Below are positions 1 to 64,000 of a stretch of DNA of 64,000 nucleotides, piece by piece. Numbering within the stretch: position 1 is the first letter of the stretch; every line of letters begins with the position of its first letter. The notes under the pieces were generated by a model. It had not been told where the DNA came from. It saw only the letters and a list, made by a program, of their open reading frames with translations, and ran no database searches. Position numbers and translations under genes: made by a program. Source of the DNA: an uncultured Planctomycetota bacterium (lineage in GTDB: Bacteria > Planctomycetota > Planctomycetia > Isosphaerales > Isosphaeraceae); assembly GCA_963737655.1 (NCBI GenBank), contig CAVTTN010000002.1, positions 4,064,001-4,128,000 of the forward strand, written 5' to 3'.

Positions 1-191
1 TAGGCACGGTAGTACCCCTTCAGGTCGTCCACGAAGGGGGTGCCGTGGAGCAGGCTGTCGGTCAGGGCGACGGTCAGCACAGTGTCGTCGGTGAACCGGG
101 CGTGCTCTTGGAAGAGCGGGAAGTCGGTGGTCTTGACGTTCACCATCTCGTAGATCGAGCCGATGATGTCCCCGGCGATGGCACCGAGCAT
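1..191 (-). CDS. ADP-ribosylglycohydrolase family protein, 5' part (runs off window)
   Basis: Manual translation from ATG at 191: MLGAIAGDIIGSIYE...FTDDTVLTVAL, the GAIxGD and TDDT motifs of ARH/DraG. Confidence 0.85.
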   Translation of the reverse strand, partial: MLGAIAGDIIGSIYEMVNVKTTDFPLFQEHARFTDDTVLTVALTDSLLHGTPFVDDLKGYYRA

Positions 192-419
192 GGGATGCGT
201 CCCACTTTCATTTGTGTTGGGGGTTCGAGCAGAGATGACCCGGCGGGGCGTCCGAGCCCGAGGACCTACCGGACCCGCCGGGGCGATCAGTCATTTGGCC
301 GGACGGAGATGCGAATCGTCCGACACGGGACGACGGCCTGGACTCGGCACCGGCACGCTCCGGGGAGGCGAACCGACCTCGGATTCGGGCGAGCAGGGCG
401 GTCGCCGTGCCGACGAGTG

Positions 420-539
420 CTGGAGGGGCGGAAACCGTTGTTGGTGTTACGGTTCGACGGGGCGTTCCTGTTACGGTTCGCCGAGCGGACGTTCGACGGT
501 TGGTTGTTGAACGTCCCGCCCCGGAGGAGGCGAGGGTTT
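420..539 (-). repeat. DGR template repeat (TR)
   Basis: Ungapped 120-bp match to 1399-1518; AAC-rich, translates as NPRLLRGGTFNNQPSNVRSANRNRNAPSNRNTNNGFRPS; 19 of 20 mismatches at TR adenines. Confidence 0.97.
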
Positions 540-985
540 GGCCGTCGCCCTCTGGAACGGCATCCTACGAAATAGGTCGCACCGCAGTCGATAGGTGTCG
601 GCATGGCGGGCGTGCGCCAGCCAACTCCTGATCCGGGGGCGGATCACGTCGAGGTCGATTCGCCCGGCGGCGAATTCCCGCTGCATCCAGCGTAGGCGTC
701 GGAGGAAGCGGTGGACGTTCTCCTTGACCAGGAGCCGGTGCCTGGGGAAGACCCGGTAGCCCAGGAAGCGGATGCCCTGATCGCACGGGAAGACGACGCT
801 CTTGTCCCGGTGGATCTGGAGCCGCAAGCCCTCCAGGAATCGCTCGACCTCGGCCCGGACCTCGTGCAGATGCCCCTTGTCGTCGGCGAAGACGAGGAAG
901 TCATCGACGTAGCGGACGTAATTCAGCCCGAGCTTGTCGGTGAGGAACTGGTCGAGCGGGTCGAGGTAGACGTTGGCGAAGAACT
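471..985 (-). pseudogene. DGR reverse transcriptase, C-terminal half only
   Basis: Reads FFANVYLDPLDQFLTDKLGLNYVRYVDDFLVF...GIRFLGYRVFP...SWLAHARHADTYRLR; YVDD at 900-911; everything upstream of SQFFAN is missing. Confidence 0.93.
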
Positions 986-986
986 A

Positions 987-1168
987 CCTCGGCGGTTCTT
1001 CGAGTACCTGGCCCGGATCAGCGTCTCCAGCAGCCTGTAGAGGTTCCGCTCGATCCGGTCGCCGAGCACGAAGCGGTGGTTGCGGGGGAACTTGCTCGTG
1101 TGGTGGCAGGACCAGAGGATCAGGTCGTAAGCCTTGGTGATGATGATCAATTCGTCGTTGTTTTTCAT
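987..1168 (-). pseudogene. avd: DGR accessory variability determinant (Avd, four-helix bundle), 3'-truncated
   Basis: ELIIITKAYDLILW...KFPRNHRFVLGDRIERNLYRLLETLIRARYSK is the Avd N-terminus; it abuts the RT remnant. Confidence 0.9.
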
Positions 1169-1291
1169 GGACTTTCGCAGGTGAATCCGATATAATCAAG
1201 TGTAGGAGATGTCAATTGGCTTGAGATCGTCGCCGGAGACCCGATCACCGTGCCCGAGATCCAGCACCCGTTGCCGTCACAACCGATCCCT

Positions 1292-1310
1292 GACTGCCAT
1301 TCTGGCAGTC
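1292..1310 (-). promoter_or_regulatory. DGR-associated hairpin 2 (8-bp stem, GAA loop)
   Basis: Minus strand GACTGCCA-GAA-TGGCAGTC, downstream of the VR. Confidence 0.6.
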
Positions 1311-1331
1311 GTCCGCCATTTTTCGATGCCG

Positions 1332-1346
1332 TCCGGCTTCGCCGGA
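1332..1346 (-). promoter_or_regulatory. DGR-associated hairpin 1 (6-bp stem, GAA loop)
   Basis: Minus strand TCCGGC-GAA-GCCGGA, about 40 nt after the target stop codon. Confidence 0.6.
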
Positions 1347-1385
1347 ATCAAATAAATACATGAAAGAGTAAATACGTAAAAGAGA

Positions 1386-4300
1386 TCAGGGATAAGTCCT
1401 GGAGGGGCGGAAACCGACGTTGGTGAGACGGAGCGACGGGGCGCCCCTGCCACGGCTCGCCGAGCGGACGTACGACGGACGGCCGGGGAACGACCCGCCC
1501 AGGAGGAGGCGAGGGTTTTCGTTTATATGTTCGCTTGTATTTATATTGTCTTCCGCTGATTTCCCGGCGTTCACCCGGTAAGACTCGAATCGGCCCTGGG
1601 TCCACTCTAAGGCGTTGCCCAGCATGTCGAAACCGCCCAGGTCGCTCGGTAGGAGGCCCCCGCCGGGCCAGGCATGCTCGCCGCTGTTCTTGTTATACCA
1701 GGAATATCGGCCGAGGAGGTCGAGCGATCGCCCGTAGTACCGGCTCGTCGTCGCCCCCGCCCGGCAAGCGTACTCCCATTCCGCCTCCGTCGGCAACCGA
1801 TAGCCCGTGCGTCGCAGCACGTCGGCGGGGATCGTCATCCCCGGGCCATAAACCCTTTCGCCGTTCGGCTCGTAACACCACTGGCCCTTCGGGATCCCTT
1901 CCCGCTCGCTCAGCCAGTTGCAGTAGGCGGCGGCACCGTACCAGGAGACGGCGACCATCGGGCCGCTCGGGTCGGGGCTGTATCTGTCCAGGAAGCTTTG
2001 TGCAATCCCGTAATCGGGGTTGGTTCGCACGAACTCCAGGTATTGCTCGACCGTCACCTCCGTGGCGGCGATGGCGAATCGCCTGGGGATGGCGACCTGA
2101 TGGGGGACTTCGTCACTATCTCGATCGGTCTCGGTCGATGGCGAGCCCATCGAGAACTCGACCGGCCCCTCGATCAGGGTGAAGGTCTGGCCCTGGCCGT
2201 TCACGTACCAGCGTCGGTCGCCCCGGCCCTCGTCCCCCAGCTTCCTCAACTCGGCGTCGGCGATCTTGATTTTCTCGCCCTGCCCCCACTGGCGTAAGGT
2301 CCATTGCGCCGAGCCGTGGATGCCGGCGTCGGGGTCGTCCCTGTACAGTGCGAGTAATCTGGCAGCCCGCGGCTCACGCTCCCCAAGCGAGAGCCCGTCG
2401 GACCCATACGTCCCGAGCGCCAGGATCAAGGCACGACGCATTGAGGTCTCGGGGTGGAAGAGGATGGCGTCCATCTTCGGCTGCCCCTGGTCGGGCGTCG
2501 GGCTGGTCCCAGGTCCGATGCGACCGACTTCCATGGCGATGACTTTCGGGTCGGCCCCCAACGGGTTGAGCCAGTTGACGATGAAGCTGCGGAGCCGGGG
2601 GTCGGCGCTATGTCGCAGCAGGGGCCAGACCGCCTCGGCCTTGCCCATGCGGACCAGGGCGACGGCCGCCCGTGCCTGACGTTCCGCCAGGCGATCCTTC
2701 GCCTCCTCCGCAACCACGGGGCGATGCCAGACGGAGGCCGCCACGAGGGGGCCGTCGGGCGTGGTCCGGGCGACCGAGACGGACACGGGCCGGTAGCCCC
2801 GGACGGTCAGGTCCCGGCACCGCTCGGCATGGGCGGCGGGATCGAGGCCGTGGACCGAAATCGCTTCACGCCCGGCCTCGGCGACCCAAACGGCGGCGTA
2901 GCGGCGATCGAGGTGGCCGCCCTTCGTGGCGTCGGCGAAGGCGGGAGACTCCCGGATCGGGTCGAGGTCGGCGTCTTCGAGGATGTGCCCGTAATCGGAG
3001 TAGCCGTGGCGGATCGCTCGATCGAGCAGGGTCGAGGCCCTCTCGGCGTAGGCCCGGCCCCGGCCCGCATCCCTGGTAGCGACGGCTCGTGACGCCAGGG
3101 CGAAGGCGCAGGCGGCGTCATAGAGCAGGGCCGAATCGTCGGGCTTGCTCCTTAGGGCGTCCTCCAGGGCGTCGAAGGCGGGGCCTCCGCCTTCACTGAG
3201 TTCCGCCGCCACGACCACGGCGAGGTAGAGTTTGGAGGAGGGCGTCCCGTCCCCCTTCTGGTATCTCGCAAGGTCGGCCGCAGCCTCGTCCTTGTGGTGA
3301 AGCCGAGCGTGGGCGATCGAGCGGTACTGGAGGGCGGCGGCGAACGTCGGAGCCTTCTCGACCACGGCATCGAGGTCGTCGAGCGAGGCTTGCGTCTCGC
3401 CCAGGTCGAAGCGGGCCGTGGCCCTGGCGAAGCGGGCGTTCAGGTCGCCCGGTTTCGCTTTCAGGCTCTCCTCGGCGGCCTTCAGGCGGAGTTCGGCACG
3501 TTGCCGGCTCGATGGCATCCGGCCCGCACCGGTGACGGCCAGGTCGATGAGGGACTTTTGACCTTGATCGGCAACGCCCTGACCCAGCGCTGCTTCCGTC
3601 GAGTCCCACGAGATGTTCCATGGCAAGTCCTTCGTCGAGGACCGTCCCCAGACCCCGCTATGGGTGGGCTTCTCCCCCGCCGCCTTCATGACGTGCTGGG
3701 TCCGGGGGAACAATCCCTGGCCTTTCAGCAAATCCTGGGCTGCTGCAAGGTGATCGGGAGAGACTCCGGCGTAGAGCCGGGCGTCATCGTCGCCGGCTTT
3801 CTCCGACCAGAGGGCGGCATAGCGATCGGTGGGTTCCCCGCCCCCCACGGTCGCCGTGTATCCGGCGACATCGACCGGGACGTAATTCGCCGAACGGTTC
3901 TGCTCATCTTGCGCCCGGACCGTTTCCGCCGCCAGCGCCGAGGCCAACCGCCAGCCTCGCCCGTCTCGTGTCCAGAGTGCCGCCACCCGAACCCCCGTCC
4001 CATCGTCGTAGGGGCGGAACCGCACGGGGCGATACCCCGACCTTCGAAGAGCCTCGGCGGTCGTGAGGAACTCGTCCAGGGGCATCGTCTGGCAGGAAGC
4101 GAACCGCTCGGCGAAGAGACCGCCGTTCGCCTCGACCCGGCCGACGAGGGTCGGGTCGGGTTCGGTCCATCTCCGATCGATCGGCGGGTCGTTCCACGGG
4201 TGCGTGGCCTTCTTCCGGATCTCGGCCTGGAGCAAAGGCAAGGTCTTCGCCGCCTTCCGTTCGACGACCGGGAAGAGGGTCGAATACGCTTTGGGGTCGG

Positions 4301-7300
4301 CATCCATCAGCAGGTCGGCCAGCACTCCAGGATCCTCGGCGGCGTAGTCCGCCAGGACGTTCGTCGCCAGGTTGCGCTCGGTCTCGGAACGGCCCTTGTC
4401 CCGGAACACCGACGCCAGGGGGGCCAGGAGCCTGCGACGGATGGGCCGCAGGGACTCGATGAGCGGCGTGTAGTCGGCGGGGTTCTTGATGACGGCCGCC
4501 AGGGTTCGGTCGGTGAGGAACGGGGCCGGGGCGTCCCAGAGCCCGTCGGCCTGGGCGGCGTCGGAGTGCGCCAGGGCGCAGGCGGCCCGGAATCGCTTTT
4601 CCGGATCCGCCTTGTCCTCTTCGAGCACCCGTCGCAGCCGCCCTTCCGCTCCCGGATCGTGCGTCCGCAGGACACCCCAGATGACCGGCACCTCGACGGG
4701 AGAGGCCGCAAGGAGCCGGGCTTCGAGATGCTCGGCCTGCTTCCGGTCGCCCGGCCGCAGGGCGACGCTGGCAAGGCTCGCCCGGAGATGGGGGCCGCCG
4801 TTCTCCTCGGTGCTCGCCAGCAGGCGGTCGAGCGGGCGGGCGGCCCAGCGGCGGTAGGCCCCGAGTTGCTCGATGATCGCCGGGGCCTCGGTCGTGGCGG
4901 CGGTCTCCAGCTTCTCGACGATCGCCGAGGCCCGCATGTTGCCGAAGCCCTCGACCCCGCCCCAGGTCAGCAGGGCGAGGAGTGCGGCGAGGCCCGAGGC
5001 ACGCAGGGCGTGGATTCGCCCGGCCCTCTTCATCATGGAACGCTGAGGCCCGCTCCAGGTCTTCCGTTGGCTCATCGTACGGATCGTGGCCCACTCGACG
5101 AGGGATGGCAGTTGGCGATTCTCCGGCCTGGCGTTCCAGGTCGCCGACCGCTCGGCCAGCCGCAGTTCGGCACGCCCACGGCGGGTCTCCCGCTGCTTGC
5201 GGGTGAGCCATTCCCGCAGCGACGGGACGAGGTAGTCGTGGGTGAACTGGTAGTACCGGCCCCCGATGGGTTTGCCCGCCTGGCTGTCCTCCGTGGAACC
5301 CTGGGGGTCGGTGGGCGTGATCAGGCGTAGCTCGGCGTCGAGGATGCGGATCAGGTCGTCGAAGTCTCTGGGACGGTCCCCGTACCCCGAGGCTTCCCGC
5401 AGTTCGGTCTCCGACCTCATCTCGCCCTTGATGTCGGTGCCGGTGGCGGGCAGGAGGGTCTTCAGCACCGCCTGGGCCGCTTTCTGGTGGAGGCGGTGCT
5501 CGGGGGGTGCCGTGGAGGCGCTGAAGGTCTCTTCCAGGAACGTTACGCCCACGCCCTGAGTACCACCCACTTCCCTCAGATTCGCCGGGGTCCAGGGCTT
5601 CGCCTTGACCATCTCGGCGAACAGGGCCAGACGCACAGGGATGATCTTGCCGCCCTGGGCCAGGCCCGTAACCGATTGATCCAGGAATGCCTGCTGCCCG
5701 GAAGTGAGGTCCGAGGCCCTCTCGGGTAAGATCCCGTACGCCTGGCCGAACGCCATCAGGACTTTTCGTGCGTGTCGGGGGTCGAACAGGTCCATGAGGG
5801 CGCTGTTCTCGCCGACGATCGAGCGGACTTCGAGGTCTCTCATCAGCCGGTTGGCGGCCCCCCAGAAATCCTCCCGCACCATCAGGAGAACCTGGGAGTG
5901 CTCGCCGTCGCACTGCCGCAGGGCTCCGACCAGTTCCGGGTTGATCTCGCCGTGATTTGCGAAGAGCCACTGCTCGAACTGGTCGATGACGATCAGGATC
6001 TTCTGCCCGGATCGAAGGCAACGGCCACGCCGCAGGTCCGCCAGGGAATCGGCGAGGTTTCGATCGGTGGGGAGGTCCGGGCACGCCTTCCGCAGCCCAC
6101 GCAGCAAGCGGACCTCCGTGTCCCCGGCGGTCGCCTCGACGTAAACCGTCTGAACATACTTCCCCAGCCGAGGGATGAGCCCAGCCTTGACCAGCGAGGA
6201 CTTGCCGCAGCCGGAGGGTCCGTAGATCAGGCCAACCTTGAAGGTCTTGTCAGGGTCGGTCTCCTCGATCCTGGTCTTCCAGAATCGCAGGCTCTCGGGC
6301 AGCCCGTCTCGGTCACGGGCGCCGGGCAGGAGTTCGAGGAAGAAGTCGGCGTCGTGCTCGTCGAACGAACGCAGGCCCTTCGGAACGACCTTGACAGGTC
6401 GGCTGTCCGAGTCGGTTCGACCCGACGTGGGCGGGACAGGCGTCGCTGCTTGCGTTGGGTCGAGCGGCAAGGACAAATGGGTCGGCGTCACCGGCTCGGA
6501 TGACACGCCCCGAGGGTCGGCGGTCTTGAGGAATACCCGCAAATCCTCGGCGAGGTCCATCGCCGTCGTGTACCGCTCGGTCGCCCGCTTCGAGAGGGCC
6601 TTGAGGCAGATCCGCTCCATCTCTTTGGGGATTGCCTCCACGACCTGGCGTGGTGGCCGTGCCTCGGTGATGGCGATCTGATCCAGCAGTTCGTTCCTCG
6701 TGTCGCCCCGGAAAGGGCGTTTCCCCGTCAACAACTCGTAGTAGACGACCCCCAGGCTGAAGATGTCCGAGCGACCATCGACCCGGTGCCCCTCGCCCCG
6801 AGCCTGCTCGGGGCTCATGTACGAGGGTGTCCCGGCGAAGCCCGACCCTTTGCCGAAATCCTCGTCCTTCAAGGCTAGGCCGAAGTCGGCGAGGATCGCC
6901 CTCCCCGAGGCGTCGATCAGGATGTTGGCGGGCTTCACGTCCCGATGGACCAGGCCCCGTGTGTGGGCATAGTGCAGGGCTTCCGCCACCGTCGCCACGA
7001 GGTCCGCCGCATCACGATGAGAGAGAGCCACTCCCTTGGGCCTCGCCGCCAGGTCGATCCCTTCGATGTACTTCGAGACGACGTAGCAGAGGCCGTCGCT
7101 CGTGCGACCGACATCGTGGACCGGGACGATCGAGGGGTGGTCGAGCCTGGCGACCGTCCGGGCCTCGGCGAGGTACGCCTCGATGTCCTCGGGGCTGGCG
7201 ATCCGCTCGGCGTTGGGCACCTTGATCGCCACGGGGCGGTCGAGTTCGTCGTCGTGCGCCAGGTAGACCCGCCCGAACCCGCCCTGGCCGAGACGACGGA

Positions 7301-7406
7301 CGATCCGGTAGCGGCCGATCGTCGCCGGGTCGGTCAACACGACCTGCGGAGTCGTGGCCGAGGCGTGGGCCGTGACGGTCTCGGCTTCATCGAGTGGTTC
7401 GCCCAT
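1386..7406 (-). CDS. DGR target: Ser/Thr kinase + STAND-like NTPase + TM/helical repeats + YAALW-type repeats + TPR + C-terminal FGE-sulfatase (CLec) domain
   Basis: GQGGFG/VAIK/HRDVKPAN/DFG; GPSGCGKS and IVIDQFE; GYRPV...YAALW repeats; LYDAACAFA TPR; FSMGS, RLPTEAEWEYACRAG, DMLGN, GFRP. Confidence 0.95.
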   Translation of the reverse strand: MGEPLDEAETVTAHASATTPQVVLTDPATIGRYRIVRRLGQGGFGRVYLAHDDELDRPVAIKVPNAERIASPEDIEAYLAEARTVARLDHPSIVPVHDVGRTSDGLCYVVSKYIEGIDLAARPKGVALSHRDAADLVATVAEALHYAHTRGLVHRDVKPANILIDASGRAILADFGLALKDEDFGKGSGFAGTPSYMSPEQARGEGHRVDGRSDIFSLGVVYYELLTGKRPFRGDTRNELLDQIAITEARPPRQVVEAIPKEMERICLKALSKRATERYTTAMDLAEDLRVFLKTADPRGVSSEPVTPTHLSLPLDPTQAATPVPPTSGRTDSDSRPVKVVPKGLRSFDEHDADFFLELLPGARDRDGLPESLRFWKTRIEETDPDKTFKVGLIYGPSGCGKSSLVKAGLIPRLGKYVQTVYVEATAGDTEVRLLRGLRKACPDLPTDRNLADSLADLRRGRCLRSGQKILIVIDQFEQWLFANHGEINPELVGALRQCDGEHSQVLLMVREDFWGAANRLMRDLEVRSIVGENSALMDLFDPRHARKVLMAFGQAYGILPERASDLTSGQQAFLDQSVTGLAQGGKIIPVRLALFAEMVKAKPWTPANLREVGGTQGVGVTFLEETFSASTAPPEHRLHQKAAQAVLKTLLPATGTDIKGEMRSETELREASGYGDRPRDFDDLIRILDAELRLITPTDPQGSTEDSQAGKPIGGRYYQFTHDYLVPSLREWLTRKQRETRRGRAELRLAERSATWNARPENRQLPSLVEWATIRTMSQRKTWSGPQRSMMKRAGRIHALRASGLAALLALLTWGGVEGFGNMRASAIVEKLETAATTEAPAIIEQLGAYRRWAARPLDRLLASTEENGGPHLRASLASVALRPGDRKQAEHLEARLLAASPVEVPVIWGVLRTHDPGAEGRLRRVLEEDKADPEKRFRAACALAHSDAAQADGLWDAPAPFLTDRTLAAVIKNPADYTPLIESLRPIRRRLLAPLASVFRDKGRSETERNLATNVLADYAAEDPGVLADLLMDADPKAYSTLFPVVERKAAKTLPLLQAEIRKKATHPWNDPPIDRRWTEPDPTLVGRVEANGGLFAERFASCQTMPLDEFLTTAEALRRSGYRPVRFRPYDDGTGVRVAALWTRDGRGWRLASALAAETVRAQDEQNRSANYVPVDVAGYTATVGGGEPTDRYAALWSEKAGDDDARLYAGVSPDHLAAAQDLLKGQGLFPRTQHVMKAAGEKPTHSGVWGRSSTKDLPWNISWDSTEAALGQGVADQGQKSLIDLAVTGAGRMPSSRQRAELRLKAAEESLKAKPGDLNARFARATARFDLGETQASLDDLDAVVEKAPTFAAALQYRSIAHARLHHKDEAAADLARYQKGDGTPSSKLYLAVVVAAELSEGGGPAFDALEDALRSKPDDSALLYDAACAFALASRAVATRDAGRGRAYAERASTLLDRAIRHGYSDYGHILEDADLDPIRESPAFADATKGGHLDRRYAAVWVAEAGREAISVHGLDPAAHAERCRDLTVRGYRPVSVSVARTTPDGPLVAASVWHRPVVAEEAKDRLAERQARAAVALVRMGKAEAVWPLLRHSADPRLRSFIVNWLNPLGADPKVIAMEVGRIGPGTSPTPDQGQPKMDAILFHPETSMRRALILALGTYGSDGLSLGEREPRAARLLALYRDDPDAGIHGSAQWTLRQWGQGEKIKIADAELRKLGDEGRGDRRWYVNGQGQTFTLIEGPVEFSMGSPSTETDRDSDEVPHQVAIPRRFAIAATEVTVEQYLEFVRTNPDYGIAQSFLDRYSPDPSGPMVAVSWYGAAAYCNWLSEREGIPKGQWCYEPNGERVYGPGMTIPADVLRRTGYRLPTEAEWEYACRAGATTSRYYGRSLDLLGRYSWYNKNSGEHAWPGGGLLPSDLGGFDMLGNALEWTQGRFESYRVNAGKSAEDNINTSEHINENPRLLLGGSFPGRPSYVRSASRGRGAPSLRLTNVGFRPSRTYP
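1399..1518 (-). repeat. DGR variable repeat (VR) at the 3' end of the kinase gene
   Basis: Encodes NPRLLLGGSFPGRPSYVRSASRGRGAPSLRLTNVGFRPS; adenine-specific differences from TR. Confidence 0.97.
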
Positions 7407-7530
7407 CGAACGTCACTCCCGTCTTTAGACGAGCCTCCGGTGCTCGCATCCGATCGGATTGTCCCAGAAGGAATGGCAGCAGGCCAGCGGATTACGAGCA
7501 AACCCGGACCGGCAGCCACGCCGCAACGTC

Positions 7531-7985
7531 CTAGCTGCCGATTCCTGTCGCCTGATTCCCCCAGATGATCGCCGTGGTCTTGGCCAGGACATCGCCCCGG
7601 TCGCTCCGCTCGTTGAGGTGGAGGTCGAGGTGACCTTTCCTGCCTGACCGCAATTCGCTGATCTCCGCACGCACCCAGACCGCATCGGGGAGGCCAAGGT
7701 TGACGATGCCCTTGATCTGGTTGAGAAGGTCGGTGAGGGTGAAGCCCTCCTGGTCGAGAGTCGGTCCATCGGGGCGGGCGTACATTGCTTCGGAGCGACG
7801 AAAGAGTCCGAGGCTGATGATTTCGGTTGAAGTGCGGTCGGCAGCCAGCGTTTGAGGGGTTCGAGGTTCGTACCGGGCGGGGCATACCACCGCTTCTTGT
7901 CCCAATCGAACCACGCTCCGAGGGCCTTTGCGTCCTCCTTTTCGGAGAACGGGACGTTCAGGTCGGTCCGGGTTTCGGAGATCAT
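7531..7985 (-). pseudogene. DUF5710 + exonuclease VII large subunit OB-fold fusion, frameshifted and truncated
   Basis: LNVPFSEKEDAKALGAWFDWDKKRWYAP in one frame; TLTDLLNQIKGIV...VWVRAEISELRSGRKGHL...IW in another. Confidence 0.7.
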
Positions 7986-8072
7986 TCATCTCGCTCAACG
8001 ACGGCTGGCTGCATCGCCTTGGACATCGACATCATCCCATCACAGGCCGCCGATAGAGTCCACTCCAATCCC

Positions 8073-8810
8073 TCAAGTGCCAGCAAACCCTGCCACGACG
8101 GGGTTGCGATCGCTCATCACGTCCCACTCGGGCGAAGAGACGACCTCGCAAGATCGCAGGTGTGGCAGCCAGGATCGGGGGACGAAGAGCCCGTCGCAGT
8201 GGTAGGGGATGGTCGGGGCGTTCGACCAGCGTAGGGTCTGGTCCAGGGGCCGGTCGGGGTTGGCCTCCCGCCAGCAATTCACCAGCCCGAATTCGTCCTG
8301 GAGCGTCACCTGGATCGCCCGATCGGCGGCGGACGTGGTGCGATCCTCCGAGCGATGCCGCTCGCCGATCCCGATGTTGAAGTCGCCTCCGATCACGAGG
8401 TCGCCCCGACCGGCGTGGGCGGCGATCATGTCGAGGATGGCTTTGACGGCACGGTGATAGCTGCCCCGGATCTGGGCGTGGACGCTGAAGACCCTCAGAG
8501 GCACGTCCTTGCGATCGGGCCGTTCCGCCCCGACGACCCTCGCACCGACGACGTGGCCGTGGAAGTCGGGGAGTCCGATCGGTCGGGCCTCGCCTCGTCC
8601 GACATAGACGGCACTGCCCCAACGCCGACCTTCGACCTGCCTCCAAACGGCCCTTCGCCGCAAGTCGCCGTGAAGGGATGGCGGGAGGTGTTCCTCGGGG
8701 GCGAGGGTCTCTTGCACGAGGAAGATGTCGGGACGGAACTCGCCCAAGACCTTCGACCAGTGAGTTCGCCCCGCCCCGCCCGATCGGATGTTGTAGGTGG
8801 CGAGCAGCAT
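8073..8810 (-). CDS. Endonuclease/exonuclease/phosphatase family protein
   Basis: ATYNI, PDIFLVQE, GGDFN, CDGLF, SDRNPV (the usual SDH His is replaced). Confidence 0.85.
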   Translation of the reverse strand: MLLATYNIRSGGAGRTHWSKVLGEFRPDIFLVQETLAPEEHLPPSLHGDLRRRAVWRQVEGRRWGSAVYVGRGEARPIGLPDFHGHVVGARVVGAERPDRKDVPLRVFSVHAQIRGSYHRAVKAILDMIAAHAGRGDLVIGGDFNIGIGERHRSEDRTTSAADRAIQVTLQDEFGLVNCWREANPDRPLDQTLRWSNAPTIPYHCDGLFVPRSWLPHLRSCEVVSSPEWDVMSDRNPVVAGFAGT

Positions 8811-8893
8811 GGTGTCGATGCTCGAAGTCTCCGATCATCATACCGCTGTTCGCTCGTCTAGTTGTTCGATGCCTCCCACGAATTGAGGATCGG

Positions 8894-9355
8894 TCATTCC
8901 TCCATCGCCCTCGGGCCATGCATCACGTCCACGGCGACCGATTGCGGTGCCAATCCCAGGTAGGCCAGCCATCGTTCGCCAAGTCCCGGCTCCGAGTCGA
9001 TCAACTGTTCGGCCCGCCGCCCCTCGACTCCATGCTCTTCCAGCCTCGTCAGGGCCACAAGTCGCAAGGCTCGATCCACTCGTCTGGCCCCACCCTCGGC
9101 ATCTCCCATTCGGGCGAGGAGGGACCGGACCACGACCCGGAAGGCCCGATTGACCATCCCGGCCTCCGATCCAGGCCCACCGGGATGGGCGTCGATGCCG
9201 ACGCTGAACTCCTCCCGCAACGCCTTGGCGATGGCGATGATCGTCCGGCCCTCGTCGGCTTCCTCGAACCTGCCTTCCACCGGCCAGTCTTCACCGCCTC
9301 CCTTGCCGTCCATATCGAGTCCTCCCGGATCACCCATCATGGGCGACCCGAGCAT
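8894..9355 (-). CDS. Hypothetical protein preceded by an ACACCGCCCA motif
   Basis: Open ORF; motif at 9392-9401 lies 36 nt upstream of ATG 9355; start uncertain. Confidence 0.45.
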   Translation of the reverse strand: MLGSPMMGDPGGLDMDGKGGGEDWPVEGRFEEADEGRTIIAIAKALREEFSVGIDAHPGGPGSEAGMVNRAFRVVVRSLLARMGDAEGGARRVDRALRLVALTRLEEHGVEGRRAEQLIDSEPGLGERWLAYLGLAPQSVAVDVMHGPRAMEE

Positions 9356-9458
9356 CCCGATCGAGGCCCGCTTCAGGTCGCTAGACGACCTTGGGCGGTG
9401 TTTCTGCGTTGAACGGTGAAGGGAAGCGGGGTCCGTCAGCGAGGACCACTCTCGGCCA

Positions 9459-9695
9459 TCACGACTTCTGCGGCATGTCGGTGAACGGCTCGAATAGCGG
9501 AGCCAGGGACACCGCCAACGTCGTCGCAACCCGCTCGATGTTCACGAGGCTGAGGTTCTGCTCGACCCGTTCGATGGCACCGATATAGGTACGATGCAGG
9601 CCGCACAGGTCGGCGACCTCCTCCTGCGACCAGCCCCGCTCATTGCGACGCTGTCGGACCCTCGCCCCGAAGCGTTTTCGGATGTCGTTTCCCAT
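9459..9695 (-). CDS. XRE-family HTH regulator (resembles R-M controller proteins)
   Basis: FGARVRQRR...SQEEVADLCGLHRTYIGAIER..NLSLVNIERVA. Confidence 0.9.
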   Translation of the reverse strand: MGNDIRKRFGARVRQRRNERGWSQEEVADLCGLHRTYIGAIERVEQNLSLVNIERVATTLAVSLAPLFEPFTDMPQKS

Positions 9696-9879
9696 CCGAG
9701 CGACGGTACGGACGTGAATCCGATAGATCGACCGACAATGACTAGACAGTCAATAACCAGCGTACGAGAATCCGCCGCCTTATGATCCGAGCCCGGGAAT
9801 TCCGCCAGGCGACGTGGCCGTGGCGGGGCCGATCGTCGTGAGCTTCCCGAACCCGCCGCCCCACCTCGGAGCCGAAGTC

Positions 9880-11076
9880 ATGTCCTGCGCCCGGCCCCTC
9901 CTCCTCGTGTGGCTCATGAGCCTCTCGGCCCCCATGCTCCTCCCGATTGTGCGTGCCGCCGACCCGGTGCAAGCCAGCGGCATCCTCCGGGCCATCGATG
10001 CGAGAGAGGGCACGGTCATCCTCAAGAAAACCACGGGCGAGTTGCTGGAACTCCGGGTCGGGGACTCGGCGAAGATGACGCTGGACGGCAAGGCGGCGGG
10101 CCTGGACGCCCTGAAGCCGGGCATGAAAGTCGCCGTCAGCTACGATCCCGGCACCGGGACGATCCTCACGCTCAAAACCGATCGAGTCCCGGTGACTCTG
10201 AGGATCGTGATCTCGAAGGACGGCGATTGCCGGGTCTCACTCAGGAAATCGACGGACCCCGACCCGCTCAAGGCGGGAGAGCGCACGCCGCCCGTCCTTC
10301 CAGTCGTCACCGATTGCTACATCGCCCACCTGGACGATCGGCCGCTCAAGTCGAGGCACGTCGCCGGGTCCGACGATTCGGGCGGCTCGCTCGTCTTCCG
10401 GCCCACCGACCCGAAACTCCTGAAGTCCTCGGCCTCGATCTATTATCCCCGGACGTTCCGAACGCCCTGCGATCTGTCGCCGGACATCGTGGAGCTTGGG
10501 CGGAACTCCTCCATCGGCGTCCAATTCTGGACGCCGAGGTTCAACTTCCTGGTCTACGTCTGCTCGGACGACGACCTCCGTGAAAATGCGAGCGTCAGGG
10601 TGAGCCTCGACATGCGGGAGGAGGCGAAGGGGATGGTTCGGAAGCTGTTGATCGAGAAGCCCGTCGAGATCGACCATCCCGAAGAACTCGCCTTCCGGCT
10701 CCCCCAGGTCGGCCGGGAACTCGGGAAGCCCCTGACCTTGTGCATTGTCGTGCGTGCCAACAACGGCAAGAAGCCAGCAGAGACGCTCCAGGACACGGCG
10801 GTTGCCCTCAAGGGCATCGTCCTCCGTGCGGCCAAGGAGAAGGCCCTCGGACTGACCCTGGAGTCCAGGCGTGACGCCGTGTTTGTGAAGAAGGTCGAGT
10901 CGGATGGATTGGCGGCTCGGGCCGGGATGTTGACCGGGGACGAGATCACGGCAGTGGAGGGCCGGAAGGTCGGGCATCCCTGCGATGTTGGGATGAGCCT
11001 GGGATTTCCGACCGAAGCGAACCTCACCGTCCGGCGAGGAGGGAAGGAACAGCCCATCAAGCTCAAATTGGACTGA
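9880..11076 (+). CDS. Exported protein with C-terminal PDZ domain
   Basis: Signal-like N-terminus; LGLTL...VKKVESDGLAARAGMLTGDEITAVEG; start uncertain. Confidence 0.7.
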   Translation: MSCARPLLLVWLMSLSAPMLLPIVRAADPVQASGILRAIDAREGTVILKKTTGELLELRVGDSAKMTLDGKAAGLDALKPGMKVAVSYDPGTGTILTLKTDRVPVTLRIVISKDGDCRVSLRKSTDPDPLKAGERTPPVLPVVTDCYIAHLDDRPLKSRHVAGSDDSGGSLVFRPTDPKLLKSSASIYYPRTFRTPCDLSPDIVELGRNSSIGVQFWTPRFNFLVYVCSDDDLRENASVRVSLDMREEAKGMVRKLLIEKPVEIDHPEELAFRLPQVGRELGKPLTLCIVVRANNGKKPAETLQDTAVALKGIVLRAAKEKALGLTLESRRDAVFVKKVESDGLAARAGMLTGDEITAVEGRKVGHPCDVGMSLGFPTEANLTVRRGGKEQPIKLKLD

Positions 11077-11284
11077 ACCGCCGAAGGCCGTTCGATCCGA
11101 CGAGGCTTGCGGTGATGACGATCAGTTTGGGTCCGAGCCGGAACTGGCCCTGTCGCTGAGCCGTAGGGGCAAGTAGAGGTCGCTCACCATCCCTTGTTAT
11201 TGAGGTGGCTGGACAGAATCGAGGACACCGCCCAGGTCGGTCATGTTGTTCCGACGGCGATGAAGACCCAGCGAGGAGAGACTC

Positions 11285-12145
11285 GTGGCACAAGAGTGGT
11301 TCTACGCACGAGAAGGCCAGAAGACCGGCCCCGTCTCAGCGAAGCTACTGCGGGAACTCGCAGTCTCGGCCGATCTCCGGCCCGACGATCTCGTGTGGTT
11401 GGAGGGCATGCCCGAGTGCAGGAAGGCGGGGACCCTCCAGGGGCTGTTCCCTGTGGCTAGCGCCGTCGAGCGACCGAAATCGCCTCCGCTCCCGACCTAC
11501 TCGCCATCGCTGCCGCAGGTCGCCACGTCGACCGTCGCCGGGTTGGACAGGTCCGAACCAGCCTCCAAGACGAGGGGGCGCTGGAACGGCGTCCTGGGAC
11601 TCGTGTCGATCCTGGTCGTGTGCGGCATGATCCAGCGAGGATACGTCTGGTTGTCTGGGCCGAAGGATAACTCCCAGGACGGGGCCGAGGAGAAGCTCGG
11701 CTCACCGGAGCGACAGGCAGGCCCGAATCTGAGCCAATCGTCCCAATCCGGCCCACCCACCGGCTCCAGCACGCCCCAGCAGGGCCAGTCGGGCAGCCTC
11801 GACACCGAAGCCGCACGAAACGCCCGGTTGTTCGTTACCCAACTCCCGTCGAGCGCAGCTAATTCACGTTTTGCGGGGACGGCGATGCAGGTCAGGGGCG
11901 AATGGGATGAAGCAGGAGGCACAGACCCATATTACGTTTACGTGAGACATCCATTGGAGCCAATAAGTAAAACTGTTATTTCCGTGGATCGAACATTTCC
12001 AAGCGATGAACAAGACGAGAGGTGGCGCAATCCTTACGGTGTCGGGGAAGTACAGAAGCTCCGAGAAGCTCCCACAAATCTGGATTGTTCAATTGGAAGA
12101 ATGCATGCTCGTCGATCTAAAAGGTTCAAAGATCTCGACTTCTAA
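11285..12145 (+). CDS. GYF_2 (DUF4339) domain membrane protein
   Basis: EWFYAREGQKTGPVS...LRPDDLVWLEGMPE; one TM; SD GAGGAG; motif copy at 11225-11234. Confidence 0.8.
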   Translation: MAQEWFYAREGQKTGPVSAKLLRELAVSADLRPDDLVWLEGMPECRKAGTLQGLFPVASAVERPKSPPLPTYSPSLPQVATSTVAGLDRSEPASKTRGRWNGVLGLVSILVVCGMIQRGYVWLSGPKDNSQDGAEEKLGSPERQAGPNLSQSSQSGPPTGSSTPQQGQSGSLDTEAARNARLFVTQLPSSAANSRFAGTAMQVRGEWDEAGGTDPYYVYVRHPLEPISKTVISVDRTFPSDEQDERWRNPYGVGEVQKLREAPTNLDCSIGRMHARRSKRFKDLDF

Positions 12146-12379
12146 CGACCGATCACGAGCTTCGAGCCGACGATTCCTCGATCGGGCCTTGTCGCTGAGT
12201 CGATACTATGATCTCAAGAATACGCAATTCTTACACGCCGAGGCCGGAAGTCGGCTCGACGTGATTCAAGCGGTCTTGGTCCTGGTGGTGAGTTCCCAGG
12301 AGGCCCCGTCGAAAAACCAAGTGCCAGTCACGGAAGAGGCCCGGAGTCGCTGGCTCCAGGGGCAAATAACAACGCTTTC

Positions 12380-13147
12380 CGCATCTTCATCGACGAGATC
12401 GACAAGATCGCACGCCGCCCGACGAATGGCAGGGACGTTGGCGGACAGGCGGTCCAGCAAGCCCTCTTCAAGATGATCGAGGGGCTCGATAGTGAATGTG
12501 CCGCCTCATGGGGGCAAGAAGCACGCCGAGCAGATCGGGATACCCGTAGACACAACCAACATCCTGTCCTTTTTCGGGGGTGCCTTTGTCGGATTGGATG
12601 ACATCGTCTCCCGTGGAAGGGGGAGTGGACGAGTCTCGTTCGGTTTTGGACAGTCACCGAGAGCGACAGAGGACGAAGGGGACGGGCTCCTGAAGCACAT
12701 CTTGCCTGGAGACCTGGAGGCGTTCGGGCTGATCCCGGAATTCGTCGGTCGCATCCCGGTCCTTGCCACGCTTGATCGCTCGACGAGGAGATGCTGGCCC
12801 GCATCTTGACCGAGCCGAGGGACGGGCTGATCAGGCGATTCAGGAAGTTGTTCCAGATGCTCGGCAGCGACATGGAGTTGATGACCACGGCAATCCGGGA
12901 GACGGCCAAGCTCGCCCTCCAACGGGGCACCGGGGCCAGGGGTTTGCGGGCCATAGTGGAGGAAATCCTGGAAGAGCCGCTCTTCGAGATTTCCGATGGG
13001 CAAACACGCAAAATATTCATCATCAGCCCCGCGAAGGTGCGAGGTGAGGAGACGGCGATCTCGATCGGCCTCCCGGCGATCGAATCCCGTAAGCCTGACC
13101 AGTCAACCGATTTGCAATCTCGGTCTCGGAGGTCGTTCCGTCGCTAG
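12380..13147 (+). pseudogene. clpX: ClpX-like ATPase, C-terminal remnant with frameshifts
   Basis: [67 protein letters not shown] spread over different frames. Confidence 0.85.
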
Positions 13148-13552
13148 AGTTGACAACGATTGTCAATCGACTTCGATACGAGGGAATCCTGCCCGGTATG
13201 GGAGTTCGGCCGAGACTCAGATCGTGAGATGGTCCCTCCTCGAAGGCCGGATGATCCTGCTGCTGGCGTAGCGAGCATGGACCGACCGAGGGCCGTTTTC
13301 TCGCAGGAGACGGGGGATCACGATGATTGGCGAGTTCGCAGGCTAGCTTGATCACGATGGCTCGATCAGCCGGTCATCCTTTACAAGAATTCTAAAGGAT
13401 GACCGGCGTCTCCTCGTTTCGTCGGGGTTTGGTGCCGAAATCGCCTCCCGGCCTGAAGCCAGGAGACACCGCTTCTCATGGCCTACCGAATCGGCCGTGA
13501 ATTTGGGCACTGAGCCACTTCCCGACGCCTTCTTGGTCAATGGCGTCGATCC

Positions 13553-14209
13553 TCACCACAACCCCGGCACGAGCCGATACCGCACCCGTGCGGCATACCC
13601 GTCGTAGCCGTCGAGATCCGCACGCAGCGTCCGGTCCTCCACCGCCGTGCGCCGCAGGAACAGGGCGGCGAAGGGGGCCAGCGGCACCAGCGACCACAAC
13701 GAGCCCAAAGCGAATCCGCCGCAGGTCGAGGCGAGGATCGCCCCGACGTAGCCGGGGTGCCGCACGAAGCGATAGGGGCCGGACGTGACCAGCCTGTGAC
13801 CCCGCTCGTGCTGGATGCGGGCCACCGGCGAGAAGTAGCGGTTGTTGGGCATGGCGGCCACCGACAGGGCCATGCCGAGGGCGTAGCCGATCAGGGCGAG
13901 GGCCTGGATGCCGGATGGCAGGGGCCGGGACCAGTGGAAGCGGCCGACATCCAGCCCGGCGACGATCAGGTGGGCGAGGAGGAACGGCATGGCGATGAGC
14001 CGCAGATACCGATCCCGCCCCCCCGGCCCAGGCTCCAGTCGTTCCCGCCGCCGGTCCGGGTCGATGGAGGACATGCCGATTGTCAGGAGGCCGGAGTGGA
14101 CGGCGAGGACGGCCCAGAACCAGGTCAGGTCGATGCGGCCCGCCGAGGCGAACAGGGTCGCCGCCAGGACGCCTTCCACGATCAGGACTCGGAGGATCAT
14201 CGCCATCAT
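13553..14209 (-). CDS. Isoprenylcysteine carboxyl methyltransferase (Ste14) family membrane protein
   Basis: HRLVTSGPYRFVRHPGY...EDRTL...YAARVRYRLVPGLW. Confidence 0.9.
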   Translation of the reverse strand: MMAMILRVLIVEGVLAATLFASAGRIDLTWFWAVLAVHSGLLTIGMSSIDPDRRRERLEPGPGGRDRYLRLIAMPFLLAHLIVAGLDVGRFHWSRPLPSGIQALALIGYALGMALSVAAMPNNRYFSPVARIQHERGHRLVTSGPYRFVRHPGYVGAILASTCGGFALGSLWSLVPLAPFAALFLRRTAVEDRTLRADLDGYDGYAARVRYRLVPGLW

Positions 14210-14422
14210 TCGCTCCCCGTGGTTCCACGCCGAACCGTTAATCTCGGCGTCATTCTAGGCGCAATTTCGACTGAGTCAATCATTTATTTTGGAATACCAA
14301 AATCCCGTGTCTCATGTCGCCCGACTGACGGTCGATGACCGGATGAGGCCGGTCAGGCGTGGCCAATCACCCTCAGCACCTACAATTCTCCGGGGCGAAG
14401 TAGGACCGTTCGGAGGGCGGGG

Positions 14423-14937
14423 ATGCGATATCTCATGGGGGCTCGGGTACGGCCCGGTCGTCGTGCCGAGCTGCTAAGGCGTTGGAGGACGGGAGCTTCG
14501 GCCGGGGCTTCCCCTACGGCGACCTGGGCGAGTTGCTCCGCACGGGCCGGGTGGACGCCATGGCCACGATCCGCTGGGTCGAGGTCTGCTACTGCCGGGA
14601 ATACTACGGCGTGGCGATGCACGAGGAACTCCCCTACCTGGAGGAGTACCTCACCGACATCGAGGTCGCCGACGCCCGCAGCCCGCTCCACGGCGAGGGC
14701 TATCCGGCCTGCAACGACTGCGACTTCACCCGCAAGGTGCGTTTCCACGGCGAGCCGCTCATGGACCACCTCCGCCGCAACCCGGTCGGGGAGGATTCCA
14801 ATAATCCCGAGATTCGCCCGACCCGATGGACGGGCTGGCTCGGGGTGGTGATCCCGGAGGAGATGGACCGGAATCGGGCGGCGGTGGAAGGGGGTGGGCC
14901 TCGGGACGCATCGGAGGAACAGGACGACGCCGGGTGA
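14423..14937 (+). pseudogene. Conserved hypothetical protein with a frameshift near 14480
   Basis: MRYLMGARVRPGRRAELL continues in another frame as LEDGSFGRG...WVEVCYC...EELPYLEEY. Confidence 0.6.
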
Positions 14938-15016
14938 CGACGGACTCGCTATCATCTAGCTGAGTCGGCCCCGGTCGGGGTCGTGACCGATCCGTCGTCC
15001 GAGCGAGGCGTGCCCG

Positions 15017-15883
15017 ATGAGAATCCTCGTGTGTGTCCTCGGTGTCCTCTCCGCCTGCTCGTCGGCCCAGGCCGATGATCCCAGTCCCTTCCCCGGCAAG
15101 TCGAGCCGGTGGGAGGGCTTCGTCCGGCACGACTTCCGGGTGGACGGGGCCGACGTGATCGTCGTCGAGCCCGACAAGGCCCTGCCGGGGCGACCCTGGG
15201 CCTGGCGGGGCGAGTTCTTCGGGGCCTTCCCGAACGCAGACATGGCTCTCGTGAAGGCGGGCTGGCACCTGGCCTACATCGGCGTCCCCGATCAGTTCGG
15301 CTCTCCGAGGGCGATGGCCCGCTGGGAGAGGTTCTCCGACGTGCTGGTCAAGGACCATCAACTGAGCCCGAGGCCCGCCCTGATCGGGTTGAGCCGGGGT
15401 GCCCTCTACTGCCTGGCGTGGGCCTCCGCACACCCCGACAGGACGTTGCTCGTCTACCTCGACAACGGCGTGTGCGACTTCCGAAGCTGGCCGGGGGGCA
15501 GGCCCAAGGGGCTCGGCACGGGCAAGGGCTCGCCCGAGGAGTGGGCGAAGCTCCTGAAAGCCTACGACTTCAAGGATGACCAGGAAGCCAGAACATCCAG
15601 ACTCAACCCGGTGGAGCGCCTGGGGCCGATCGCCGGGGCGAAGCTCCCGGTCCTGCTGGTCTACGGCGACAGCGATCAGGTCGTCCCGCACGGGGAGAAC
15701 TCGGAGGTCGTGTTCGACCGCATCAAGGCCCTCGGCGGCCCGGTGGAGCGGATCGTCAAGCCGGGACAGGACCACCACCCGCACGGCCTGACCGACCCTA
15801 CGCCGATCCTTGAGTTCTTCGAGAAGGCGAGGAAAGCGAGCGGGACGGCCTCGTCGGCTCGTGAGGAGGCGTCTCGGCGGTGA
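15017..15883 (+). CDS. Exported alpha/beta hydrolase
   Basis: Signal peptide; GLSRG nucleophile elbow; VYGDSDQVVP; HHPHG. Confidence 0.85.
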   Translation: MRILVCVLGVLSACSSAQADDPSPFPGKSSRWEGFVRHDFRVDGADVIVVEPDKALPGRPWAWRGEFFGAFPNADMALVKAGWHLAYIGVPDQFGSPRAMARWERFSDVLVKDHQLSPRPALIGLSRGALYCLAWASAHPDRTLLVYLDNGVCDFRSWPGGRPKGLGTGKGSPEEWAKLLKAYDFKDDQEARTSRLNPVERLGPIAGAKLPVLLVYGDSDQVVPHGENSEVVFDRIKALGGPVERIVKPGQDHHPHGLTDPTPILEFFEKARKASGTASSAREEASRR

Positions 15884-16323
15884 CCGGGCGAGCCAGGGGG
15901 AATCTGCGTGTACTCGCCGACACGAGCGTCATCCAGGATACCGGCTCTCGCCCGGCTCAGGGGCCTGCTGGATCGGGTGCGGCTCGATCTGCCGCTCCTC
16001 CCGATACCAGACGACCCCGGCCTCCCGGCCCATCTCGACGGCCCATTCCATCACCGACTGCCCGACGAGGCGAGGGACACCCTAGTCGTCGGGCTTCACC
16101 GGGTCGCCCACGACCGGGACGCTGACGTAGGCGTACTCGACGGTCGTCCTCATGAGTCGAACGCCGATGGAAAAGGTCGCCTCGCCTTCGGGGATTCTCA
16201 TCGAGGATTCCCTCAAGAATGTCGCCGTCCGGGATTCGGCTCCCAACCGCTTCTCCGGTTCACCTCCACGGCTCCGATCCGGTTACCTCGCGGCCTGGCG
16301 TCTGAATCCCGCCCCGCCTGCGA

Positions 16324-16824
16324 TTACTTCCGTCGCCTGGACCGGGATCGTGGGGTGGCCGGGAAGGCGGGCGTCGCCGCCGGGCCCGGGCGGTGGGGCT
16401 CGTAGCGGCGAGGCCCGCTCCCCTCGCTGATCACGTCCAGGGCCACGAAGTCCTCGCCCCCGAGCCGCAGCACCTCGATCTGGCCCTGTGCCATCATGTC
16501 GAGGATCTGCTCCGGCCTCATGCGGAGGTAGCGGGCCGCCTCCGTGACCGAATTGTGCCTGATCGAGATGCCCATGATCGCCCTCCGGTGAAATTGTGGG
16601 AGGGTCATCGTAACACGAACCCGATCGCCCTTGCTCGGCTTCCCGTCGGCGCCCTCGATCGGTACGTATTGATTAACGAGCCAGGATTCGATCTGGGGCG
16701 TTTTCGGGCGATCCGGCCCTTGGAGGTCAACCGAGGGCCGTGGACCTCGTGGCGAGCCTTGCAGACGCCTTATTTCGATTCCTAAATGCTTGAGTCTCGC
16801 CTTCATGGAAATTCGGCCACTCAT
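16324..16824 (-). CDS. Hypothetical protein with C-terminal excisionase-like HTH
   Basis: SVTEAARYLRMRPEQILDMMAQGQI. Confidence 0.55.
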   Translation of the reverse strand: MSGRISMKARLKHLGIEIRRLQGSPRGPRPSVDLQGPDRPKTPQIESWLVNQYVPIEGADGKPSKGDRVRVTMTLPQFHRRAIMGISIRHNSVTEAARYLRMRPEQILDMMAQGQIEVLRLGGEDFVALDVISEGSGPRRYEPHRPGPAATPAFPATPRSRSRRRK

Positions 16825-17434
16825 TTGTCCCTGATCGTCGGGATGTGGCCCGTCTTGACGAACTCGGCCTCCATCACCGCCCTCGCATAGTCGGCCTGGT
16901 CCTTGGTGACCACGACGGCATCGTGGATGGTCCCGAGGAAGATCTGGGGCCGTTCGAGTGCGATGCGGCGACAGATCCGCTCGTAGGAAGTGGGACTCCA
17001 CCTTCTGCATCAACCGGGCCGCACGCTGGTACTGGCCGTGCTTGAGACCCAAGAGCATGTCGAAGACGGTCGGGAAGAGCCTCTCGAAGACCTTCCCCTC
17101 GGGGGAGTGCCTCTGGGCGGGGATCGTCCCGTAGAAGACGCTTTGGAAGAGGCGTTTCTTGAAAGCCTCTCGATCGACTGGTTGTCCGAGTTCTTCCATC
17201 TTGGTCTCGTAGAATTCCCCCGATTTCACAAGGGAGAGGTAGCTCTCCACGTCGCTATTGTCTCGTTCCTCTGGAGCCTCATCTCTTAATTGTTTCGTTT
17301 TATTGTCTATCTTATTAGCTTTTTGGAAGTTACGTTTATTCTCTCCTTGAAAGCGGGATCGTATTGGACCTGTCCCCGCCCCTCTCCCCCCCTCTTTCTT
17401 CAATTTTTGATTCTTCAATGGGAGAAAAGGGAAG
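16821..17434 (-). pseudogene. Family A DNA polymerase-like C-terminal fragment, frameshifted, cut by IS66
   Basis: REAFKKRLFQSVFYG...FERLFPTV...LMQKVESH, then after a frameshift near 16985 GTIHDAVVV (motif C-like). Confidence 0.6.
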
Positions 17435-17491
17435 GTAGCCGTTCACAGCCTGGGGGTTGTCAAATCCGCATGAGACCACTATCTTCGAGCG

Positions 17492-18941
17492 ATGGCACCG
17501 ATGCCTCCGCTCCCAGAATCGTTGTGGAAGGCGGCCTCGCCTGAGTTGCAGGCGGGGGGCATCGCGCTCGTCGAGTCCTACGAGGAGCGGATCGCCGGCC
17601 TGGAGAACCGGCTCGGTGATCTTGAAGCCCGGCTCAAGCTCAACTCCACCAACTCGTCCAACCCCCCCTCGTCCGATCCGATCGGGATGAAGCGGAAGCC
17701 CCCGGCCCCTCCCACCGGGAAGAAACGCGGCGGCCAGCCCGGACATCGTAAAGCTCAGCGCATCTTGGTCCCGCCCGAGCAGGTCCGCGAGACGTTCGAC
17801 TGCAAGCCCGACGCCTGCCGTCGGTGCGGTCAGGAACTCGCTGGCGACGACCCCCAGCCCGTGATCCATCAAGTCGCCGAACTGCCCAAAATCGAGCCGA
17901 TCGTCGATGAGTATCGGCTCCATCGCCTGACCTGTCCCGCCTGTCGCGCGACGACCTGCGGCTCGTTGCCGGCGGGTGTCCCGACCGGGTGTTTCGGCCC
18001 ATACCTCCGGGCCGTGCTGGCGATGTTCGCGGGGGCCTATCGCCTGAGCAAACGGCAGATCCGCCGGGTCGTCGCCGACGTGTTTACGCTCTCGATCTCC
18101 ACCGGCATGATCTCCAAGCTGGAACGGCAGTCGGCCGCCGTCCTGGAGGCCCCCTACAACGAACTCGCCGTCGCGATTTATCACGCCGCGGCGACGAACA
18201 TCGACGAGACGTCGTGGCGCCAGCGGCTCAAGAAGGTCTGGTTGTGGGCGACGGTCAGCCCCCTCTTCACCGTCTTTACCATCGCCCGGAACCGCAGCGG
18301 CGAGGTCGCCAAGGCGCTCTTGGGGAGCCAAGACGGTCAGGTCGTCGGTAGCGACCGCTTCAGCGTGTATGACTGGATCATGGCGCGGTGGCGGCAGATC
18401 TGCTGGGCGCACCTCCGCCGGGATTTCCAGGCGATGATCGACCGGGGGGGCGCTGGCGAAACGGTCGCCCGGCGGTTGCTCTCGTTGTCGAACCGGTTGT
18501 TTCATCACTGGAACCGGGTGCGCGACGGGACGCTGGAGTGGGGCCCGTTCCAGGAGCGGATGAGCCGCCTTCGTCGGGAGGTCAAGCGAGCACTCGAGGA
18601 CGGTTCGCGGTGCCCGTGCGCGAGGACGACGGCGACGTGCTTCGAGATCCTCAAGGTGGAGGAGGGTTTGTGGACGTTCGCGCGTCAAGGGTGTCGAGCC
18701 CACGAACAACGCGGTCGAACGTGCGTTGCGCCACGCGGTGATCTGGCGTCGGATCAGCGGCGGGACCGACAGCGCGGACGGGAGCCGGTTCGTGGAGCGC
18801 ATGCTGACCGTGGTCGCGACCTGTAGGCAACAGGGGCGCAACGTCCTGGATTACCTGACCAGGTGCTTTGAAGCGGACTGTCGTGGCCAAGTTTTCCCCT
18901 CTCTTCTGCCGGTCACCACGGCCAAATCCGACGCCGTGTAA
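17492..18941 (+). pseudogene. IS66-family transposase, frameshift near 18684
   Basis: NSTNSSNPPSSD, GGQPGH, CRRCG, IDETSW, QICWAHLRRDF; EPTNNAVERALR lies in the shifted frame. Confidence 0.92.
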
Positions 18942-19090
18942 TCCCACTTATCCCACCCTGTAAATGACATCTCTGGGTCAAACACAGCGCGGCCTGTATT
19001 AACAAGTCGTGAAAGGCAGTTAACCGCTGGAGGGACCCCGCCTTCGACAGCTCGGATCCTCTGATCAACACCGACGGAGAGGGACCGGCA

Positions 19091-20200
19091 ATGAGAGAGA
19101 TGCTTGTGGCGGTGGTCGCTGTGAACCTGGCGGCCGTGACGAACGCCGGACGCGCGGACGAACCGCCCGCGCCGGTCGTGCTCAAGGGGAACACGAAAGA
19201 CGTACTGACGGTGGCATGGGCCGCCGATGGGAAGTCCCTGGCGACCGGCAGTTACGACCGGACGGCCCGGGTGTGGGACCCGGCCACCGGCCAGCAGACC
19301 GCGCTCCTGCCTGGTCTCGCCCCCGAGGGAGTCAACGTGCTGGTCCTCGCGTTCAGCCCGGACCTCAAGGTCGTGGCGACGGCTTACCGGGGCGATGTCA
19401 CGCTCCGCGCCGTGCCCGATGGCAAGGTCCTGGTCAAGTTTGACGCGATCCTCGACCGCAAGGTTGAGCCTGCGTTCCCGGAGGACGTGTATGCGATGGA
19501 GTACAGCCCGGATGGGAAGAGACTTGTCACGGGCGGGTCGGTCGCCCCGCCTGTCAGGGGTGGCACGATCGGAGGAATCGCGATCGTCTGGGACGCGGAG
19601 ACCGGTAAGCTCATCCACAAGTCCAAAACGCTCCAGACGGCCGTCTGTTCGGTGGCGTGGGGACCGGACGGGAAGCGGTTCGCGGCCGGGACGAACGGGA
19701 CAGGCGGGGAGGGCGAAGAGGAGGGCGAACTGGGTGTCTGGGACGCCGATACGGGTAAAAATCTCGACACATTCAAGCTCAAGCAAAACGAGAATCCGAT
19801 CTGGTTGTCGGCCGGCGACGTGGCCCTGGGCCCGGACAGTAAGCGGATCGCGGTCCCGCTCACCGTCAGCAGTCGGGGCAATCCGTTCGGGGCCGGGCTC
19901 GAAGACAGGGGTGGACCGATTCGGATCTGGGACCTGGGAGCCGGCAAGCCCGCCAAGCTGGTGAAGGAACTCAAGACGTCGATGAAGTGGGTGGTGTTCA
20001 GCCCGGACGGCAAGTCCCTGGCGGGGGGAGGCGAAGGCAATTTCGTGAAGGTGTGGGACGTGGAGACGGGGGACGAACTCGCTGCCCTGCCGTCTCCCGG
20101 CGGGATCAGCGCGATCGCGTTCAGCCCGGACGGCAAGTCCCTGGCGGGGGGAGGCGGTGACGGATCGGTCCGGATCTGGGCGATGCCGACAGCGAAGTGA
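19091..20200 (+). CDS. Exported WD40-repeat protein
   Basis: Repeated AFSPDGKSLA...VWD; a 38-bp exact duplication at 19996-20033 and 20119-20156. Confidence 0.92.
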   Translation: MREMLVAVVAVNLAAVTNAGRADEPPAPVVLKGNTKDVLTVAWAADGKSLATGSYDRTARVWDPATGQQTALLPGLAPEGVNVLVLAFSPDLKVVATAYRGDVTLRAVPDGKVLVKFDAILDRKVEPAFPEDVYAMEYSPDGKRLVTGGSVAPPVRGGTIGGIAIVWDAETGKLIHKSKTLQTAVCSVAWGPDGKRFAAGTNGTGGEGEEEGELGVWDADTGKNLDTFKLKQNENPIWLSAGDVALGPDSKRIAVPLTVSSRGNPFGAGLEDRGGPIRIWDLGAGKPAKLVKELKTSMKWVVFSPDGKSLAGGGEGNFVKVWDVETGDELAALPSPGGISAIAFSPDGKSLAGGGGDGSVRIWAMPTAK

Positions 20201-20517
20201 TCGGCACGGGCTGAGGAGATCGACGCCCTGATTCATGGTGCCTCGCTTCCACCACGGAGCGAGTCTCCGTTGATTCAGCAGGAGCCCGAGCCCGGCGGCG
20301 AGGCAGACAGGACTCATCGAGTTGTGACGTTCGGTGGCGCGATTCGGTGTGATCGACCGAGTTATCCGTTAGCCCTTGCGCTGCCGGAGCGGTGCCATGG
20401 TTTCGATTCCACTGTACTATTGTCGCCCTCGGGACGTGAACGGCTACGGCATTTTTCGACTTCGACTTCTTCGAGGTATCCTGCGCACACGGCGGAAAAT
20501 CCGGGATCGAAGAATAA

Positions 20518-21801
20518 GGGCCTGGGATGAAATAAGCTTTACAACCGACCGTGGCCCTCGATAATCGGGTCATGGACACCGATCAGGAATTGGAACGCAA
20601 GTTTGTCACACTCTTCCCCTGCCTCGACGAGAGGCAGCGTCGCCTCTTCGCTGCCGCAGAGGCCCGAGCCTTCGGCTACGGCGGGATCAGCCGCGTTAGC
20701 CGGGCCTGCGGCCTCTCTCGCGTCACGATCCAGGGGGCGTTGGAGGAACTGGATTGCCCGAGTCCGCACCCCGGCCGAGTTCGCCGTCCCGGTGGCGGCC
20801 GCAAGAAGCTCCGCGACTCCTCGCCACAACTGCTCAAGGCCTTGGAGGAGTTGATCGCCCCCGAGACCCGCGGCGATCCGATGTCCCCATTGCGATGGAC
20901 CTGCAAGAGCACCCGCCAGTTGTCCGAGGCCCTGCAGAAGCGGGGTCTGACCGCGAGCTATCACGTCGTCGGGCAGATGCTCCATCATTTGGGCTATCGC
21001 CTGCAAGCCCCCGCCAAGACTCTCGAAGGCAAGCGGCATCCCGACCGCGACGCCCAGTTCCGCGACATCAACGCGACCAGCGGAAGCTATATCGCCGCCG
21101 GGCAACCGGTCATCTCGGTGGATACGAAGAAGAAGGAGTTGGTCGGCCAGTACGCCAACGGGGGCCGAGGGTGGCAGCCGGCCGGCGAGCCGGAGCGGGT
21201 CCACGTCCACGACTTCCCGGACCCGGGCGTCGGCAAGGCCATCCCCTACGGCGTGTACGACGTGGGCTGGGATCTCGGCTGGGTCAATGTCGGATGCGAT
21301 CACGACACGGCGGCCTTCGCCGTCGAGAGCATCCGCCAGTGGTGGCGATCGATGGGCGAGCAGTCGTACCCGGAGGCCGGCCGCCTGCTGATCTGTGCCG
21401 ACGGCGGGGGGAGCAACGGCTATCGGCTGCGGTTGTGGAAGGTGGAACTCCAGCGTTGGGCCGATGAGACGGGCTTGGAGGTGACGGTCTGCCACCTGCC
21501 GCCGGGGACCAGCAAGTGGAACAAGATCGAGCACCGCCTCTTCTCGCATATCACGATGAACTGGCGTGGACGGCCGTTGGTAAGCCATCGAGTGGTCGTG
21601 GAACTGATCGCGGCGACCAAGACGGCGACCGGCTTGGAGGTCGAGGCTCGGCTCGATTCGGGGAGCTATCCGACCAAGGTGAAGGTCTCGAAGGAGCAGA
21701 TGGAGCAAGTCCGATTGAAGCCTCATGAGTTTCACGGCGAGTGGAACTACACCATCGAGCCGGGGGACTCTGAGTTGTAAACTTTATTTCGTCCCAGGCC
21801 C
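20518..21801 (+). mobile_element. ISAzo13-family insertion sequence
   Basis: 28-bp terminal IRs (25/28, GGGCCTGGGA..TTTACAAC) flanked by a TAA duplication at 20515-20517 and 21802-21804. Confidence 0.92.
20551..21780 (+). CDS. ISAzo13-family DDE transposase
   Basis: LDERQRRL, RGDPMSPLRWTCKS, ISVDTKKKELVG, ADGGGSNG, PPGTSKWNKIEHRLF. Confidence 0.95.
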   Translation: MALDNRVMDTDQELERKFVTLFPCLDERQRRLFAAAEARAFGYGGISRVSRACGLSRVTIQGALEELDCPSPHPGRVRRPGGGRKKLRDSSPQLLKALEELIAPETRGDPMSPLRWTCKSTRQLSEALQKRGLTASYHVVGQMLHHLGYRLQAPAKTLEGKRHPDRDAQFRDINATSGSYIAAGQPVISVDTKKKELVGQYANGGRGWQPAGEPERVHVHDFPDPGVGKAIPYGVYDVGWDLGWVNVGCDHDTAAFAVESIRQWWRSMGEQSYPEAGRLLICADGGGSNGYRLRLWKVELQRWADETGLEVTVCHLPPGTSKWNKIEHRLFSHITMNWRGRPLVSHRVVVELIAATKTATGLEVEARLDSGSYPTKVKVSKEQMEQVRLKPHEFHGEWNYTIEPGDSEL

Positions 21802-22088
21802 TAACAATAAGACAAACAGCGGAGTGATCCATCCGCCGGGGGCAGGGAACCAAGTCTTACACTTTTCGCCGGAAATACCTGGATTGATAGCTTTGAAACC
21901 GGCTCGTCCTCACAACCGCTTGGGCGGTGTCCGAGCAATCCAACACCGGAATCTCCGGTGTTGGCTTTCGATGAGAGCCGAGGATCGGGAGTGTCGTCGT
22001 TCGGGACGATGATCCGTGACAACTTTTGTAACCTCGGAGACGGTCCGGGTGGGCGTCCCTTCCCACCCGATCGGCCGTTGGTCTGGCC

Positions 22089-22336
22089 CTATTTGTGGGG
22101 CTGGAAGCCGTAGTAGATCCTCGGCGAGTGGGTGAAGCAGAGCGAGCCCTTCACCCGGTCGCTCTTCCTCACGGCGACGACGAGGGGCGCGGCGAACCCG
22201 ATCACCTCGAAGTCCTCCTGAAGCTCGTCCGTCGTCCAGACCTGGCCTGCTTCGCCTCCAGGTACTCACGGCTGCCGGGCTGGGCGTTGACCTCGACGAG
22301 CATCTGGCGACGGGCGTCCTCGGTTGCGTTGGGCAT
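22089..22336 (-). pseudogene. Small conserved hypothetical protein with a 1-nt frameshift
   Basis: MPNATEDARRQML...LEAK / GQVWTTDELQEDFEVIGFAAPLVV..RKSDRVKGSLCFTHSPRIYY; SD GGAGG. Confidence 0.7.
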
Positions 22337-22423
22337 GACGATCCTCCGTTGTTCTGGGGCTGTGATCTCAACGTCGAATTGGGCGGTGTCCCGTGATTGG
22401 CTCCACGGGACACCGGGAGGGGC

Positions 22424-22732
22424 TCAGTATTCAGCCGGGGTGAGGATGCAGGTCGAGGCCCGGCGACCGTCATCCCCCACGGCCTCGGTGATCACCCAGA
22501 GCTTGACGCCCCGAGTCGTCTTGTAGGCCGACAGGAGCCTGCTCCCGTCGATCAGGGCCTCGTCGTTGAGCGACTTGTCCTCGGAATCCAGGTCGCCCCA
22601 ATCCCCCTCCAGGTGGCGATCCAGGAAGTCGGAAGGCTGCTGACCGCTGGCCTCCATCGCCTCGATCGCTCCGGGTGTGGCCACGACCTGGCCGGGGAGG
22701 AACTTGGGGCGGGAAGTCTCGATCGCACTCAT
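22424..22732 (-). CDS. Plasmid/ICE-associated conserved small protein
   Basis: FLPGQVVATPGA...FLDRHLEGDWGDL..ED...N..AL..GSRLLSAY...LWVITEA...TCILTPAEY. Confidence 0.85.
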   Translation of the reverse strand: MSAIETSRPKFLPGQVVATPGAIEAMEASGQQPSDFLDRHLEGDWGDLDSEDKSLNDEALIDGSRLLSAYKTTRGVKLWVITEAVGDDGRRASTCILTPAEY

Positions 22733-22832
22733 CGATTCGCTCCGATACGGGACGAGGGTTTGGTCACAACCTGTTGGGCGGTGTTCTCCGAGCCGGTCGA
22801 TTGACCGGCTCGGACCCATGCCGTTGACGACC

Positions 22833-23267
22833 TCACCAGTCTTCCGGCTCGTCAGGCTCCGTCATGCCGTGCCAGGAATCGGCCTCGTCCTCGGCGTCGA
22901 TCTCCGACCAGTAGTCTGCCAGTTCGATGGCCTCGTTGCGGGCACGGGCGTCGTCGCATCCGATCAGCAACTCGCCCCGGAATAGCATGCCGTCGTCGCC
23001 CAGGGCGTAGCCGACGAGGAACCGGCCCCGAGGGAGCCGGATCATCAGGGCAACCGAGCCGTCGTGGTATCGCCGGACCACCTCCGACCGGCACAGGAGC
23101 TTGACCTTGCCGCCCCACGACAGCAGGGCCGTCCTGCCCTCGTGCCTGCCGGTGTAGGCCGTGATGTTATGCCCGTAGACCGATGCCCCGAAGGCGGTGA
23201 AGACCCGGCCCTGGTGGTCAATGACCCCGATCTCCCCCTGGCCCCGTCGCACACAAAAAGTCGTCAT
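22833..23267 (-). CDS. Hypothetical protein
   Basis: ORF with SD GGGAGG and upstream motif. Confidence 0.7.
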   Translation of the reverse strand: MTTFCVRRGQGEIGVIDHQGRVFTAFGASVYGHNITAYTGRHEGRTALLSWGGKVKLLCRSEVVRRYHDGSVALMIRLPRGRFLVGYALGDDGMLFRGELLIGCDDARARNEAIELADYWSEIDAEDEADSWHGMTEPDEPEDW

Positions 23268-23339
23268 CGCTTGCCTCCCGTCGAGTGAGTTTGGTCGTCT
23301 CAACGGGTTCTTGGGCGGTGTTCACGGACCGGGGTCCAT

Positions 23340-24295
23340 TCATTCGGCGGACTTATAACGAGCCAGGACACGGAAGAAGCTCGCCCGGCTCTTCTTCGTG
23401 AGCCTCCTCCAATAGTTCTGCTGATCACCCACCGAATCGGGATGGCGATCGAGGGCTTGCTGGAGGCAGCGGAGATCCTTGTCCCTGGAGTCGATCCGGC
23501 GGGACGTGTCCGGCTTCCTCCCGAGAGTTTGAAGTAGGCTCTGGACGAGCGGACGCCAGTCGAGGCCCTCGGATCGGGCATACTGGACCTTGCGAAATGA
23601 CGGCTCCAGCAGCCTCATCGAGATCAGGCGGTCGTCGCCGTTCACCTGGATGTAGTCCACGACCTCCAGGCAGTCGTCGGGGCTCAGGGAGTGATATCCG
23701 CCCCGTGCGATCGACCTCATGAGTGCGAGGACTTCCTCCTGGCTGGCGTCCAACTCGAAGATGTCGCATCGGCTCAACACGGCGTTGAAGGCCGCATTCT
23801 TGCGGGGATCACATTGGCGGCGAAGATGATCCGGCTCTCGAACACGAAGGATGGCGGGAGGTCATCCAACCGGCTCGAACCGTAGCAGACGACCCGAGGG
23901 TCGCCCCAGAGGGCCGAGCGCAGGAGGCCGACGTGGGCCATCGAGCCGAACATGGAATCCACATCATCGAAGAACACGACCTCTTCCCGGCGATGGCGAT
24001 ATAGTGCCGCATAGAGGGCGAGGGGCGTGACGTGGCTGTTCACGAGGATCGGCGAAATCTCCCCCTCGGCGAGCGTCTTGAGGATCGTCCTCGACTTGCC
24101 CAGCCCCCCCTGCGACCCGTAGCAGAAGACGGCCGTAATGAGCCCTCGGGCCACGAGCCGGACATGGTGGCCGAGGAGGGCCTGCCGCTCCTCCAGGGCC
24201 GTCCTGGGCGGCTCGTCCGCCATCCCCGGCAGGACCAGGGACAGGTCGCCGGTTCGACGCTCCAGGTTCTCGCCAGTCGTGTTCGCCGATCGCAT
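23340..24295 (-). pseudogene. P-loop ATPase (MGE-type), frameshift near 23803
   Basis: YGSQGGLGKS, FFDDVDS, IIFAAN, then AVLSRC in the shifted frame. Confidence 0.75.
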
Positions 24296-24397
24296 CTGCG
24301 ACCCCCGTTTACAAATATTGGAAATCCCCGAGCCCTTGGGCGGTGTTCCCTGGACGGCCCCGGAACCGATTCGATTTCGGGGCCGTCCCTCACTGGT

Positions 24398-24979
24398 TCA
24401 GGCGACCGATTGGATAGCCGCCGCCTCGCCGGTCCTGCGATCGATGAGGCAGCACGACTCGCCAGGTTCGCTATCGAGGAACGCCCTGGCCTGGTCGAGA
24501 TGCGTGAACCCTCGGTAAAGGCGGCGAGTGGCCGTCTGGCCGTCGATCGTGGCCTCGCCCTTCCAGGAGACCTGATAGCAGGGGATACGAGCCTCGACCT
24601 TCCGCACCCACTCCCGGCAATCCCGCTCGAAGTCGCGGTCGTCCTCACGACCGGCCCCGTAAACGATATCGAGCCGGACCCGGCCGAGGACGTTGTAGGA
24701 CTCGGCAGCGACCTCCAGGGCGTAATCGGCGTGGTAGACGTAGAGGCTGGGGGCGCACTTGAGCCTGCGGCTGCGGAGGTACTGGCTCTGCTCGGTGCCG
24801 AACATGTGCCCGTCCCGCCACATCCTCTTCTTGAGCAGGTCGAAGCCCCGCCCGTTGAGGATCTCCCAGACGTTGTAGAGCAGGCGGGACTCGGCCCCGT
24901 ACCAGCCCGGAGCCGACCACGACTTCCTGCTCCGGTTGGGCCGGAACCTGGGGTCGCCCGGCTCCCGATAGACGATCAT
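24398..24979 (-). CDS. Hypothetical protein
   Basis: ORF with SD GGGAGG and upstream motif. Confidence 0.7.
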   Translation of the reverse strand: MIVYREPGDPRFRPNRSRKSWSAPGWYGAESRLLYNVWEILNGRGFDLLKKRMWRDGHMFGTEQSQYLRSRRLKCAPSLYVYHADYALEVAAESYNVLGRVRLDIVYGAGREDDRDFERDCREWVRKVEARIPCYQVSWKGEATIDGQTATRRLYRGFTHLDQARAFLDSEPGESCCLIDRRTGEAAAIQSVA

Positions 24980-25105
24980 GACTTCCTCCCGAGGGGTGTT
25001 TCTCACATCCCCATGGGCGGTGTTTTCGAGATGCGGCCTATCGAGGGAGCAGGGCTGACCTGAAGGGAGAGGATGGAGCGGCGGACATGCCGCCCCATCC
25101 TCGTC

Positions 25106-25516
25106 TCACTCGTCTTCCGACTCCGTGAACTTCCGAGGATCGACCCCCTCGTCGGGAAGGCCGTCGCCGTGATATGTCATAGGGAACGGCAGGTCGGTCC
25201 GCTCCTGGCCGTGGATCATGAGGTGATCGAGGTCGATGACCCTTCCCGACCCGTCGTGGTGGCGATCGTCCTCGGGATAATCGCCGAGGTCGGAGTCGGG
25301 GACGTGGATCCGATGGCCGTAGGTCTTGTCGTCGCTGAGTTCGTCGATGGCGTCCGAAACCGTGCCGGCCTCGACGACCAGGAAGATCGGGGAATAGCTC
25401 CCGCCGAGTTCGATCAGCCACGCCTTGCCGAACCACCCACCGGGATACAACACGGGGATGTCGGTCAGGTCATGATCGTGCATGCGGAACCGGGCTGTGA
25501 TTGTCTTCTCGCTCAT
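25106..25516 (-). CDS. Hypothetical protein
   Basis: MSEKTITARF...VVEAGTVSDAIDELSD; SD GGAG; upstream motif. Confidence 0.75.
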   Translation of the reverse strand: MSEKTITARFRMHDHDLTDIPVLYPGGWFGKAWLIELGGSYSPIFLVVEAGTVSDAIDELSDDKTYGHRIHVPDSDLGDYPEDDRHHDGSGRVIDLDHLMIHGQERTDLPFPMTYHGDGLPDEGVDPRKFTESEDE

Positions 25517-25710
25517 GACATCGCTCCCTGGGGTGTCTCGATCACCCCCCCCTGGGCGGTGTCCGGCGAAATCGGGGACTTGCACCGGGCGAAGTAGGTT
25601 CCCATGCCGGGGACGAGGCAAACGTCGTGGTCCTCGGCATCGCCGCCGCACTCGGAGCAGGTCTCGAACTCGAACAGGTTTTCCAGCCACTCCTCGGGCG
25701 TCTCGCTCAT
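25513..25710 (-). CDS. Small Zn-finger-like protein
   Basis: CSECGGDAEDHDVC...FARC; its 3' end reads through the next motif copy (DTAQGG). Confidence 0.7.
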   Translation of the reverse strand: MSETPEEWLENLFEFETCSECGGDAEDHDVCLVPGMGTYFARCKSPISPDTAQGGVIETPQGAMS

Positions 25711-25764
25711 TTTCGCCACTCCGAAGGGGGTGTTGTTCACACCCCCTTGGGCGGTGTGCGGCCC

Positions 25765-26487
25765 TCATCCGGCGATGGGCAGGAGTTGCTGGATCGAGTC
25801 GTAGCGAGGGATATCGGAGCAGGCGTTCTCGACGAACTGGAAGGCCGCATGATTCTCGACCTCGGAGGACGCCTGCTCCGGCGTCCAGTCGTGGCCCAGC
25901 ATCACGACGAGGGCGTACAGCTTGCGGAGGGTCGGATAGCCCATCGTGGGGTAGGTCCGATCCCAATCGAGCCAGGCATCCGTGCCGTCCCTGTAGGGAT
26001 TGCCCCGGAAGACCTCATGCCAGTAGTCCCGCCTCTCGTCCTTCGAGAAGTCGAACCCCTCGAACTTGAGGATGCCGAGGTAGCCGCCCTAGCGGCCCAT
26101 CCAGGTGTATGCGACCTCCACCTTGGTGCCGTCATACAGGTGGTCGTAGCAGTCCGAATCGGTGACGAGGTGGCAGGCGTCCTCCACACCCCACTCGAAC
26201 AGCTTGTCCCGGACCGCTTCGTACTTGGCCTCGTCCTTCCCCAGCCACTCGGGGTTGTCGAGCCAGGTCTCGCCGTCGCCGTAATAGCCGCCGCTGCGGT
26301 ACACCTCGACGAGATGCTCGAAGTCCAGATCGACGCCGTAGCACTTGACGTTGAAGGCGAAGTAGCTCCGGCCGTTGTGCCCGTAGGCCGAGTCATACCC
26401 GCCGACCGAGGCGAGGTAGGCGGCGATGTCGTTTCGTGACCGGAGCGGCGTCCGGTAGTGGGCGGGTTTCTTCGGTCGGTGATGCAT
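25765..26487 (-). pseudogene. Hypothetical protein with an in-frame TAG at 26089-26091
   Basis: ...YTWMGR*GGYLGIL... stays in frame to TGA at 25765. Confidence 0.7.
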
Positions 26488-26554
26488 GCTGGGGCTCCGA
26501 AGGGGGTGTTCTTCGCACCCCCTTGGGCGGTGTCCGGCCCTCGGCCCTGCGGGG

Positions 26555-27463
26555 TCAGCCCGTCAACCGCTGCTCGGCGGGCTCGGCGAAGGCCCGGTCC
26601 CAATACCTGTCCAGGTTCTCATCCGACCTCTTGCCCGCCAGGTAGTCGAGCAGGTAGGAGGCGAGCTTGTGGCCGGGGTCGGCGGGTCCGGGCTTGCCCT
26701 CCAGGAAGGCCCTCAGTTGCTTGAGGTTGCGGGGGACAGGCCCTCCCGTCCCCGTCGCCTCGTGGACCTCCTGACGCTTCTCCTTGACCTTGGCGGCGGT
26801 GATCTTGCCGCCCCCCTCGGCGACGGAATTGAACACGCCGATCCGCTTCTCAGGCGGGAGCTTGACCAGTTCCAGGGCGGCGGCGACCGGCGTCTTCCCG
26901 TGGGCCACGCTCTCCTGGATCACGGCGGGGAGCATCACGAGGTTGAGCAGATTGGCGATCCACGCCTCCGACCGTCTGAGGCGTCCCGCCACCTGCTTCA
27001 GCGTCAGGCCGTAGTCTTCGGTCAGCGAGCGGACGGCGTGGGCCAACTGGATCGGCCTGGGATCTTCCCGCTGGATGTTCTCGCTGAGATTGACGAGTGC
27101 CGCCTCGGCGTCACTGAGGCGGCTGACGACATATTTGACCTTGAAATCGGGGCACGTCCCCGACTCGATCAGCCAGAGTGCGGCCCGCATGCGGCGGAAA
27201 CCACCCACAACTTCCAGGCGGCGGTCGGGCATGGGTCGGGTGAGGATCGGGTTCAACTGCCCCGAAGTGCCCTCCTCGGCGTCCCCCTGGCCCTTCTTGG
27301 GCATCATGTCCCTGGCGAGTTCCATCAGGGCCTCATCGACGGGCGGTTCTTCACCGTTGCGGGAGAGGTTCTTGCGCCAGTCCACGATCAGGGCGGTCGG
27401 ATCGACCATGAAAACGTCGCTGCGGCTGACCTTGTGGTCGCCCGTCTCTGCGGTGAAGGCCAT
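26555..27463 (-). CDS. ParB/RepB/Spo0J-family protein
   Basis: GQLNPIL...VVGGFRRMRAA, NLSENIQREDP, HTH LTLKQVAGRLRRSEAWIANLL. Confidence 0.88.
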   Translation of the reverse strand: MAFTAETGDHKVSRSDVFMVDPTALIVDWRKNLSRNGEEPPVDEALMELARDMMPKKGQGDAEEGTSGQLNPILTRPMPDRRLEVVGGFRRMRAALWLIESGTCPDFKVKYVVSRLSDAEAALVNLSENIQREDPRPIQLAHAVRSLTEDYGLTLKQVAGRLRRSEAWIANLLNLVMLPAVIQESVAHGKTPVAAALELVKLPPEKRIGVFNSVAEGGGKITAAKVKEKRQEVHEATGTGGPVPRNLKQLRAFLEGKPGPADPGHKLASYLLDYLAGKRSDENLDRYWDRAFAEPAEQRLTG

Positions 27464-27526
27464 CGTCGTCTCCTCTGAGTAAAGTTGTCGGGGGTGTTGT
27501 TCACACCCCCTTGGGCGGTGTCTCGC

Positions 27527-28222
27527 TCAATCCAGCGGTTCGCATTCGTCGGCATCGACGAGGACGGCCCGACCCGAGTAGGACCACGGACCGATCGCCT
27601 CCGACTCGTCGATGGCGACGATGACGGCCTCCTCGGCGTTGCTTTCCTCTCCGGACGGGCAGCACCGGATGACCTTGCCGGTGCCCTTGAGCCGGTCACC
27701 GCTCGGCATCCTCGCCTCGACTCGCACGGGGCCGCCGGGCCGGAAGGCGTCATCGTCGTCGGGATCGTCGTCCGGTTTGCGGGCCTCGGACTCGACCACC
27801 TCGTAAGCCAGTTGGGCGAACTCGGTGAATTCGGAATGGAAGGGCGAAGATTCGATGTCGATACCGAGCTTGGCCTCGGCGATCTCAATGTTCTCGTCGT
27901 AGTCGTCGGCGAGTCCGACCCCGTGGCCCCGGCATCCCATCAGGATGGAGTAGAGGGCGTCGGCCCACTCGTCCTCATCGATCTCCATCAGGGTGAACAT
28001 CTCGCCGACGCTTCGGCCCCAGGCTCGGGCCAGGTCGGCGACGTAGGGCCGGATCAATTCGAGGAGCTTGTCCGAATCCTGGTCCGGGCACACATCCGTG
28101 ATTTCGGTCCCGGCTGCGAAGGAGAAGCCCGCCTCCTCCCGTGCCGACGCCCACTCGGAAGCAAAGAAGCTCTGTGCGGCCTCGGCCAGCACGTCGTCGG
28201 ACAGTTCGATCGTCTCGCTCAT
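27527..28222 (-). CDS. Acidic hypothetical protein
   Basis: ORF with SD GGAGGT and upstream motif; D/E-rich. Confidence 0.7.
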   Translation of the reverse strand: MSETIELSDDVLAEAAQSFFASEWASAREEAGFSFAAGTEITDVCPDQDSDKLLELIRPYVADLARAWGRSVGEMFTLMEIDEDEWADALYSILMGCRGHGVGLADDYDENIEIAEAKLGIDIESSPFHSEFTEFAQLAYEVVESEARKPDDDPDDDDAFRPGGPVRVEARMPSGDRLKGTGKVIRCCPSGEESNAEEAVIVAIDESEAIGPWSYSGRAVLVDADECEPLD

Positions 28223-28273
28223 GGTCACCTCCAGGGGGATGTTGTTCGCATCCCCCTGGGCGGTGTCCCCGGA

Positions 28274-28879
28274 TCACTCCTCGATCGGCGTGAATCCGAG
28301 ACCGACGAAGGCGTCCCGCATGTCGCTTTCTTCCGGGTATCCTTCCCGATCGTCCCGGTTCTCGACGGCCCGCTGGTTGTGTTCCCAGAACCACGAGAAG
28401 ACGGCGGATTCCCAGCCTTCGGGAAGTTCGTACTCTCGCTTCAATCGCCATGCAGCCTCGCCAATGTTCTCGATCGTGGCGTCATGCTCCTTCCGGGAAG
28501 ACGCCTCTTCGTCGAGGATCGGGTCGTCGGCCATTCGTTCGGCGAGTCCGTGGTAGGTCTTGAACGCTTCGGTGATCTCGCCGTCCCTGAAGACCCGGAT
28601 TGGGACGCCATCGACATGGCCGACCGCCCAATGCCCGTGACTCTCGAAAACCACGTCGGGGTCGTCGTCCTCGCTGAAGGAACTCATAACTCCGGCGATG
28701 GTCTCGGCGTTGCTCGTGTCGAGGAGGTCGCTGTCCCGGTAATGCGTGTAGAGGACGGCCCACGAGTCGGGGTCGTCGATATCTCTGGCTCGTTCCCAAT
28801 AGAAGCAATCGAACCCCCGCCAGTTCCCCGCCGCTCCCTTTGCGGCGTCCTCGACCGTCATCTCGCCAACCATGTACAT
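28274..28879 (-). CDS. Acidic hypothetical protein
   Basis: RDSDLLDTSN...GHWAVGHVD...DDPILDEE; SD GAGGT; upstream motif. Confidence 0.75.
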   Translation of the reverse strand: MYMVGEMTVEDAAKGAAGNWRGFDCFYWERARDIDDPDSWAVLYTHYRDSDLLDTSNAETIAGVMSSFSEDDDPDVVFESHGHWAVGHVDGVPIRVFRDGEITEAFKTYHGLAERMADDPILDEEASSRKEHDATIENIGEAAWRLKREYELPEGWESAVFSWFWEHNQRAVENRDDREGYPEESDMRDAFVGLGFTPIEE

Positions 28880-29008
28880 GGTCACCTCGCGTTGGGTCGT
28901 GTTTTCACATCCCCTTGGGCGGTGTCCGTTGGTCGGACGGTGGACGCCGGTTGAATTGCCTGCTATGGTCGCCGCTTCGCCACTCCCCGCCCCCTGCGGA
29001 GCCCGACG

Positions 29009-29662
29009 ATGGAGATGATGGCCGAGCGGCTCGACCGCCTCGAACGAAGCTGCCGCCGCTGGAGGTGGGCGGGGATTGTCTTCGCCCTCCTGGTCGGCAC
29101 CCCGATCGCACTACTCTTCGTCGCCTTGCTGATGAGCGACGGGATCAACGAGACGAAGGGCCTCATCGTCCGGGACAAGGACGGGATGGCTCGCATCGAT
29201 TTCGGGACGTATCCGAGCGGCTCGCCCAGGATGGGACTCCGGGGCCGGGACGGGAAAGTCCGTCTTGAGTTGAGCCTGAACGATGCGGATTCCCCGACGA
29301 TCAGGCTCAACGACAAGGACGGGAAGGGTCGCCTCTCGATGAACATCGATGATGACGGGCCGACCGTGAGGTTGAACGACAAGGCCGAGGTTTCCCGGCT
29401 ATTGCTGTCCGTCGCCGAGGACGACTCGCCCGTCATCGGCCTGAAGGGCGGGAACGGAGACTTCCATCTCTGGATGCGTGCCGACCCCGATGGCACGTCG
29501 AGGATCGATATCCTGGACAAGAACGGGAAGCATCGCCTGGCGATCGCACAAGGCAAGGACGGCGAACCGGCGATCGGGCTGATGGACATGGACGAGAAGC
29601 TCCGGTTCGGGATCAGTCTCGACAAGGACGGCAAGCCGGTAATCACACCGTCACGGCCCTGA
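29009..29662 (+). CDS. Membrane-anchored protein with ~22-aa beta-type repeats
   Basis: ERLDRLERS..RWR + TM, then repeats of the type P.I.L.DKDGK.RL. Confidence 0.75.
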   Translation: MEMMAERLDRLERSCRRWRWAGIVFALLVGTPIALLFVALLMSDGINETKGLIVRDKDGMARIDFGTYPSGSPRMGLRGRDGKVRLELSLNDADSPTIRLNDKDGKGRLSMNIDDDGPTVRLNDKAEVSRLLLSVAEDDSPVIGLKGGNGDFHLWMRADPDGTSRIDILDKNGKHRLAIAQGKDGEPAIGLMDMDEKLRFGISLDKDGKPVITPSRP

Positions 29663-29753
29663 GATCCATGTCCTCGATAACCTGGGCGGTGTCCGTTGGT
29701 CATCTCGACGGAAGGCCGGGGCGGCATCGATGCCGCCCCGGCCTCGCTATCGA

Positions 29754-30699
29754 TCATCGGGCCAGTGCGGGCTCCGCCCCCTCCTCCGCTTCGGTCACTG
29801 CGGTTCGGCTGAAGGACAGGAGGTAGTCGGCAGCCTTCGACGCTTGCGACGAGGCGGTGAAGATGAATCTCGGGTCGTCCTTCAACGCCCGGAGCCAATT
29901 TGCCAAGTAAGAAACGTGGTTGCCCAAATTCTCCGAGGCCGGGACGCCCAAATCTCGCCAGGTAGCAGGCCCCGACTTCGGCGACGAGTTCCCCCATCGC
30001 ATACGTGTGGCCCGCTTCCTTGCGGGACCAGTTCAACCGAGCGGGATGCTCCGTGGCGTGGATCAACTCGTGGAAGATCGTCTCGCAATACTCGTCGGCT
30101 TCGGTGAACGTGGCCTTCGGGGGAACCTGGATGTGGTCGTGGAGCGGGCTGTAGTATGCCCGACCACCTCCATACCGGATGCTGATCCCCGTGGCGGCGA
30201 TGGCCTCCTCGGCGGGTTCGTAGTCGATGACGGGAGGGTCGTTGACCGCCCCGCACCGACCGGCCCGGAGGTGATCGAGGTGACTTCCCTCGACCTGATC
30301 GACGTTGAACACGGTATACGCCTTCATGACGAAGAACCGATCCGCCTTATCCTCGCCGGTGTCGCTCTTGGTCACCTTCGTGATCGGGCTCCAGAAGACG
30401 ACCTGGCAGCCCCACTGGCCCTCGGGCACACCCTCGGGCCGTCGCATGACCTTGCCTCCGAGGCCCTTCCACTGATTGAACGTGGCCCACCACCTCGACG
30501 AGAGGTTATGTCGTGCCGACGACATCTCCAACAGGATCGGATTGATGCCCCTGTAGGGCTTCCTGGAGACGATGTTGGCGGGGAACCCGGCGTCCTTGTC
30601 GGCCCGCCACGGGCGTCTCCAGGGCGGGATGTTGCCGGATTCCAGGGCGACGACGATCTGGTTGGTGATCGACTGTCGAAGTTGCTGCTGGCTTGCCAT
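29754..30699 (-). pseudogene. ardC: ArdC-family antirestriction protein (ssDNA-binding + zincin-like domain), frameshift near 29955
   Basis: ITNQIVVALESG..PWRRPW...PYRGIN...WATFNQW...YTVFNVDQ...FHELIHAT...YAMGELVAE / HVSYLANWLRALKDD...ASKAADYL. Confidence 0.92.
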
Positions 30700-31095
30700 G
30701 TCCGCTCTCCGCTCGGGCCGTGGTTGGTTAACCTGACGACCCGTTGGGCGGTGTTCATGGCTGCGGTAGCGGCGACACGGCGATATCGCACGAGAGTTGA
30801 GACGAGGAGCGATCGTCCCGTACGATCGGCAGGTTCTCCGTCGTCTCAACGGCGGCTTGAGACCGGCAAGCTGAGCCCAGGATCGGATGGAAATTATTGA
30901 CCGAAATGACTTAGGGGCGGGCCGTTTCGAGGGATCGGCGTCGGCAAAGTCTCAGTCTCAGATGAGACCGGGACCGGGCCGAGGATTTGCAATTTTTGTA
31001 AACGGCCCGATGTCCCAGGATCGAGCCCCGGACACCGCCCAAAGGATCGAAGCGGGAGGTCGATCGTCGGGAAGAGAGACCGCAGGAGGATTCGA

Positions 31096-31689
31096 TCAGT
31101 CCGTCCCGGTCGCCGCCCGGTCGGCCGCCTCGACGGAGTAGGTCGGGTCGGCCTCGTCCCACGAAACGTCCCCGGACGGGCCGTAGATGGCCGGGACGTG
31201 GCGGCCCGCCAGCCGCAGCCAGGTCTGGACCTGGGTCCGGTGGTGGCAGGTGTGGAGCATACGCCTCCAGAACGTCCAGATCCGCTGCCGCTTCAGGCCG
31301 CCGAAGAAGGGCCGCTCCTCCAGCCACCATGCGGAGGTCGCCGAGGCCAGTTGCGGCAGCCTGCCCCTCGCCAGGGCCACGTACCTGTCGTGGTACTCCC
31401 GGAGAGTGGGCCGCTCCCCGTCCGGCAACAACCCTGGAACGGGAGGCTCCTCTGTGCCGACGAATTGGGCGAAGAAGCGGCGCTCGGAGAGGATCTGGTG
31501 GGTCAGGATCGCCCGGATCGTGTTGGTCCGCTCGTGGGGCCTGTAGTCGAGGAGGTCGTCGGGCACGGCCCGCCACAGGCTCGCCGTCTTGTTGGTCTCG
31601 CTGGCGTAGGTCAGGACGAGGTGCAGGAAGTGTGGATCACGTGCCGTGCGGATTTCCTCGTCGGGGATGGCGATCAACTCGTATCGCAT
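31096..31689 (-). CDS. DinB-family protein
   Basis: LDYRPHERTNTIRAILTHQILSE...LHTCHHRTQVQTWLRLAG..VPAIYGP. Confidence 0.88.
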   Translation of the reverse strand: MRYELIAIPDEEIRTARDPHFLHLVLTYASETNKTASLWRAVPDDLLDYRPHERTNTIRAILTHQILSERRFFAQFVGTEEPPVPGLLPDGERPTLREYHDRYVALARGRLPQLASATSAWWLEERPFFGGLKRQRIWTFWRRMLHTCHHRTQVQTWLRLAGRHVPAIYGPSGDVSWDEADPTYSVEAADRAATGTD

Positions 31690-31898
31690 GGCATGGCTCC
31701 GGCCGCTTGTCGCAATCCGCCGCCGCCCACGATCGGAGAAAGTCACGGCCTGACTCCCCGAGCGTGGTCACGTGCTCTGGTTATAACACACCTTGACCGA
31801 GTCCACTGCTTCATGACTACACGGCACACTCAGGGATTCTCCCATCGACGACAAGGAGGACGAACATCACTCGGACGACAAGAAGTGGAGACGCAGAC

Positions 31899-32384
31899 AT
31901 GGTGGCATCGACCGAATCGAAGCCCAACAAGACGGCCTTCATCACCGACCAGTTTTCCAAGAACCCCAAATCGAATTCCAAGGCCGTGAACGAGGCGTGG
32001 GCGAAGGCGGGTCACGCCGGTTCGATCAGCCCGACCTTCGTGAGCAAGCTGCGGAAAGACCTGGGCCTCACCGGTAACCTCCGGGCCCGCTCGAAGGCCA
32101 TCGGGACGAATGGCACGAACGGCGCTTACGTGCCGTCGGCGGCGAAGTCCAGGAAGCGGTCGGCGAAGGCTCGGGACAGGACACCCTCGAAGGCCACGAG
32201 CGGATCCGCATCCTCCTCCCCGTCCGGCGTCACGAAGAAGGGGGACCGCAGCCGGATGCTCGACGAGGTGGAGGCGGGGATCGACCACCTGATCTTCACG
32301 CTCAAGGTCAACGGCGGCATGCCGGAGGTCGAGGCGGCCCTGCGTTCGACCAGGAGGCTGCTGACCCGGAGCCACGGGGCGTGA
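31899..32384 (+). CDS. Basic hypothetical protein (possibly DNA-binding)
   Basis: NKTAFITDQFSKNPK...AVNEAWAKAG...ISPTFVSKLR; SD GGAG. Confidence 0.7.
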   Translation: MVASTESKPNKTAFITDQFSKNPKSNSKAVNEAWAKAGHAGSISPTFVSKLRKDLGLTGNLRARSKAIGTNGTNGAYVPSAAKSRKRSAKARDRTPSKATSGSASSSPSGVTKKGDRSRMLDEVEAGIDHLIFTLKVNGGMPEVEAALRSTRRLLTRSHGA

Positions 32385-32444
32385 TCCCCCGATCGCCCTT
32401 CAGGTTCCTCCGGCGACCGGGGGCGGCGTGCCGTGATCGACTCG

Positions 32445-32730
32445 GAGTGCCCGCCCCGCCCGTCCTCGTCCGACTCCTCGCCCAGCACGATCCGATCGAC
32501 CAGACGGCAGGCGGCGGGATCGGCCGGGGGCGTCCACGTCACGTCCACGCAGCAGGCCCGGTGCTGCACCGCCTTCAGCAGCGACATGAAGTCCCGGGCG
32601 GCGAAGGCGTGATGCTCCATGAACAGCCGCAGGGAGGCGATGCCGTCGATCCGGGCGTAGGCCGGGCGGTTCGTCACGGCGTCACGCAGCGGGGCCGGGC
32701 GGGAGCGGAGGAGATCGATCCGGGGCGAAG
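32445..32730 (-). pseudogene. DUF3050 N-terminal fragment
   Basis: LRLFMEHHAFAARDFMSLLKAVQ...WTPP...RLVDRIVLGEESD; truncated; boundaries approximate. Confidence 0.7.
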
Positions 32731-32921
32731 TCACGGTGAGGTCCGACGGGGGAGTGGGGGCGTCTGTGGGATCGATTGGAGTCGAAGTGGCGTCGCTCGA
32801 TCGGTCGGCCCGCCAGGATGGGGCCGAGCAGGCCGCTTCCGACGCCGCTCGGTGACGCTTACCATGTTGCGTCCGCTCGATCCGCCATGCATCGGATCGG
32901 CACCATGGAATCGAGGTACGC

Positions 32922-33935
32922 ATGCCACGCCCGACCCTCCCGGCACTCGCCTTCTTCGGCCCGTCCCTCGCCCGTCCCCTGGCTGCCGGAGAGCCTCCGC
33001 CCCGGCCGGTCCACACCTACTCGATCGTTGCCCGAGACCCGAAGACCGGCGACATCGGCGTGGCCGTCCAATCGCACTGGTTCGCCGTGGGGCCGCTCGT
33101 GCCCTGGGCCGAGGCCGGGGTCGGAGCCGTCGCCACCCAGTCGTTCGTCGATCCGTCCTACGGCAAGCTCGGCCTCGACCTGATGCGGGCCGGGCGGTCG
33201 GGGCCGGACGCCCTCAAGGGGCTGCTCGCCGCCGACGAGAACCGGGAGGTCCGCCAGGTGGCGATCCTCGACGCCAGCGGCAAGGTCGCCGCCCACACCG
33301 GCTCGAAGTGCATACCGTCTGCGGGACACCATGTCGGCGAAGGGTACTCGGTCCAGGCCAATCTCATGCTCAACGACACGGTGTGGCCCGCCATGTCGAA
33401 GGCGTTCGAATCGTCCCAGGGCGACCTGGCCGAGCGGCTGCTCATCGCCCTCGAAGCGGCCCAGAGGGCGGGCGGCGACATCCGGGGCAAGCAGTCGGCG
33501 GCCCTGATCGTCGTCTCCGGGAAGGCGACCGGCAAGCCCTGGCAGGATCGCCTGTACGACCTCCGGGTGGATGACAACTCGGAGCCCGTGGCCGAGCTTC
33601 GCAGGCTGGTCAAGCTCCAGCGGGCCTACAACCTCATGAACGAGGGCGACCTGGCCGTCGAGCGGAAGGACCACGAGGCGGCCCTGAAGGCATACGCCGG
33701 TGCAGAGGCCCTAGTACCGGGGAACGCCGAGATGATCTACTGGCACGCCGTCGCCCTGGTGAACCTGAAGCGAGTGGACGAGTCTGTGCCATTGTTTGCC
33801 AAGATCTTCACGATGGACCCCAATTGGAAGGAACTGACCCCGAGGCTCGTCGGTGTCGGCTTGCTGCCCGATGATCCTTCCGCCTTGAAGAAGATCCTGG
33901 GCGGCGAATCGAGCCCCGCCAAGGCGGACAAATGA
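32922..33935 (+). CDS. DUF1028 (Ntn-hydrolase-like) protein with C-terminal TPR
   Basis: HTYSIVARD...GVAVQSHWFAVG...GAVATQ...GGDIRGKQSAAL...DLRVDD. Confidence 0.9.
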   Translation: MPRPTLPALAFFGPSLARPLAAGEPPPRPVHTYSIVARDPKTGDIGVAVQSHWFAVGPLVPWAEAGVGAVATQSFVDPSYGKLGLDLMRAGRSGPDALKGLLAADENREVRQVAILDASGKVAAHTGSKCIPSAGHHVGEGYSVQANLMLNDTVWPAMSKAFESSQGDLAERLLIALEAAQRAGGDIRGKQSAALIVVSGKATGKPWQDRLYDLRVDDNSEPVAELRRLVKLQRAYNLMNEGDLAVERKDHEAALKAYAGAEALVPGNAEMIYWHAVALVNLKRVDESVPLFAKIFTMDPNWKELTPRLVGVGLLPDDPSALKKILGGESSPAKADK

Positions 33936-33970
33936 ACGTTACCACGTCTGGCCGATCGGGAGAGATCGTC

Positions 33971-34326
33971 GTGGACAAGGTGAACCTGACCGAGAAGCTG
34001 GCACTCTTCCACGACCATTGGACCCCAAAGGTTGTCGGCGAGTTGAATGGCCAGCACGTCAAGCTCGTCAAGTTCCGGGGCGAGTTCGTCTGGCACCATC
34101 ACGACGAGGACGAATTGTTCCTGGTCGTGAAGGGGCGCTTCGTGATGGAGTTCCGAGATCGTCAGGCCCGGCTGGAGGAGGGCGAGTTCCTGATCGTCCC
34201 GAGAAGCATCGAGCATCGCCCGGTCGCCGAGGAGGAGGTTCACGTCCTGCTGTTCGAGCCTGCGGGGACGCTGAACACCGGCGACGTACAGGATGAGCGG
34301 ACAGTTCCAGACCCCGAGCGAATTCG
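33971..34326 (+). CDS. Cupin protein whose stop codon appears lost (reads into the next gene)
   Basis: KVNLTEKLALFHDHWTPKVVGELN...FVWHHHDEDELF...EHRPVAEEEVHVLLFEP. Confidence 0.75.
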
Positions 34327-34336
34327 AGGACGCATC

Positions 34337-35383
34337 ATGACCTTCGAAGTGAGCCGAATCCGTGGGGAGATCGGCCAGGCGGCCCCTCGCAGGAGGACGA
34401 GCCTCCTCGGGCTGGGCCTGCTCCTATTGATCTTCAGCCCCACGATCTCGGCGGCGATGGCGGGACCGCCCCGGTCCCGCACATTCGAGTTGACCTACCG
34501 GGCCACGGTCCAGGAGATCCCCGAAGGCGCCAAAGCCCTCGACCTCTGGCTGCCCCTTCCGCAGACCGACCGGAACCAGACGATCCATCGGGTCACGGTG
34601 GACGCACCCGGCCCCGTGACCATCGGCAGGAAAGCACGCTTCGGCAATCAATGTCTCCACGTTCGGTCAAAGTCGCCGGACGGCCCCCTGACCGTCCGCC
34701 TGACCATCGAGGCGACCCGCATCGAGGACGCCGGGACCGATGAATCCCTGAGCGACGAGGACCGGACCCGATACCTCGCAGCCGAGCCGCTGGTCCCCCT
34801 GGATGGCCCCGTCCGCGCACTCGCCGTGGAGGCGACCCGTGGACTGACGACCGACGACGCCAAGGCTCGGGCGGTCTACGAGAAGGTCGTCGGCATGATG
34901 AAGTACGACAAGACCGGCACGGGCTGGGGGCGGGGCGATGCCCTGTTCGCCTGCGATGCGAAGCGGGGCAACTGCACCGACTTCCACGCCCTGATCATGG
35001 GGATGTGCCGCTCGGTCGGCATCCCGGCCCGGTTCGCCATCGGGCTGCCGCTGCCGGCGACCCGAGGCCGGGGGGAGATCCCCGGTTACCATTGCTGGGC
35101 CGAACTGTACGTGAAGGGTCGGGGCTGGGTGCCGATCGACGGCAGCGAGGCGGCGAAGCACCCGGAGAAGCGTGACTACTTCTTCGGCCACCACGACGAG
35201 GACCGCCTCGAATTCAGCCGGGGTCGGCACCTGATCCTGGTGCCCGCCCAGCAAGGGGACACGCTCAACTTCTTCGTCTACCCTTACGCCGAGGTGGACG
35301 GCAAGCTGCACCAGGCGATCGAGCATAAGTTGGCGTTCAAGGATCTTGAGCGTCCATCGACCGGACCGGAGGCGGGCCGATGA
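34337..35383 (+). CDS. Transglutaminase-like protein
   Basis: GNCTDFHAL...GIPARF...GYHCWAE...GWVPID; own SD GAGGA and signal-like segment. Confidence 0.88.
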   Translation: MTFEVSRIRGEIGQAAPRRRTSLLGLGLLLLIFSPTISAAMAGPPRSRTFELTYRATVQEIPEGAKALDLWLPLPQTDRNQTIHRVTVDAPGPVTIGRKARFGNQCLHVRSKSPDGPLTVRLTIEATRIEDAGTDESLSDEDRTRYLAAEPLVPLDGPVRALAVEATRGLTTDDAKARAVYEKVVGMMKYDKTGTGWGRGDALFACDAKRGNCTDFHALIMGMCRSVGIPARFAIGLPLPATRGRGEIPGYHCWAELYVKGRGWVPIDGSEAAKHPEKRDYFFGHHDEDRLEFSRGRHLILVPAQQGDTLNFFVYPYAEVDGKLHQAIEHKLAFKDLERPSTGPEAGR

Positions 35384-36529
35384 CTCGACGGAAGGTCGGC
35401 ATCTGGGTCTGGCTGCCCATCGCTCGTCTCCGGTCGTCGGGGTGGTCATCACGACGACCGGAGGGATGGTGTCAGGGCAACGGGGATGCTCCGGCGAACA
35501 AGATCGGGACGTTACGTAATTTCTGAATCAGGAGGACAACGGGTTGAACGGGGTAGAGTTCAGGGGCTTGATCGCCGTCTGACACCGTGTTTCTGTGAGG
35601 GCAACGAGCCGGGTCCGTTCCCCACTTGCCGCATCCGATTGAGGCAAGCGGTCAGATGGCCACGTCAACCGAGGAATGACCCATGCGGAGCGAAGTCCGG
35701 TTCGTGATGCTGCCCGAGGTCGAAGCGGTCCTCTTCCGTCTCATCACGTCCGACGCTGGGACGGTCCTCGTCAACGGGCCGAGATGGGGCACCCCCGAGC
35801 CGCCGATCGTCGCACGGTTGGAGGACGCCGGGCCGCATCTGCTGATCTGGAGCCCGTCCGATCACGCTTCGTTGGCGGCGAATCGACACGAGAAGGATGG
35901 GAGGGTTTGGTGGTATTGCCGGGACGAGGGAGCGACGATCCAGTTTCTCCGTAGCCGACACCGACCCGGCGAGTCGTTCATCTACGAGGGGAGGCTGGCC
36001 GTGGCCACGACGCAGCGGGGCGAGCCGCCCGGCTCCGGAGTCACGGCCTCAGTCGTCCAAAGCCGCTACCTCTCCCTCAAGCGGCAGATTCAGAAGTCGT
36101 GTAGGAACAAGGTGGTCATCTGGCAGAACCGCTCGCTGCCCCGGTCGAGGACGAATCCGCTCATGCCCGATGCCGGCCTCTGGGCCGGCCCCGAGCGCTT
36201 CGCTGGCTGGAGGAGGACTCGGCGAACCGCTGGGTCCAGGTGGTGCCCGATGCCCACGCCAGGGGCTACCTGCTCGACATGGTGCCCTGACAGACGACTG
36301 GACCCTTCCCTGGACGGCTCGAACTCGGCTATGGATTCCGCTTGCCTTCGATCGGATCGCCTGTACACTGGCTCGGTTGGGCCTAATTCGGGGGCATCGC
36401 ATGCCGCTCCGGCGAGTGCCGTGCGACCTGTTCTATGCCCGCCACGGGCAAGTTACTTGGTTCAACCGCCTGCCGGCCAGGCATCCAGATGGACAAGGGC
36501 ATTTCTGCCCGGTGGTTGGAAGCAGAACG

Positions 36530-38668
36530 ATGAGGACCAAGGTCATGGCGAAAGGACACTCGGAACAAGCCGGCCTTCTCGCCCCTGCGCCGTTCGCCTT
36601 CGCCGACCGCTTCCTGCAGGACCACGCCGGTCAGATCATCAGCGACCCACGCACGGCCGTCCTCGAATTGATCGCCAACTCCTACGACGCCAGGGCGACG
36701 AAGATCGACATCCTCTGGCCCGCCGAGAGGGGGGGGAAGTTCTCGGTCTCTGACGACGGCATCGGCATGACGATGGCCGAGTTCGAGAGGCGGTGGCGAA
36801 CCCTGTGCTACGACCGGGCGGCCGAACAGGGCACCGCCGTCGCCTTCCCGAGTGGAGTCAGAGGGGTCAAGCGAACGGCGTTCGGACGAAACGGCAAGGG
36901 GCGACACGCCCCGTTCTGCTTCGCCGATTCGTACGAGGTAGTCACGAGGAAGGGCGGAGACTCGATCCACGTGCGAGTCGAGTTGGCCTCCTCCGGGACC
37001 ACGCCGTTCGAGATTTCACATCTGGGCGGATCGAAGAAGGACGGGCACGGAACGGTGATCTCCGCCACGCTCGAAAGGCACCTGCTGGATGTCGAGGAAC
37101 TGCGGCAGTTGATCGGGTCGAAGTTCCTCGTCGATCCGTCCCTCTGCATCAACGTAAACGATTTCCCGGTTCAACTCATGGCCCTCGCAGGGTTGAAAAC
37201 GACCCTGATTCCCGTGGAGGATCACGGGGAGATCACCGTCCATTTCATCGACTCGATCGAGCATTACCGAACCTCGAAGCTCCGAGGGATCACCTGGTGG
37301 GTCAATCAGCGGAGGGTCGGCGAGCCAAGCTGGGACCGGCTCGATGAAGAGGGTGCCTACCTCGACGGGCGAACGGAACATGCGAAGAAGTTCAGCTTCG
37401 TGGTCATGGCCGACTTCCTGACGCCGGGCCAGGACGCGAAGGCCGATTGGTCGGACTTTCATGCAAACCAGCGGACGAATGCCGTGCGGGGCGCCGTGCA
37501 CCGGCACGTCATCAAGGAAATCCAGGCTCAGGCGGCGACGACCCGCAAGGAGCGGAAGTAGATCGCCATCGAGAACAGCCGAGATTTGATGGGGGAGTTG
37601 CCGACGATCTCGAAGAAGACGATCGGCCAGTTCATCGACGAGGTTCAGGAGAAGTGCCCGACGATCTCAGACCGTGAGCTCTCACGAACCGTGCAGGTCT
37701 TGGCGAAGTTGGAGCAGAGTCGTGCCGGGTACGACCTCCTGACGCAGTTGGTCGCCTGCTCGCCGGATGATCTCGACACATGGAACTCCCTGATGCAGCA
37801 GCGGACAGCGAGCAACGCCGAGATCGTGCTGAACGAACTCGACCGACGCCTGAAGCTGATCGAACGCATGGAGAAGCTGGTCGAGAACCCCCTCGCCGAC
37901 GAACTCCACGACCTCCAACCGCTCTTCGAGCGGGGCCTCTGGATTTTCGGGCCGGAGTACGAAGCCGTCGATTTCCGATCCAATCGAGGTCTGGCCAAGG
38001 TCATCGGGAGGTTCCTCGGAGGCGCCGACGACAGGCCGCCGAAGCGGAGGCCCGACTTCGTCGTCCTGCCGGAGATTTCCATCGGGGCTTACTGCGCCGA
38101 TGCGTACGATGCGGCAGGCGAAATCTCCGGCATCCGAAAGGTCGCTATACCGGAGCTGAAGAAGGGCGGCTTCTGCGTGGCTCAGAAGGAAGTCGATCAG
38201 GCTCGTGACTACTCGAAAGAGATTCGGAAAGCCGGCCGTGTCCACGCCACAACCGAGATCGTCGCTTATGTCCTCGGGGCCACGCTGGAGCAAGGCTTGG
38301 AGCAGATGCCGGTCGGCGATAAAACGACGATCATCCCGATGGTATACGGGACGGTGCTTCGCAAAGCCCACCAGCGGACATTCAATCTCCAGAAGCGCCT
38401 GCGAGAAATCCAGCCCCCGACCCTGCACGACCCGGAAGTAGAAGAAGTCCTTCGGCTCGACGGGCAGAAATCTCTGTTCGATCATCATCCAACGCCGCAG
38501 GCGAAAACCCCGTCTCAGGAAGGTACGGTCAACTCCTCAGCACTGACACCGAAAAAGGACGGCGCCGCATCACTCATGATCGGTAATTCGGCGCACAAAC
38601 CTGGGCCACCGACGAGGTGGCCAGTGTCGGGATCGCCCCGGTCCTCTGCGAATCGGGTGAGACCGTGA
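36530..38668 (+). pseudogene. GHKL (HATPase_c_3) ATPase fused to a PD-(D/E)xK-like nuclease, in-frame TAG at 37559-37561
   Basis: ELIANSYDA, DDGIGMT, GRNGKGR, HGT; after the stop, in frame: LFERGLWIFGPEY, RPDF, ELKKG. Confidence 0.8.
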
Positions 38669-38816
38669 CCTCGCCGGTTGGAATGTGGGCTGGCTCGACG
38701 CTCCCCGGGCGAGGCCGGGGCCACGCCACTCTCGGCCGATGTTTCCTCCTGGCAGTGGTCCCGGGGTGGGGACGGCTCCCGTGGGGAGTGGTAACCGAGG
38801 ACGGGGCCTTCCTTCA

Positions 38817-39203
38817 TTACAGCAGCTTCAGTTGCCCGGTGATCGGGTCGATCCGCTCGGGGAAGTCGGGGCCGATGACGCAGCAGGTCGGCGTCGGGAC
38901 GCCGCGGAACTCGGTCCGCCCCGCATCGACGCAAAGCTGCACGAGGACGCCCGCCTCCTGGGCCCGCTGCACCACGGCGACAAGCTCCTCCTCGGAGTCC
39001 ACCCGGACGCAGACCTTGGTGAAGGCCCCGTCGAGCCAGCGGCGCTCGGCCTCGGTGAACGAGGAGCCGGGCTGGCGGATGCGGGTGGCTAGCCGGATCA
39101 TGCTGGCGTGCGCCCCCCGGGCGATCTCCTTGCCCCGCCGCATCCCCAGGTCTCGCCGCATGACGATCGCCTGCTTCGGTGCGGGCCCGTCGGTCGTTCC
39201 CAT
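38817..39203 (-). CDS. Peptidyl-tRNA hydrolase, Pth2 family
   Basis: KQAIVMRRDLGMRRGK..AHAS...KVCVRV.SEEEL...DAGRTEF...TCCVIGP...IDPITGQLKLL. Confidence 0.9.
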   Translation of the reverse strand: MGTTDGPAPKQAIVMRRDLGMRRGKEIARGAHASMIRLATRIRQPGSSFTEAERRWLDGAFTKVCVRVDSEEELVAVVQRAQEAGVLVQLCVDAGRTEFRGVPTPTCCVIGPDFPERIDPITGQLKLL

Positions 39204-39283
39204 CGTCGGCGCTCTCCGGCCTTCCACCCGCCCTTCCCCCGGACATGCCCGGAGGGCTCCGGGATCGGCCATCGCACCCTCGA

Positions 39284-39712
39284 TCATTTCAGCCGATCGG
39301 CGATCCGCTCCCGGAACTGCTCGCCGGTGACCTTGGAGCCCCAGGTCACCGGGATCTTCAGCAGCCGCTTCACCTCGTCGTAGGACAACCCCGCCTCGAC
39401 GAGCTTCTCCATCGTCGGCAGGAACACCTCGCCGAAGAATTCGCCCATCTTGCCTGCGACCTGACGGTCGAACGACTCGGCGGTGATCCTCGTCTTCTTC
39501 TTCCTCTCGGCATCGTCCTTCCGGGCCTTTTGATCGTCGTGAGTGTCGCCCGAGTGGCCGAGCCGGGCCTTCGCCCCCATGATCGCCGCCACCATGCCCC
39601 GCTCCTTGGCCTTGCCCACGGGCGAGCCGTCGAGGAGGGCCTTGGCGTAGGCGTAGGTGGCGAGGATGTCGAACTTCCCGATCGACACGTCTACCGGCTG
39701 CGATTTCGCCAT
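39284..39712 (-). CDS. Hypothetical protein
   Basis: IGKFDILATYAYAKAL...AKERGMVAAIMGA. Confidence 0.65.
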   Translation of the reverse strand: MAKSQPVDVSIGKFDILATYAYAKALLDGSPVGKAKERGMVAAIMGAKARLGHSGDTHDDQKARKDDAERKKKTRITAESFDRQVAGKMGEFFGEVFLPTMEKLVEAGLSYDEVKRLLKIPVTWGSKVTGEQFRERIADRLK

Positions 39713-39810
39713 TTTGGACCCACGCTGAAGGCCGATCGTTTCCGTTGTGCCACCCGCCGCCGACCCGTGACGCTCCATCCACGTCGGTTTTGAAGTGAGG
39801 CGGTGACGGC

Positions 39811-40578
39811 TTACTCCAGCAGGTGTAACGCCCGGACCTGGGCCAAGGCCGTCTGCGGCATCACGATGCGGTGTACGAGGGGACGGAGGCCGATGCGGAC
39901 CGCCGCCCGGTATGCCCCAAGCGAGTGCCGAAGCCAGCGGCAGCGATCCAGGCCCAGCAGCTTTCGAACGTGGTCCGGCACCAGGATGCTCTGGACCCGG
40001 AGCAGGGCCTCATACCGCCACCGCCCGAGGTGCGAGCGATACCGACCGTAGAGTTCGGCGGTCAGGTCGGAGTTGGCGAGGTCTTGCTCCATGTGCCGCA
40101 GCCGGTCCTCACGCCAGGCGTGATAGGAGCCGGGCAGGTCGGGGATCGCCAGGCTCTCGCCCACCCGGAGGAACACGTCGTAGAGTTCTTCCCTCTGGGG
40201 GTCGGTCAGGGGGCGATGCAGCAGTTCATAGGCCCGCTCCGAGTAGTCGATCAGCATGTAGAGTACGTCCCGGTGAGCCCAGGCGGGGATCGTTTGGCCC
40301 CGGCTCTGCTCGACGGCCTTGTGGGCGGCCCGGATTCCGGCGAGTGTTCGCCGTGCGGTGTCTTCGTCGTCGAAGGCGATGTCCTGGGCGAAGCGGGCGG
40401 TGGAGAAGAGACGCCCCAGGGGGTCGTCGGGCAGCTTGCCCGTGTAGAAGAGCCAATCGACGGCCCGGTTCAGGGCAAACTCGGCGGCGGACCCGGCGAA
40501 GGCGAACAGGATCGTGTCGGGATCGCCCCAGATCGACCGGACGATCGAGCCTGGGGCCACGAAGGGTCGCATCTCCAC
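39811..40578 (-). CDS. Oxygenase MpaB/DUF2236 family protein
   Basis: FVAPGSIVRSIWGDPD..LFAFAG...DPLGRLFST...IRAAHKAVE. Confidence 0.8.
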   Translation of the reverse strand: MEMRPFVAPGSIVRSIWGDPDTILFAFAGSAAEFALNRAVDWLFYTGKLPDDPLGRLFSTARFAQDIAFDDEDTARRTLAGIRAAHKAVEQSRGQTIPAWAHRDVLYMLIDYSERAYELLHRPLTDPQREELYDVFLRVGESLAIPDLPGSYHAWREDRLRHMEQDLANSDLTAELYGRYRSHLGRWRYEALLRVQSILVPDHVRKLLGLDRCRWLRHSLGAYRAAVRIGLRPLVHRIVMPQTALAQVRALHLLE

Positions 40579-40683
40579 CCCACTGGTCCGGGGAGCCGGT
40601 CACGTCGGTCGTCCCGGATCGCTCGGGACGCATTGATTTCCATTGTGTCCCGTTCAGTCCGCCAACGTCCACATCGTCCCCGT

Positions 40684-41133
40684 TCACGGGGTTCGACGTA
40701 CAGGCTTCCAGCCGAGGGCGGGATGCACGGTCCCGCAACTCGGCCCGCCGTCCCTCCCCGTCCCCGGCAGCCTCGCTTCGAGGACAAGCTCCGGGTCGGC
40801 CGAGACCCGATCGATCATCTCCGGCGTGATGCCGCCCAGTGGCACCTTGAGCCTACGCTCCAAGCCGATGTCCACCTGGCCTGCAAGTCGTCCGATGTCG
40901 ATGTAGAGGAACCGACCGTCTGGAGGCCCCTGGGTCATCGGGCCGAGGAAGTTCGGCAGGCCGTCGCCACGATTGTCCTTCACCGTCACCGTGCCGTCGA
41001 AGCGAAGGTCATCCCCGTGCGACCTCTGCGTCTGAACCGTTCGGTAGTCGGCCCCTTTGCCTTCTTGCAGGCCGAGATCCACGCCAGCGGGCAGGCCTTG
41101 CAGGACGATGCGGAGCCTCAATTGGACTTCCAT
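40684..41133 (-). CDS. DUF5990-like protein
   Basis: LRLRIVL...GLQEGKG...FLGPMTQGPPDGRFLYI...RRLKVPL...GGPSCGTV. Confidence 0.75.
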   Translation of the reverse strand: MEVQLRLRIVLQGLPAGVDLGLQEGKGADYRTVQTQRSHGDDLRFDGTVTVKDNRGDGLPNFLGPMTQGPPDGRFLYIDIGRLAGQVDIGLERRLKVPLGGITPEMIDRVSADPELVLEARLPGTGRDGGPSCGTVHPALGWKPVRRTP

Positions 41134-41409
41134 CGGCGACTCCCCTTCTTGATTCATCGGCCTGGTCTTCCTCATGGTGCGACGGCCCCGCCTCGACGAG
41201 TTCCCGTTCGATCGCACGAATGGTGCTGTCCCGAGGCGTTCGACCGACTCCCGATCGGTCATCTGCTCCGTGGAGAGGGCTTCGCCATCCCCTTCTCCAA
41301 TTCGTCGAGCCGATGCGAGGCACGGGGCCTTCTGCGGCGAGGAGCAGGGCGACCGCATCATCCAGGGCTTTCCGCTCGGGCGACTCCGGGGCGAGCGACT
41401 TGCGTAGTT

Positions 41410-41873
41410 GGTAGATCCTCAGCGGGAGCGGCAGGTCGGCCGCTCGATAGGCGAAAGGCTCGTCGGGGAACTTGCGTCGGTCGTCCTGGATCGCCTCCAG
41501 TTAGCGGTAGCCATGCTCACGGGTCGGCTCGATGCAGGTGCCCTCGCCGAAGTCGTTCCAGGAGGCGATCTGGACGATCCGGCTCCCCGACGCCAAAGCC
41601 CGTTCCAGGGTGTGCCGGAAGGTCTCGCCGTTGCGGGCGTCGAGGTAGCCGTGCGAGGGTTGCGTGCCCGCCTCCTTGTAGATGTCGCGGAAGCCGGGGA
41701 AGGCGCAGCCGACCTTCAGGCCGTCCTGCTTCCCGAGGCGGTCGAGGTAGGCGTCGAGTTCCCTGAGATCGAGCTTGCCGTCCTTCGACGCCCACATCGG
41801 GGGCCAGGCGAAGCTGCCGATCGCAGGGGCTCGCCGCTCGTGAAGGGTCAGGAACGCCGGGGCCTGTTTCATC
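41410..41873 (-). pseudogene. GH71/99-like glycoside hydrolase C-terminal fragment cut by IS3
   Basis: AFPGFRDIY...NGETFRHTLERA...VQIASWNDFGEGTCIEP; internal stop at 41501; 3' boundary approximate. Confidence 0.7.
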
Positions 41874-41902
41874 TGACCTGCCCCCGAATTCTGGTCCAGG
41901 GG

Positions 41903-42796
41903 TTATGAGAGTGCGGGGTTAGGGATCGTCACGGCATCGGCCGGGGGGAGCGGAGCGACCCCCGGCTTGATCTGGGCCGCTGCGTACTCCGCCGGGGTCC
42001 GATTCCCCAGCGAGCTATGCGGCCTCCGGTGGTTGTAGTCCAGGCGATGATCTTCGAGGATCATCTTCGCCTCCTTCAGCGTCTCGAACGTCTCTCGGTC
42101 CAGCAGCTCGTCCCTCAGCCGGCTGTTGAACGTCTCGCTGTAGGCGTTCTCCCACGGGCTCCCCGGGGCGATGTACAAGGTCTTCGCCCCACGGCCGGCC
42201 AGCCAGCCCCTCGCCGCCTCGGCGATGAACTCCGGCCCGTTATCGCCGCGGATGAACTCCGGCTCGCCCCGGACCTCGAACAGGGACTCCAGGGTAGATA
42301 CCACATCCTTCGCCGCCAGGTGCCGCTCGAGCTCGATCGTCAGGCATTCCCTCGTGTACTCATCGACGATCGGCAGCATCTTCAGGCCCCTCCCGTCGGC
42401 GGTCTGGTCGTGGATGAAGTCGTAGCTCCAGACGTGGTCGGGTCGCTCGGATCGCCGACGGGCGCAGCCGTTCTCGCTCTGCCCCAGACGGCGACGTTTC
42501 CTCCGGATCTGCGGCACCTTGAGGCCTCCTCGACGCCAGAGCCGATGCACCCGCTTGAGGTTGACCGACCACCCCTGCCGCACGAGCAGGGCCTTGATCC
42601 GACGGTAACCGTAGCGGGGGTTCCCTCGGGCCAACTCCCTGATCCGCAACAACAACTCTCCCTCTGGTCCTCGTTCGGTCCCGATGTACCGCCGGGTCGA
42701 TCGGGGCACGCCCAGGGCCCGACAAGCCCGACGCTCGGAGATCTTGAACGAGGCCATCGCACGGGCGACGGCCTCCCGCCTCCGGGTCGGGCTCAC
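41903..42796 (-). CDS. IS3 transposase OrfB (DDE), -1 frameshift from OrfA
   Basis: YGYRRI, WSYDF, DEYTRECL, DNGPEF, PGSPWENAYSETFN, YNHRRPHSSL; GGGAAAC slippery site at the OrfA/B overlap. Confidence 0.93.
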   Translation of the reverse strand: MSPTRRREAVARAMASFKISERRACRALGVPRSTRRYIGTERGPEGELLLRIRELARGNPRYGYRRIKALLVRQGWSVNLKRVHRLWRRGGLKVPQIRRKRRRLGQSENGCARRRSERPDHVWSYDFIHDQTADGRGLKMLPIVDEYTRECLTIELERHLAAKDVVSTLESLFEVRGEPEFIRGDNGPEFIAEAARGWLAGRGAKTLYIAPGSPWENAYSETFNSRLRDELLDRETFETLKEAKMILEDHRLDYNHRRPHSSLGNRTPAEYAAAQIKPGVAPLPPADAVTIPNPALS

Positions 42797-43071
42797 GAGT
42801 TTCCCCGGGCGGCCTCCTTGAGGATCGCCTTGTCCAGGGCCAGGTCGGCCACCAGGGCCTTGAGCCGGGCGTTCTCCTTCTCCAGCTCCTTGAGGCGTTT
42901 CATCTCGTCGGATTTGATGCCGCCGAACTGGCTCCGCCAGCGGTAGTAGGTGTTCTCGGCGATGCCCAGGGCCTTGCAGATCTCGGGGACGGCGACTCCC
43001 TTGGCCAACTCGTCGTCGGCCTCGCGGAGCTTGCGGATGATCTGCTCGGGCGAGTGGCGGATGCGCTTCAT
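42793..43071 (-). CDS. IS3 transposase OrfA
   Basis: HSPEQIIRKLREA...TYYRWRSQFGG...RLKELEKENARLK. Confidence 0.95.
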   Translation of the reverse strand: MKRIRHSPEQIIRKLREADDELAKGVAVPEICKALGIAENTYYRWRSQFGGIKSDEMKRLKELEKENARLKALVADLALDKAILKEAARGNS

Positions 43072-43143
43072 GGTGAGTCCTCCTGCCCTGGCGGGCGAGA
43101 ATGGCTCTCATACCAGATGGACCAACCCAGGGGGAGCAGGCCA

Positions 43144-43419
43144 GAAGCTCCCGGCCCCAAGCCGCTCGACGAGGATGTAGTCCTGGCCCGGAACTTTCTG
43201 GCCCGGCTCGAACCCCAGCAGGCTGCCCGCCCGTCGCTCGTCGTCGAGGTTCCAGGCGAGGATGGTTCCGATCTTCCGAAGATTCCCGATCCGCCGACCC
43301 AATTCGGAGAGGAGTTCGGAAGGCCCCTCGGGGCACAACTCCTCCGGCGTGAGGTCACGCCCGGATTCGTACTCATCCTCCCACCGATCGAGGAGTTCTT
43401 CGATGAGGTCGTCGGACAT
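43144..43419 (-). pseudogene. Ser/Thr kinase N-terminal stub truncated by IS3
   Basis: MSDDLIEELLDRWE...TPEELCPE...DYILVERLGAGSF, ending at the IS end within the Gly-rich loop. Confidence 0.8.
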
Positions 43420-43935
43420 CTTTCGCCTGCTAGGGGGATCAGCCCGGAGTCATTCGATGCCCGTCCACCGAGGGCTTGGAATGAGGTTCATTCCTCATGC
43501 GACGAGCCAAAGCATCGGCTCTAAGTTCGAGATGATCACAGCAGGGCCGAGCCCCCTCCAACAAGGGGTGACCCGCACGACCAACGCTTACAAGATTTGG
43601 GAAAGGTCGGTTCGGGTTCAGGCAGATGAGGATTATGAGGGGGGCATCCCACGATCCACGGTTGGAGACGGTCCTGAACGGCCCCTTCATCCTGGACATT
43701 GAGCCGCTCACCTACCGGACGAACCTAACCCGGTCTCATACCTTGTCTGACGCTTCCACGGGCGGTTCTTGACCGAAGCCAGCCCCGTCAACGAGGGCGT
43801 GGTCGGGTTTCGCCCTTGGCGGGATAAGCCGGAACTCCGCCAATAGTAGGGTAGGAATCGACGCAGCCATCCCAGACCTTTCCGGTCGGGAATCCGGTTG
43901 CGTCCCCTGGCGGACCCGATGAGGAGGGGAGAGGC

Positions 43936-44673
43936 GTGGTGAACGATTCGAGCCCAACAGTTACGGCATCAGCCAGGAGGCCCAAGCGAGTCCCGCCCCG
44001 GACCGACCTGGATCATTTCGCCGAATTCGTCGATCGGGCCGGTGGCAGCTCCGGTGCCGATGCATTCTCGGTTTTTGCCTTCGACGGCGAGGAAGAGCGG
44101 CATTACAGGCCGCACGAGGGGATCACGGAGGAAGTGTTCGAGAGGCTGGGCCGGGAAGAGTGGGAGAGGGAGGAGTTGGCTCGGGCCGTCGTCGAGAACT
44201 TGCTGTGTCAACGCAGCCACAAGGTCCGGGTGGTCCGATCCGTGCTGGAGGACCACCCGAAGGCAAGCCTGCCGGAGATGGTCGAGGAGCGGGGGTTCGC
44301 CGCAGTGGGCGACGAGATGGAGCGGGCCATGCGAGCAGCCCGAGTGTCGGCGAGGGAACCCGAGAGGGGTCCGACACCACCTTCCCCATCGGCCCTCACG
44401 ATGCTGTTCGATCGGATGACCGCCCTCGAAGCCAAGGTGGCCACGACGGCAACGTCCCTTCATTCGACATCCAGACCCGAGAACACCGCCCAGTACGCAT
44501 CGCCCTACCTCGACACCCGGAAGGCTGCTGCCTACCTGGGAGTTAGCCTGGGCAGCCTCTACGGGATCGTGGAGCGGGGGCAGATTCGCCCCCTCCGTGG
44601 CCCCCGGAGGAGATACCGCTTCACGGCGGCGATGCTGGACGAATACCTGGGTCGGAAGGGGGGCGGACGTTGA
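43936..44673 (+). CDS. Excisionase-like protein (C-terminal HTH_17)
   Basis: PYLDTRKAAAYLGVSLGSLYGIVERGQI...RYRFTAAMLDEYL; overlaps the integrase start. Confidence 0.8.
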   Translation: MVNDSSPTVTASARRPKRVPPRTDLDHFAEFVDRAGGSSGADAFSVFAFDGEEERHYRPHEGITEEVFERLGREEWEREELARAVVENLLCQRSHKVRVVRSVLEDHPKASLPEMVEERGFAAVGDEMERAMRAARVSAREPERGPTPPSPSALTMLFDRMTALEAKVATTATSLHSTSRPENTAQYASPYLDTRKAAAYLGVSLGSLYGIVERGQIRPLRGPRRRYRFTAAMLDEYLGRKGGGR

Positions 44674-45881
44674 ACGGCGAGGTCTTCGTGCTGGACGACG
44701 GTCGGAGGGTGCGATTCTCGCTCAAAAAGCGGGACCGTGACCCCTGCTACCTCGTGAGTTTCAAGGGGCCTGATGGCGGGCGGAAGGAGCTTTCCACCAA
44801 GGAGGCCAACAACCGTCGGGCGGTGGATGCCTCGGTCCTGCTGATCAGGACGGCGTTCATGCCGAAGGGCGACCCCCCGAAGAACCCGTCCTGGGACGAG
44901 GCCATCGGGGTGATGATCCCCCAGATGAAGTCCGATGGGCTTCGCCCCACCACCATCGACCAGTATCTCCTCGTGATCAAGTCGTTGCGACGGACCTTCC
45001 CGGATGCCCACGGCCCGGCTGGGATCACCCCGAGCATGGCGAGTCGCTACAAGGCCCTGCGGCGTGAGAAGGGGATGCGAGACCGTCCCTTCACCGTCCG
45101 AACCGTCCAGGGGAATCTCGACAACTTGAATATCATCTACAACAAGTGGTGGATCGGCGAGTGCAAGATCTTGACCGACAATCCCTTCGCCGACGTGTCG
45201 CAGATGAAGGCCGACAGGCAGAGCCCACGGGTGCTGCTCCCCCAGGAAGTGAACAGCTTCCTCGACTGGTTGTCGAAGCGGTGGGGCGGCTGGCGGCTAC
45301 CGATTCTGTTCCTCGAAACCAAGGGACTGGTCGGATGCCGGATCATGGAGCTTGCGTCGGCGTCGAGGAACGACCTGCGGGATGGGAGGCTCTATTTTGC
45401 CGCCGAGACGACCAAGGGTCGCAAGGAGCGGGGGGTCAAGCTGCCCGCTGCGATCTACGCCGAGCTTCAATCGCTGGCCGGGCCGATGTTCGTATGGGAG
45501 GCGTTCCCTGCGCAGCTACGGAGAGCATTCCAGGAGCGGGGATGGCTGCGGGCGGAACTAATCGAACCCGACTTCAGGCCGAACCGGCTGAAGAAGTGGA
45601 TGCAGCGGGAGAAGCGGACGTATCTGAAGCTCAACCCCTCGGCCAAGAAGTTCAAGCTGCACAACCTCCGTGGCACGGCCATGACGAAGGCGAAGGTGGT
45701 GGGGATTAGCTACGAGGACGCCGCAGTCGCCTTCGGCTGCAACCCCGAGACGATGCGGAAGCATTACGTCGCCTTGGACGAGACTGCGGTGTCCGATCGG
45801 GTGATGGACGCCATCCAGGGAGCAGGTCCGCCGATCGGGGATCGTGAATCCGAGGGGGCGTCGGGATTGCCCGACCCATGA
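44670..45881 (+). CDS. Tyrosine recombinase/integrase
   Basis: GCRIMEL, TKGRKER, KLHNLRGT, TMRKHY; adjacent to the tRNA-Gln 3' end. Confidence 0.9.
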   Translation: MNGEVFVLDDGRRVRFSLKKRDRDPCYLVSFKGPDGGRKELSTKEANNRRAVDASVLLIRTAFMPKGDPPKNPSWDEAIGVMIPQMKSDGLRPTTIDQYLLVIKSLRRTFPDAHGPAGITPSMASRYKALRREKGMRDRPFTVRTVQGNLDNLNIIYNKWWIGECKILTDNPFADVSQMKADRQSPRVLLPQEVNSFLDWLSKRWGGWRLPILFLETKGLVGCRIMELASASRNDLRDGRLYFAAETTKGRKERGVKLPAAIYAELQSLAGPMFVWEAFPAQLRRAFQERGWLRAELIEPDFRPNRLKKWMQREKRTYLKLNPSAKKFKLHNLRGTAMTKAKVVGISYEDAAVAFGCNPETMRKHYVALDETAVSDRVMDAIQGAGPPIGDRESEGASGLPDP

Positions 45882-45977
45882 GGTTTGCCCTCGAAGATGG
45901 CCCGAGGTTTCGGCGAGATGAAAAACGGAGTAGGGACGAATGTGGGGAGATTTGAGGGAGATGGCCCCGAGGAAGCG

Positions 45978-46014
45978 AAAAACCCCGCCGCAACTCGTTG
46001 CTGGGGCGGGGTTT
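45978..46014 (-). terminator. Intrinsic terminator after tRNA-Gln
   Basis: Minus strand AAACCCCGCC...GGCGGGGTTTTT. Confidence 0.7.
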
Positions 46015-46020
46015 GCGTAG

Positions 46021-46091
46021 CTGGGGATCTAGGATTCGAACCTAGACTAAGTGATCCAGAGTCACTCGTGCTACCGTTACACCAATCCCCA
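46021..46091 (-). tRNA. tRNA-Gln (CTG)
   Basis: TGGGGAT/ATCCCCA acceptor stem, AGTGA-CTCTGGA-TCACT anticodon arm, GGTTCGAATCC; CCA not encoded. Confidence 0.96.
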
Positions 46092-46280
46092 CCGCGAGAC
46101 TTCCCAATCGGAAGGTCGATCGTACTACCCCGCCTCCGTCTTGGCAAGGCGGATCGACCGAGCAATCGGAATCCAGGGACCGAGAGGGCCGAGCCCGTCG
46201 TCCGGCCAATGAGGGAACCAGCCGCTCCCGGTCGAGCGATGGATTCCCCAAGTCCTTAGCTTTCCAGGAATTCCATCCAA

Positions 46281-46352
46281 AGGCGCCGCCCGGATTCGAA
46301 CCGGGGAATAACGGATTTGCAATCCGCTGCCTTACCACTTGGCTACGGCGCC
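46281..46352 (-). tRNA. tRNA-Cys (GCA)
   Basis: GGCGCCGTAGCCAAGTGGTAAGGCAGCGGATTGCAAATCCG...GGTTCGAATCCGGGCGGCGCCT. Confidence 0.96.
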
Positions 46353-46575
46353 CGCGTTTTCCTATGGTAGCGGGCAGGTCAAGCCGAGGCAAGTCCGTCC
46401 GCCCTCCCGCTTGCGGGCCGATTCGTTCTCGGGGGAGAGGGCCTCGGGGGCGATTTCTTGGGTGGCCGGGTTCCGCATCCGGAACCCGTGAGGATCCACT
46501 CATCGGGTCCGAAGACGGAACCCTTGCCTCCCGAAAACCTTCGGGAAACGGCCCTGACTGCCGCTCGTCCTCGCC

Positions 46576-48756
46576 CTAGACCTTCTTGATTGCGACGAGT
46601 TTCTTCCCGACAAACCGATAGTACGTACCCGAGGGCGGGTTCGGATGGGCGTCGAACTGCTTGGCCGGGAAGATCAGCGAGTGACGACGCGTGCCGAAGT
46701 TCGCCGTCCCGGCGTACAGCAGGTCGTTGCCCGCGCTCTTGATGAACTTGACCCGTCCCTGCCGGCCGATCAGGACGTCGTGGTTGACGCCTCCCTGGAG
46801 CGTGTTCGTGCCGAACCAGCCGTGCTCGCGGGTCGTCCCGCCTCCGGCCTGCAAGACGTTCTCGCCGTGGCCGTGGCCGCCGTCGAGCGTCGTCGGGATC
46901 GTCACCGCGGAACTCACCGAGATGTTGTCGCCGTTCTTCGAGCCGTATACGACGATCCGATCCACTCCCGAGGCGGCCGGAGCCGTGGCGTCCACCTGGC
47001 CGTTGACCGTGACCTGGAGGTTGCCGTTGACCTGGTCCACCGAGATCACGTTCTTGGTCTTGTCGCCCGGGGCTTTGGGGACCGGCGTCACGACGAGGAC
47101 CGTGCCGATCATCCGGACGGCCCCGGTGTTGGCTCCGTTCACGGTGATGGTCTCGGTCGCCGGGGTGCTCGAAAGATTCGGCGTCGGAGCGCCCACGTCG
47201 GTCACGCTGAAGTTCAGGGAGTCGGTGCCGAGGTAGTTCGGGTTGGGCGTGTACGTGAACGTCCCGGTCGCGGCATTGAAGTTCGAGATCGTCCCGTGCT
47301 GAGGCTGGCTCAGCAGGGTGTAGGTGAGCGTCTGCCCGGACTGGGGATTGGCGTTGTTGCCCTGGAGCTGGACGGTGGTGGGCTGATTGGCCTGGGCGGT
47401 GGCCGTCCCGGAGACGGCGATCGGCGCGAGGTTCACCACGGCCCCGTTGGTGACGGTCAGGGTGATGGCCTGCGTGTCGTAATTGTTGATATTTTCGATC
47501 GTCTGGCCGGTGCCGGTCCCCGATCGGTTCACCTGGTCCCGGACGCCGACCAGGAGGTTGATCACGCCGGTGAACCCCGAGTTCGGCGTGACGGTCACGA
47601 CGCCGTTGGCATCGACCGAGGCCGTGGCGTTGGAGACCGAGGTGAAGGTGGGGTTGGTGGCGTCGGTGCTCACGCCTCCGCCGACCATGTACGTGACCTG
47701 GTCTCCGGGGGTGGGGATCACGGTGGGGAGCGCGAAGACGTCGGTCTGGCCCGCGCCGACGACCTGGTTCTGCACCGTCCCGAGGAACGGCCGTTCGGTG
47801 ATCGGCTGGCCGGAGGTGTCGTTGTTGGCGACGACGGCGGCCTGGAAGGTCTGGGACGTGGTGGCGCCCGAGGGGTCGGTGGCTGTCACGGTGATGTTCG
47901 CGGTCTGGCCGGCGGACGTGCCGACCGCGCTGAGGTGGATGACCCCGTTGGGATTGGTCGTGGAGAGCGTGGTCGAGTTCATCAGGATCGGGTTGACCGG
48001 CGTGGTCCCGTCGCTGCCTCGGGCCACCTGGGTCATGTCGGTCAGGATGTCGAACCCGGAGACCAGCTGGCCGAAGATGGTCTTGTTGAAGTCGAGGAAG
48101 CGGGGCATCCCGGTGGTGATGTAGAACTGGGAGTCGTTGGTGTCGTTGCCGGCGTTGGCCATGGCGAGCTGGCCGGTGCCGTCGTAGACGAGCTGCTGGT
48201 TATACTCGTCCTGGAACGGGAAGCCGGGCTGGTTCAGGCTTCCCGAGCCGTTGCCGGACTGCGAGCCGCCCTGGACGATGAAATCGTTGGCGCCGGGGAA
48301 CCCGCTGGCGACCCGGTGGAAGTTCTTGTCGGGGAGCGAGGGTGAACCCGACGTGGGCGAGGTGTAGAAGCCCTGCTGGACGAGTTCCTCGATGTGGGCC
48401 GCCGTGATCGGCGTGAGGTCCTCGAAGAGCTGGAAGGTCATGGACCCGGTGAAGGCCGGGTCGCTGGCCCCGCTGGACGTGTGGGTCACGTTGATCGTCA
48501 AGAACTGGCCTTGAGCGACCGAGGCCTGAACGGCCGGGTTGCTCGAGGTCACGGAGAACGTTTGATTGGCACCGGCCCCGCCATTCAGGGGGACCTGATA
48601 GCCGAGGTTCGCCGGGACCGAGACATTGGCGATCGGGGCGAGCGTGGCCATCAGGGCGCGGCCCTCCAGGGCCTCGACCCCCGGCCGACGGGCCCGGCGA
48701 TGGGCGTGCCGCGCGTCCCCGGAACGGCCCATTCCCTCCCGCGTGCGGTCAGACAT
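46576..48756 (-). CDS. Cyclophilin-type peptidyl-prolyl isomerase with Ig/cadherin-like domains
   Basis: VEALEGRALMA N-terminal motif; FHRV...IVQGG...LAMANAG..TNDSQFYIT...TIFGQLVSG; PQHGT..FTYTP. Confidence 0.9.
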   Translation of the reverse strand: MSDRTREGMGRSGDARHAHRRARRPGVEALEGRALMATLAPIANVSVPANLGYQVPLNGGAGANQTFSVTSSNPAVQASVAQGQFLTINVTHTSSGASDPAFTGSMTFQLFEDLTPITAAHIEELVQQGFYTSPTSGSPSLPDKNFHRVASGFPGANDFIVQGGSQSGNGSGSLNQPGFPFQDEYNQQLVYDGTGQLAMANAGNDTNDSQFYITTGMPRFLDFNKTIFGQLVSGFDILTDMTQVARGSDGTTPVNPILMNSTTLSTTNPNGVIHLSAVGTSAGQTANITVTATDPSGATTSQTFQAAVVANNDTSGQPITERPFLGTVQNQVVGAGQTDVFALPTVIPTPGDQVTYMVGGGVSTDATNPTFTSVSNATASVDANGVVTVTPNSGFTGVINLLVGVRDQVNRSGTGTGQTIENINNYDTQAITLTVTNGAVVNLAPIAVSGTATAQANQPTTVQLQGNNANPQSGQTLTYTLLSQPQHGTISNFNAATGTFTYTPNPNYLGTDSLNFSVTDVGAPTPNLSSTPATETITVNGANTGAVRMIGTVLVVTPVPKAPGDKTKNVISVDQVNGNLQVTVNGQVDATAPAASGVDRIVVYGSKNGDNISVSSAVTIPTTLDGGHGHGENVLQAGGGTTREHGWFGTNTLQGGVNHDVLIGRQGRVKFIKSAGNDLLYAGTANFGTRRHSLIFPAKQFDAHPNPPSGTYYRFVGKKLVAIKKV

Positions 48757-48945
48757 CCATCACCTCCGGCGACTCGTCCCCTCCCGACCGCGACGCGGGA
48801 TGGCCCCTCGTGCGGTCACGATCCTCCAGGAGTATCGGCCGTGACGGTCGGGGGGCTTGAATCGGGGCGTCCGAAAATGCCGACGGCGACGGAGGATTTC
48901 CCCCGTCGCCGCCGGAACCGCGTTTCGTCTGGGCCTCAAACCCGG

Positions 48946-50679
48946 TCAGGGATTGGCCTTGCGGAGGATGAACTGGGTGATCGTGAACCCCTGTTCGTCC
49001 ATCGTCCCGTAGCTGCCGCCCTGCGAGAGATACTTGGCGAAGACGGAGAAATCCGGGACCTTCGCCTTGTCGATCGGGCTCTTGATCTCGGCGGCGTTGG
49101 GGTTGGAGTTCTTGATCGCCTCTTCGAGCTTGCCCGACTTGAACATCTCGTAGAGGACCTTGGCCTGCTCCTCGGCCTTGTCGAACGAGAGGACGCTGTT
49201 CTTCTCGGGGAGCTTCTTGGCCACGGCCTGGTAGTCGCCGGTCTCGGCCAGGCTGGCGCCCCCGGTGCGGAGGGCCTGTTCGAGGAACGCGGGCTCGGAG
49301 GAGACGAACAGGGTGCCCTTGGCGATGGCCACGCTGATCGGCCCCTGGATGTCCAGGCCGGCGCCGTTGGGGAGGTTCGGCACGTCGAAGTCGTAGACGG
49401 TCGTGCCCTGGAATTCGCGCTTCTTGGGGGACGCCTTGGTCACGTCCAGCAGCTTGTTGAAGGTGTTCTGGAACGCCTTGGGGTCGTCCAGGGCGATCCC
49501 GAACAGGTAGCGCTGGCTCTTCTCGGTGATCGGCTTCTTGAAGTCGCTCACCGCCGTGATCCGGTTGCCCAGGGGGCCGAAGAGGTCCTTCTTGAAGTCG
49601 AAATCGCCCCCGGGACCGCCGATGCCCTTCTGGGCCTGGTCGAGGAACCCGCCGGCGCCGAACATGTCGGCCAGCTCGGTGATCGCCTTCCACGCGGCGT
49701 CGAGGTCCCAGGAGACCGACGAGTAGCTCACGGCCGAGGCGGGAACCCACGCCTGGGGCTTCAGGTCGATCGGCGGCATCGAGAAGATCTTGAGGATGCC
49801 CTGGGCCGGGCCGGGCGAGTAGATGAAGACCTTCAGGAGCTGGTCATAATCACCCGCGCCGAACGTGAAGCCGGCGCCGATGGCCTTCAGCCCGTTCACA
49901 CCGGTGACCTGGAGCTGGGCCTCGATCTGGGCGGCGTTGTCCTTGTTCGCCTGGGCGGCGAGCTTGAGGACCTGGGAGAAGTCGAGGTAGAACGAGACGT
50001 GCGAGTCCTTGCCCACGCCCTTCATCGTGTTGATGTAGGTCTCGCTGGTGGCCAGGCCCTCGGCGCGGGTGGGCCCGTTGGAGAGGTAGTCCTTCAGCAC
50101 GTCCACGTCGCTGGAGATCAGGAAGACCGATCCCTTCTGGGCCCAGACCATCGGCTCGTTGTCGTCGCCATTCTCGCGGACGACCGTGATCTTGACGTCC
50201 TTGAAGGTCTCGGTGGCGACCTTGGCGCCGTCGGCCTCGGCCTGCTTCATGGCCTTGGCCATGACGTCGGCCATCTTCGCCTCGTTCTTGCCGGCGTCGG
50301 CCGAGGCGAGCAGGGCGACGGGGATCTTGCCTTCCTTGGTCACCAGGGCGATCGTGACGGCCCCCTGGGGAAGCGTCAGGAGCTCGCCGATCGAGACGCC
50401 CACCTTCTCCTTGAGCTTCTTGCTGGGCTCCTCCAGCTTCGAGGTGATGTCCGCCTTCAACGGCTGCATCGCCGGGTCGGCCAGGAGCTGGCCGATCTGG
50501 CAGTTCTTGAACCCCTCGCGGAGCTTGCCGATGTCGTCGATCTTGAGCAGGGCGAAGGTCGACGGCGGCAGGGCCTTGTCCGACGGGTCGGCCGCTCGGG
50601 CCACCGACAGGGACATCCCGGCCAGGACCAGGCCGACGGCGAACGCGGACGGTGACCACGGCCGCAACGAATGACGCAT
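48946..50679 (-). CDS. Exported conserved protein (DUF3352-like)
   Basis: Long ORF with signal peptide and host-like codon use. Confidence 0.7.
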   Translation of the reverse strand: MRHSLRPWSPSAFAVGLVLAGMSLSVARAADPSDKALPPSTFALLKIDDIGKLREGFKNCQIGQLLADPAMQPLKADITSKLEEPSKKLKEKVGVSIGELLTLPQGAVTIALVTKEGKIPVALLASADAGKNEAKMADVMAKAMKQAEADGAKVATETFKDVKITVVRENGDDNEPMVWAQKGSVFLISSDVDVLKDYLSNGPTRAEGLATSETYINTMKGVGKDSHVSFYLDFSQVLKLAAQANKDNAAQIEAQLQVTGVNGLKAIGAGFTFGAGDYDQLLKVFIYSPGPAQGILKIFSMPPIDLKPQAWVPASAVSYSSVSWDLDAAWKAITELADMFGAGGFLDQAQKGIGGPGGDFDFKKDLFGPLGNRITAVSDFKKPITEKSQRYLFGIALDDPKAFQNTFNKLLDVTKASPKKREFQGTTVYDFDVPNLPNGAGLDIQGPISVAIAKGTLFVSSEPAFLEQALRTGGASLAETGDYQAVAKKLPEKNSVLSFDKAEEQAKVLYEMFKSGKLEEAIKNSNPNAAEIKSPIDKAKVPDFSVFAKYLSQGGSYGTMDEQGFTITQFILRKANP

Positions 50680-50828
50680 GAAAGGCTCCTGAATACCTTC
50701 GGGCGAGAGGGGCGAAATCGAAACCTGACCCGGACCGCCTCGAGGCGACGGCCCGGGAATCGACCCGGGCGGGGTCCGCCCGCCGGGGCACCGGTTCTCA
50801 TGCCGAGCGGTTCGTCCCGGCCCTCGGC

Positions 50829-51827
50829 TTATTTGCCCGCCGGGGCCCGGGATTCGCCGGGCGAGGTGGGGGGAGTCGCCCGGGGACGCCTCGGCGGGTC
50901 GAGGTAGCGGTAGCCGGTGTTCGGGTTGTCCTTGTCGAAGGCAAAGGCATCCCGGTTCCTCAGGAAGTCCTTGACGTAGGGGATCGGGATCGCGAACCCG
51001 AGGTTGTCCGTCCCTCGGAAGCCCATGTTCGTCACCCCGACGACCTCTCCCTTCATGTTGAACAGGGGGCCGCCCGAGTTTCCCGGGTTGATCGCGGCGT
51101 CCGTCTGGATGTACACCAGCCCCTCGAAATTGCGATTCAGGGTGCTGATGATGCCCTGGGAGACGCTCCGCTCCAGGCCCAGGGGGTTGCCGATGGCGAA
51201 CGCCCCATCCCCCACGTTCAGGTCGTCCAGGCTACCCAGGCTCACCGGCTTGAGTTTCAAGTCTTTCGGGGCCCGGATCTTCAGCAGGGCGAGATCGACG
51301 AATGGGTTCAGCGCGACGATTTCCACGTTGTCGATCCGCCGCCGATTCAGCCCGGTCTCCGTGTTCTCATACAGGACCACGGCGATCTTCGTCTCGCCCT
51401 CGATCACGTGATTATTCGTGACCGCGAAGCCATCTTCATTGACGAGGAAGCCCGATCCCAGGCCGCCGGGCGTCTCGACCGAGATCACCCCCTCGCCGAA
51501 CTCGCGGACGAGTTCCTTGACCGGCCGGGTCCGGCCTCCTCCGGTGCGGAAGAACCCCTTGGGGTCGGCGTCGATCGCGGCGGTCGAGGCCCCCGGCGCG
51601 GCCGTCCCGGGCTTGCGGCGGCCGACGACCTGGTCCTTGGGAATCCGGACCACGTCGAAGCCCAGGTCGATGAACAGGGCCGTCGGCTTCTCGGCGACGA
51701 CCTCTCCGGTCACCGAATGACCGTCCTTGAGGTCGAGGATCTCCGGTTCGGCCGCCGTCGCGGCGACCGCCATGACGAACACCGCCGCCGGGACGATCAT
51801 CCGGGCCGGTCGAATGCGAGGATTCAA
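50829..51827 (-). CDS. Trypsin-like (S1C) serine protease
   Basis: GSGFLV...TNNHVI...DLALL...IQTDAAINPGNSGGPL. Confidence 0.93.
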   Translation of the reverse strand: MNPRIRPARMIVPAAVFVMAVAATAAEPEILDLKDGHSVTGEVVAEKPTALFIDLGFDVVRIPKDQVVGRRKPGTAAPGASTAAIDADPKGFFRTGGGRTRPVKELVREFGEGVISVETPGGLGSGFLVNEDGFAVTNNHVIEGETKIAVVLYENTETGLNRRRIDNVEIVALNPFVDLALLKIRAPKDLKLKPVSLGSLDDLNVGDGAFAIGNPLGLERSVSQGIISTLNRNFEGLVYIQTDAAINPGNSGGPLFNMKGEVVGVTNMGFRGTDNLGFAIPIPYVKDFLRNRDAFAFDKDNPNTGYRYLDPPRRPRATPPTSPGESRAPAGK

Positions 51828-52092
51828 GGCGCCTACCTCATCGCAAGGGAACGCGGGCTGATTCGGCCCATTGTAACTACCGGGACAACCGTTGCAACGG
51901 TCGCCACCGGTCGGATTCGCGCCGACGCCCCGACTTCATGACGAGACATCGATAATCCCGGTTTTTTGGGCATTCTGGGTGATTCCTCGAAAATCCATTT
52001 GCCTCTGGCGCGACATTCTCTATGTTTAGTAGCGGCCGGGCGCCAAACTCTGCCTGGACTACTCAGATTCACCAGCTTGTCGGAGCCTTCCC

Positions 52093-52449
52093 ATGCGTCG
52101 CATTCTCTTCTCGTTCGCGGTCGTCGGCCTGCTCTCGGGTTTCGCCATGAGCGACAGCGCCTCGGCCTGCTGCTGGCACAAGAAGACGGCGTGCGCCCCC
52201 GCCCCCGCCCCCGTCGCCTGCGAGCCGTGCGCCGCCCCGGCCCCCGTGGCCTGCGCCCCGGCCCCGAAGAAGCATTGCTTCGGCGGCTTCAAGATGCCGA
52301 AGATGTCCTTCGGCTGCCACAAGAAGGCCGTGGCCTGCGAGACGGTCGCCTACTCCCCCTGCGAGACGGCCGCCCCGGTGACCTACGCCGCCCCGCAGAC
52401 CTGGTCGGCCCCCCAGGCCCTCCCGACGATGTCCGCCCCCCAGAAGTAA
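52093..52449 (+). CDS. Small secreted Cys/Pro/Ala-rich protein
   Basis: Signal peptide then CAPAPAPVAC repeats. Confidence 0.75.
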   Translation: MRRILFSFAVVGLLSGFAMSDSASACCWHKKTACAPAPAPVACEPCAAPAPVACAPAPKKHCFGGFKMPKMSFGCHKKAVACETVAYSPCETAAPVTYAAPQTWSAPQALPTMSAPQK

Positions 52450-52482
52450 TTCCCGGCGGGCTTGACCACGGACTCCCGGTCT

Positions 52483-52535
52483 CGCCGAGAGGCCGAGCCG
52501 CCGATCGAATCGGGCGGCTCGGCCTCTCGGCGTTT
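52483..52535. terminator. Long hairpin between convergent genes
   Basis: CGCCGAGAGGCCGAGCCGCC-loop-GGCGGCTCGGCCTCTCGGCG followed by TTTT. Confidence 0.7.
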
Positions 52536-53549
52536 TCACTTCTCCGACGGCAGTTCCGACCATCCCTTCGAGGCCGAAACCTTCGGAGGATCGCCGGCGA
52601 TCACGAACAGCCCGGTGGCCCCCGGGGTCGATTCGATCAGCGAGAGGCCCCGCTCGGGGCCGATCACATAGGCCGTCGTGTCGAGGCTGTCAGCCGTCAT
52701 CCCGTCCCGGGCCACGACGGTCACGCTCGCCCGGGACTCCAGGCCCACACCCGTCCTCGGATCGACGATGTGGGCGTACCGCCGGCCGTCGATCTCGACG
52801 AATTGCTCGGCGTCGCCCGCGGTCGAGACGGCCGAGTCCTTCAGCAAGAGGAACCGCTCGGGCTTCCTGGGGTCGCCGTCGGGCGAGGCGACGCCGATCC
52901 GCCAGCCTTCGGCCCCTGGAGGCGGTCCCGAGACGACGATATCCCCCGAGCCCGCTACCAGGGCCGACGTCACGCCCGCTTTCTTCAGGGCGGCCATCGC
53001 CTCGTCCCCGGCGAAGCCCTTGGCGATCCCGCCGAGGTCCAGCTTCATCCCTTTCTTCCGAAGCTCGACGGTCTTCGCCCCCGGATCGAGCCGGACGAGC
53101 CGATAGTCGACGAGTTCCCGGGCCTTCGCCAGAGTGGCCGACTCGGGGAGGGTCCTCGTGCGTCGCGACCGTCTCCAGAGCCGGACGACCGGGCCGACCG
53201 TCGGGTCGAACGCCCCGTCGCTCCGTTGGGCCATCGCAACGGCGGCGGAGAGGCAGCGGAACAGGTCGTCAGAGACCGGCACGGGAGGCCCTCCGGCCCG
53301 GTCGCACAGCTTCATGAGCTCGCTCTCCGGATCGTAATCCGAGAGCGCCCGGTCCAGCGCGGCGATCCGGGCGAAAGCGAGGTCGGAGGCGCGTCTGGCC
53401 TCGTCGGGCCCGGTGGTGTATAACACGATCTTGAACTCGCTGCCCATGTGGGTCTGGCGGAACTCGAACCGGGTCAGGTCCGACCCGTCCGCGATCCGCC
53501 CCGCCACCGAGGCCAGCACCAGGCAAACGACCCACCTCGCGACCGCCAT
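52536..53549 (-). CDS. apbE: FAD:protein FMN transferase
   Basis: MGSEF, SDGAFDPTVGP, LDLGGIAKGF, HIVDPRTG, ADSLDT. Confidence 0.93.
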   Translation of the reverse strand: MAVARWVVCLVLASVAGRIADGSDLTRFEFRQTHMGSEFKIVLYTTGPDEARRASDLAFARIAALDRALSDYDPESELMKLCDRAGGPPVPVSDDLFRCLSAAVAMAQRSDGAFDPTVGPVVRLWRRSRRTRTLPESATLAKARELVDYRLVRLDPGAKTVELRKKGMKLDLGGIAKGFAGDEAMAALKKAGVTSALVAGSGDIVVSGPPPGAEGWRIGVASPDGDPRKPERFLLLKDSAVSTAGDAEQFVEIDGRRYAHIVDPRTGVGLESRASVTVVARDGMTADSLDTTAYVIGPERGLSLIESTPGATGLFVIAGDPPKVSASKGWSELPSEK

Positions 53550-53611
53550 CGACGCCCCCTCCTCGGTCGTGTCGATCGGCCCTCGCGATAGCCGATTCGG
53601 AGACCGTTCCC

Positions 53612-54670
53612 GTGAGCTTCGCCCCGCGCCCCGCGAGTTGCCAGGCGATCGCGCTGGTCGCCCTGTCCCTCATTCCAACCCTGGCGGCCGCCCAGGACAA
53701 GCCCAAGCCCGACGCCGCCGGGGCCCCGGCCGGATTCGCCGAGTACGTCGAGACGATTCCGGGGACCACCCTGAAGATCGACATGGTGCCGATCCCCGGC
53801 GGTAAGTTCACGATCGGCAGCCCGAAGGGCGAGGCCAATCGCGGAGAGGACGAAGGCCCCCAGCGAGAGGTCGAGATCAAGCCCTTCTGGATGTCGAAAT
53901 ACGAGATCACCTGGGACCTTTACGACCAGTTCGCCTTCAACCTCGACGTGACCAAGAAGGTCCGAGAAGGCGTGAAGCTCGACGCCCAGCCCGCCTCCGA
54001 AAAGGCCGCCGACGCCGTCTCGAGACCGACTCCGCCCTATGCCGACATGACCTTCGGCCTGGGCCACAAGGGGAACCCGGCGATCTGCATGACCCACCAC
54101 TCGGCGATGGAGTTCACCCGCTGGCTCTCGGAGAAGACGGGCAAGGCGTATCGCCTGCCGACCGAGGCCGAGTGGGAATACGCCTGCCGGGCCGGGACGA
54201 AGACCGCGTATTCGTTCGGCGACGACCCCGAGGCGATCAAGGATTACGGCTGGTTCGTGGACAACTGCGAGAAGCCCCAGCCGGTCGGCAAGAAGAAGCC
54301 GAACCCCTTCGGCCTTTTCGACATGCACGGCAACGTGGCGGAGTGGTGCCTGGACCACTACGAGGCCGACAGGTACAGTCACCTCCCGGCCGACCAGGCC
54401 ACGATCGGTCCCGTCGTCCTGCCCGACGCGAAGGAGTATTCCTACGTGGCCCGAGGCGGGTCCTGGGACGACGATCCCGAGAAGCTCCGCTCGGCGGCCC
54501 GCCGCGCCAGCGACCGAGAATGGAGCGTCCGCGACCCGCAGAGGCCCCAGAGCATCTGGTGGCACACCGACGCCCAGTTCGTCGGAATCCGAGTGGTCCG
54601 GGCCGTCGAGGAGCAGGAGAACCTCCGCGGGCTGAAGTCCGCGGTGGTGTCGAAGAAGGGGACGAAGTGA
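53612..54670 (+). CDS. FGE-sulfatase domain protein
   Basis: YRLPTEAEWEYACRAG, PNPFGLFDMHGNVAEW, RGGSW. Confidence 0.93.
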   Translation: MSFAPRPASCQAIALVALSLIPTLAAAQDKPKPDAAGAPAGFAEYVETIPGTTLKIDMVPIPGGKFTIGSPKGEANRGEDEGPQREVEIKPFWMSKYEITWDLYDQFAFNLDVTKKVREGVKLDAQPASEKAADAVSRPTPPYADMTFGLGHKGNPAICMTHHSAMEFTRWLSEKTGKAYRLPTEAEWEYACRAGTKTAYSFGDDPEAIKDYGWFVDNCEKPQPVGKKKPNPFGLFDMHGNVAEWCLDHYEADRYSHLPADQATIGPVVLPDAKEYSYVARGGSWDDDPEKLRSAARRASDREWSVRDPQRPQSIWWHTDAQFVGIRVVRAVEEQENLRGLKSAVVSKKGTK

Positions 54671-54756
54671 GGGGTCAGGTCCGTAGGGCAGGCCCTGGCC
54701 TGCTGGCTTCGCTGACGACTCACGACCGAGAACCATCCACCCGGGAGACCAGCGCC

Positions 54757-56037
54757 ATGACCGATCCGAACGGGACGAATCGCCGCGAATTCCTCAAGGT
54801 CGCCGGGGCCGCCGCGGCGGCCGGTCTGGCCTCCGTGCCGATGGCCCATGCGGCCGGCTCGGAGACGATCAAAGTCGGGCTGATCGGCTGCGGCGGCCGG
54901 GGCCGAGGCGCCCTGGACAACCTCTGCGAGGCGGCCGGCGACACCTACTCGATCAAGGTCCACGCCATCGGCGACCTCTTCAAGGACCACCTGGACAACG
55001 CCGTCTCCAGCTTCAAGAAGGAGGAGCGGACGGCCTCGCGGATGGACGTCAGCGACGACCGCCTCTTCACCGGGTTCGACGCCTACCAGAAGGTGATCGA
55101 CTCGGGCGTGGACCTGGTGATCCTCGCCACCCCCCCCGGCTTCCGGCCGATGATGCTGGAAGCGGCGGTGAAGGCCGGCAAGAACATCTTCACCGAGAAG
55201 CCCGTGGCCGTGGACGGCACCGGCATCCGCAAGGTCCTGGCCGCCGCGGAGGAGGCCAAGAGCAAGAACCTGGCGATCGTCGCCGGCACCCAGCGCCGCC
55301 ACCAGGCCGGCTACATCGAGAGCATCGGCCGGATCCACGACGGCGCGATCGGCGACGTGGTGGGCGGCCAGGTCTACTGGAACCAGGGCGGCCTCTGGAA
55401 GATCGACCGCACGTCCAGCATGAGCGACACGGAGTGGCAGATCCGCAACTGGCTGTACTTCGTCTGGCTCTCGGGCGACCACATCGTCGAGCAGCACGTC
55501 CACAACCTGGACGTCGCCAACTGGGCCCTGGGCGCCCACCCGGAACGGTGCGTCGGCCTGGGCGGGCGGCAGGTCCGCACCGATCCGGTCTATGGACACA
55601 TCTTCGACCACTTCGCCGTGGACTATGAATACCCCAACGGCGTCCACCTGATGAGCATGGCCCGCCAGATCGACGGCACCGACGGCAACATCTCCGAGAC
55701 CATCGTCGGCTCCAAGGGCAACTTCTACTCCAACGGCTACCGCTTCTCCGGCGACGCCAAGAAGTACCGCTTCCGCGCCAAGGAAGTGAACCCGTACGTC
55801 CAGGAGCACATCGACCTCCTCGCGTCGATCAAGGCCGGCAAGCCCCTGAACGAGCTGAAGCAGGTCGCCGAGAGCACGCTGACGGCGATCATGGGCCGGA
55901 TGTCCACCTACACCGGCAAGGCCGTGACGTGGGACCAGGCGCTGAACTCGCAGCTCGACACCTTCCCCAAGACGCTGGAATTCGGCCCCATGCCCGTCCC
56001 GCCCGTGGCCATGCCGGGCGTGACCGAGCTGATCTGA
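54757..56037 (+). CDS. Tat-exported Gfo/Idh/MocA oxidoreductase
   Basis: NRREFLK Tat motif; GLIGCGGRG; EKPVA; EQHVHNLDV. Confidence 0.93.
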   Translation: MTDPNGTNRREFLKVAGAAAAAGLASVPMAHAAGSETIKVGLIGCGGRGRGALDNLCEAAGDTYSIKVHAIGDLFKDHLDNAVSSFKKEERTASRMDVSDDRLFTGFDAYQKVIDSGVDLVILATPPGFRPMMLEAAVKAGKNIFTEKPVAVDGTGIRKVLAAAEEAKSKNLAIVAGTQRRHQAGYIESIGRIHDGAIGDVVGGQVYWNQGGLWKIDRTSSMSDTEWQIRNWLYFVWLSGDHIVEQHVHNLDVANWALGAHPERCVGLGGRQVRTDPVYGHIFDHFAVDYEYPNGVHLMSMARQIDGTDGNISETIVGSKGNFYSNGYRFSGDAKKYRFRAKEVNPYVQEHIDLLASIKAGKPLNELKQVAESTLTAIMGRMSTYTGKAVTWDQALNSQLDTFPKTLEFGPMPVPPVAMPGVTELI

Positions 56038-56134
56038 TCCGGGGATTTCGAGGGGGCATGCTCATCGGAAACGTGAGCATGTCCCCCGGGCCATTCCTGC
56101 CGCGTTCATCCTCTCCCGAGACGAGGTCGCATCC

Positions 56135-57010
56135 ATGAGCAAGAGACGGATCTGGCTGGCCTTCCTCCTCGGCCTGGCCCTGGCGACGTCCGCCCGCGCC
56201 GACGGCCCGGCGAAGATCGTCCTGGTGGCCGGGCGCCCCAGCCACGGGCCCGGGGACCATGAGTTCAACGCCGGGATCATGCTCCTGGCGAAGTGTCTGA
56301 AGGACGTCCACGGGGTCGAGCCGGTGGTCGTCAAGGGCGGCTGGCCGAAGGACGAGGAGGTCTTCGAGGACGCCAAGAGCGTCGTCTTCTTCATGGACGG
56401 CGGCGGCGGTCACCCGATGATCCAGGAGAGCCACCTGACCACGATCCAGCAGTTGATGGAGAAGGGCGTCGGCCTGGTCTGCCTCCACTACGCGGTCGAG
56501 GTGCCCAAGGGGGAACCGGGTCAGAAATTCCTCGACTACCTCGGCGGCTACTACGAGTCGGGCTATTCCACCAACCCGCACTGGAAGGCCGACATCAAGA
56601 GCCTGCCGACCCACCCGATCACCCGGGGGGTGAAGCCGTTCGCGATCCGCGACGAATGGTACTTCAACATCCGTTTCCGCCCCGATCAGAAGGGCTTCAC
56701 GCCCATCATCGTCGCCGCGCCCGACGACGAGACCCGCAAGGGCGTGTCGGCCTCGCCGCGGGGGCCGTATCAGCACATCCTCGAGGCCAAGGGCCGCGAG
56801 GAAATCCTCGCCTGGGCCTTCGAACGGCCCGACGGAGGCCGGAGCTTCGGATTCACGGGGGCGCACACCCACAAGAACTGGGGCGACCCGAATTTCCGAA
56901 CCCTCGTCCTCAACGCGATCCTCTGGACGGCCAAGCTCGACGTCCCCGAGGCCGGATGCAAGTGCGAGGTCTCCGAAGAAGACCTCAAGGCGAATCTGGA
57001 CCCCAAGTAG
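56135..57010 (+). CDS. ThuA-domain protein
   Basis: SHGPGDHEFNAG, GLVCLHYA, HPITRGV, DEWY, GGRSFGFTGAH, LNAILW. Confidence 0.9.
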   Translation: MSKRRIWLAFLLGLALATSARADGPAKIVLVAGRPSHGPGDHEFNAGIMLLAKCLKDVHGVEPVVVKGGWPKDEEVFEDAKSVVFFMDGGGGHPMIQESHLTTIQQLMEKGVGLVCLHYAVEVPKGEPGQKFLDYLGGYYESGYSTNPHWKADIKSLPTHPITRGVKPFAIRDEWYFNIRFRPDQKGFTPIIVAAPDDETRKGVSASPRGPYQHILEAKGREEILAWAFERPDGGRSFGFTGAHTHKNWGDPNFRTLVLNAILWTAKLDVPEAGCKCEVSEEDLKANLDPK

Positions 57011-57154
57011 GGTGCATGAAATGCACCAAACCAAGCGGGCGGGTTCAACCCGCCCTCCAAAAACCCAATCCCCTTCGCGGTTTCGACGTGGGGAGTGGGT
57101 TTGGAGGGCGGGTTGAACCCGCCCGCTCGTCTTAATGCATTGCATGTACCCTAC
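57007..57154. repeat. REP/REPIN-like nested palindrome
   Basis: GTAGGGTGCATG...CATGTACCCTAC outer arms; inner arms GCGGGCGGGTTCAACCCGCCCTCCAAA / TTTGGAGGGCGGGTTGAACCCGCCCGC. Confidence 0.75.
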
Positions 57155-60099
57155 TTTTGCAGATACCGAAACAGGTCGCGGATTTGGGTCTCCGTGAGCG
57201 CGTCCAGCAGGCCCTCGGGCATCACCGAGACGTCGCTCGGCTTGGTCGCCTCGATCTCGGACCGGGCGATCGTCGTCTTCTGCTTCTGAGAATCGAACAG
57301 GACGACGGCCCCGCCCGATTCTTCAATGACCAGCCCCGAGAGCACTCGGCCGTCCTTCAAGGCGAGCGTCTGGCCCTGGTATTCCTTGCGAATTTCCGAC
57401 GAGGGATCGACCAGGCTGTTCAGCAAGAAGTCGAGGTTGCCGCGCTCGGCCCCCGTGAGTTCGGGCCCGATCCGCTCCCCCTCGCCGAACAGGCGATGAC
57501 AGGCCGAGCACGTCTTGAGGAAGACCTCGCGGCCTCGTGAGGCGTCCCCCTTGTCCCCCTCGGGCAAGATCCCGCGAACCTCGGCGATTCGCTTCGCCTT
57601 GCCGGGACCATTCGTCCCCGGGATATGTCCCCAGGCGGCCGCGAGCCTCGACGTCAAATCCGCATCGCCCAGCGCGGCGATCCTGACCGCCTGACCATTG
57701 GTCAAGTCCCTCGCCGCGATCGAGCCCGAGCCGATGGCCTCGACCAGCCGGCTCGCCCAGGTCTTCCGGCCGCAAAGCAGGTCCCTCGCTCGGTCCTTCA
57801 TCGCAGTCGGCCACCTGGCGTATCCGGCGATCAGGGCCTCGGCGACTTCCACGTCGGGGAATGCGGCGAGGGCGTTCAACGCCGAGAGCCTTACGGCCAC
57901 CGGAGAGGTAGAGCTCACGAGCCGGAGGAGGGCCACTCGCCCGTCGGCCGACGGCCTCTGCCCGAGGACTTCGACCAGGCCCGAACGCATCGCCTCGGGC
58001 GTCTTTGGGTCCAGGACCGTTTCGATCGCAAACCGGGACGCCGGGCTGAGGCCGATCCGATTCGCCAGGCGGACGATGGGCAAGCCTCGGTCGCCCCGAT
58101 CCCAGAGGACGCGTACCGCGGTGGCGAGCGACGACGGCACCGACCGTTCCGATCGGCCCTCCAGCCCCTTGTCGATCGCCGAGAGCACGGCCTCCGCCGC
58201 CTCGGGATCGTTCACCGAGGTGAGGAGCCGCGAGGCCCGTTCGAGCGCCTCGGGCGAGCCGTCCTCGGCCAGGGCGCGGGCCATCCGTCCCAGGAGATGG
58301 GTCTTCGTCAGGCGAGCCTCGGGCCCCGGACCGGCGGCGATGGGCCCGAGGCGGTCCACCACGGCCGAGGCATCGGTCCTCATCATCGCCTCGGCCGCCC
58401 ACCAGAGAAGCATCGGCACGTGCGGATCATTGGCATCCTCGGACCTCCTCACGAGATGCTCCAGGATCGGCAATCCCTGGCCCGGCGGCCATCGGCCGAT
58501 CGTCGAGGCGAGCTGGCTCCTCACCCGGACGTCAGGCTCGGCATCGGCCAGGCGAATCAGGCGTTCGATCGTCTCCCCCGAGGGCTTGCCGCCGTCCCCG
58601 ATCAGCCGAACCACCCACCGGCGGACCGCCGGCAGGGCATGGTCCAGGAGGGCCCGGGCCTCGGCCTCGCCGATCCCCCCGCAGGCGTCGAGCGCCCAGA
58701 GGTCGCGCATGGCCAGCTCGGGGTCACGGTCCTCGTCCACCAGGGCCTTCAGCCGGGGGATCGCCGCGGCGTCCTTCCTCTCGAACAGGATTCGCCGGGC
58801 CGTGTCGGCCCACCAGTCGTTCGGCCTGGACCGGAGGTCGATGAGTGCGTCGGTCTTCTCCTTCGAAAGGTCGAACGGGGCAATCTCTCGATGACCGCCA
58901 TACGAAATCTTGTAGATTCGTCCGTTCGAGCGGTCCCAGGTGTCCCGCGGGTCGAGGTGGCTGGCCCTCTTGTCGTACCAATCGACGACGAACACGGAGC
59001 CGTCGGGGCCGGTCAGGAGGTCGATGGGACGGAACCACGGGTCGTGCGAGTCGAGCAAGGTCCCGCCGAGGGTCATCGAGTACGTCGAGCCTTTCGGCGC
59101 GAGCTTGTACCAGTACACCGAGTTCGACAGGAGGTTCGCCCCGAGGAATTGCCCTCGGAACTCGGGCGGAAATGTGTCTCCCTTGTAGATGATCCCTCCC
59201 GGGGTGACGTGCCCGCCGGGCTTCGGGCCGGCGTAGTCGATGCAGTTGAAGTAGCCGTAGGCCCGGGGGTTGTGCAACGGTCCGTGCTTCGCGAACCCCT
59301 TCCAGTAATACCCGCCCTGGACCATGTGGAAGGCCACGAACGAGCCGTTGGAGGAGCCGAAGGCATTGCCCAGGCGGTCGAAGTCGAGCCCCCAGGTGTT
59401 CCCGCCGCCCTCGGCGAAGAGTTCGAACCGCTTCGACTCGGGGTGATATCGCCAGATGCCCTGCTGGAAGCCGATGCCGCGGATGTCGGCGGTGACTGTC
59501 GAACCCTGGGCGCCGTAGAGCCAGCCGTCCGGCCCCCAGGCCAGGGAATTGACCGTCGCGTGGGCGTCTTCCATCCCGAACCCGGCGAGCAAGACTTCGG
59601 GATCGCCGTCGGGCCGGTCGTCGCGGTCGCGGTCGGGATAGAACAGGAGGTAGGGGGCCTGGCCGACGAACACCCCTCCGCGACCCACGGCGATGGCCGA
59701 GGCGAGATTGAGCCCTTCGAGGAACGTCGTGACCTTGTCCGCCTTGCCGTCGCCGTCGGTGTCTTCGAGGATCTTGATCCGATCGGCCCCCCTGGGGCCT
59801 TTCGGCGGCGGATCGGGCATGCGGTCATACTTGGTTCGGAGGTATTGATCGACCTTCACCGGGACCAACCCGGCGGGGTTGGGATATTGAAGGTACTCGA
59901 TGACCCACATCCGCCCGCGTTCGTCGAAGCACGAGGCGACGGGCTGGCGGATCTCGGGCTCGGAGGCGAAGACCTCGACGTCGAATCCGGGAGGCAACGT
60001 CATGGCCCGCTTCGCCGCCTCGGGCGAGAGGCCGCCGCCCCGGGCCACGGTCGTCCCGAGGGTGAGGAGACACGCAATCAGCCGAAAGGATGCCTTCAC
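57151..60099 (-). CDS. PVC-type heme-binding CxxCH protein (membrane-bound dehydrogenase-like)
   Basis: LPPGFDVEVFASEP, DERGRMWV, LEDTDGDGKAD, HEAT-like repeats, CSACH, IGPELT, MPEGL. Confidence 0.93.
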   Translation of the reverse strand: MKASFRLIACLLTLGTTVARGGGLSPEAAKRAMTLPPGFDVEVFASEPEIRQPVASCFDERGRMWVIEYLQYPNPAGLVPVKVDQYLRTKYDRMPDPPPKGPRGADRIKILEDTDGDGKADKVTTFLEGLNLASAIAVGRGGVFVGQAPYLLFYPDRDRDDRPDGDPEVLLAGFGMEDAHATVNSLAWGPDGWLYGAQGSTVTADIRGIGFQQGIWRYHPESKRFELFAEGGGNTWGLDFDRLGNAFGSSNGSFVAFHMVQGGYYWKGFAKHGPLHNPRAYGYFNCIDYAGPKPGGHVTPGGIIYKGDTFPPEFRGQFLGANLLSNSVYWYKLAPKGSTYSMTLGGTLLDSHDPWFRPIDLLTGPDGSVFVVDWYDKRASHLDPRDTWDRSNGRIYKISYGGHREIAPFDLSKEKTDALIDLRSRPNDWWADTARRILFERKDAAAIPRLKALVDEDRDPELAMRDLWALDACGGIGEAEARALLDHALPAVRRWVVRLIGDGGKPSGETIERLIRLADAEPDVRVRSQLASTIGRWPPGQGLPILEHLVRRSEDANDPHVPMLLWWAAEAMMRTDASAVVDRLGPIAAGPGPEARLTKTHLLGRMARALAEDGSPEALERASRLLTSVNDPEAAEAVLSAIDKGLEGRSERSVPSSLATAVRVLWDRGDRGLPIVRLANRIGLSPASRFAIETVLDPKTPEAMRSGLVEVLGQRPSADGRVALLRLVSSTSPVAVRLSALNALAAFPDVEVAEALIAGYARWPTAMKDRARDLLCGRKTWASRLVEAIGSGSIAARDLTNGQAVRIAALGDADLTSRLAAAWGHIPGTNGPGKAKRIAEVRGILPEGDKGDASRGREVFLKTCSACHRLFGEGERIGPELTGAERGNLDFLLNSLVDPSSEIRKEYQGQTLALKDGRVLSGLVIEESGGAVVLFDSQKQKTTIARSEIEATKPSDVSVMPEGLLDALTETQIRDLFRYLQK

Positions 60100-60112
60100 G
60101 GGCGGGGCCTCC

Positions 60113-61453
60113 TCATCTCGGGACCATCCCCAGCAGGCTTTGAGGACTCTCGAACAGGACCGCTCGCGCGATGGCGAGCGAATCGTCTCGCGAATACTGC
60201 CCCTGGTCCTCCTTCTCGGCGAGGACCCGGGCCATCTGTTTGCGGACGATCACGGCCTTAGCATACGTCCATTCGACGCAGTACGCATCGGAGAAGAACC
60301 CGACCTGACGGTTCGTGGGCAGCATGTCGAGCCGTTCCCGGAAGAGGTCGGCGATGGCGGAGGGGAAGAAGCTGTGCCACCAGTAGCCGGCGAGGCTCAG
60401 GTTCGGCAGCTCCCGGGCCAGCGTGCAGAGCGACGGGTTCGCGTGCCGGCTCGCCAGGAAGCACTGGAACCGCAGGCCGGGGTGACGGCCGATCATCGCG
60501 GCGAGGTCGGCGATCGTCCGCTGCGACAGCCTGGCGGCCGTCTCGAACGGCAGGGGCTCGGCCCCGAGGCTGAACTGATAGACGATCTCGTGGCCGTGGC
60601 GCTCCAGGGCGGTCAGGAACGCTTCCTGGATGTACGAGGCGTAGACGTCTCGCTCGGACGGTCCCGCCTTCGGCCTTCGCTTGAGAGCCGACTCCATCTC
60701 GTCGTCGGTCACGTCGGATCGGTAGGCAATATCGGTCGAAATGTGCGTGGCCGTGGAGAGGACGAGGCCATAGGGGATCGCGCCGACGTAGTGGGCGATT
60801 GCGGCGTGGACGTCGTCGAGGGTGCGGATCGTCCGGTCCGTCGGCGGGCGTCGGCCCGAGCCGATCGGCGACGGGCTTTCGGGAGGGCGGCCCCAGCATC
60901 GCTCCAGCTCGTACAGGGCGGTATCGAACTCGCCCCACTGGCCCCGGGTGAAGAAGCCCCATTCGAGGGCGAATTGCAGGCGGTCGTCGTCCTCGCCCGA
61001 GCCTCGGCGGGCGAGTTCCGTGCCCGTTCGCTTCACATTCAGCCGATCGAGGACCGAATGGGCCCAGGAGCGATCGTCGGCCCGTTCGCGGATCGTCGCA
61101 TCGAGGCGCCGCCAGTTCCCCGCGACGATCGGCCGATCCCAATCATAGAGGGCCTTCAGGATGATCCGCACGCCCCACATCGAGCTGGTGTTCCTCGCAT
61201 GATCGAGGAACGGCAGGGCCTCGACGATCCGCGACCCGGCCTCCTCCGGCGACGGCCACTCGGGGAACTGCGAGAGCCTGGCCCCGCTCGGGCATCCGGC
61301 GGAGTACAGGTCGCTGATGACCATGTGATAGAGCAAGACATCGTGCAGGCCCCGGGCCCCGAGCCGCCCTCCCACGAGGTGGGTGTGGGGGTCGAGCATC
61401 GGGACTTCGCCGAGGGCCTCGAACAGCTCGCGGGCCCGGTCCTCGATGCTCAT
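60113..61453 (-). CDS. Amidohydrolase-fold protein (uronate isomerase-like)
   Basis: LDPHTHL, LLYHMVISDLYSAG, AGYWWH, FFSDAY. Confidence 0.8.
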   Translation of the reverse strand: MSIEDRARELFEALGEVPMLDPHTHLVGGRLGARGLHDVLLYHMVISDLYSAGCPSGARLSQFPEWPSPEEAGSRIVEALPFLDHARNTSSMWGVRIILKALYDWDRPIVAGNWRRLDATIRERADDRSWAHSVLDRLNVKRTGTELARRGSGEDDDRLQFALEWGFFTRGQWGEFDTALYELERCWGRPPESPSPIGSGRRPPTDRTIRTLDDVHAAIAHYVGAIPYGLVLSTATHISTDIAYRSDVTDDEMESALKRRPKAGPSERDVYASYIQEAFLTALERHGHEIVYQFSLGAEPLPFETAARLSQRTIADLAAMIGRHPGLRFQCFLASRHANPSLCTLARELPNLSLAGYWWHSFFPSAIADLFRERLDMLPTNRQVGFFSDAYCVEWTYAKAVIVRKQMARVLAEKEDQGQYSRDDSLAIARAVLFESPQSLLGMVPR

Positions 61454-62361
61454 GCTTCCACCGCTCCCTTCAAGAATTCGCCGACGGCGGAGAGGGAGGG
61501 AATCCCCGCCTGGCCGCCCTCTCGGGTGGCCTTGATCGCCGCCGCGGCCGAGGCCAGCTCGATCCGACGGGCCATCGACTCTCCTCGGGCCAGCCCCGCG
61601 GCGTAGGCCCCATGGAAGACGTCGCCGCACCCCGTGGTGTCGATCGCCGCCACCGGGAAGGCCCGTTGATGGGACGGCGGGCCCGAAAGGGACGTGGAAT
61701 GCCAGCAACCCTCGGCGCCGAACGTGACGACGACCGCCGATCGGTCGTCCCTCCACAGCCGAGCGATCATCCCCGCCGGGTCGGATTCCCCGGTGAGTCC
61801 CGAGGCGAAGGTCCGGCTGAGGATCAGGTGGTCGGCCAGGGCCAGGAGTTCGTCGAATCGAGGCCCGTCGGACCTCTCAAAGTCCGCGACGACGGGGATC
61901 CCCGCGGCCCGGGCGATCCGGGCGGCGCGAATCGTGCGGTCGGCGTCGTAGTGGTCGATGAACAGGACCATGGCCGACCGGATCACCGCCTCCGACGGCC
62001 ATTCGCCGCCGAACTCGGCCGATTCGTCGAGCTCGAACAGGATCGTCCGCGTCCCGGCCCCTTCATCGACCACGATCGTCGAGTGGATCGGCCGGGAGCG
62101 GCGATCGGGGTCGAGGTGATCGAGCGAAATCCCCTCGGCGCGGAAGTTGTCGCGGACGAATCGCGACAATTCATCATCACCCAGGCATCCGGCATACGCG
62201 GCCCTCGCACCCAGGCGGGCCGACGCCACGAGCGCCGTGCCGGTCAACCCCCCGCACTGGCGGATTCGCCGACGGACCCGCACCTTCGCATCGGGCGGCG
62301 GGTACTCGGCGACATACAGGAGGTCATCGACGGTCACGATCCCGAGGCCGAGGACGTCCAT
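61450..62361 (-). CDS. PfkB-family carbohydrate kinase
   Basis: GG..TALVASARLG; DTTGCGDVFHGA. Confidence 0.92.
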   Translation of the reverse strand: MDVLGLGIVTVDDLLYVAEYPPPDAKVRVRRRIRQCGGLTGTALVASARLGARAAYAGCLGDDELSRFVRDNFRAEGISLDHLDPDRRSRPIHSTIVVDEGAGTRTILFELDESAEFGGEWPSEAVIRSAMVLFIDHYDADRTIRAARIARAAGIPVVADFERSDGPRFDELLALADHLILSRTFASGLTGESDPAGMIARLWRDDRSAVVVTFGAEGCWHSTSLSGPPSHQRAFPVAAIDTTGCGDVFHGAYAAGLARGESMARRIELASAAAAIKATREGGQAGIPSLSAVGEFLKGAVEA

Positions 62362-63002
62362 CAGAGGCTCGCCAGCCATTGCCTCATCTCCGCCGGGTCG
62401 CCGCCGAACATGAGCGAGCCGGGGACGATCCAGTCCGCTCCGGCCAGGGCCATCCTGGGGACCGTGTCCCGCCGGATTCCGCCGTCCATCTCGATTTCCG
62501 TCTTCAGCCCCTTCGTATGGATCATTTTCCGCGCCTGCATGACCTTGGCGGGCACGGATTCATCCATCGACGCGCCCTTGATCCCCATCGCCGTCCCGAC
62601 GATCGTGAGGACGTCCAGGTCGGGCAGGAACGGCTCGACGAGCTCGAGCCCCTCGGTGATCAGCAGGGACGCGCCGACGAACTTGCCGCGCGACTTCGCG
62701 GCCTCGATCACCCGGCCGGGCTCCTTCGCCGAGTCGAGGCAGAAGAGGAAGCCATCGGCCCCGGCCTCGGCGAACGGCTCGATCCACATCAGGGGATCGA
62801 CCGTCATCAGGTGAACTTCGAGAGGGAGCGCCGTTTTCTTGCGGATCGCGGCGACGAGGTCCGGGAAGAACAACATCGTGGGGACGTAATGGCCGTCGGC
62901 CACGTCCAGGTGGAACCGCTCGGTGAACGGCTCGACGCGCGCGATCTCGGCCGCGAGGCTCGTGAGGTCCGCCGACCACAGGGACGTGGAACACTTCATC
63001 AT
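62361..63002 (-). CDS. rpe: Ribulose-phosphate 3-epimerase family protein
   Basis: SLWSAD, HLDVADGHYVP, EVHLM, EMDGGI, VPGS. Confidence 0.88.
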   Translation of the reverse strand: MMKCSTSLWSADLTSLAAEIARVEPFTERFHLDVADGHYVPTMLFFPDLVAAIRKKTALPLEVHLMTVDPLMWIEPFAEAGADGFLFCLDSAKEPGRVIEAAKSRGKFVGASLLITEGLELVEPFLPDLDVLTIVGTAMGIKGASMDESVPAKVMQARKMIHTKGLKTEIEMDGGIRRDTVPRMALAGADWIVPGSLMFGGDPAEMRQWLASL

Positions 63003-63012
63003 CCGTCACGTC

Positions 63013-63825
63013 TCAATCGAGGAAATGGGTGGAGAGGAATTCGCCCATGAGCCGGATGACATCGTCGGCGTGACGCCCCAGGCTCACCGATTTGGGAGTG
63101 AGCTCGCCGAACGACGCGCCGGGGATCTCGGAGGCGAGATCCAGGCCCGTTTCGTAGGGATGGATGGGGTCCTGGCGGTTGGCCATCACGAGACAGGGCA
63201 TGCGGATCGATCGCCAGGCCGAGCGGTCCGGGCAGGGGCAATCGCGGGGGATGCGTTCGAGCTTCTCGACGGTCTCCTCGGCCCTCGGGTGCGTGAACAT
63301 CCCGATCAGGGCATTTGCCGAATCGGCGGACTCGGCCGCGATCGCCCGGTATTCCTCGGTCGAGCGGAACCGGGCAAGTCCCTCGACGGCCCCCGATTCG
63401 CGGATCAGGCGAGCCATCACGGGGAAGGCCCGGACGTTCTCCGGGAACGGCTCGTCGAGCCACGCCGGACGAGAAAGGACAAGGCCTATCGTGCGGTCGG
63501 GATACCTCGTCGCGAAGTTCAGGGCAAGCCCCGCGCCCATCGAGATCCCGCCGACCACGGCTCGTTGGATCCCGAGATGATCGAGGATGGCAAGCAGGTC
63601 GTCGGCGAAGGCGCGAAACGAGAGCTTCTCCGGGTCGCCGAGAGGCCGGGTCTCGCCGTGATACCTTGCGTCGAAGGAGAGGACGCGGACGCCGTCCGGG
63701 GGAGGAAACAGGGCCGTGGGGATGGTCAAGTCCCCTCCGAGTCCGTGCTGGAAGACGACGGGGAGGCCGGCTTCGGAATCGGAGAGGCGGAACGTCAGGC
63801 CGTCGTGAGAGAGGGTCCGGATCAT
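63013..63825 (-). CDS. Alpha/beta hydrolase
   Basis: VFQHGLGG, DARYHG, GISMG, DPIHP. Confidence 0.9.
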   Translation of the reverse strand: MIRTLSHDGLTFRLSDSEAGLPVVFQHGLGGDLTIPTALFPPPDGVRVLSFDARYHGETRPLGDPEKLSFRAFADDLLAILDHLGIQRAVVGGISMGAGLALNFATRYPDRTIGLVLSRPAWLDEPFPENVRAFPVMARLIRESGAVEGLARFRSTEEYRAIAAESADSANALIGMFTHPRAEETVEKLERIPRDCPCPDRSAWRSIRMPCLVMANRQDPIHPYETGLDLASEIPGASFGELTPKSVSLGRHADDVIRLMGEFLSTHFLD

Positions 63826-63836
63826 GGGTCTTGCTC

Positions 63837-64000
63837 TCAGATGGCCTCCAGGAACGCATTCAGGACGTGTCGGGCGCCTCGCTGGACGTCGCCCTCGGGC
63901 AAGCCGTGGAGGATCACGGTCCGGTCCGTCAGCCCGTGATGGACGCAGAGGCGGGCGACTCGGACGAAGTCGAGGACGCCGTCTCCGGGGGCGAGGTCCC
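63837..64000 (-). CDS. Sugar-phosphate isomerase/epimerase (TIM barrel), 3' end
   Basis: Manual translation APGDGVLDF...VILHGLPE...FLEAI*; sugar-catabolism operon context. Confidence 0.6.
   Translation of the reverse strand, partial: DLAPGDGVLDFVRVARLCVHHGLTDRTVILHGLPEGDVQRGARHVLNAFLEAI

Follow-up and report, generated by a model that had tools for sequence, protein, structure and literature searches.

In the Isosphaeraceae genome G000, an island of ~48.2 kb is integrated at a tRNA-Gln gene and delimited by attachment repeats that are identical at 22 of 23 positions. The window, i.e., the whole 64-kb stretch of DNA that was analyzed, holds an array of minus-strand genes of this island, nearly every one of which is preceded by an exact copy of the 10-mer ACACCGCCCA (here called the box). 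The features are, in the direction in which the array is transcribed:

46019–46041, plus strand: attachment repeat in tRNA-Gln(CTG); the partner repeat (G000:C2:4061831-4061853) is 2.2 kb to the left of the window
44670–45881, plus: tyrosine integrase (phrog_1)
44483–44492, plus: exact 10-mer within an HTH_17 (xis-like) ORF, without second element, possibly a chance copy
35463–35474, minus: family-type site in the cargo, TGACACC with a different tail, a hairpin, a Shine-Dalgarno (SD) sequence and ATG
31032–31041, plus: divergent box, exact match, directed away from the array
30745–30754, minus: box before ardC, exact match
29754–30699, minus: ardC (ArdcN and MPTase-PolyVal), with a frameshift near 29950
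29683–29692, minus: box, forming with the 28916 copy a 19-bp direct repeat around the antisense gene
29009–29662, plus: antisense gene (217 aa) between the duplicated boxes, no Pfam match
28274–28925, minus: box (28916–28925), hairpin and acidic 201-aa gene, family c4
27527–28266, minus: box (28257–28266), hairpin and acidic 231-aa gene (c48)
26555–27521, minus: box (27512–27521), hairpin and ParB-like gene (ParB_N and HTH_ParB)
25765–26533, minus: box (26524–26533) and gene with an internal stop at ~26090
25513–25757, minus: box (25748–25757) and acidic, Cys/His-rich 65-aa gene (c2a)
25106–25562, minus: box (25553–25562) and acidic 136-aa gene (c2b)
24398–25023, minus: box (25014–25023) and 193-aa gene (c24)
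23340–24346, minus: box (24337–24346) and P-loop ATPase-like gene (phrog_1250), split by a frameshift
22833–23321, minus: box (23312–23321) and 144-aa gene (c10), SD covered by the hairpin
22424–22784, minus: box (22775–22784) and 102-aa gene (c1)
22092–22389, minus: box (22380–22389) and frameshifted c5 gene (83 aa in relatives)
21802–21930, minus: terminal box (21921–21930) and first half of a conserved ~280-bp non-coding region
20518–21801, plus: ISAZo13-family insertion sequence in the terminal region, TTA duplication, no deletion
16327–17418, minus: PolA-like gene fragment, cut by IS66 (motifs read by eye)
11225–12145, plus: remote box (11225–11234) and GYF_2 gene, upstream of ClpX-like remnants (12492–13147)
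8894–9401, minus: remote box (9392–9401) and c39 gene, directly after an XRE gene (~9462–9749)

The ardC gene is the only array gene identified as anti-defence, and PADLOC gave no match to the array genes. Family c4 has 1141 homologues and no clear fold match; its low-confidence model (pLDDT 62) gave a best PDB Z of 5.2, one uncharacterised phage match (E 2.7e-5) and no usable match in the Atlas. Homologues of c1 are found on 166 plasmid records. An initial annotation, made from the sequence alone, had placed ardC and an ATPase in the array; both are present, but frameshifts or a stop interrupt these genes and those starting at 26487 and 22336. The 26487-start gene is a single gene of ~250 aa in two related loci (L069 and L070). 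Because 6 of 37 host-like genes carry a frameshift in either of the genomes compared, some of these breaks may be sequencing errors. Genes for transfer or for a capsid were not found. Related islands likewise have a divergent box upstream of ardC.

The exact 10-mer occurs 18 times in the window, always within the island, against a mean of 0.13 and a maximum of 2 in shuffled sequence (0 of 100 shuffles reach 18), in agreement with the earlier estimate of less than one chance copy. The 15 copies listed initially are all in place (14 on the minus strand, that at 31032 on the plus strand), but three had been overlooked (9392, minus; 11225 and 44483, plus). The 12 gene starts listed with them are all ATG, at 34–48 nt from the box. 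In the whole genome (7.63 Mb) there are 34 copies, of which the 16 outside the window fit chance (~15 expected at the shuffle rate); none of these 16 is accompanied by the second element described below or by an SD and start codon. All nine ACACCGCCCA-N6-YGT sites of the genome fall in the island, and among all 10-kb bins of the genome that of the array ranks first for an oriented 9-mer before SD and ATG (10 vs 7 in the next bin). A matrix of the wider family, trained with the window left out, gave 39 matches above 16 bits, 8 of which are island sites (0.25 expected); matches outside the island were by eye mostly coding, and a host regulon was rejected. The initial annotation would have given up its reading if the motif were equally frequent in the core genome or absent from homologous arrays. 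Since the genome-wide scan finds core-genome copies only at chance level and orthologous genes do carry the box, albeit with other tail letters, neither applies in substance.

The 10-mer is thus real, but it is a local variant of a longer unit with the family consensus YGACACCnnCGR-N6-YGT, and related islands have variants of their own as well as a second box class, CRCCCTG. As a conserved unit the exact 10-mer fails: only 5 of 120 family genomes have two copies within 300 nt, never at a ParB locus, and arrays with a CCA tail are seen only in G000 and in G094 (C134). The layout is bipartite, i.e., the box, (Y)GACACC-nnCGR, is followed by 6 nt, a YGT that tops a variable hairpin, an SD sequence and ATG. 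The shared length is ~35 bp, the loop in the inverted repeat is A-rich, and the stems (8–10 bp, some overlapping the SD) vary between copies. At 92 of 135 sites YGT begins at motif position 17, and the hairpin begins directly after the box, at positions 11–13 in 60 of 66 strong hairpins; a hairpin z below −2 is found at 41% of the 135 sites compared to 7% of controls.

These hairpin data would suit an element acting in RNA, by which one long array transcript is cut or tuned, be it as a leader, as a site of processing or as a protein-binding site of the boxA/boxB type; so would the stems that cover the SD. However, a clear stem is present at only 80 of the 135 sites, though the box spacing is rigid throughout; stem mismatches are divided about equally between G-T and A-C (41 vs 35), and the coding and template strands fold equally well with RNA parameters. 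None of the 80 stems is followed by a U-tract (at least 5 T), on which ground intrinsic terminators were rejected, and divergent and remote single sites would require transcription starts of their own. We consider the RNA-level explanation quite unlikely.

The same gene array, shuffled, is found at 17 related Isosphaeraceae loci, where the ~280-bp non-coding region terminates related arrays. In 14 of the related arrays YGACACC is found 222 times in the forward and 3 times in the reverse direction (0.15 per kb per strand outside arrays). The motif is island-restricted, oriented and at fixed spacing, and homologous arrays have it too. The letters of the box tail (positions 6–10) change in concert within an island: their similarity across different genes of one island is 0.70 (permutation mean 0.58, maximum of 1000 permutations 0.61, window excluded), while the hairpin (positions 11–35) follows the gene (0.51 vs 0.39). 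The tail letters go with the island and the hairpin with the gene, in a set of non-independent islands in which only G094, with three islands and three box variants, separates the island from its host genome. Genome G080, of the same genus as the window, has other tails. Genes of the c39 and ClpX-like kinds have a box at their remote sites as well, in several cases with the tail of their own island.

Gene order and content differ widely between islands, and it is whole box-led modules that come, go or change places. At module changes, 203 of 764 alignment restarts are located within 5 nt of a box (1.6% at random), a count that is inflated, since alignments run on through a conserved box and the pairs depend on one another; in close pairs, several indels end away from boxes. 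Together with the 19-bp box duplication around the antisense insert and the small tyrosine or serine recombinase of some arrays, this shuffling could indicate integron-like recombination sites, with expression from one upstream promoter. The recombinases are not universal, however, and the fixed distance to ATG and the isolated remote and divergent sites suit promoters better. Integron attC sites are ~57–141 bp long with R''/R' cores, in contrast to the short box and 8–10-bp stem found here, and the island integrase is 14 kb off. Recombination sites in this sense are improbable.

Promoters of the host are canonical, i.e., 66 of 480 TTGACA sequences have TAnnnT at a spacer of 16–18, but this −10 element is missing at all 135 island sites, only three of which contain TTGACA. 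In the array, one sigmaA promoter-like site is found where 1.1 are expected. These numbers bear on the proposal that the boxes are oriented repressor operators (similar to CUP/ArdK, Reg576 or stoperators) that silence the genes until a repressor-free cell is reached. Drift of the island-specific kind is typical of repressor-operator pairs, which speaks for operators, as do the XRE, RHH and ParB genes of the islands. The ArdC regulons of p576 are controlled by repressors, according to excerpts of PMC8708921. Yet there is no sigmaA promoter to repress, and no universal repressor: among 35 families scored in 18 ParB-selected islands (ArdK and Reg were not among the queries) no gene is universal, ardC being present in 16 and XRE in 6. 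The HTH of the island ParB is nearly identical across both box classes, and arrays that lack ParB keep the box; ParB, one of the proteins suggested initially for binding tests, was therefore rejected as the reader of the box; XRE, another of these, is confined to the 6 islands. We regard operators as highly doubtful.

As described in excerpts of PMC5371602 (CUP, IncN) and PMC8708921 (EGeRS, pLS20/p576), these systems have 4–5 repeats before operons of conjugative plasmids; CUP and EGeRS2 combine sigma70/sigmaA promoters with repressor sites, and EGeRS1 consists of 420–750-bp structures with repeats that are 62–95% identical. As in these descriptions, upstream repeats here precede ard-containing establishment genes and rearrangement occurs between repeats, but the unit is only ~35 bp long, precedes nearly every gene and is not linked to a housekeeping promoter; nor are there 420–750-bp repeats, and stems differ between copies. 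The analogy to CUP drawn initially, i.e., repressed sigma70 promoters, fails because of the missing −10 element.

A further alternative is that the hairpins are leading-region single-strand promoters, i.e., that the array enters a new cell as single-stranded DNA, the conserved terminal region holding the origin, and that template-strand hairpins are read by host RNA polymerase without any island factor. The lack of a universal island gene is consistent with this model, as are ArdC and the plasmid-type genes, the transcription of the array toward a conserved non-coding region that islands with different replication genes share, and a rod-like 165-nt cassette (present in 8 genomes, with no match in Rfam) that could be a single-strand origin. 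In the excerpts of PMC11541004, Frpo mimic TTGACA/TATAAT, i.e., present sigma70 −35/−10 elements, in long stems beside a known oriT. The island shares with Frpo/ssi, so described, structure-forming sequences before co-oriented anti-defence genes, but neither long-stem mimicry nor a neighboring oriT was found in it, its stems being short and free of TAnnnT. Stem mismatches also show no strand bias, the island-specific tails are left unexplained, and neither a relaxase nor a type IV secretion system was found in the 201 proteins scanned, nor TrwC in G000. Single-strand promoters are an unlikely explanation.

The oriented signal before nearly every gene, whose letters vary between islands, probably acts as a private promoter to which the everyday transcription machinery of the host does not respond; the best reading is a per-gene promoter outside the housekeeping sigma factor that also marks module boundaries. 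The observation made initially is confirmed, and its interpretation is borne out in part. Specifically, with a probability of roughly 55%, the whole unit from box to ATG (with the 6-nt spacer, YGT, the inverted repeat with its A-rich loop and the SD between them) would be a compact promoter cassette for one gene in an array of early or establishment genes of an integrative element, read by a factor of the element family rather than by the host primary sigma factor. This factor would activate in trans, reading the upstream box with an element-specific preference. The geometry would put YGT near −13 to −11 and the start near motif position 30, with a leader of ~14–28 nt. With a promoter of its own for each gene, modules that start with a box can enter or leave an array and change their order in it.

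Among the top literature matches the element is not described, though published compilations of ECF promoters could hold a matching motif. It works like the PeSL, CUP or AcaCD systems and is identical to none of them. PeSL, in excerpts of PMC2839356 and PMC4122927, belong to lytic T4-like phages and are promoters of the sigma70 consensus type, with an AT-rich tract upstream; they are, like the units here, small cassettes before small unknown genes, in which SD and start codon come after a stem-loop (in PeSL a polyG/polyC one that lies over the −10 element). Modules are exchanged at PeSL, with mini-circles, and the boxes may play a similar part in shuffling. By the same excerpts they differ in that the units here lack TAnnnT, reside on a chromosomal tRNA-integrated island and have boxes that differ between elements. 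Scans of IMG/VR gave no related locus; ParB-like and sigma-like queries found no relatives there, so that a prophage origin was rejected, and where the motif did match, at 76 viral loci, there was neither an array nor an array protein. Plasmid relatives were likewise rejected, with no match to the terminal region or to the ParB-like protein (1e-20). Rfam gave only tRNAs at gathering score, and chance-level matches in the terminal region.

Little work has been done on the mobile elements of Planctomycetota, and the island family is defined here by its cis-element. Dozens of natural box variants and candidate sigma-like readers offer a test system, and ~30 box-led gene families, mostly of unassigned function, stand beside ardC. 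If the promoter reading is true, the boxes would amount to a promoter code outside phages that is orthogonal by nature and diversifies, and the gene families to a shortlist of candidates for host takeover or anti-defence. It is possible, if speculative, that integrative elements of this family, widespread in planctomycetes, run private transcription: their degenerate sigma factors, among them a sigma2-only subunit with a separate partner that reads the box, would direct host RNA polymerase to per-gene promoters whose letters diverge between co-resident elements like immunity groups, reader-less islands such as that in the window would depend on other elements, and the cassettes would also be the units of shuffling.

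The readers may be degenerate ECF-like sigma cassettes, either full (sigma2 and sigma4) or sigma2-only and in need of a partner. Phages encode sigma factors, and SigO-RsoA is a sigma factor in two parts; an element-borne sigma-like or sigma2-only protein could similarly redirect host RNA polymerase, but the family here is patchy and below curated cut-offs, and no sigma4 partner was found. The spacing from box to YGT is ~4 nt shorter than in ECF promoters, which counts against an ECF reader. Sigma-like genes are found in 8 of 18 islands and not in G000 (87.7% complete), the genome with the most uniform box; with no universal gene either, the readers remain candidates. Tail uniformity does not differ clearly between islands with and without sigma cassettes, and the P0001 clades do not match box class, with an alternative-class gene among standard ones. 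Loss of sigma genes from the window through the insertion sequence was rejected, the insertion being clean. A PolA-like private RNA polymerase was also rejected: such genes are at 4 of 37 loci (E < 1e-7), not universal, and the PolA-like protein has no PDB sequence match; the fragment in the window is homologous to a 468-aa protein of G094.

Without a sigma cassette, the island in the window would rely on a co-resident or helper element or stay silent. This would resemble AcaCD/SetCD and helper-dependent islands such as SGI1, where boxes are oriented, the island may lack the activator and remote sites join, as far as the excerpts of PMC4605294 describe; the AcaCD core given there is the 13-bp inverted repeat GCCCTAAAAGGGC (GCCC-N5-GGGC), which the family consensus is not, and no helper was found. 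A helper in the genome itself was rejected, with no TrwC found and a VirD4-like gene at 1.57 Mb having no exact box nearby.

For P0002, matches to Sigma70_r4_2 (E 5.5e-4) and TIGR02937 (E 3.3e-5) are both under cut-off, and no curated sigma model matched the family above it. The sigma2-only P0001 ends in two short helices, with no sigma4 match, and Foldseek gave no match at E ≤ 0.001. Its listed structural matches 1–7 are ECF sigma2 domains (best SigR, Z 8.5, rmsd 2.9, 76 aligned), at Z values in the ambiguous range of the tool for helical bundles. In models, its sigma2 domain is predicted to bind the clamp helices of RNA polymerase beta': chains from two different genomes dock with a score of 0.84 (best control 0.00), a mark that 116 of 157 solved pairs attain, as do 2 of 215 mismatched ones, with contacts agreeing to at least 87% and partner pLDDT of at least 85. 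The docking may derive from likeness to solved sigma-RNA polymerase structures, and a protein with sigma2 alone might just as well serve as a decoy, blocking the sigma factors of the host. Of the 45 sigma-like cassettes, 38 are themselves box-led.

The exact 10-mer is one local form of a longer motif with the box (Y)GACACC, here with the tail GCCCA. All 15 copies listed in the initial annotation are found at their positions, the 12 listed starts are ATG codons located 34-48 nt past the box, and three further copies are found at 9392, 11225 and 44483, giving 18 in the window as compared to 0.13 expected; all 18 fall within the 48.2-kb island. An exact-match scan of the whole G000 genome, to which the window belongs (7.63 Mb, 87.7% complete), yielded 34 copies, and the 16 outside the window are at chance level; none of these 16 is accompanied by the second element or by a Shine-Dalgarno (SD) sequence and start. 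Four array genes in the window are broken, which may reflect either decay or assembly error because frameshifts are found in 6/37 host-like genes in either of the genomes compared.

Orthologues of the ParB-like gene (66-85% identity) are found at 17 loci, in 15 of the 120 family genomes. Loci of this kind have record titles referring to Isosphaeraceae, Planctomycetaceae or Planctomycetota; a single contig is labelled alphaproteobacterial. The latter (L126:7534-11500) holds a standard array with boxes, which may reflect mis-binning or cross-phylum transfer. The array is common to the 17 loci, with varying gene order and content. The expectation that homologous arrays would carry the motif holds for the box, YGACACC followed by a tail of their own, but not for the exact 10-mer, which is not arrayed there. 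The dominant tail differs per locus (GCCGA, GCCGG/GGCGG, GGCCA, GACGA, ACCGG). In 14 related arrays (124 kb, hand-picked ranges) YGACACC occurs 222 times forward vs 3 times reverse; outside, it is found at 0.15 per kb per strand. A second box class, CRCCCTG, is found at three loci, one each in genomes G094, G052 and G118, where the downstream element is unchanged. Distant sigma2+sigma4 relatives (L115:10303-10950; L114; L116) have a hairpin and another upstream motif (CTCTCATTC) in front of them, which suggests that the design exists in a third class. A paralogue of the 28222 gene (58% identical) is located outside the island at G000:C2:572690-573370, where no box-type site was found.

From 15 arrays, 165 sites with a downstream SD and ORF were collected, of which 135 were retained, i.e., 124 with YG and a spacing of 33-52 nt, and 11 window sites. 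The consensus of these 135 sites is YGACACC-nnCGR, 6 nt, YGT and then an A-rich stretch, where YGT begins at motif position 17 in 92/135. Host promoters follow TTGACA-N16-18-TAnnnT (66/480), and the host-type -10 element (TAnnnT) was found at 0/135 island sites. A matrix trained without the window recovers the window sites and shows no evident host regulon. We favor, with a probability of roughly 0.55, a model where the units are per-gene non-housekeeping promoters activated in trans; each array gene would be driven by its own such promoter. That the units are promoters read from single-stranded DNA appears unlikely.

A hairpin starts directly after the box, with its loop near motif positions 20-25, and z<-2 is found for 41% of the sites vs 7% of coding controls. 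Among stem mismatches, G-T is not in excess (41 vs 35), and the hairpins lack a U-tract; a role as RNA elements is considered quite improbable. An ORF-less box-led cassette, forming a rod of ~165 nt with internal bubbles, is found at L012:7345-7515 (plus strand), with orthologues, in 8 genomes; 7/65 pairs show two-sided changes (5 sequences). It has no Rfam match, is not present in G000, and may act as a 6S-like RNA or as a single-strand origin.

Where modules change, alignments restart within 5 nt of a box in 203/764 cases vs 1.6% at random, a count that is biased and non-independent, and some indels of close pairs end away from boxes. In the window, an antisense gene lies between the copies of a box-containing 19-bp repeat. 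That the boxes are themselves recombination sites is given little weight next to the promoter model.

The tails vary in concert. Between different genes of one island, the similarity of positions 6-10 is 0.70 vs a permutation mean of 0.58 (maximum 0.61 of 1000; island labels shuffled within gene families, window left out), and 0.70 vs 0.59 with contig C134 of G094 also removed. A companion analysis includes the window sites, which had been selected on the 10-mer. Positions 6 and 10 account for the likeness, and positions 11-35 track the gene. Boxes far from the array are found before the c39 gene family (4/6 loci with an intact ACACC box, window counted) and before ClpX-like genes (4/7). Several of these remote sites bear the dominant tail of the island; the three ClpX sites of G093, G092 and G004 have ATCGG. 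The ClpX-like ATPase recurs on islands (13/37 loci) and is box-led in several (window 12492-13147; L050:10232-11383). Genome G094 harbors three islands with three box variants, and G080, of the same genus as the window, has tails other than GCCCA. Concerted tail change, remote boxes and these variants point to a reader specific to the element, with the caveat that island and host are for the most part confounded.

Of 35 gene families scored across 37 loci, none is universal. The island ParB, earlier listed among the proteins to be tested for box binding, is missing from complete arrays (L101, L069), its HTH is without relation to the box class, and it was rejected as the reader. Function of the boxes as operators is considered rather improbable. 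Box-led sigma-like cassettes are found in 8/18 ParB-selected islands, mostly near the array end. Of two such proteins, P0002 displays weak sigma70 matches under the cut-off, and the N-terminal domain of P0001 is sigma2-like, with ECF sigma factors in rows 1-7 of a structural comparison (Z 8.5, rmsd 2.9, 76 aligned); Foldseek gave no significant match for P0001, and no sigma4 was found in it. In a predicted complex with G000 RpoC, P0001 contacts the beta' clamp helices via D42, A45, E46, A49 and W52, with a score of 0.84 (best control 0.00; the mark is reached by 116/157 solved and 2/215 mismatched pairs), contact agreement of at least 87% and partner pLDDT of at least 85. This docking may result from likeness to solved complexes. 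The box is found upstream of 38/45 sigma-like genes, but likewise upstream of all array genes. The evidence counts against these cassettes as the sole reader: no family member was found in G000, although its box is the most uniform, the IS at 20518-21801 removed nothing, and P0001 clades are unrelated to box class.

Among known systems, T4-type PeSLs are nearest in architecture (PMC2839356, PMC4122927), and the CUP and EGeRS regulons are nearest in gene context (PMC5371602, PMC8708921). The initially proposed analogy to CUP-type regulons is retained for gene context and breaks down over the absent host-type -10. AcaCD boxes share a possible helper dependence (PMC4605294). Each of these systems, and also Frpo (PMC11541004), differs from the island units in a defining feature. 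Among the publications listed, none described the island cis-element, although a matching motif may be present among the ECF promoters of PMC7826278; the cis-elements form a real and apparently undescribed family on planctomycete islands.

The 48.2-kb island is delimited by copies of a 23-bp stretch that repeats the end of tRNA-Gln(CTG); an integrase and an HTH_17 gene reside at the tRNA. The last box (21921) is followed by a non-coding region of ~280 bp whose sequence is conserved across 12 related islands and many loci from metagenomes. This terminal region and a PolA/T7-RNAP-like gene have the following coordinates:

Terminal region, with AATTCCAGG, GGTGGA and a T-rich tract: window 21802-21930 and left of 20518; L022:11184-11519
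Gene for a small PolA/T7-RNAP-like protein, in which motifs read by eye resemble GRxxS, RxxxKxxxxxxxYG and HDS/HDA: window 16327-17418; L017:12355-13758

The terminal region, a candidate origin of transfer or replication, closes arrays whichever replication gene comes next; the putative replication genes past it are not related to one another and look primase-like or PolA-like by eye. The PolA/T7-RNAP-like protein, for which no match was found in Pfam, nor in the PDB by sequence, alternates among islands with an unrelated primase-like protein of ~550 aa and a small RHH-like gene. Pfam scans of 47, 94 and 60 proteins revealed no relaxase, T4SS or capsid families, and IMG/VR and PLSDB yielded no relatives with the queries used. 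An isolated VirD4-like coupling protein gene is located apart from the island (G000:C2:1571543-1573114). In several islands, as in the regions of L022, L021 and L026 near tRNA-Gln(CTG), tRNA-Gln/Gly/Met genes adjoin a recurrent gene; such islands may be tandem elements. The island cargo includes an HATPase_c_3 protein (window 36530-38668) for which PADLOC gave a weak match to type II restriction; BREX, type I methyltransferase and TIR/CHAT genes are present on related islands.
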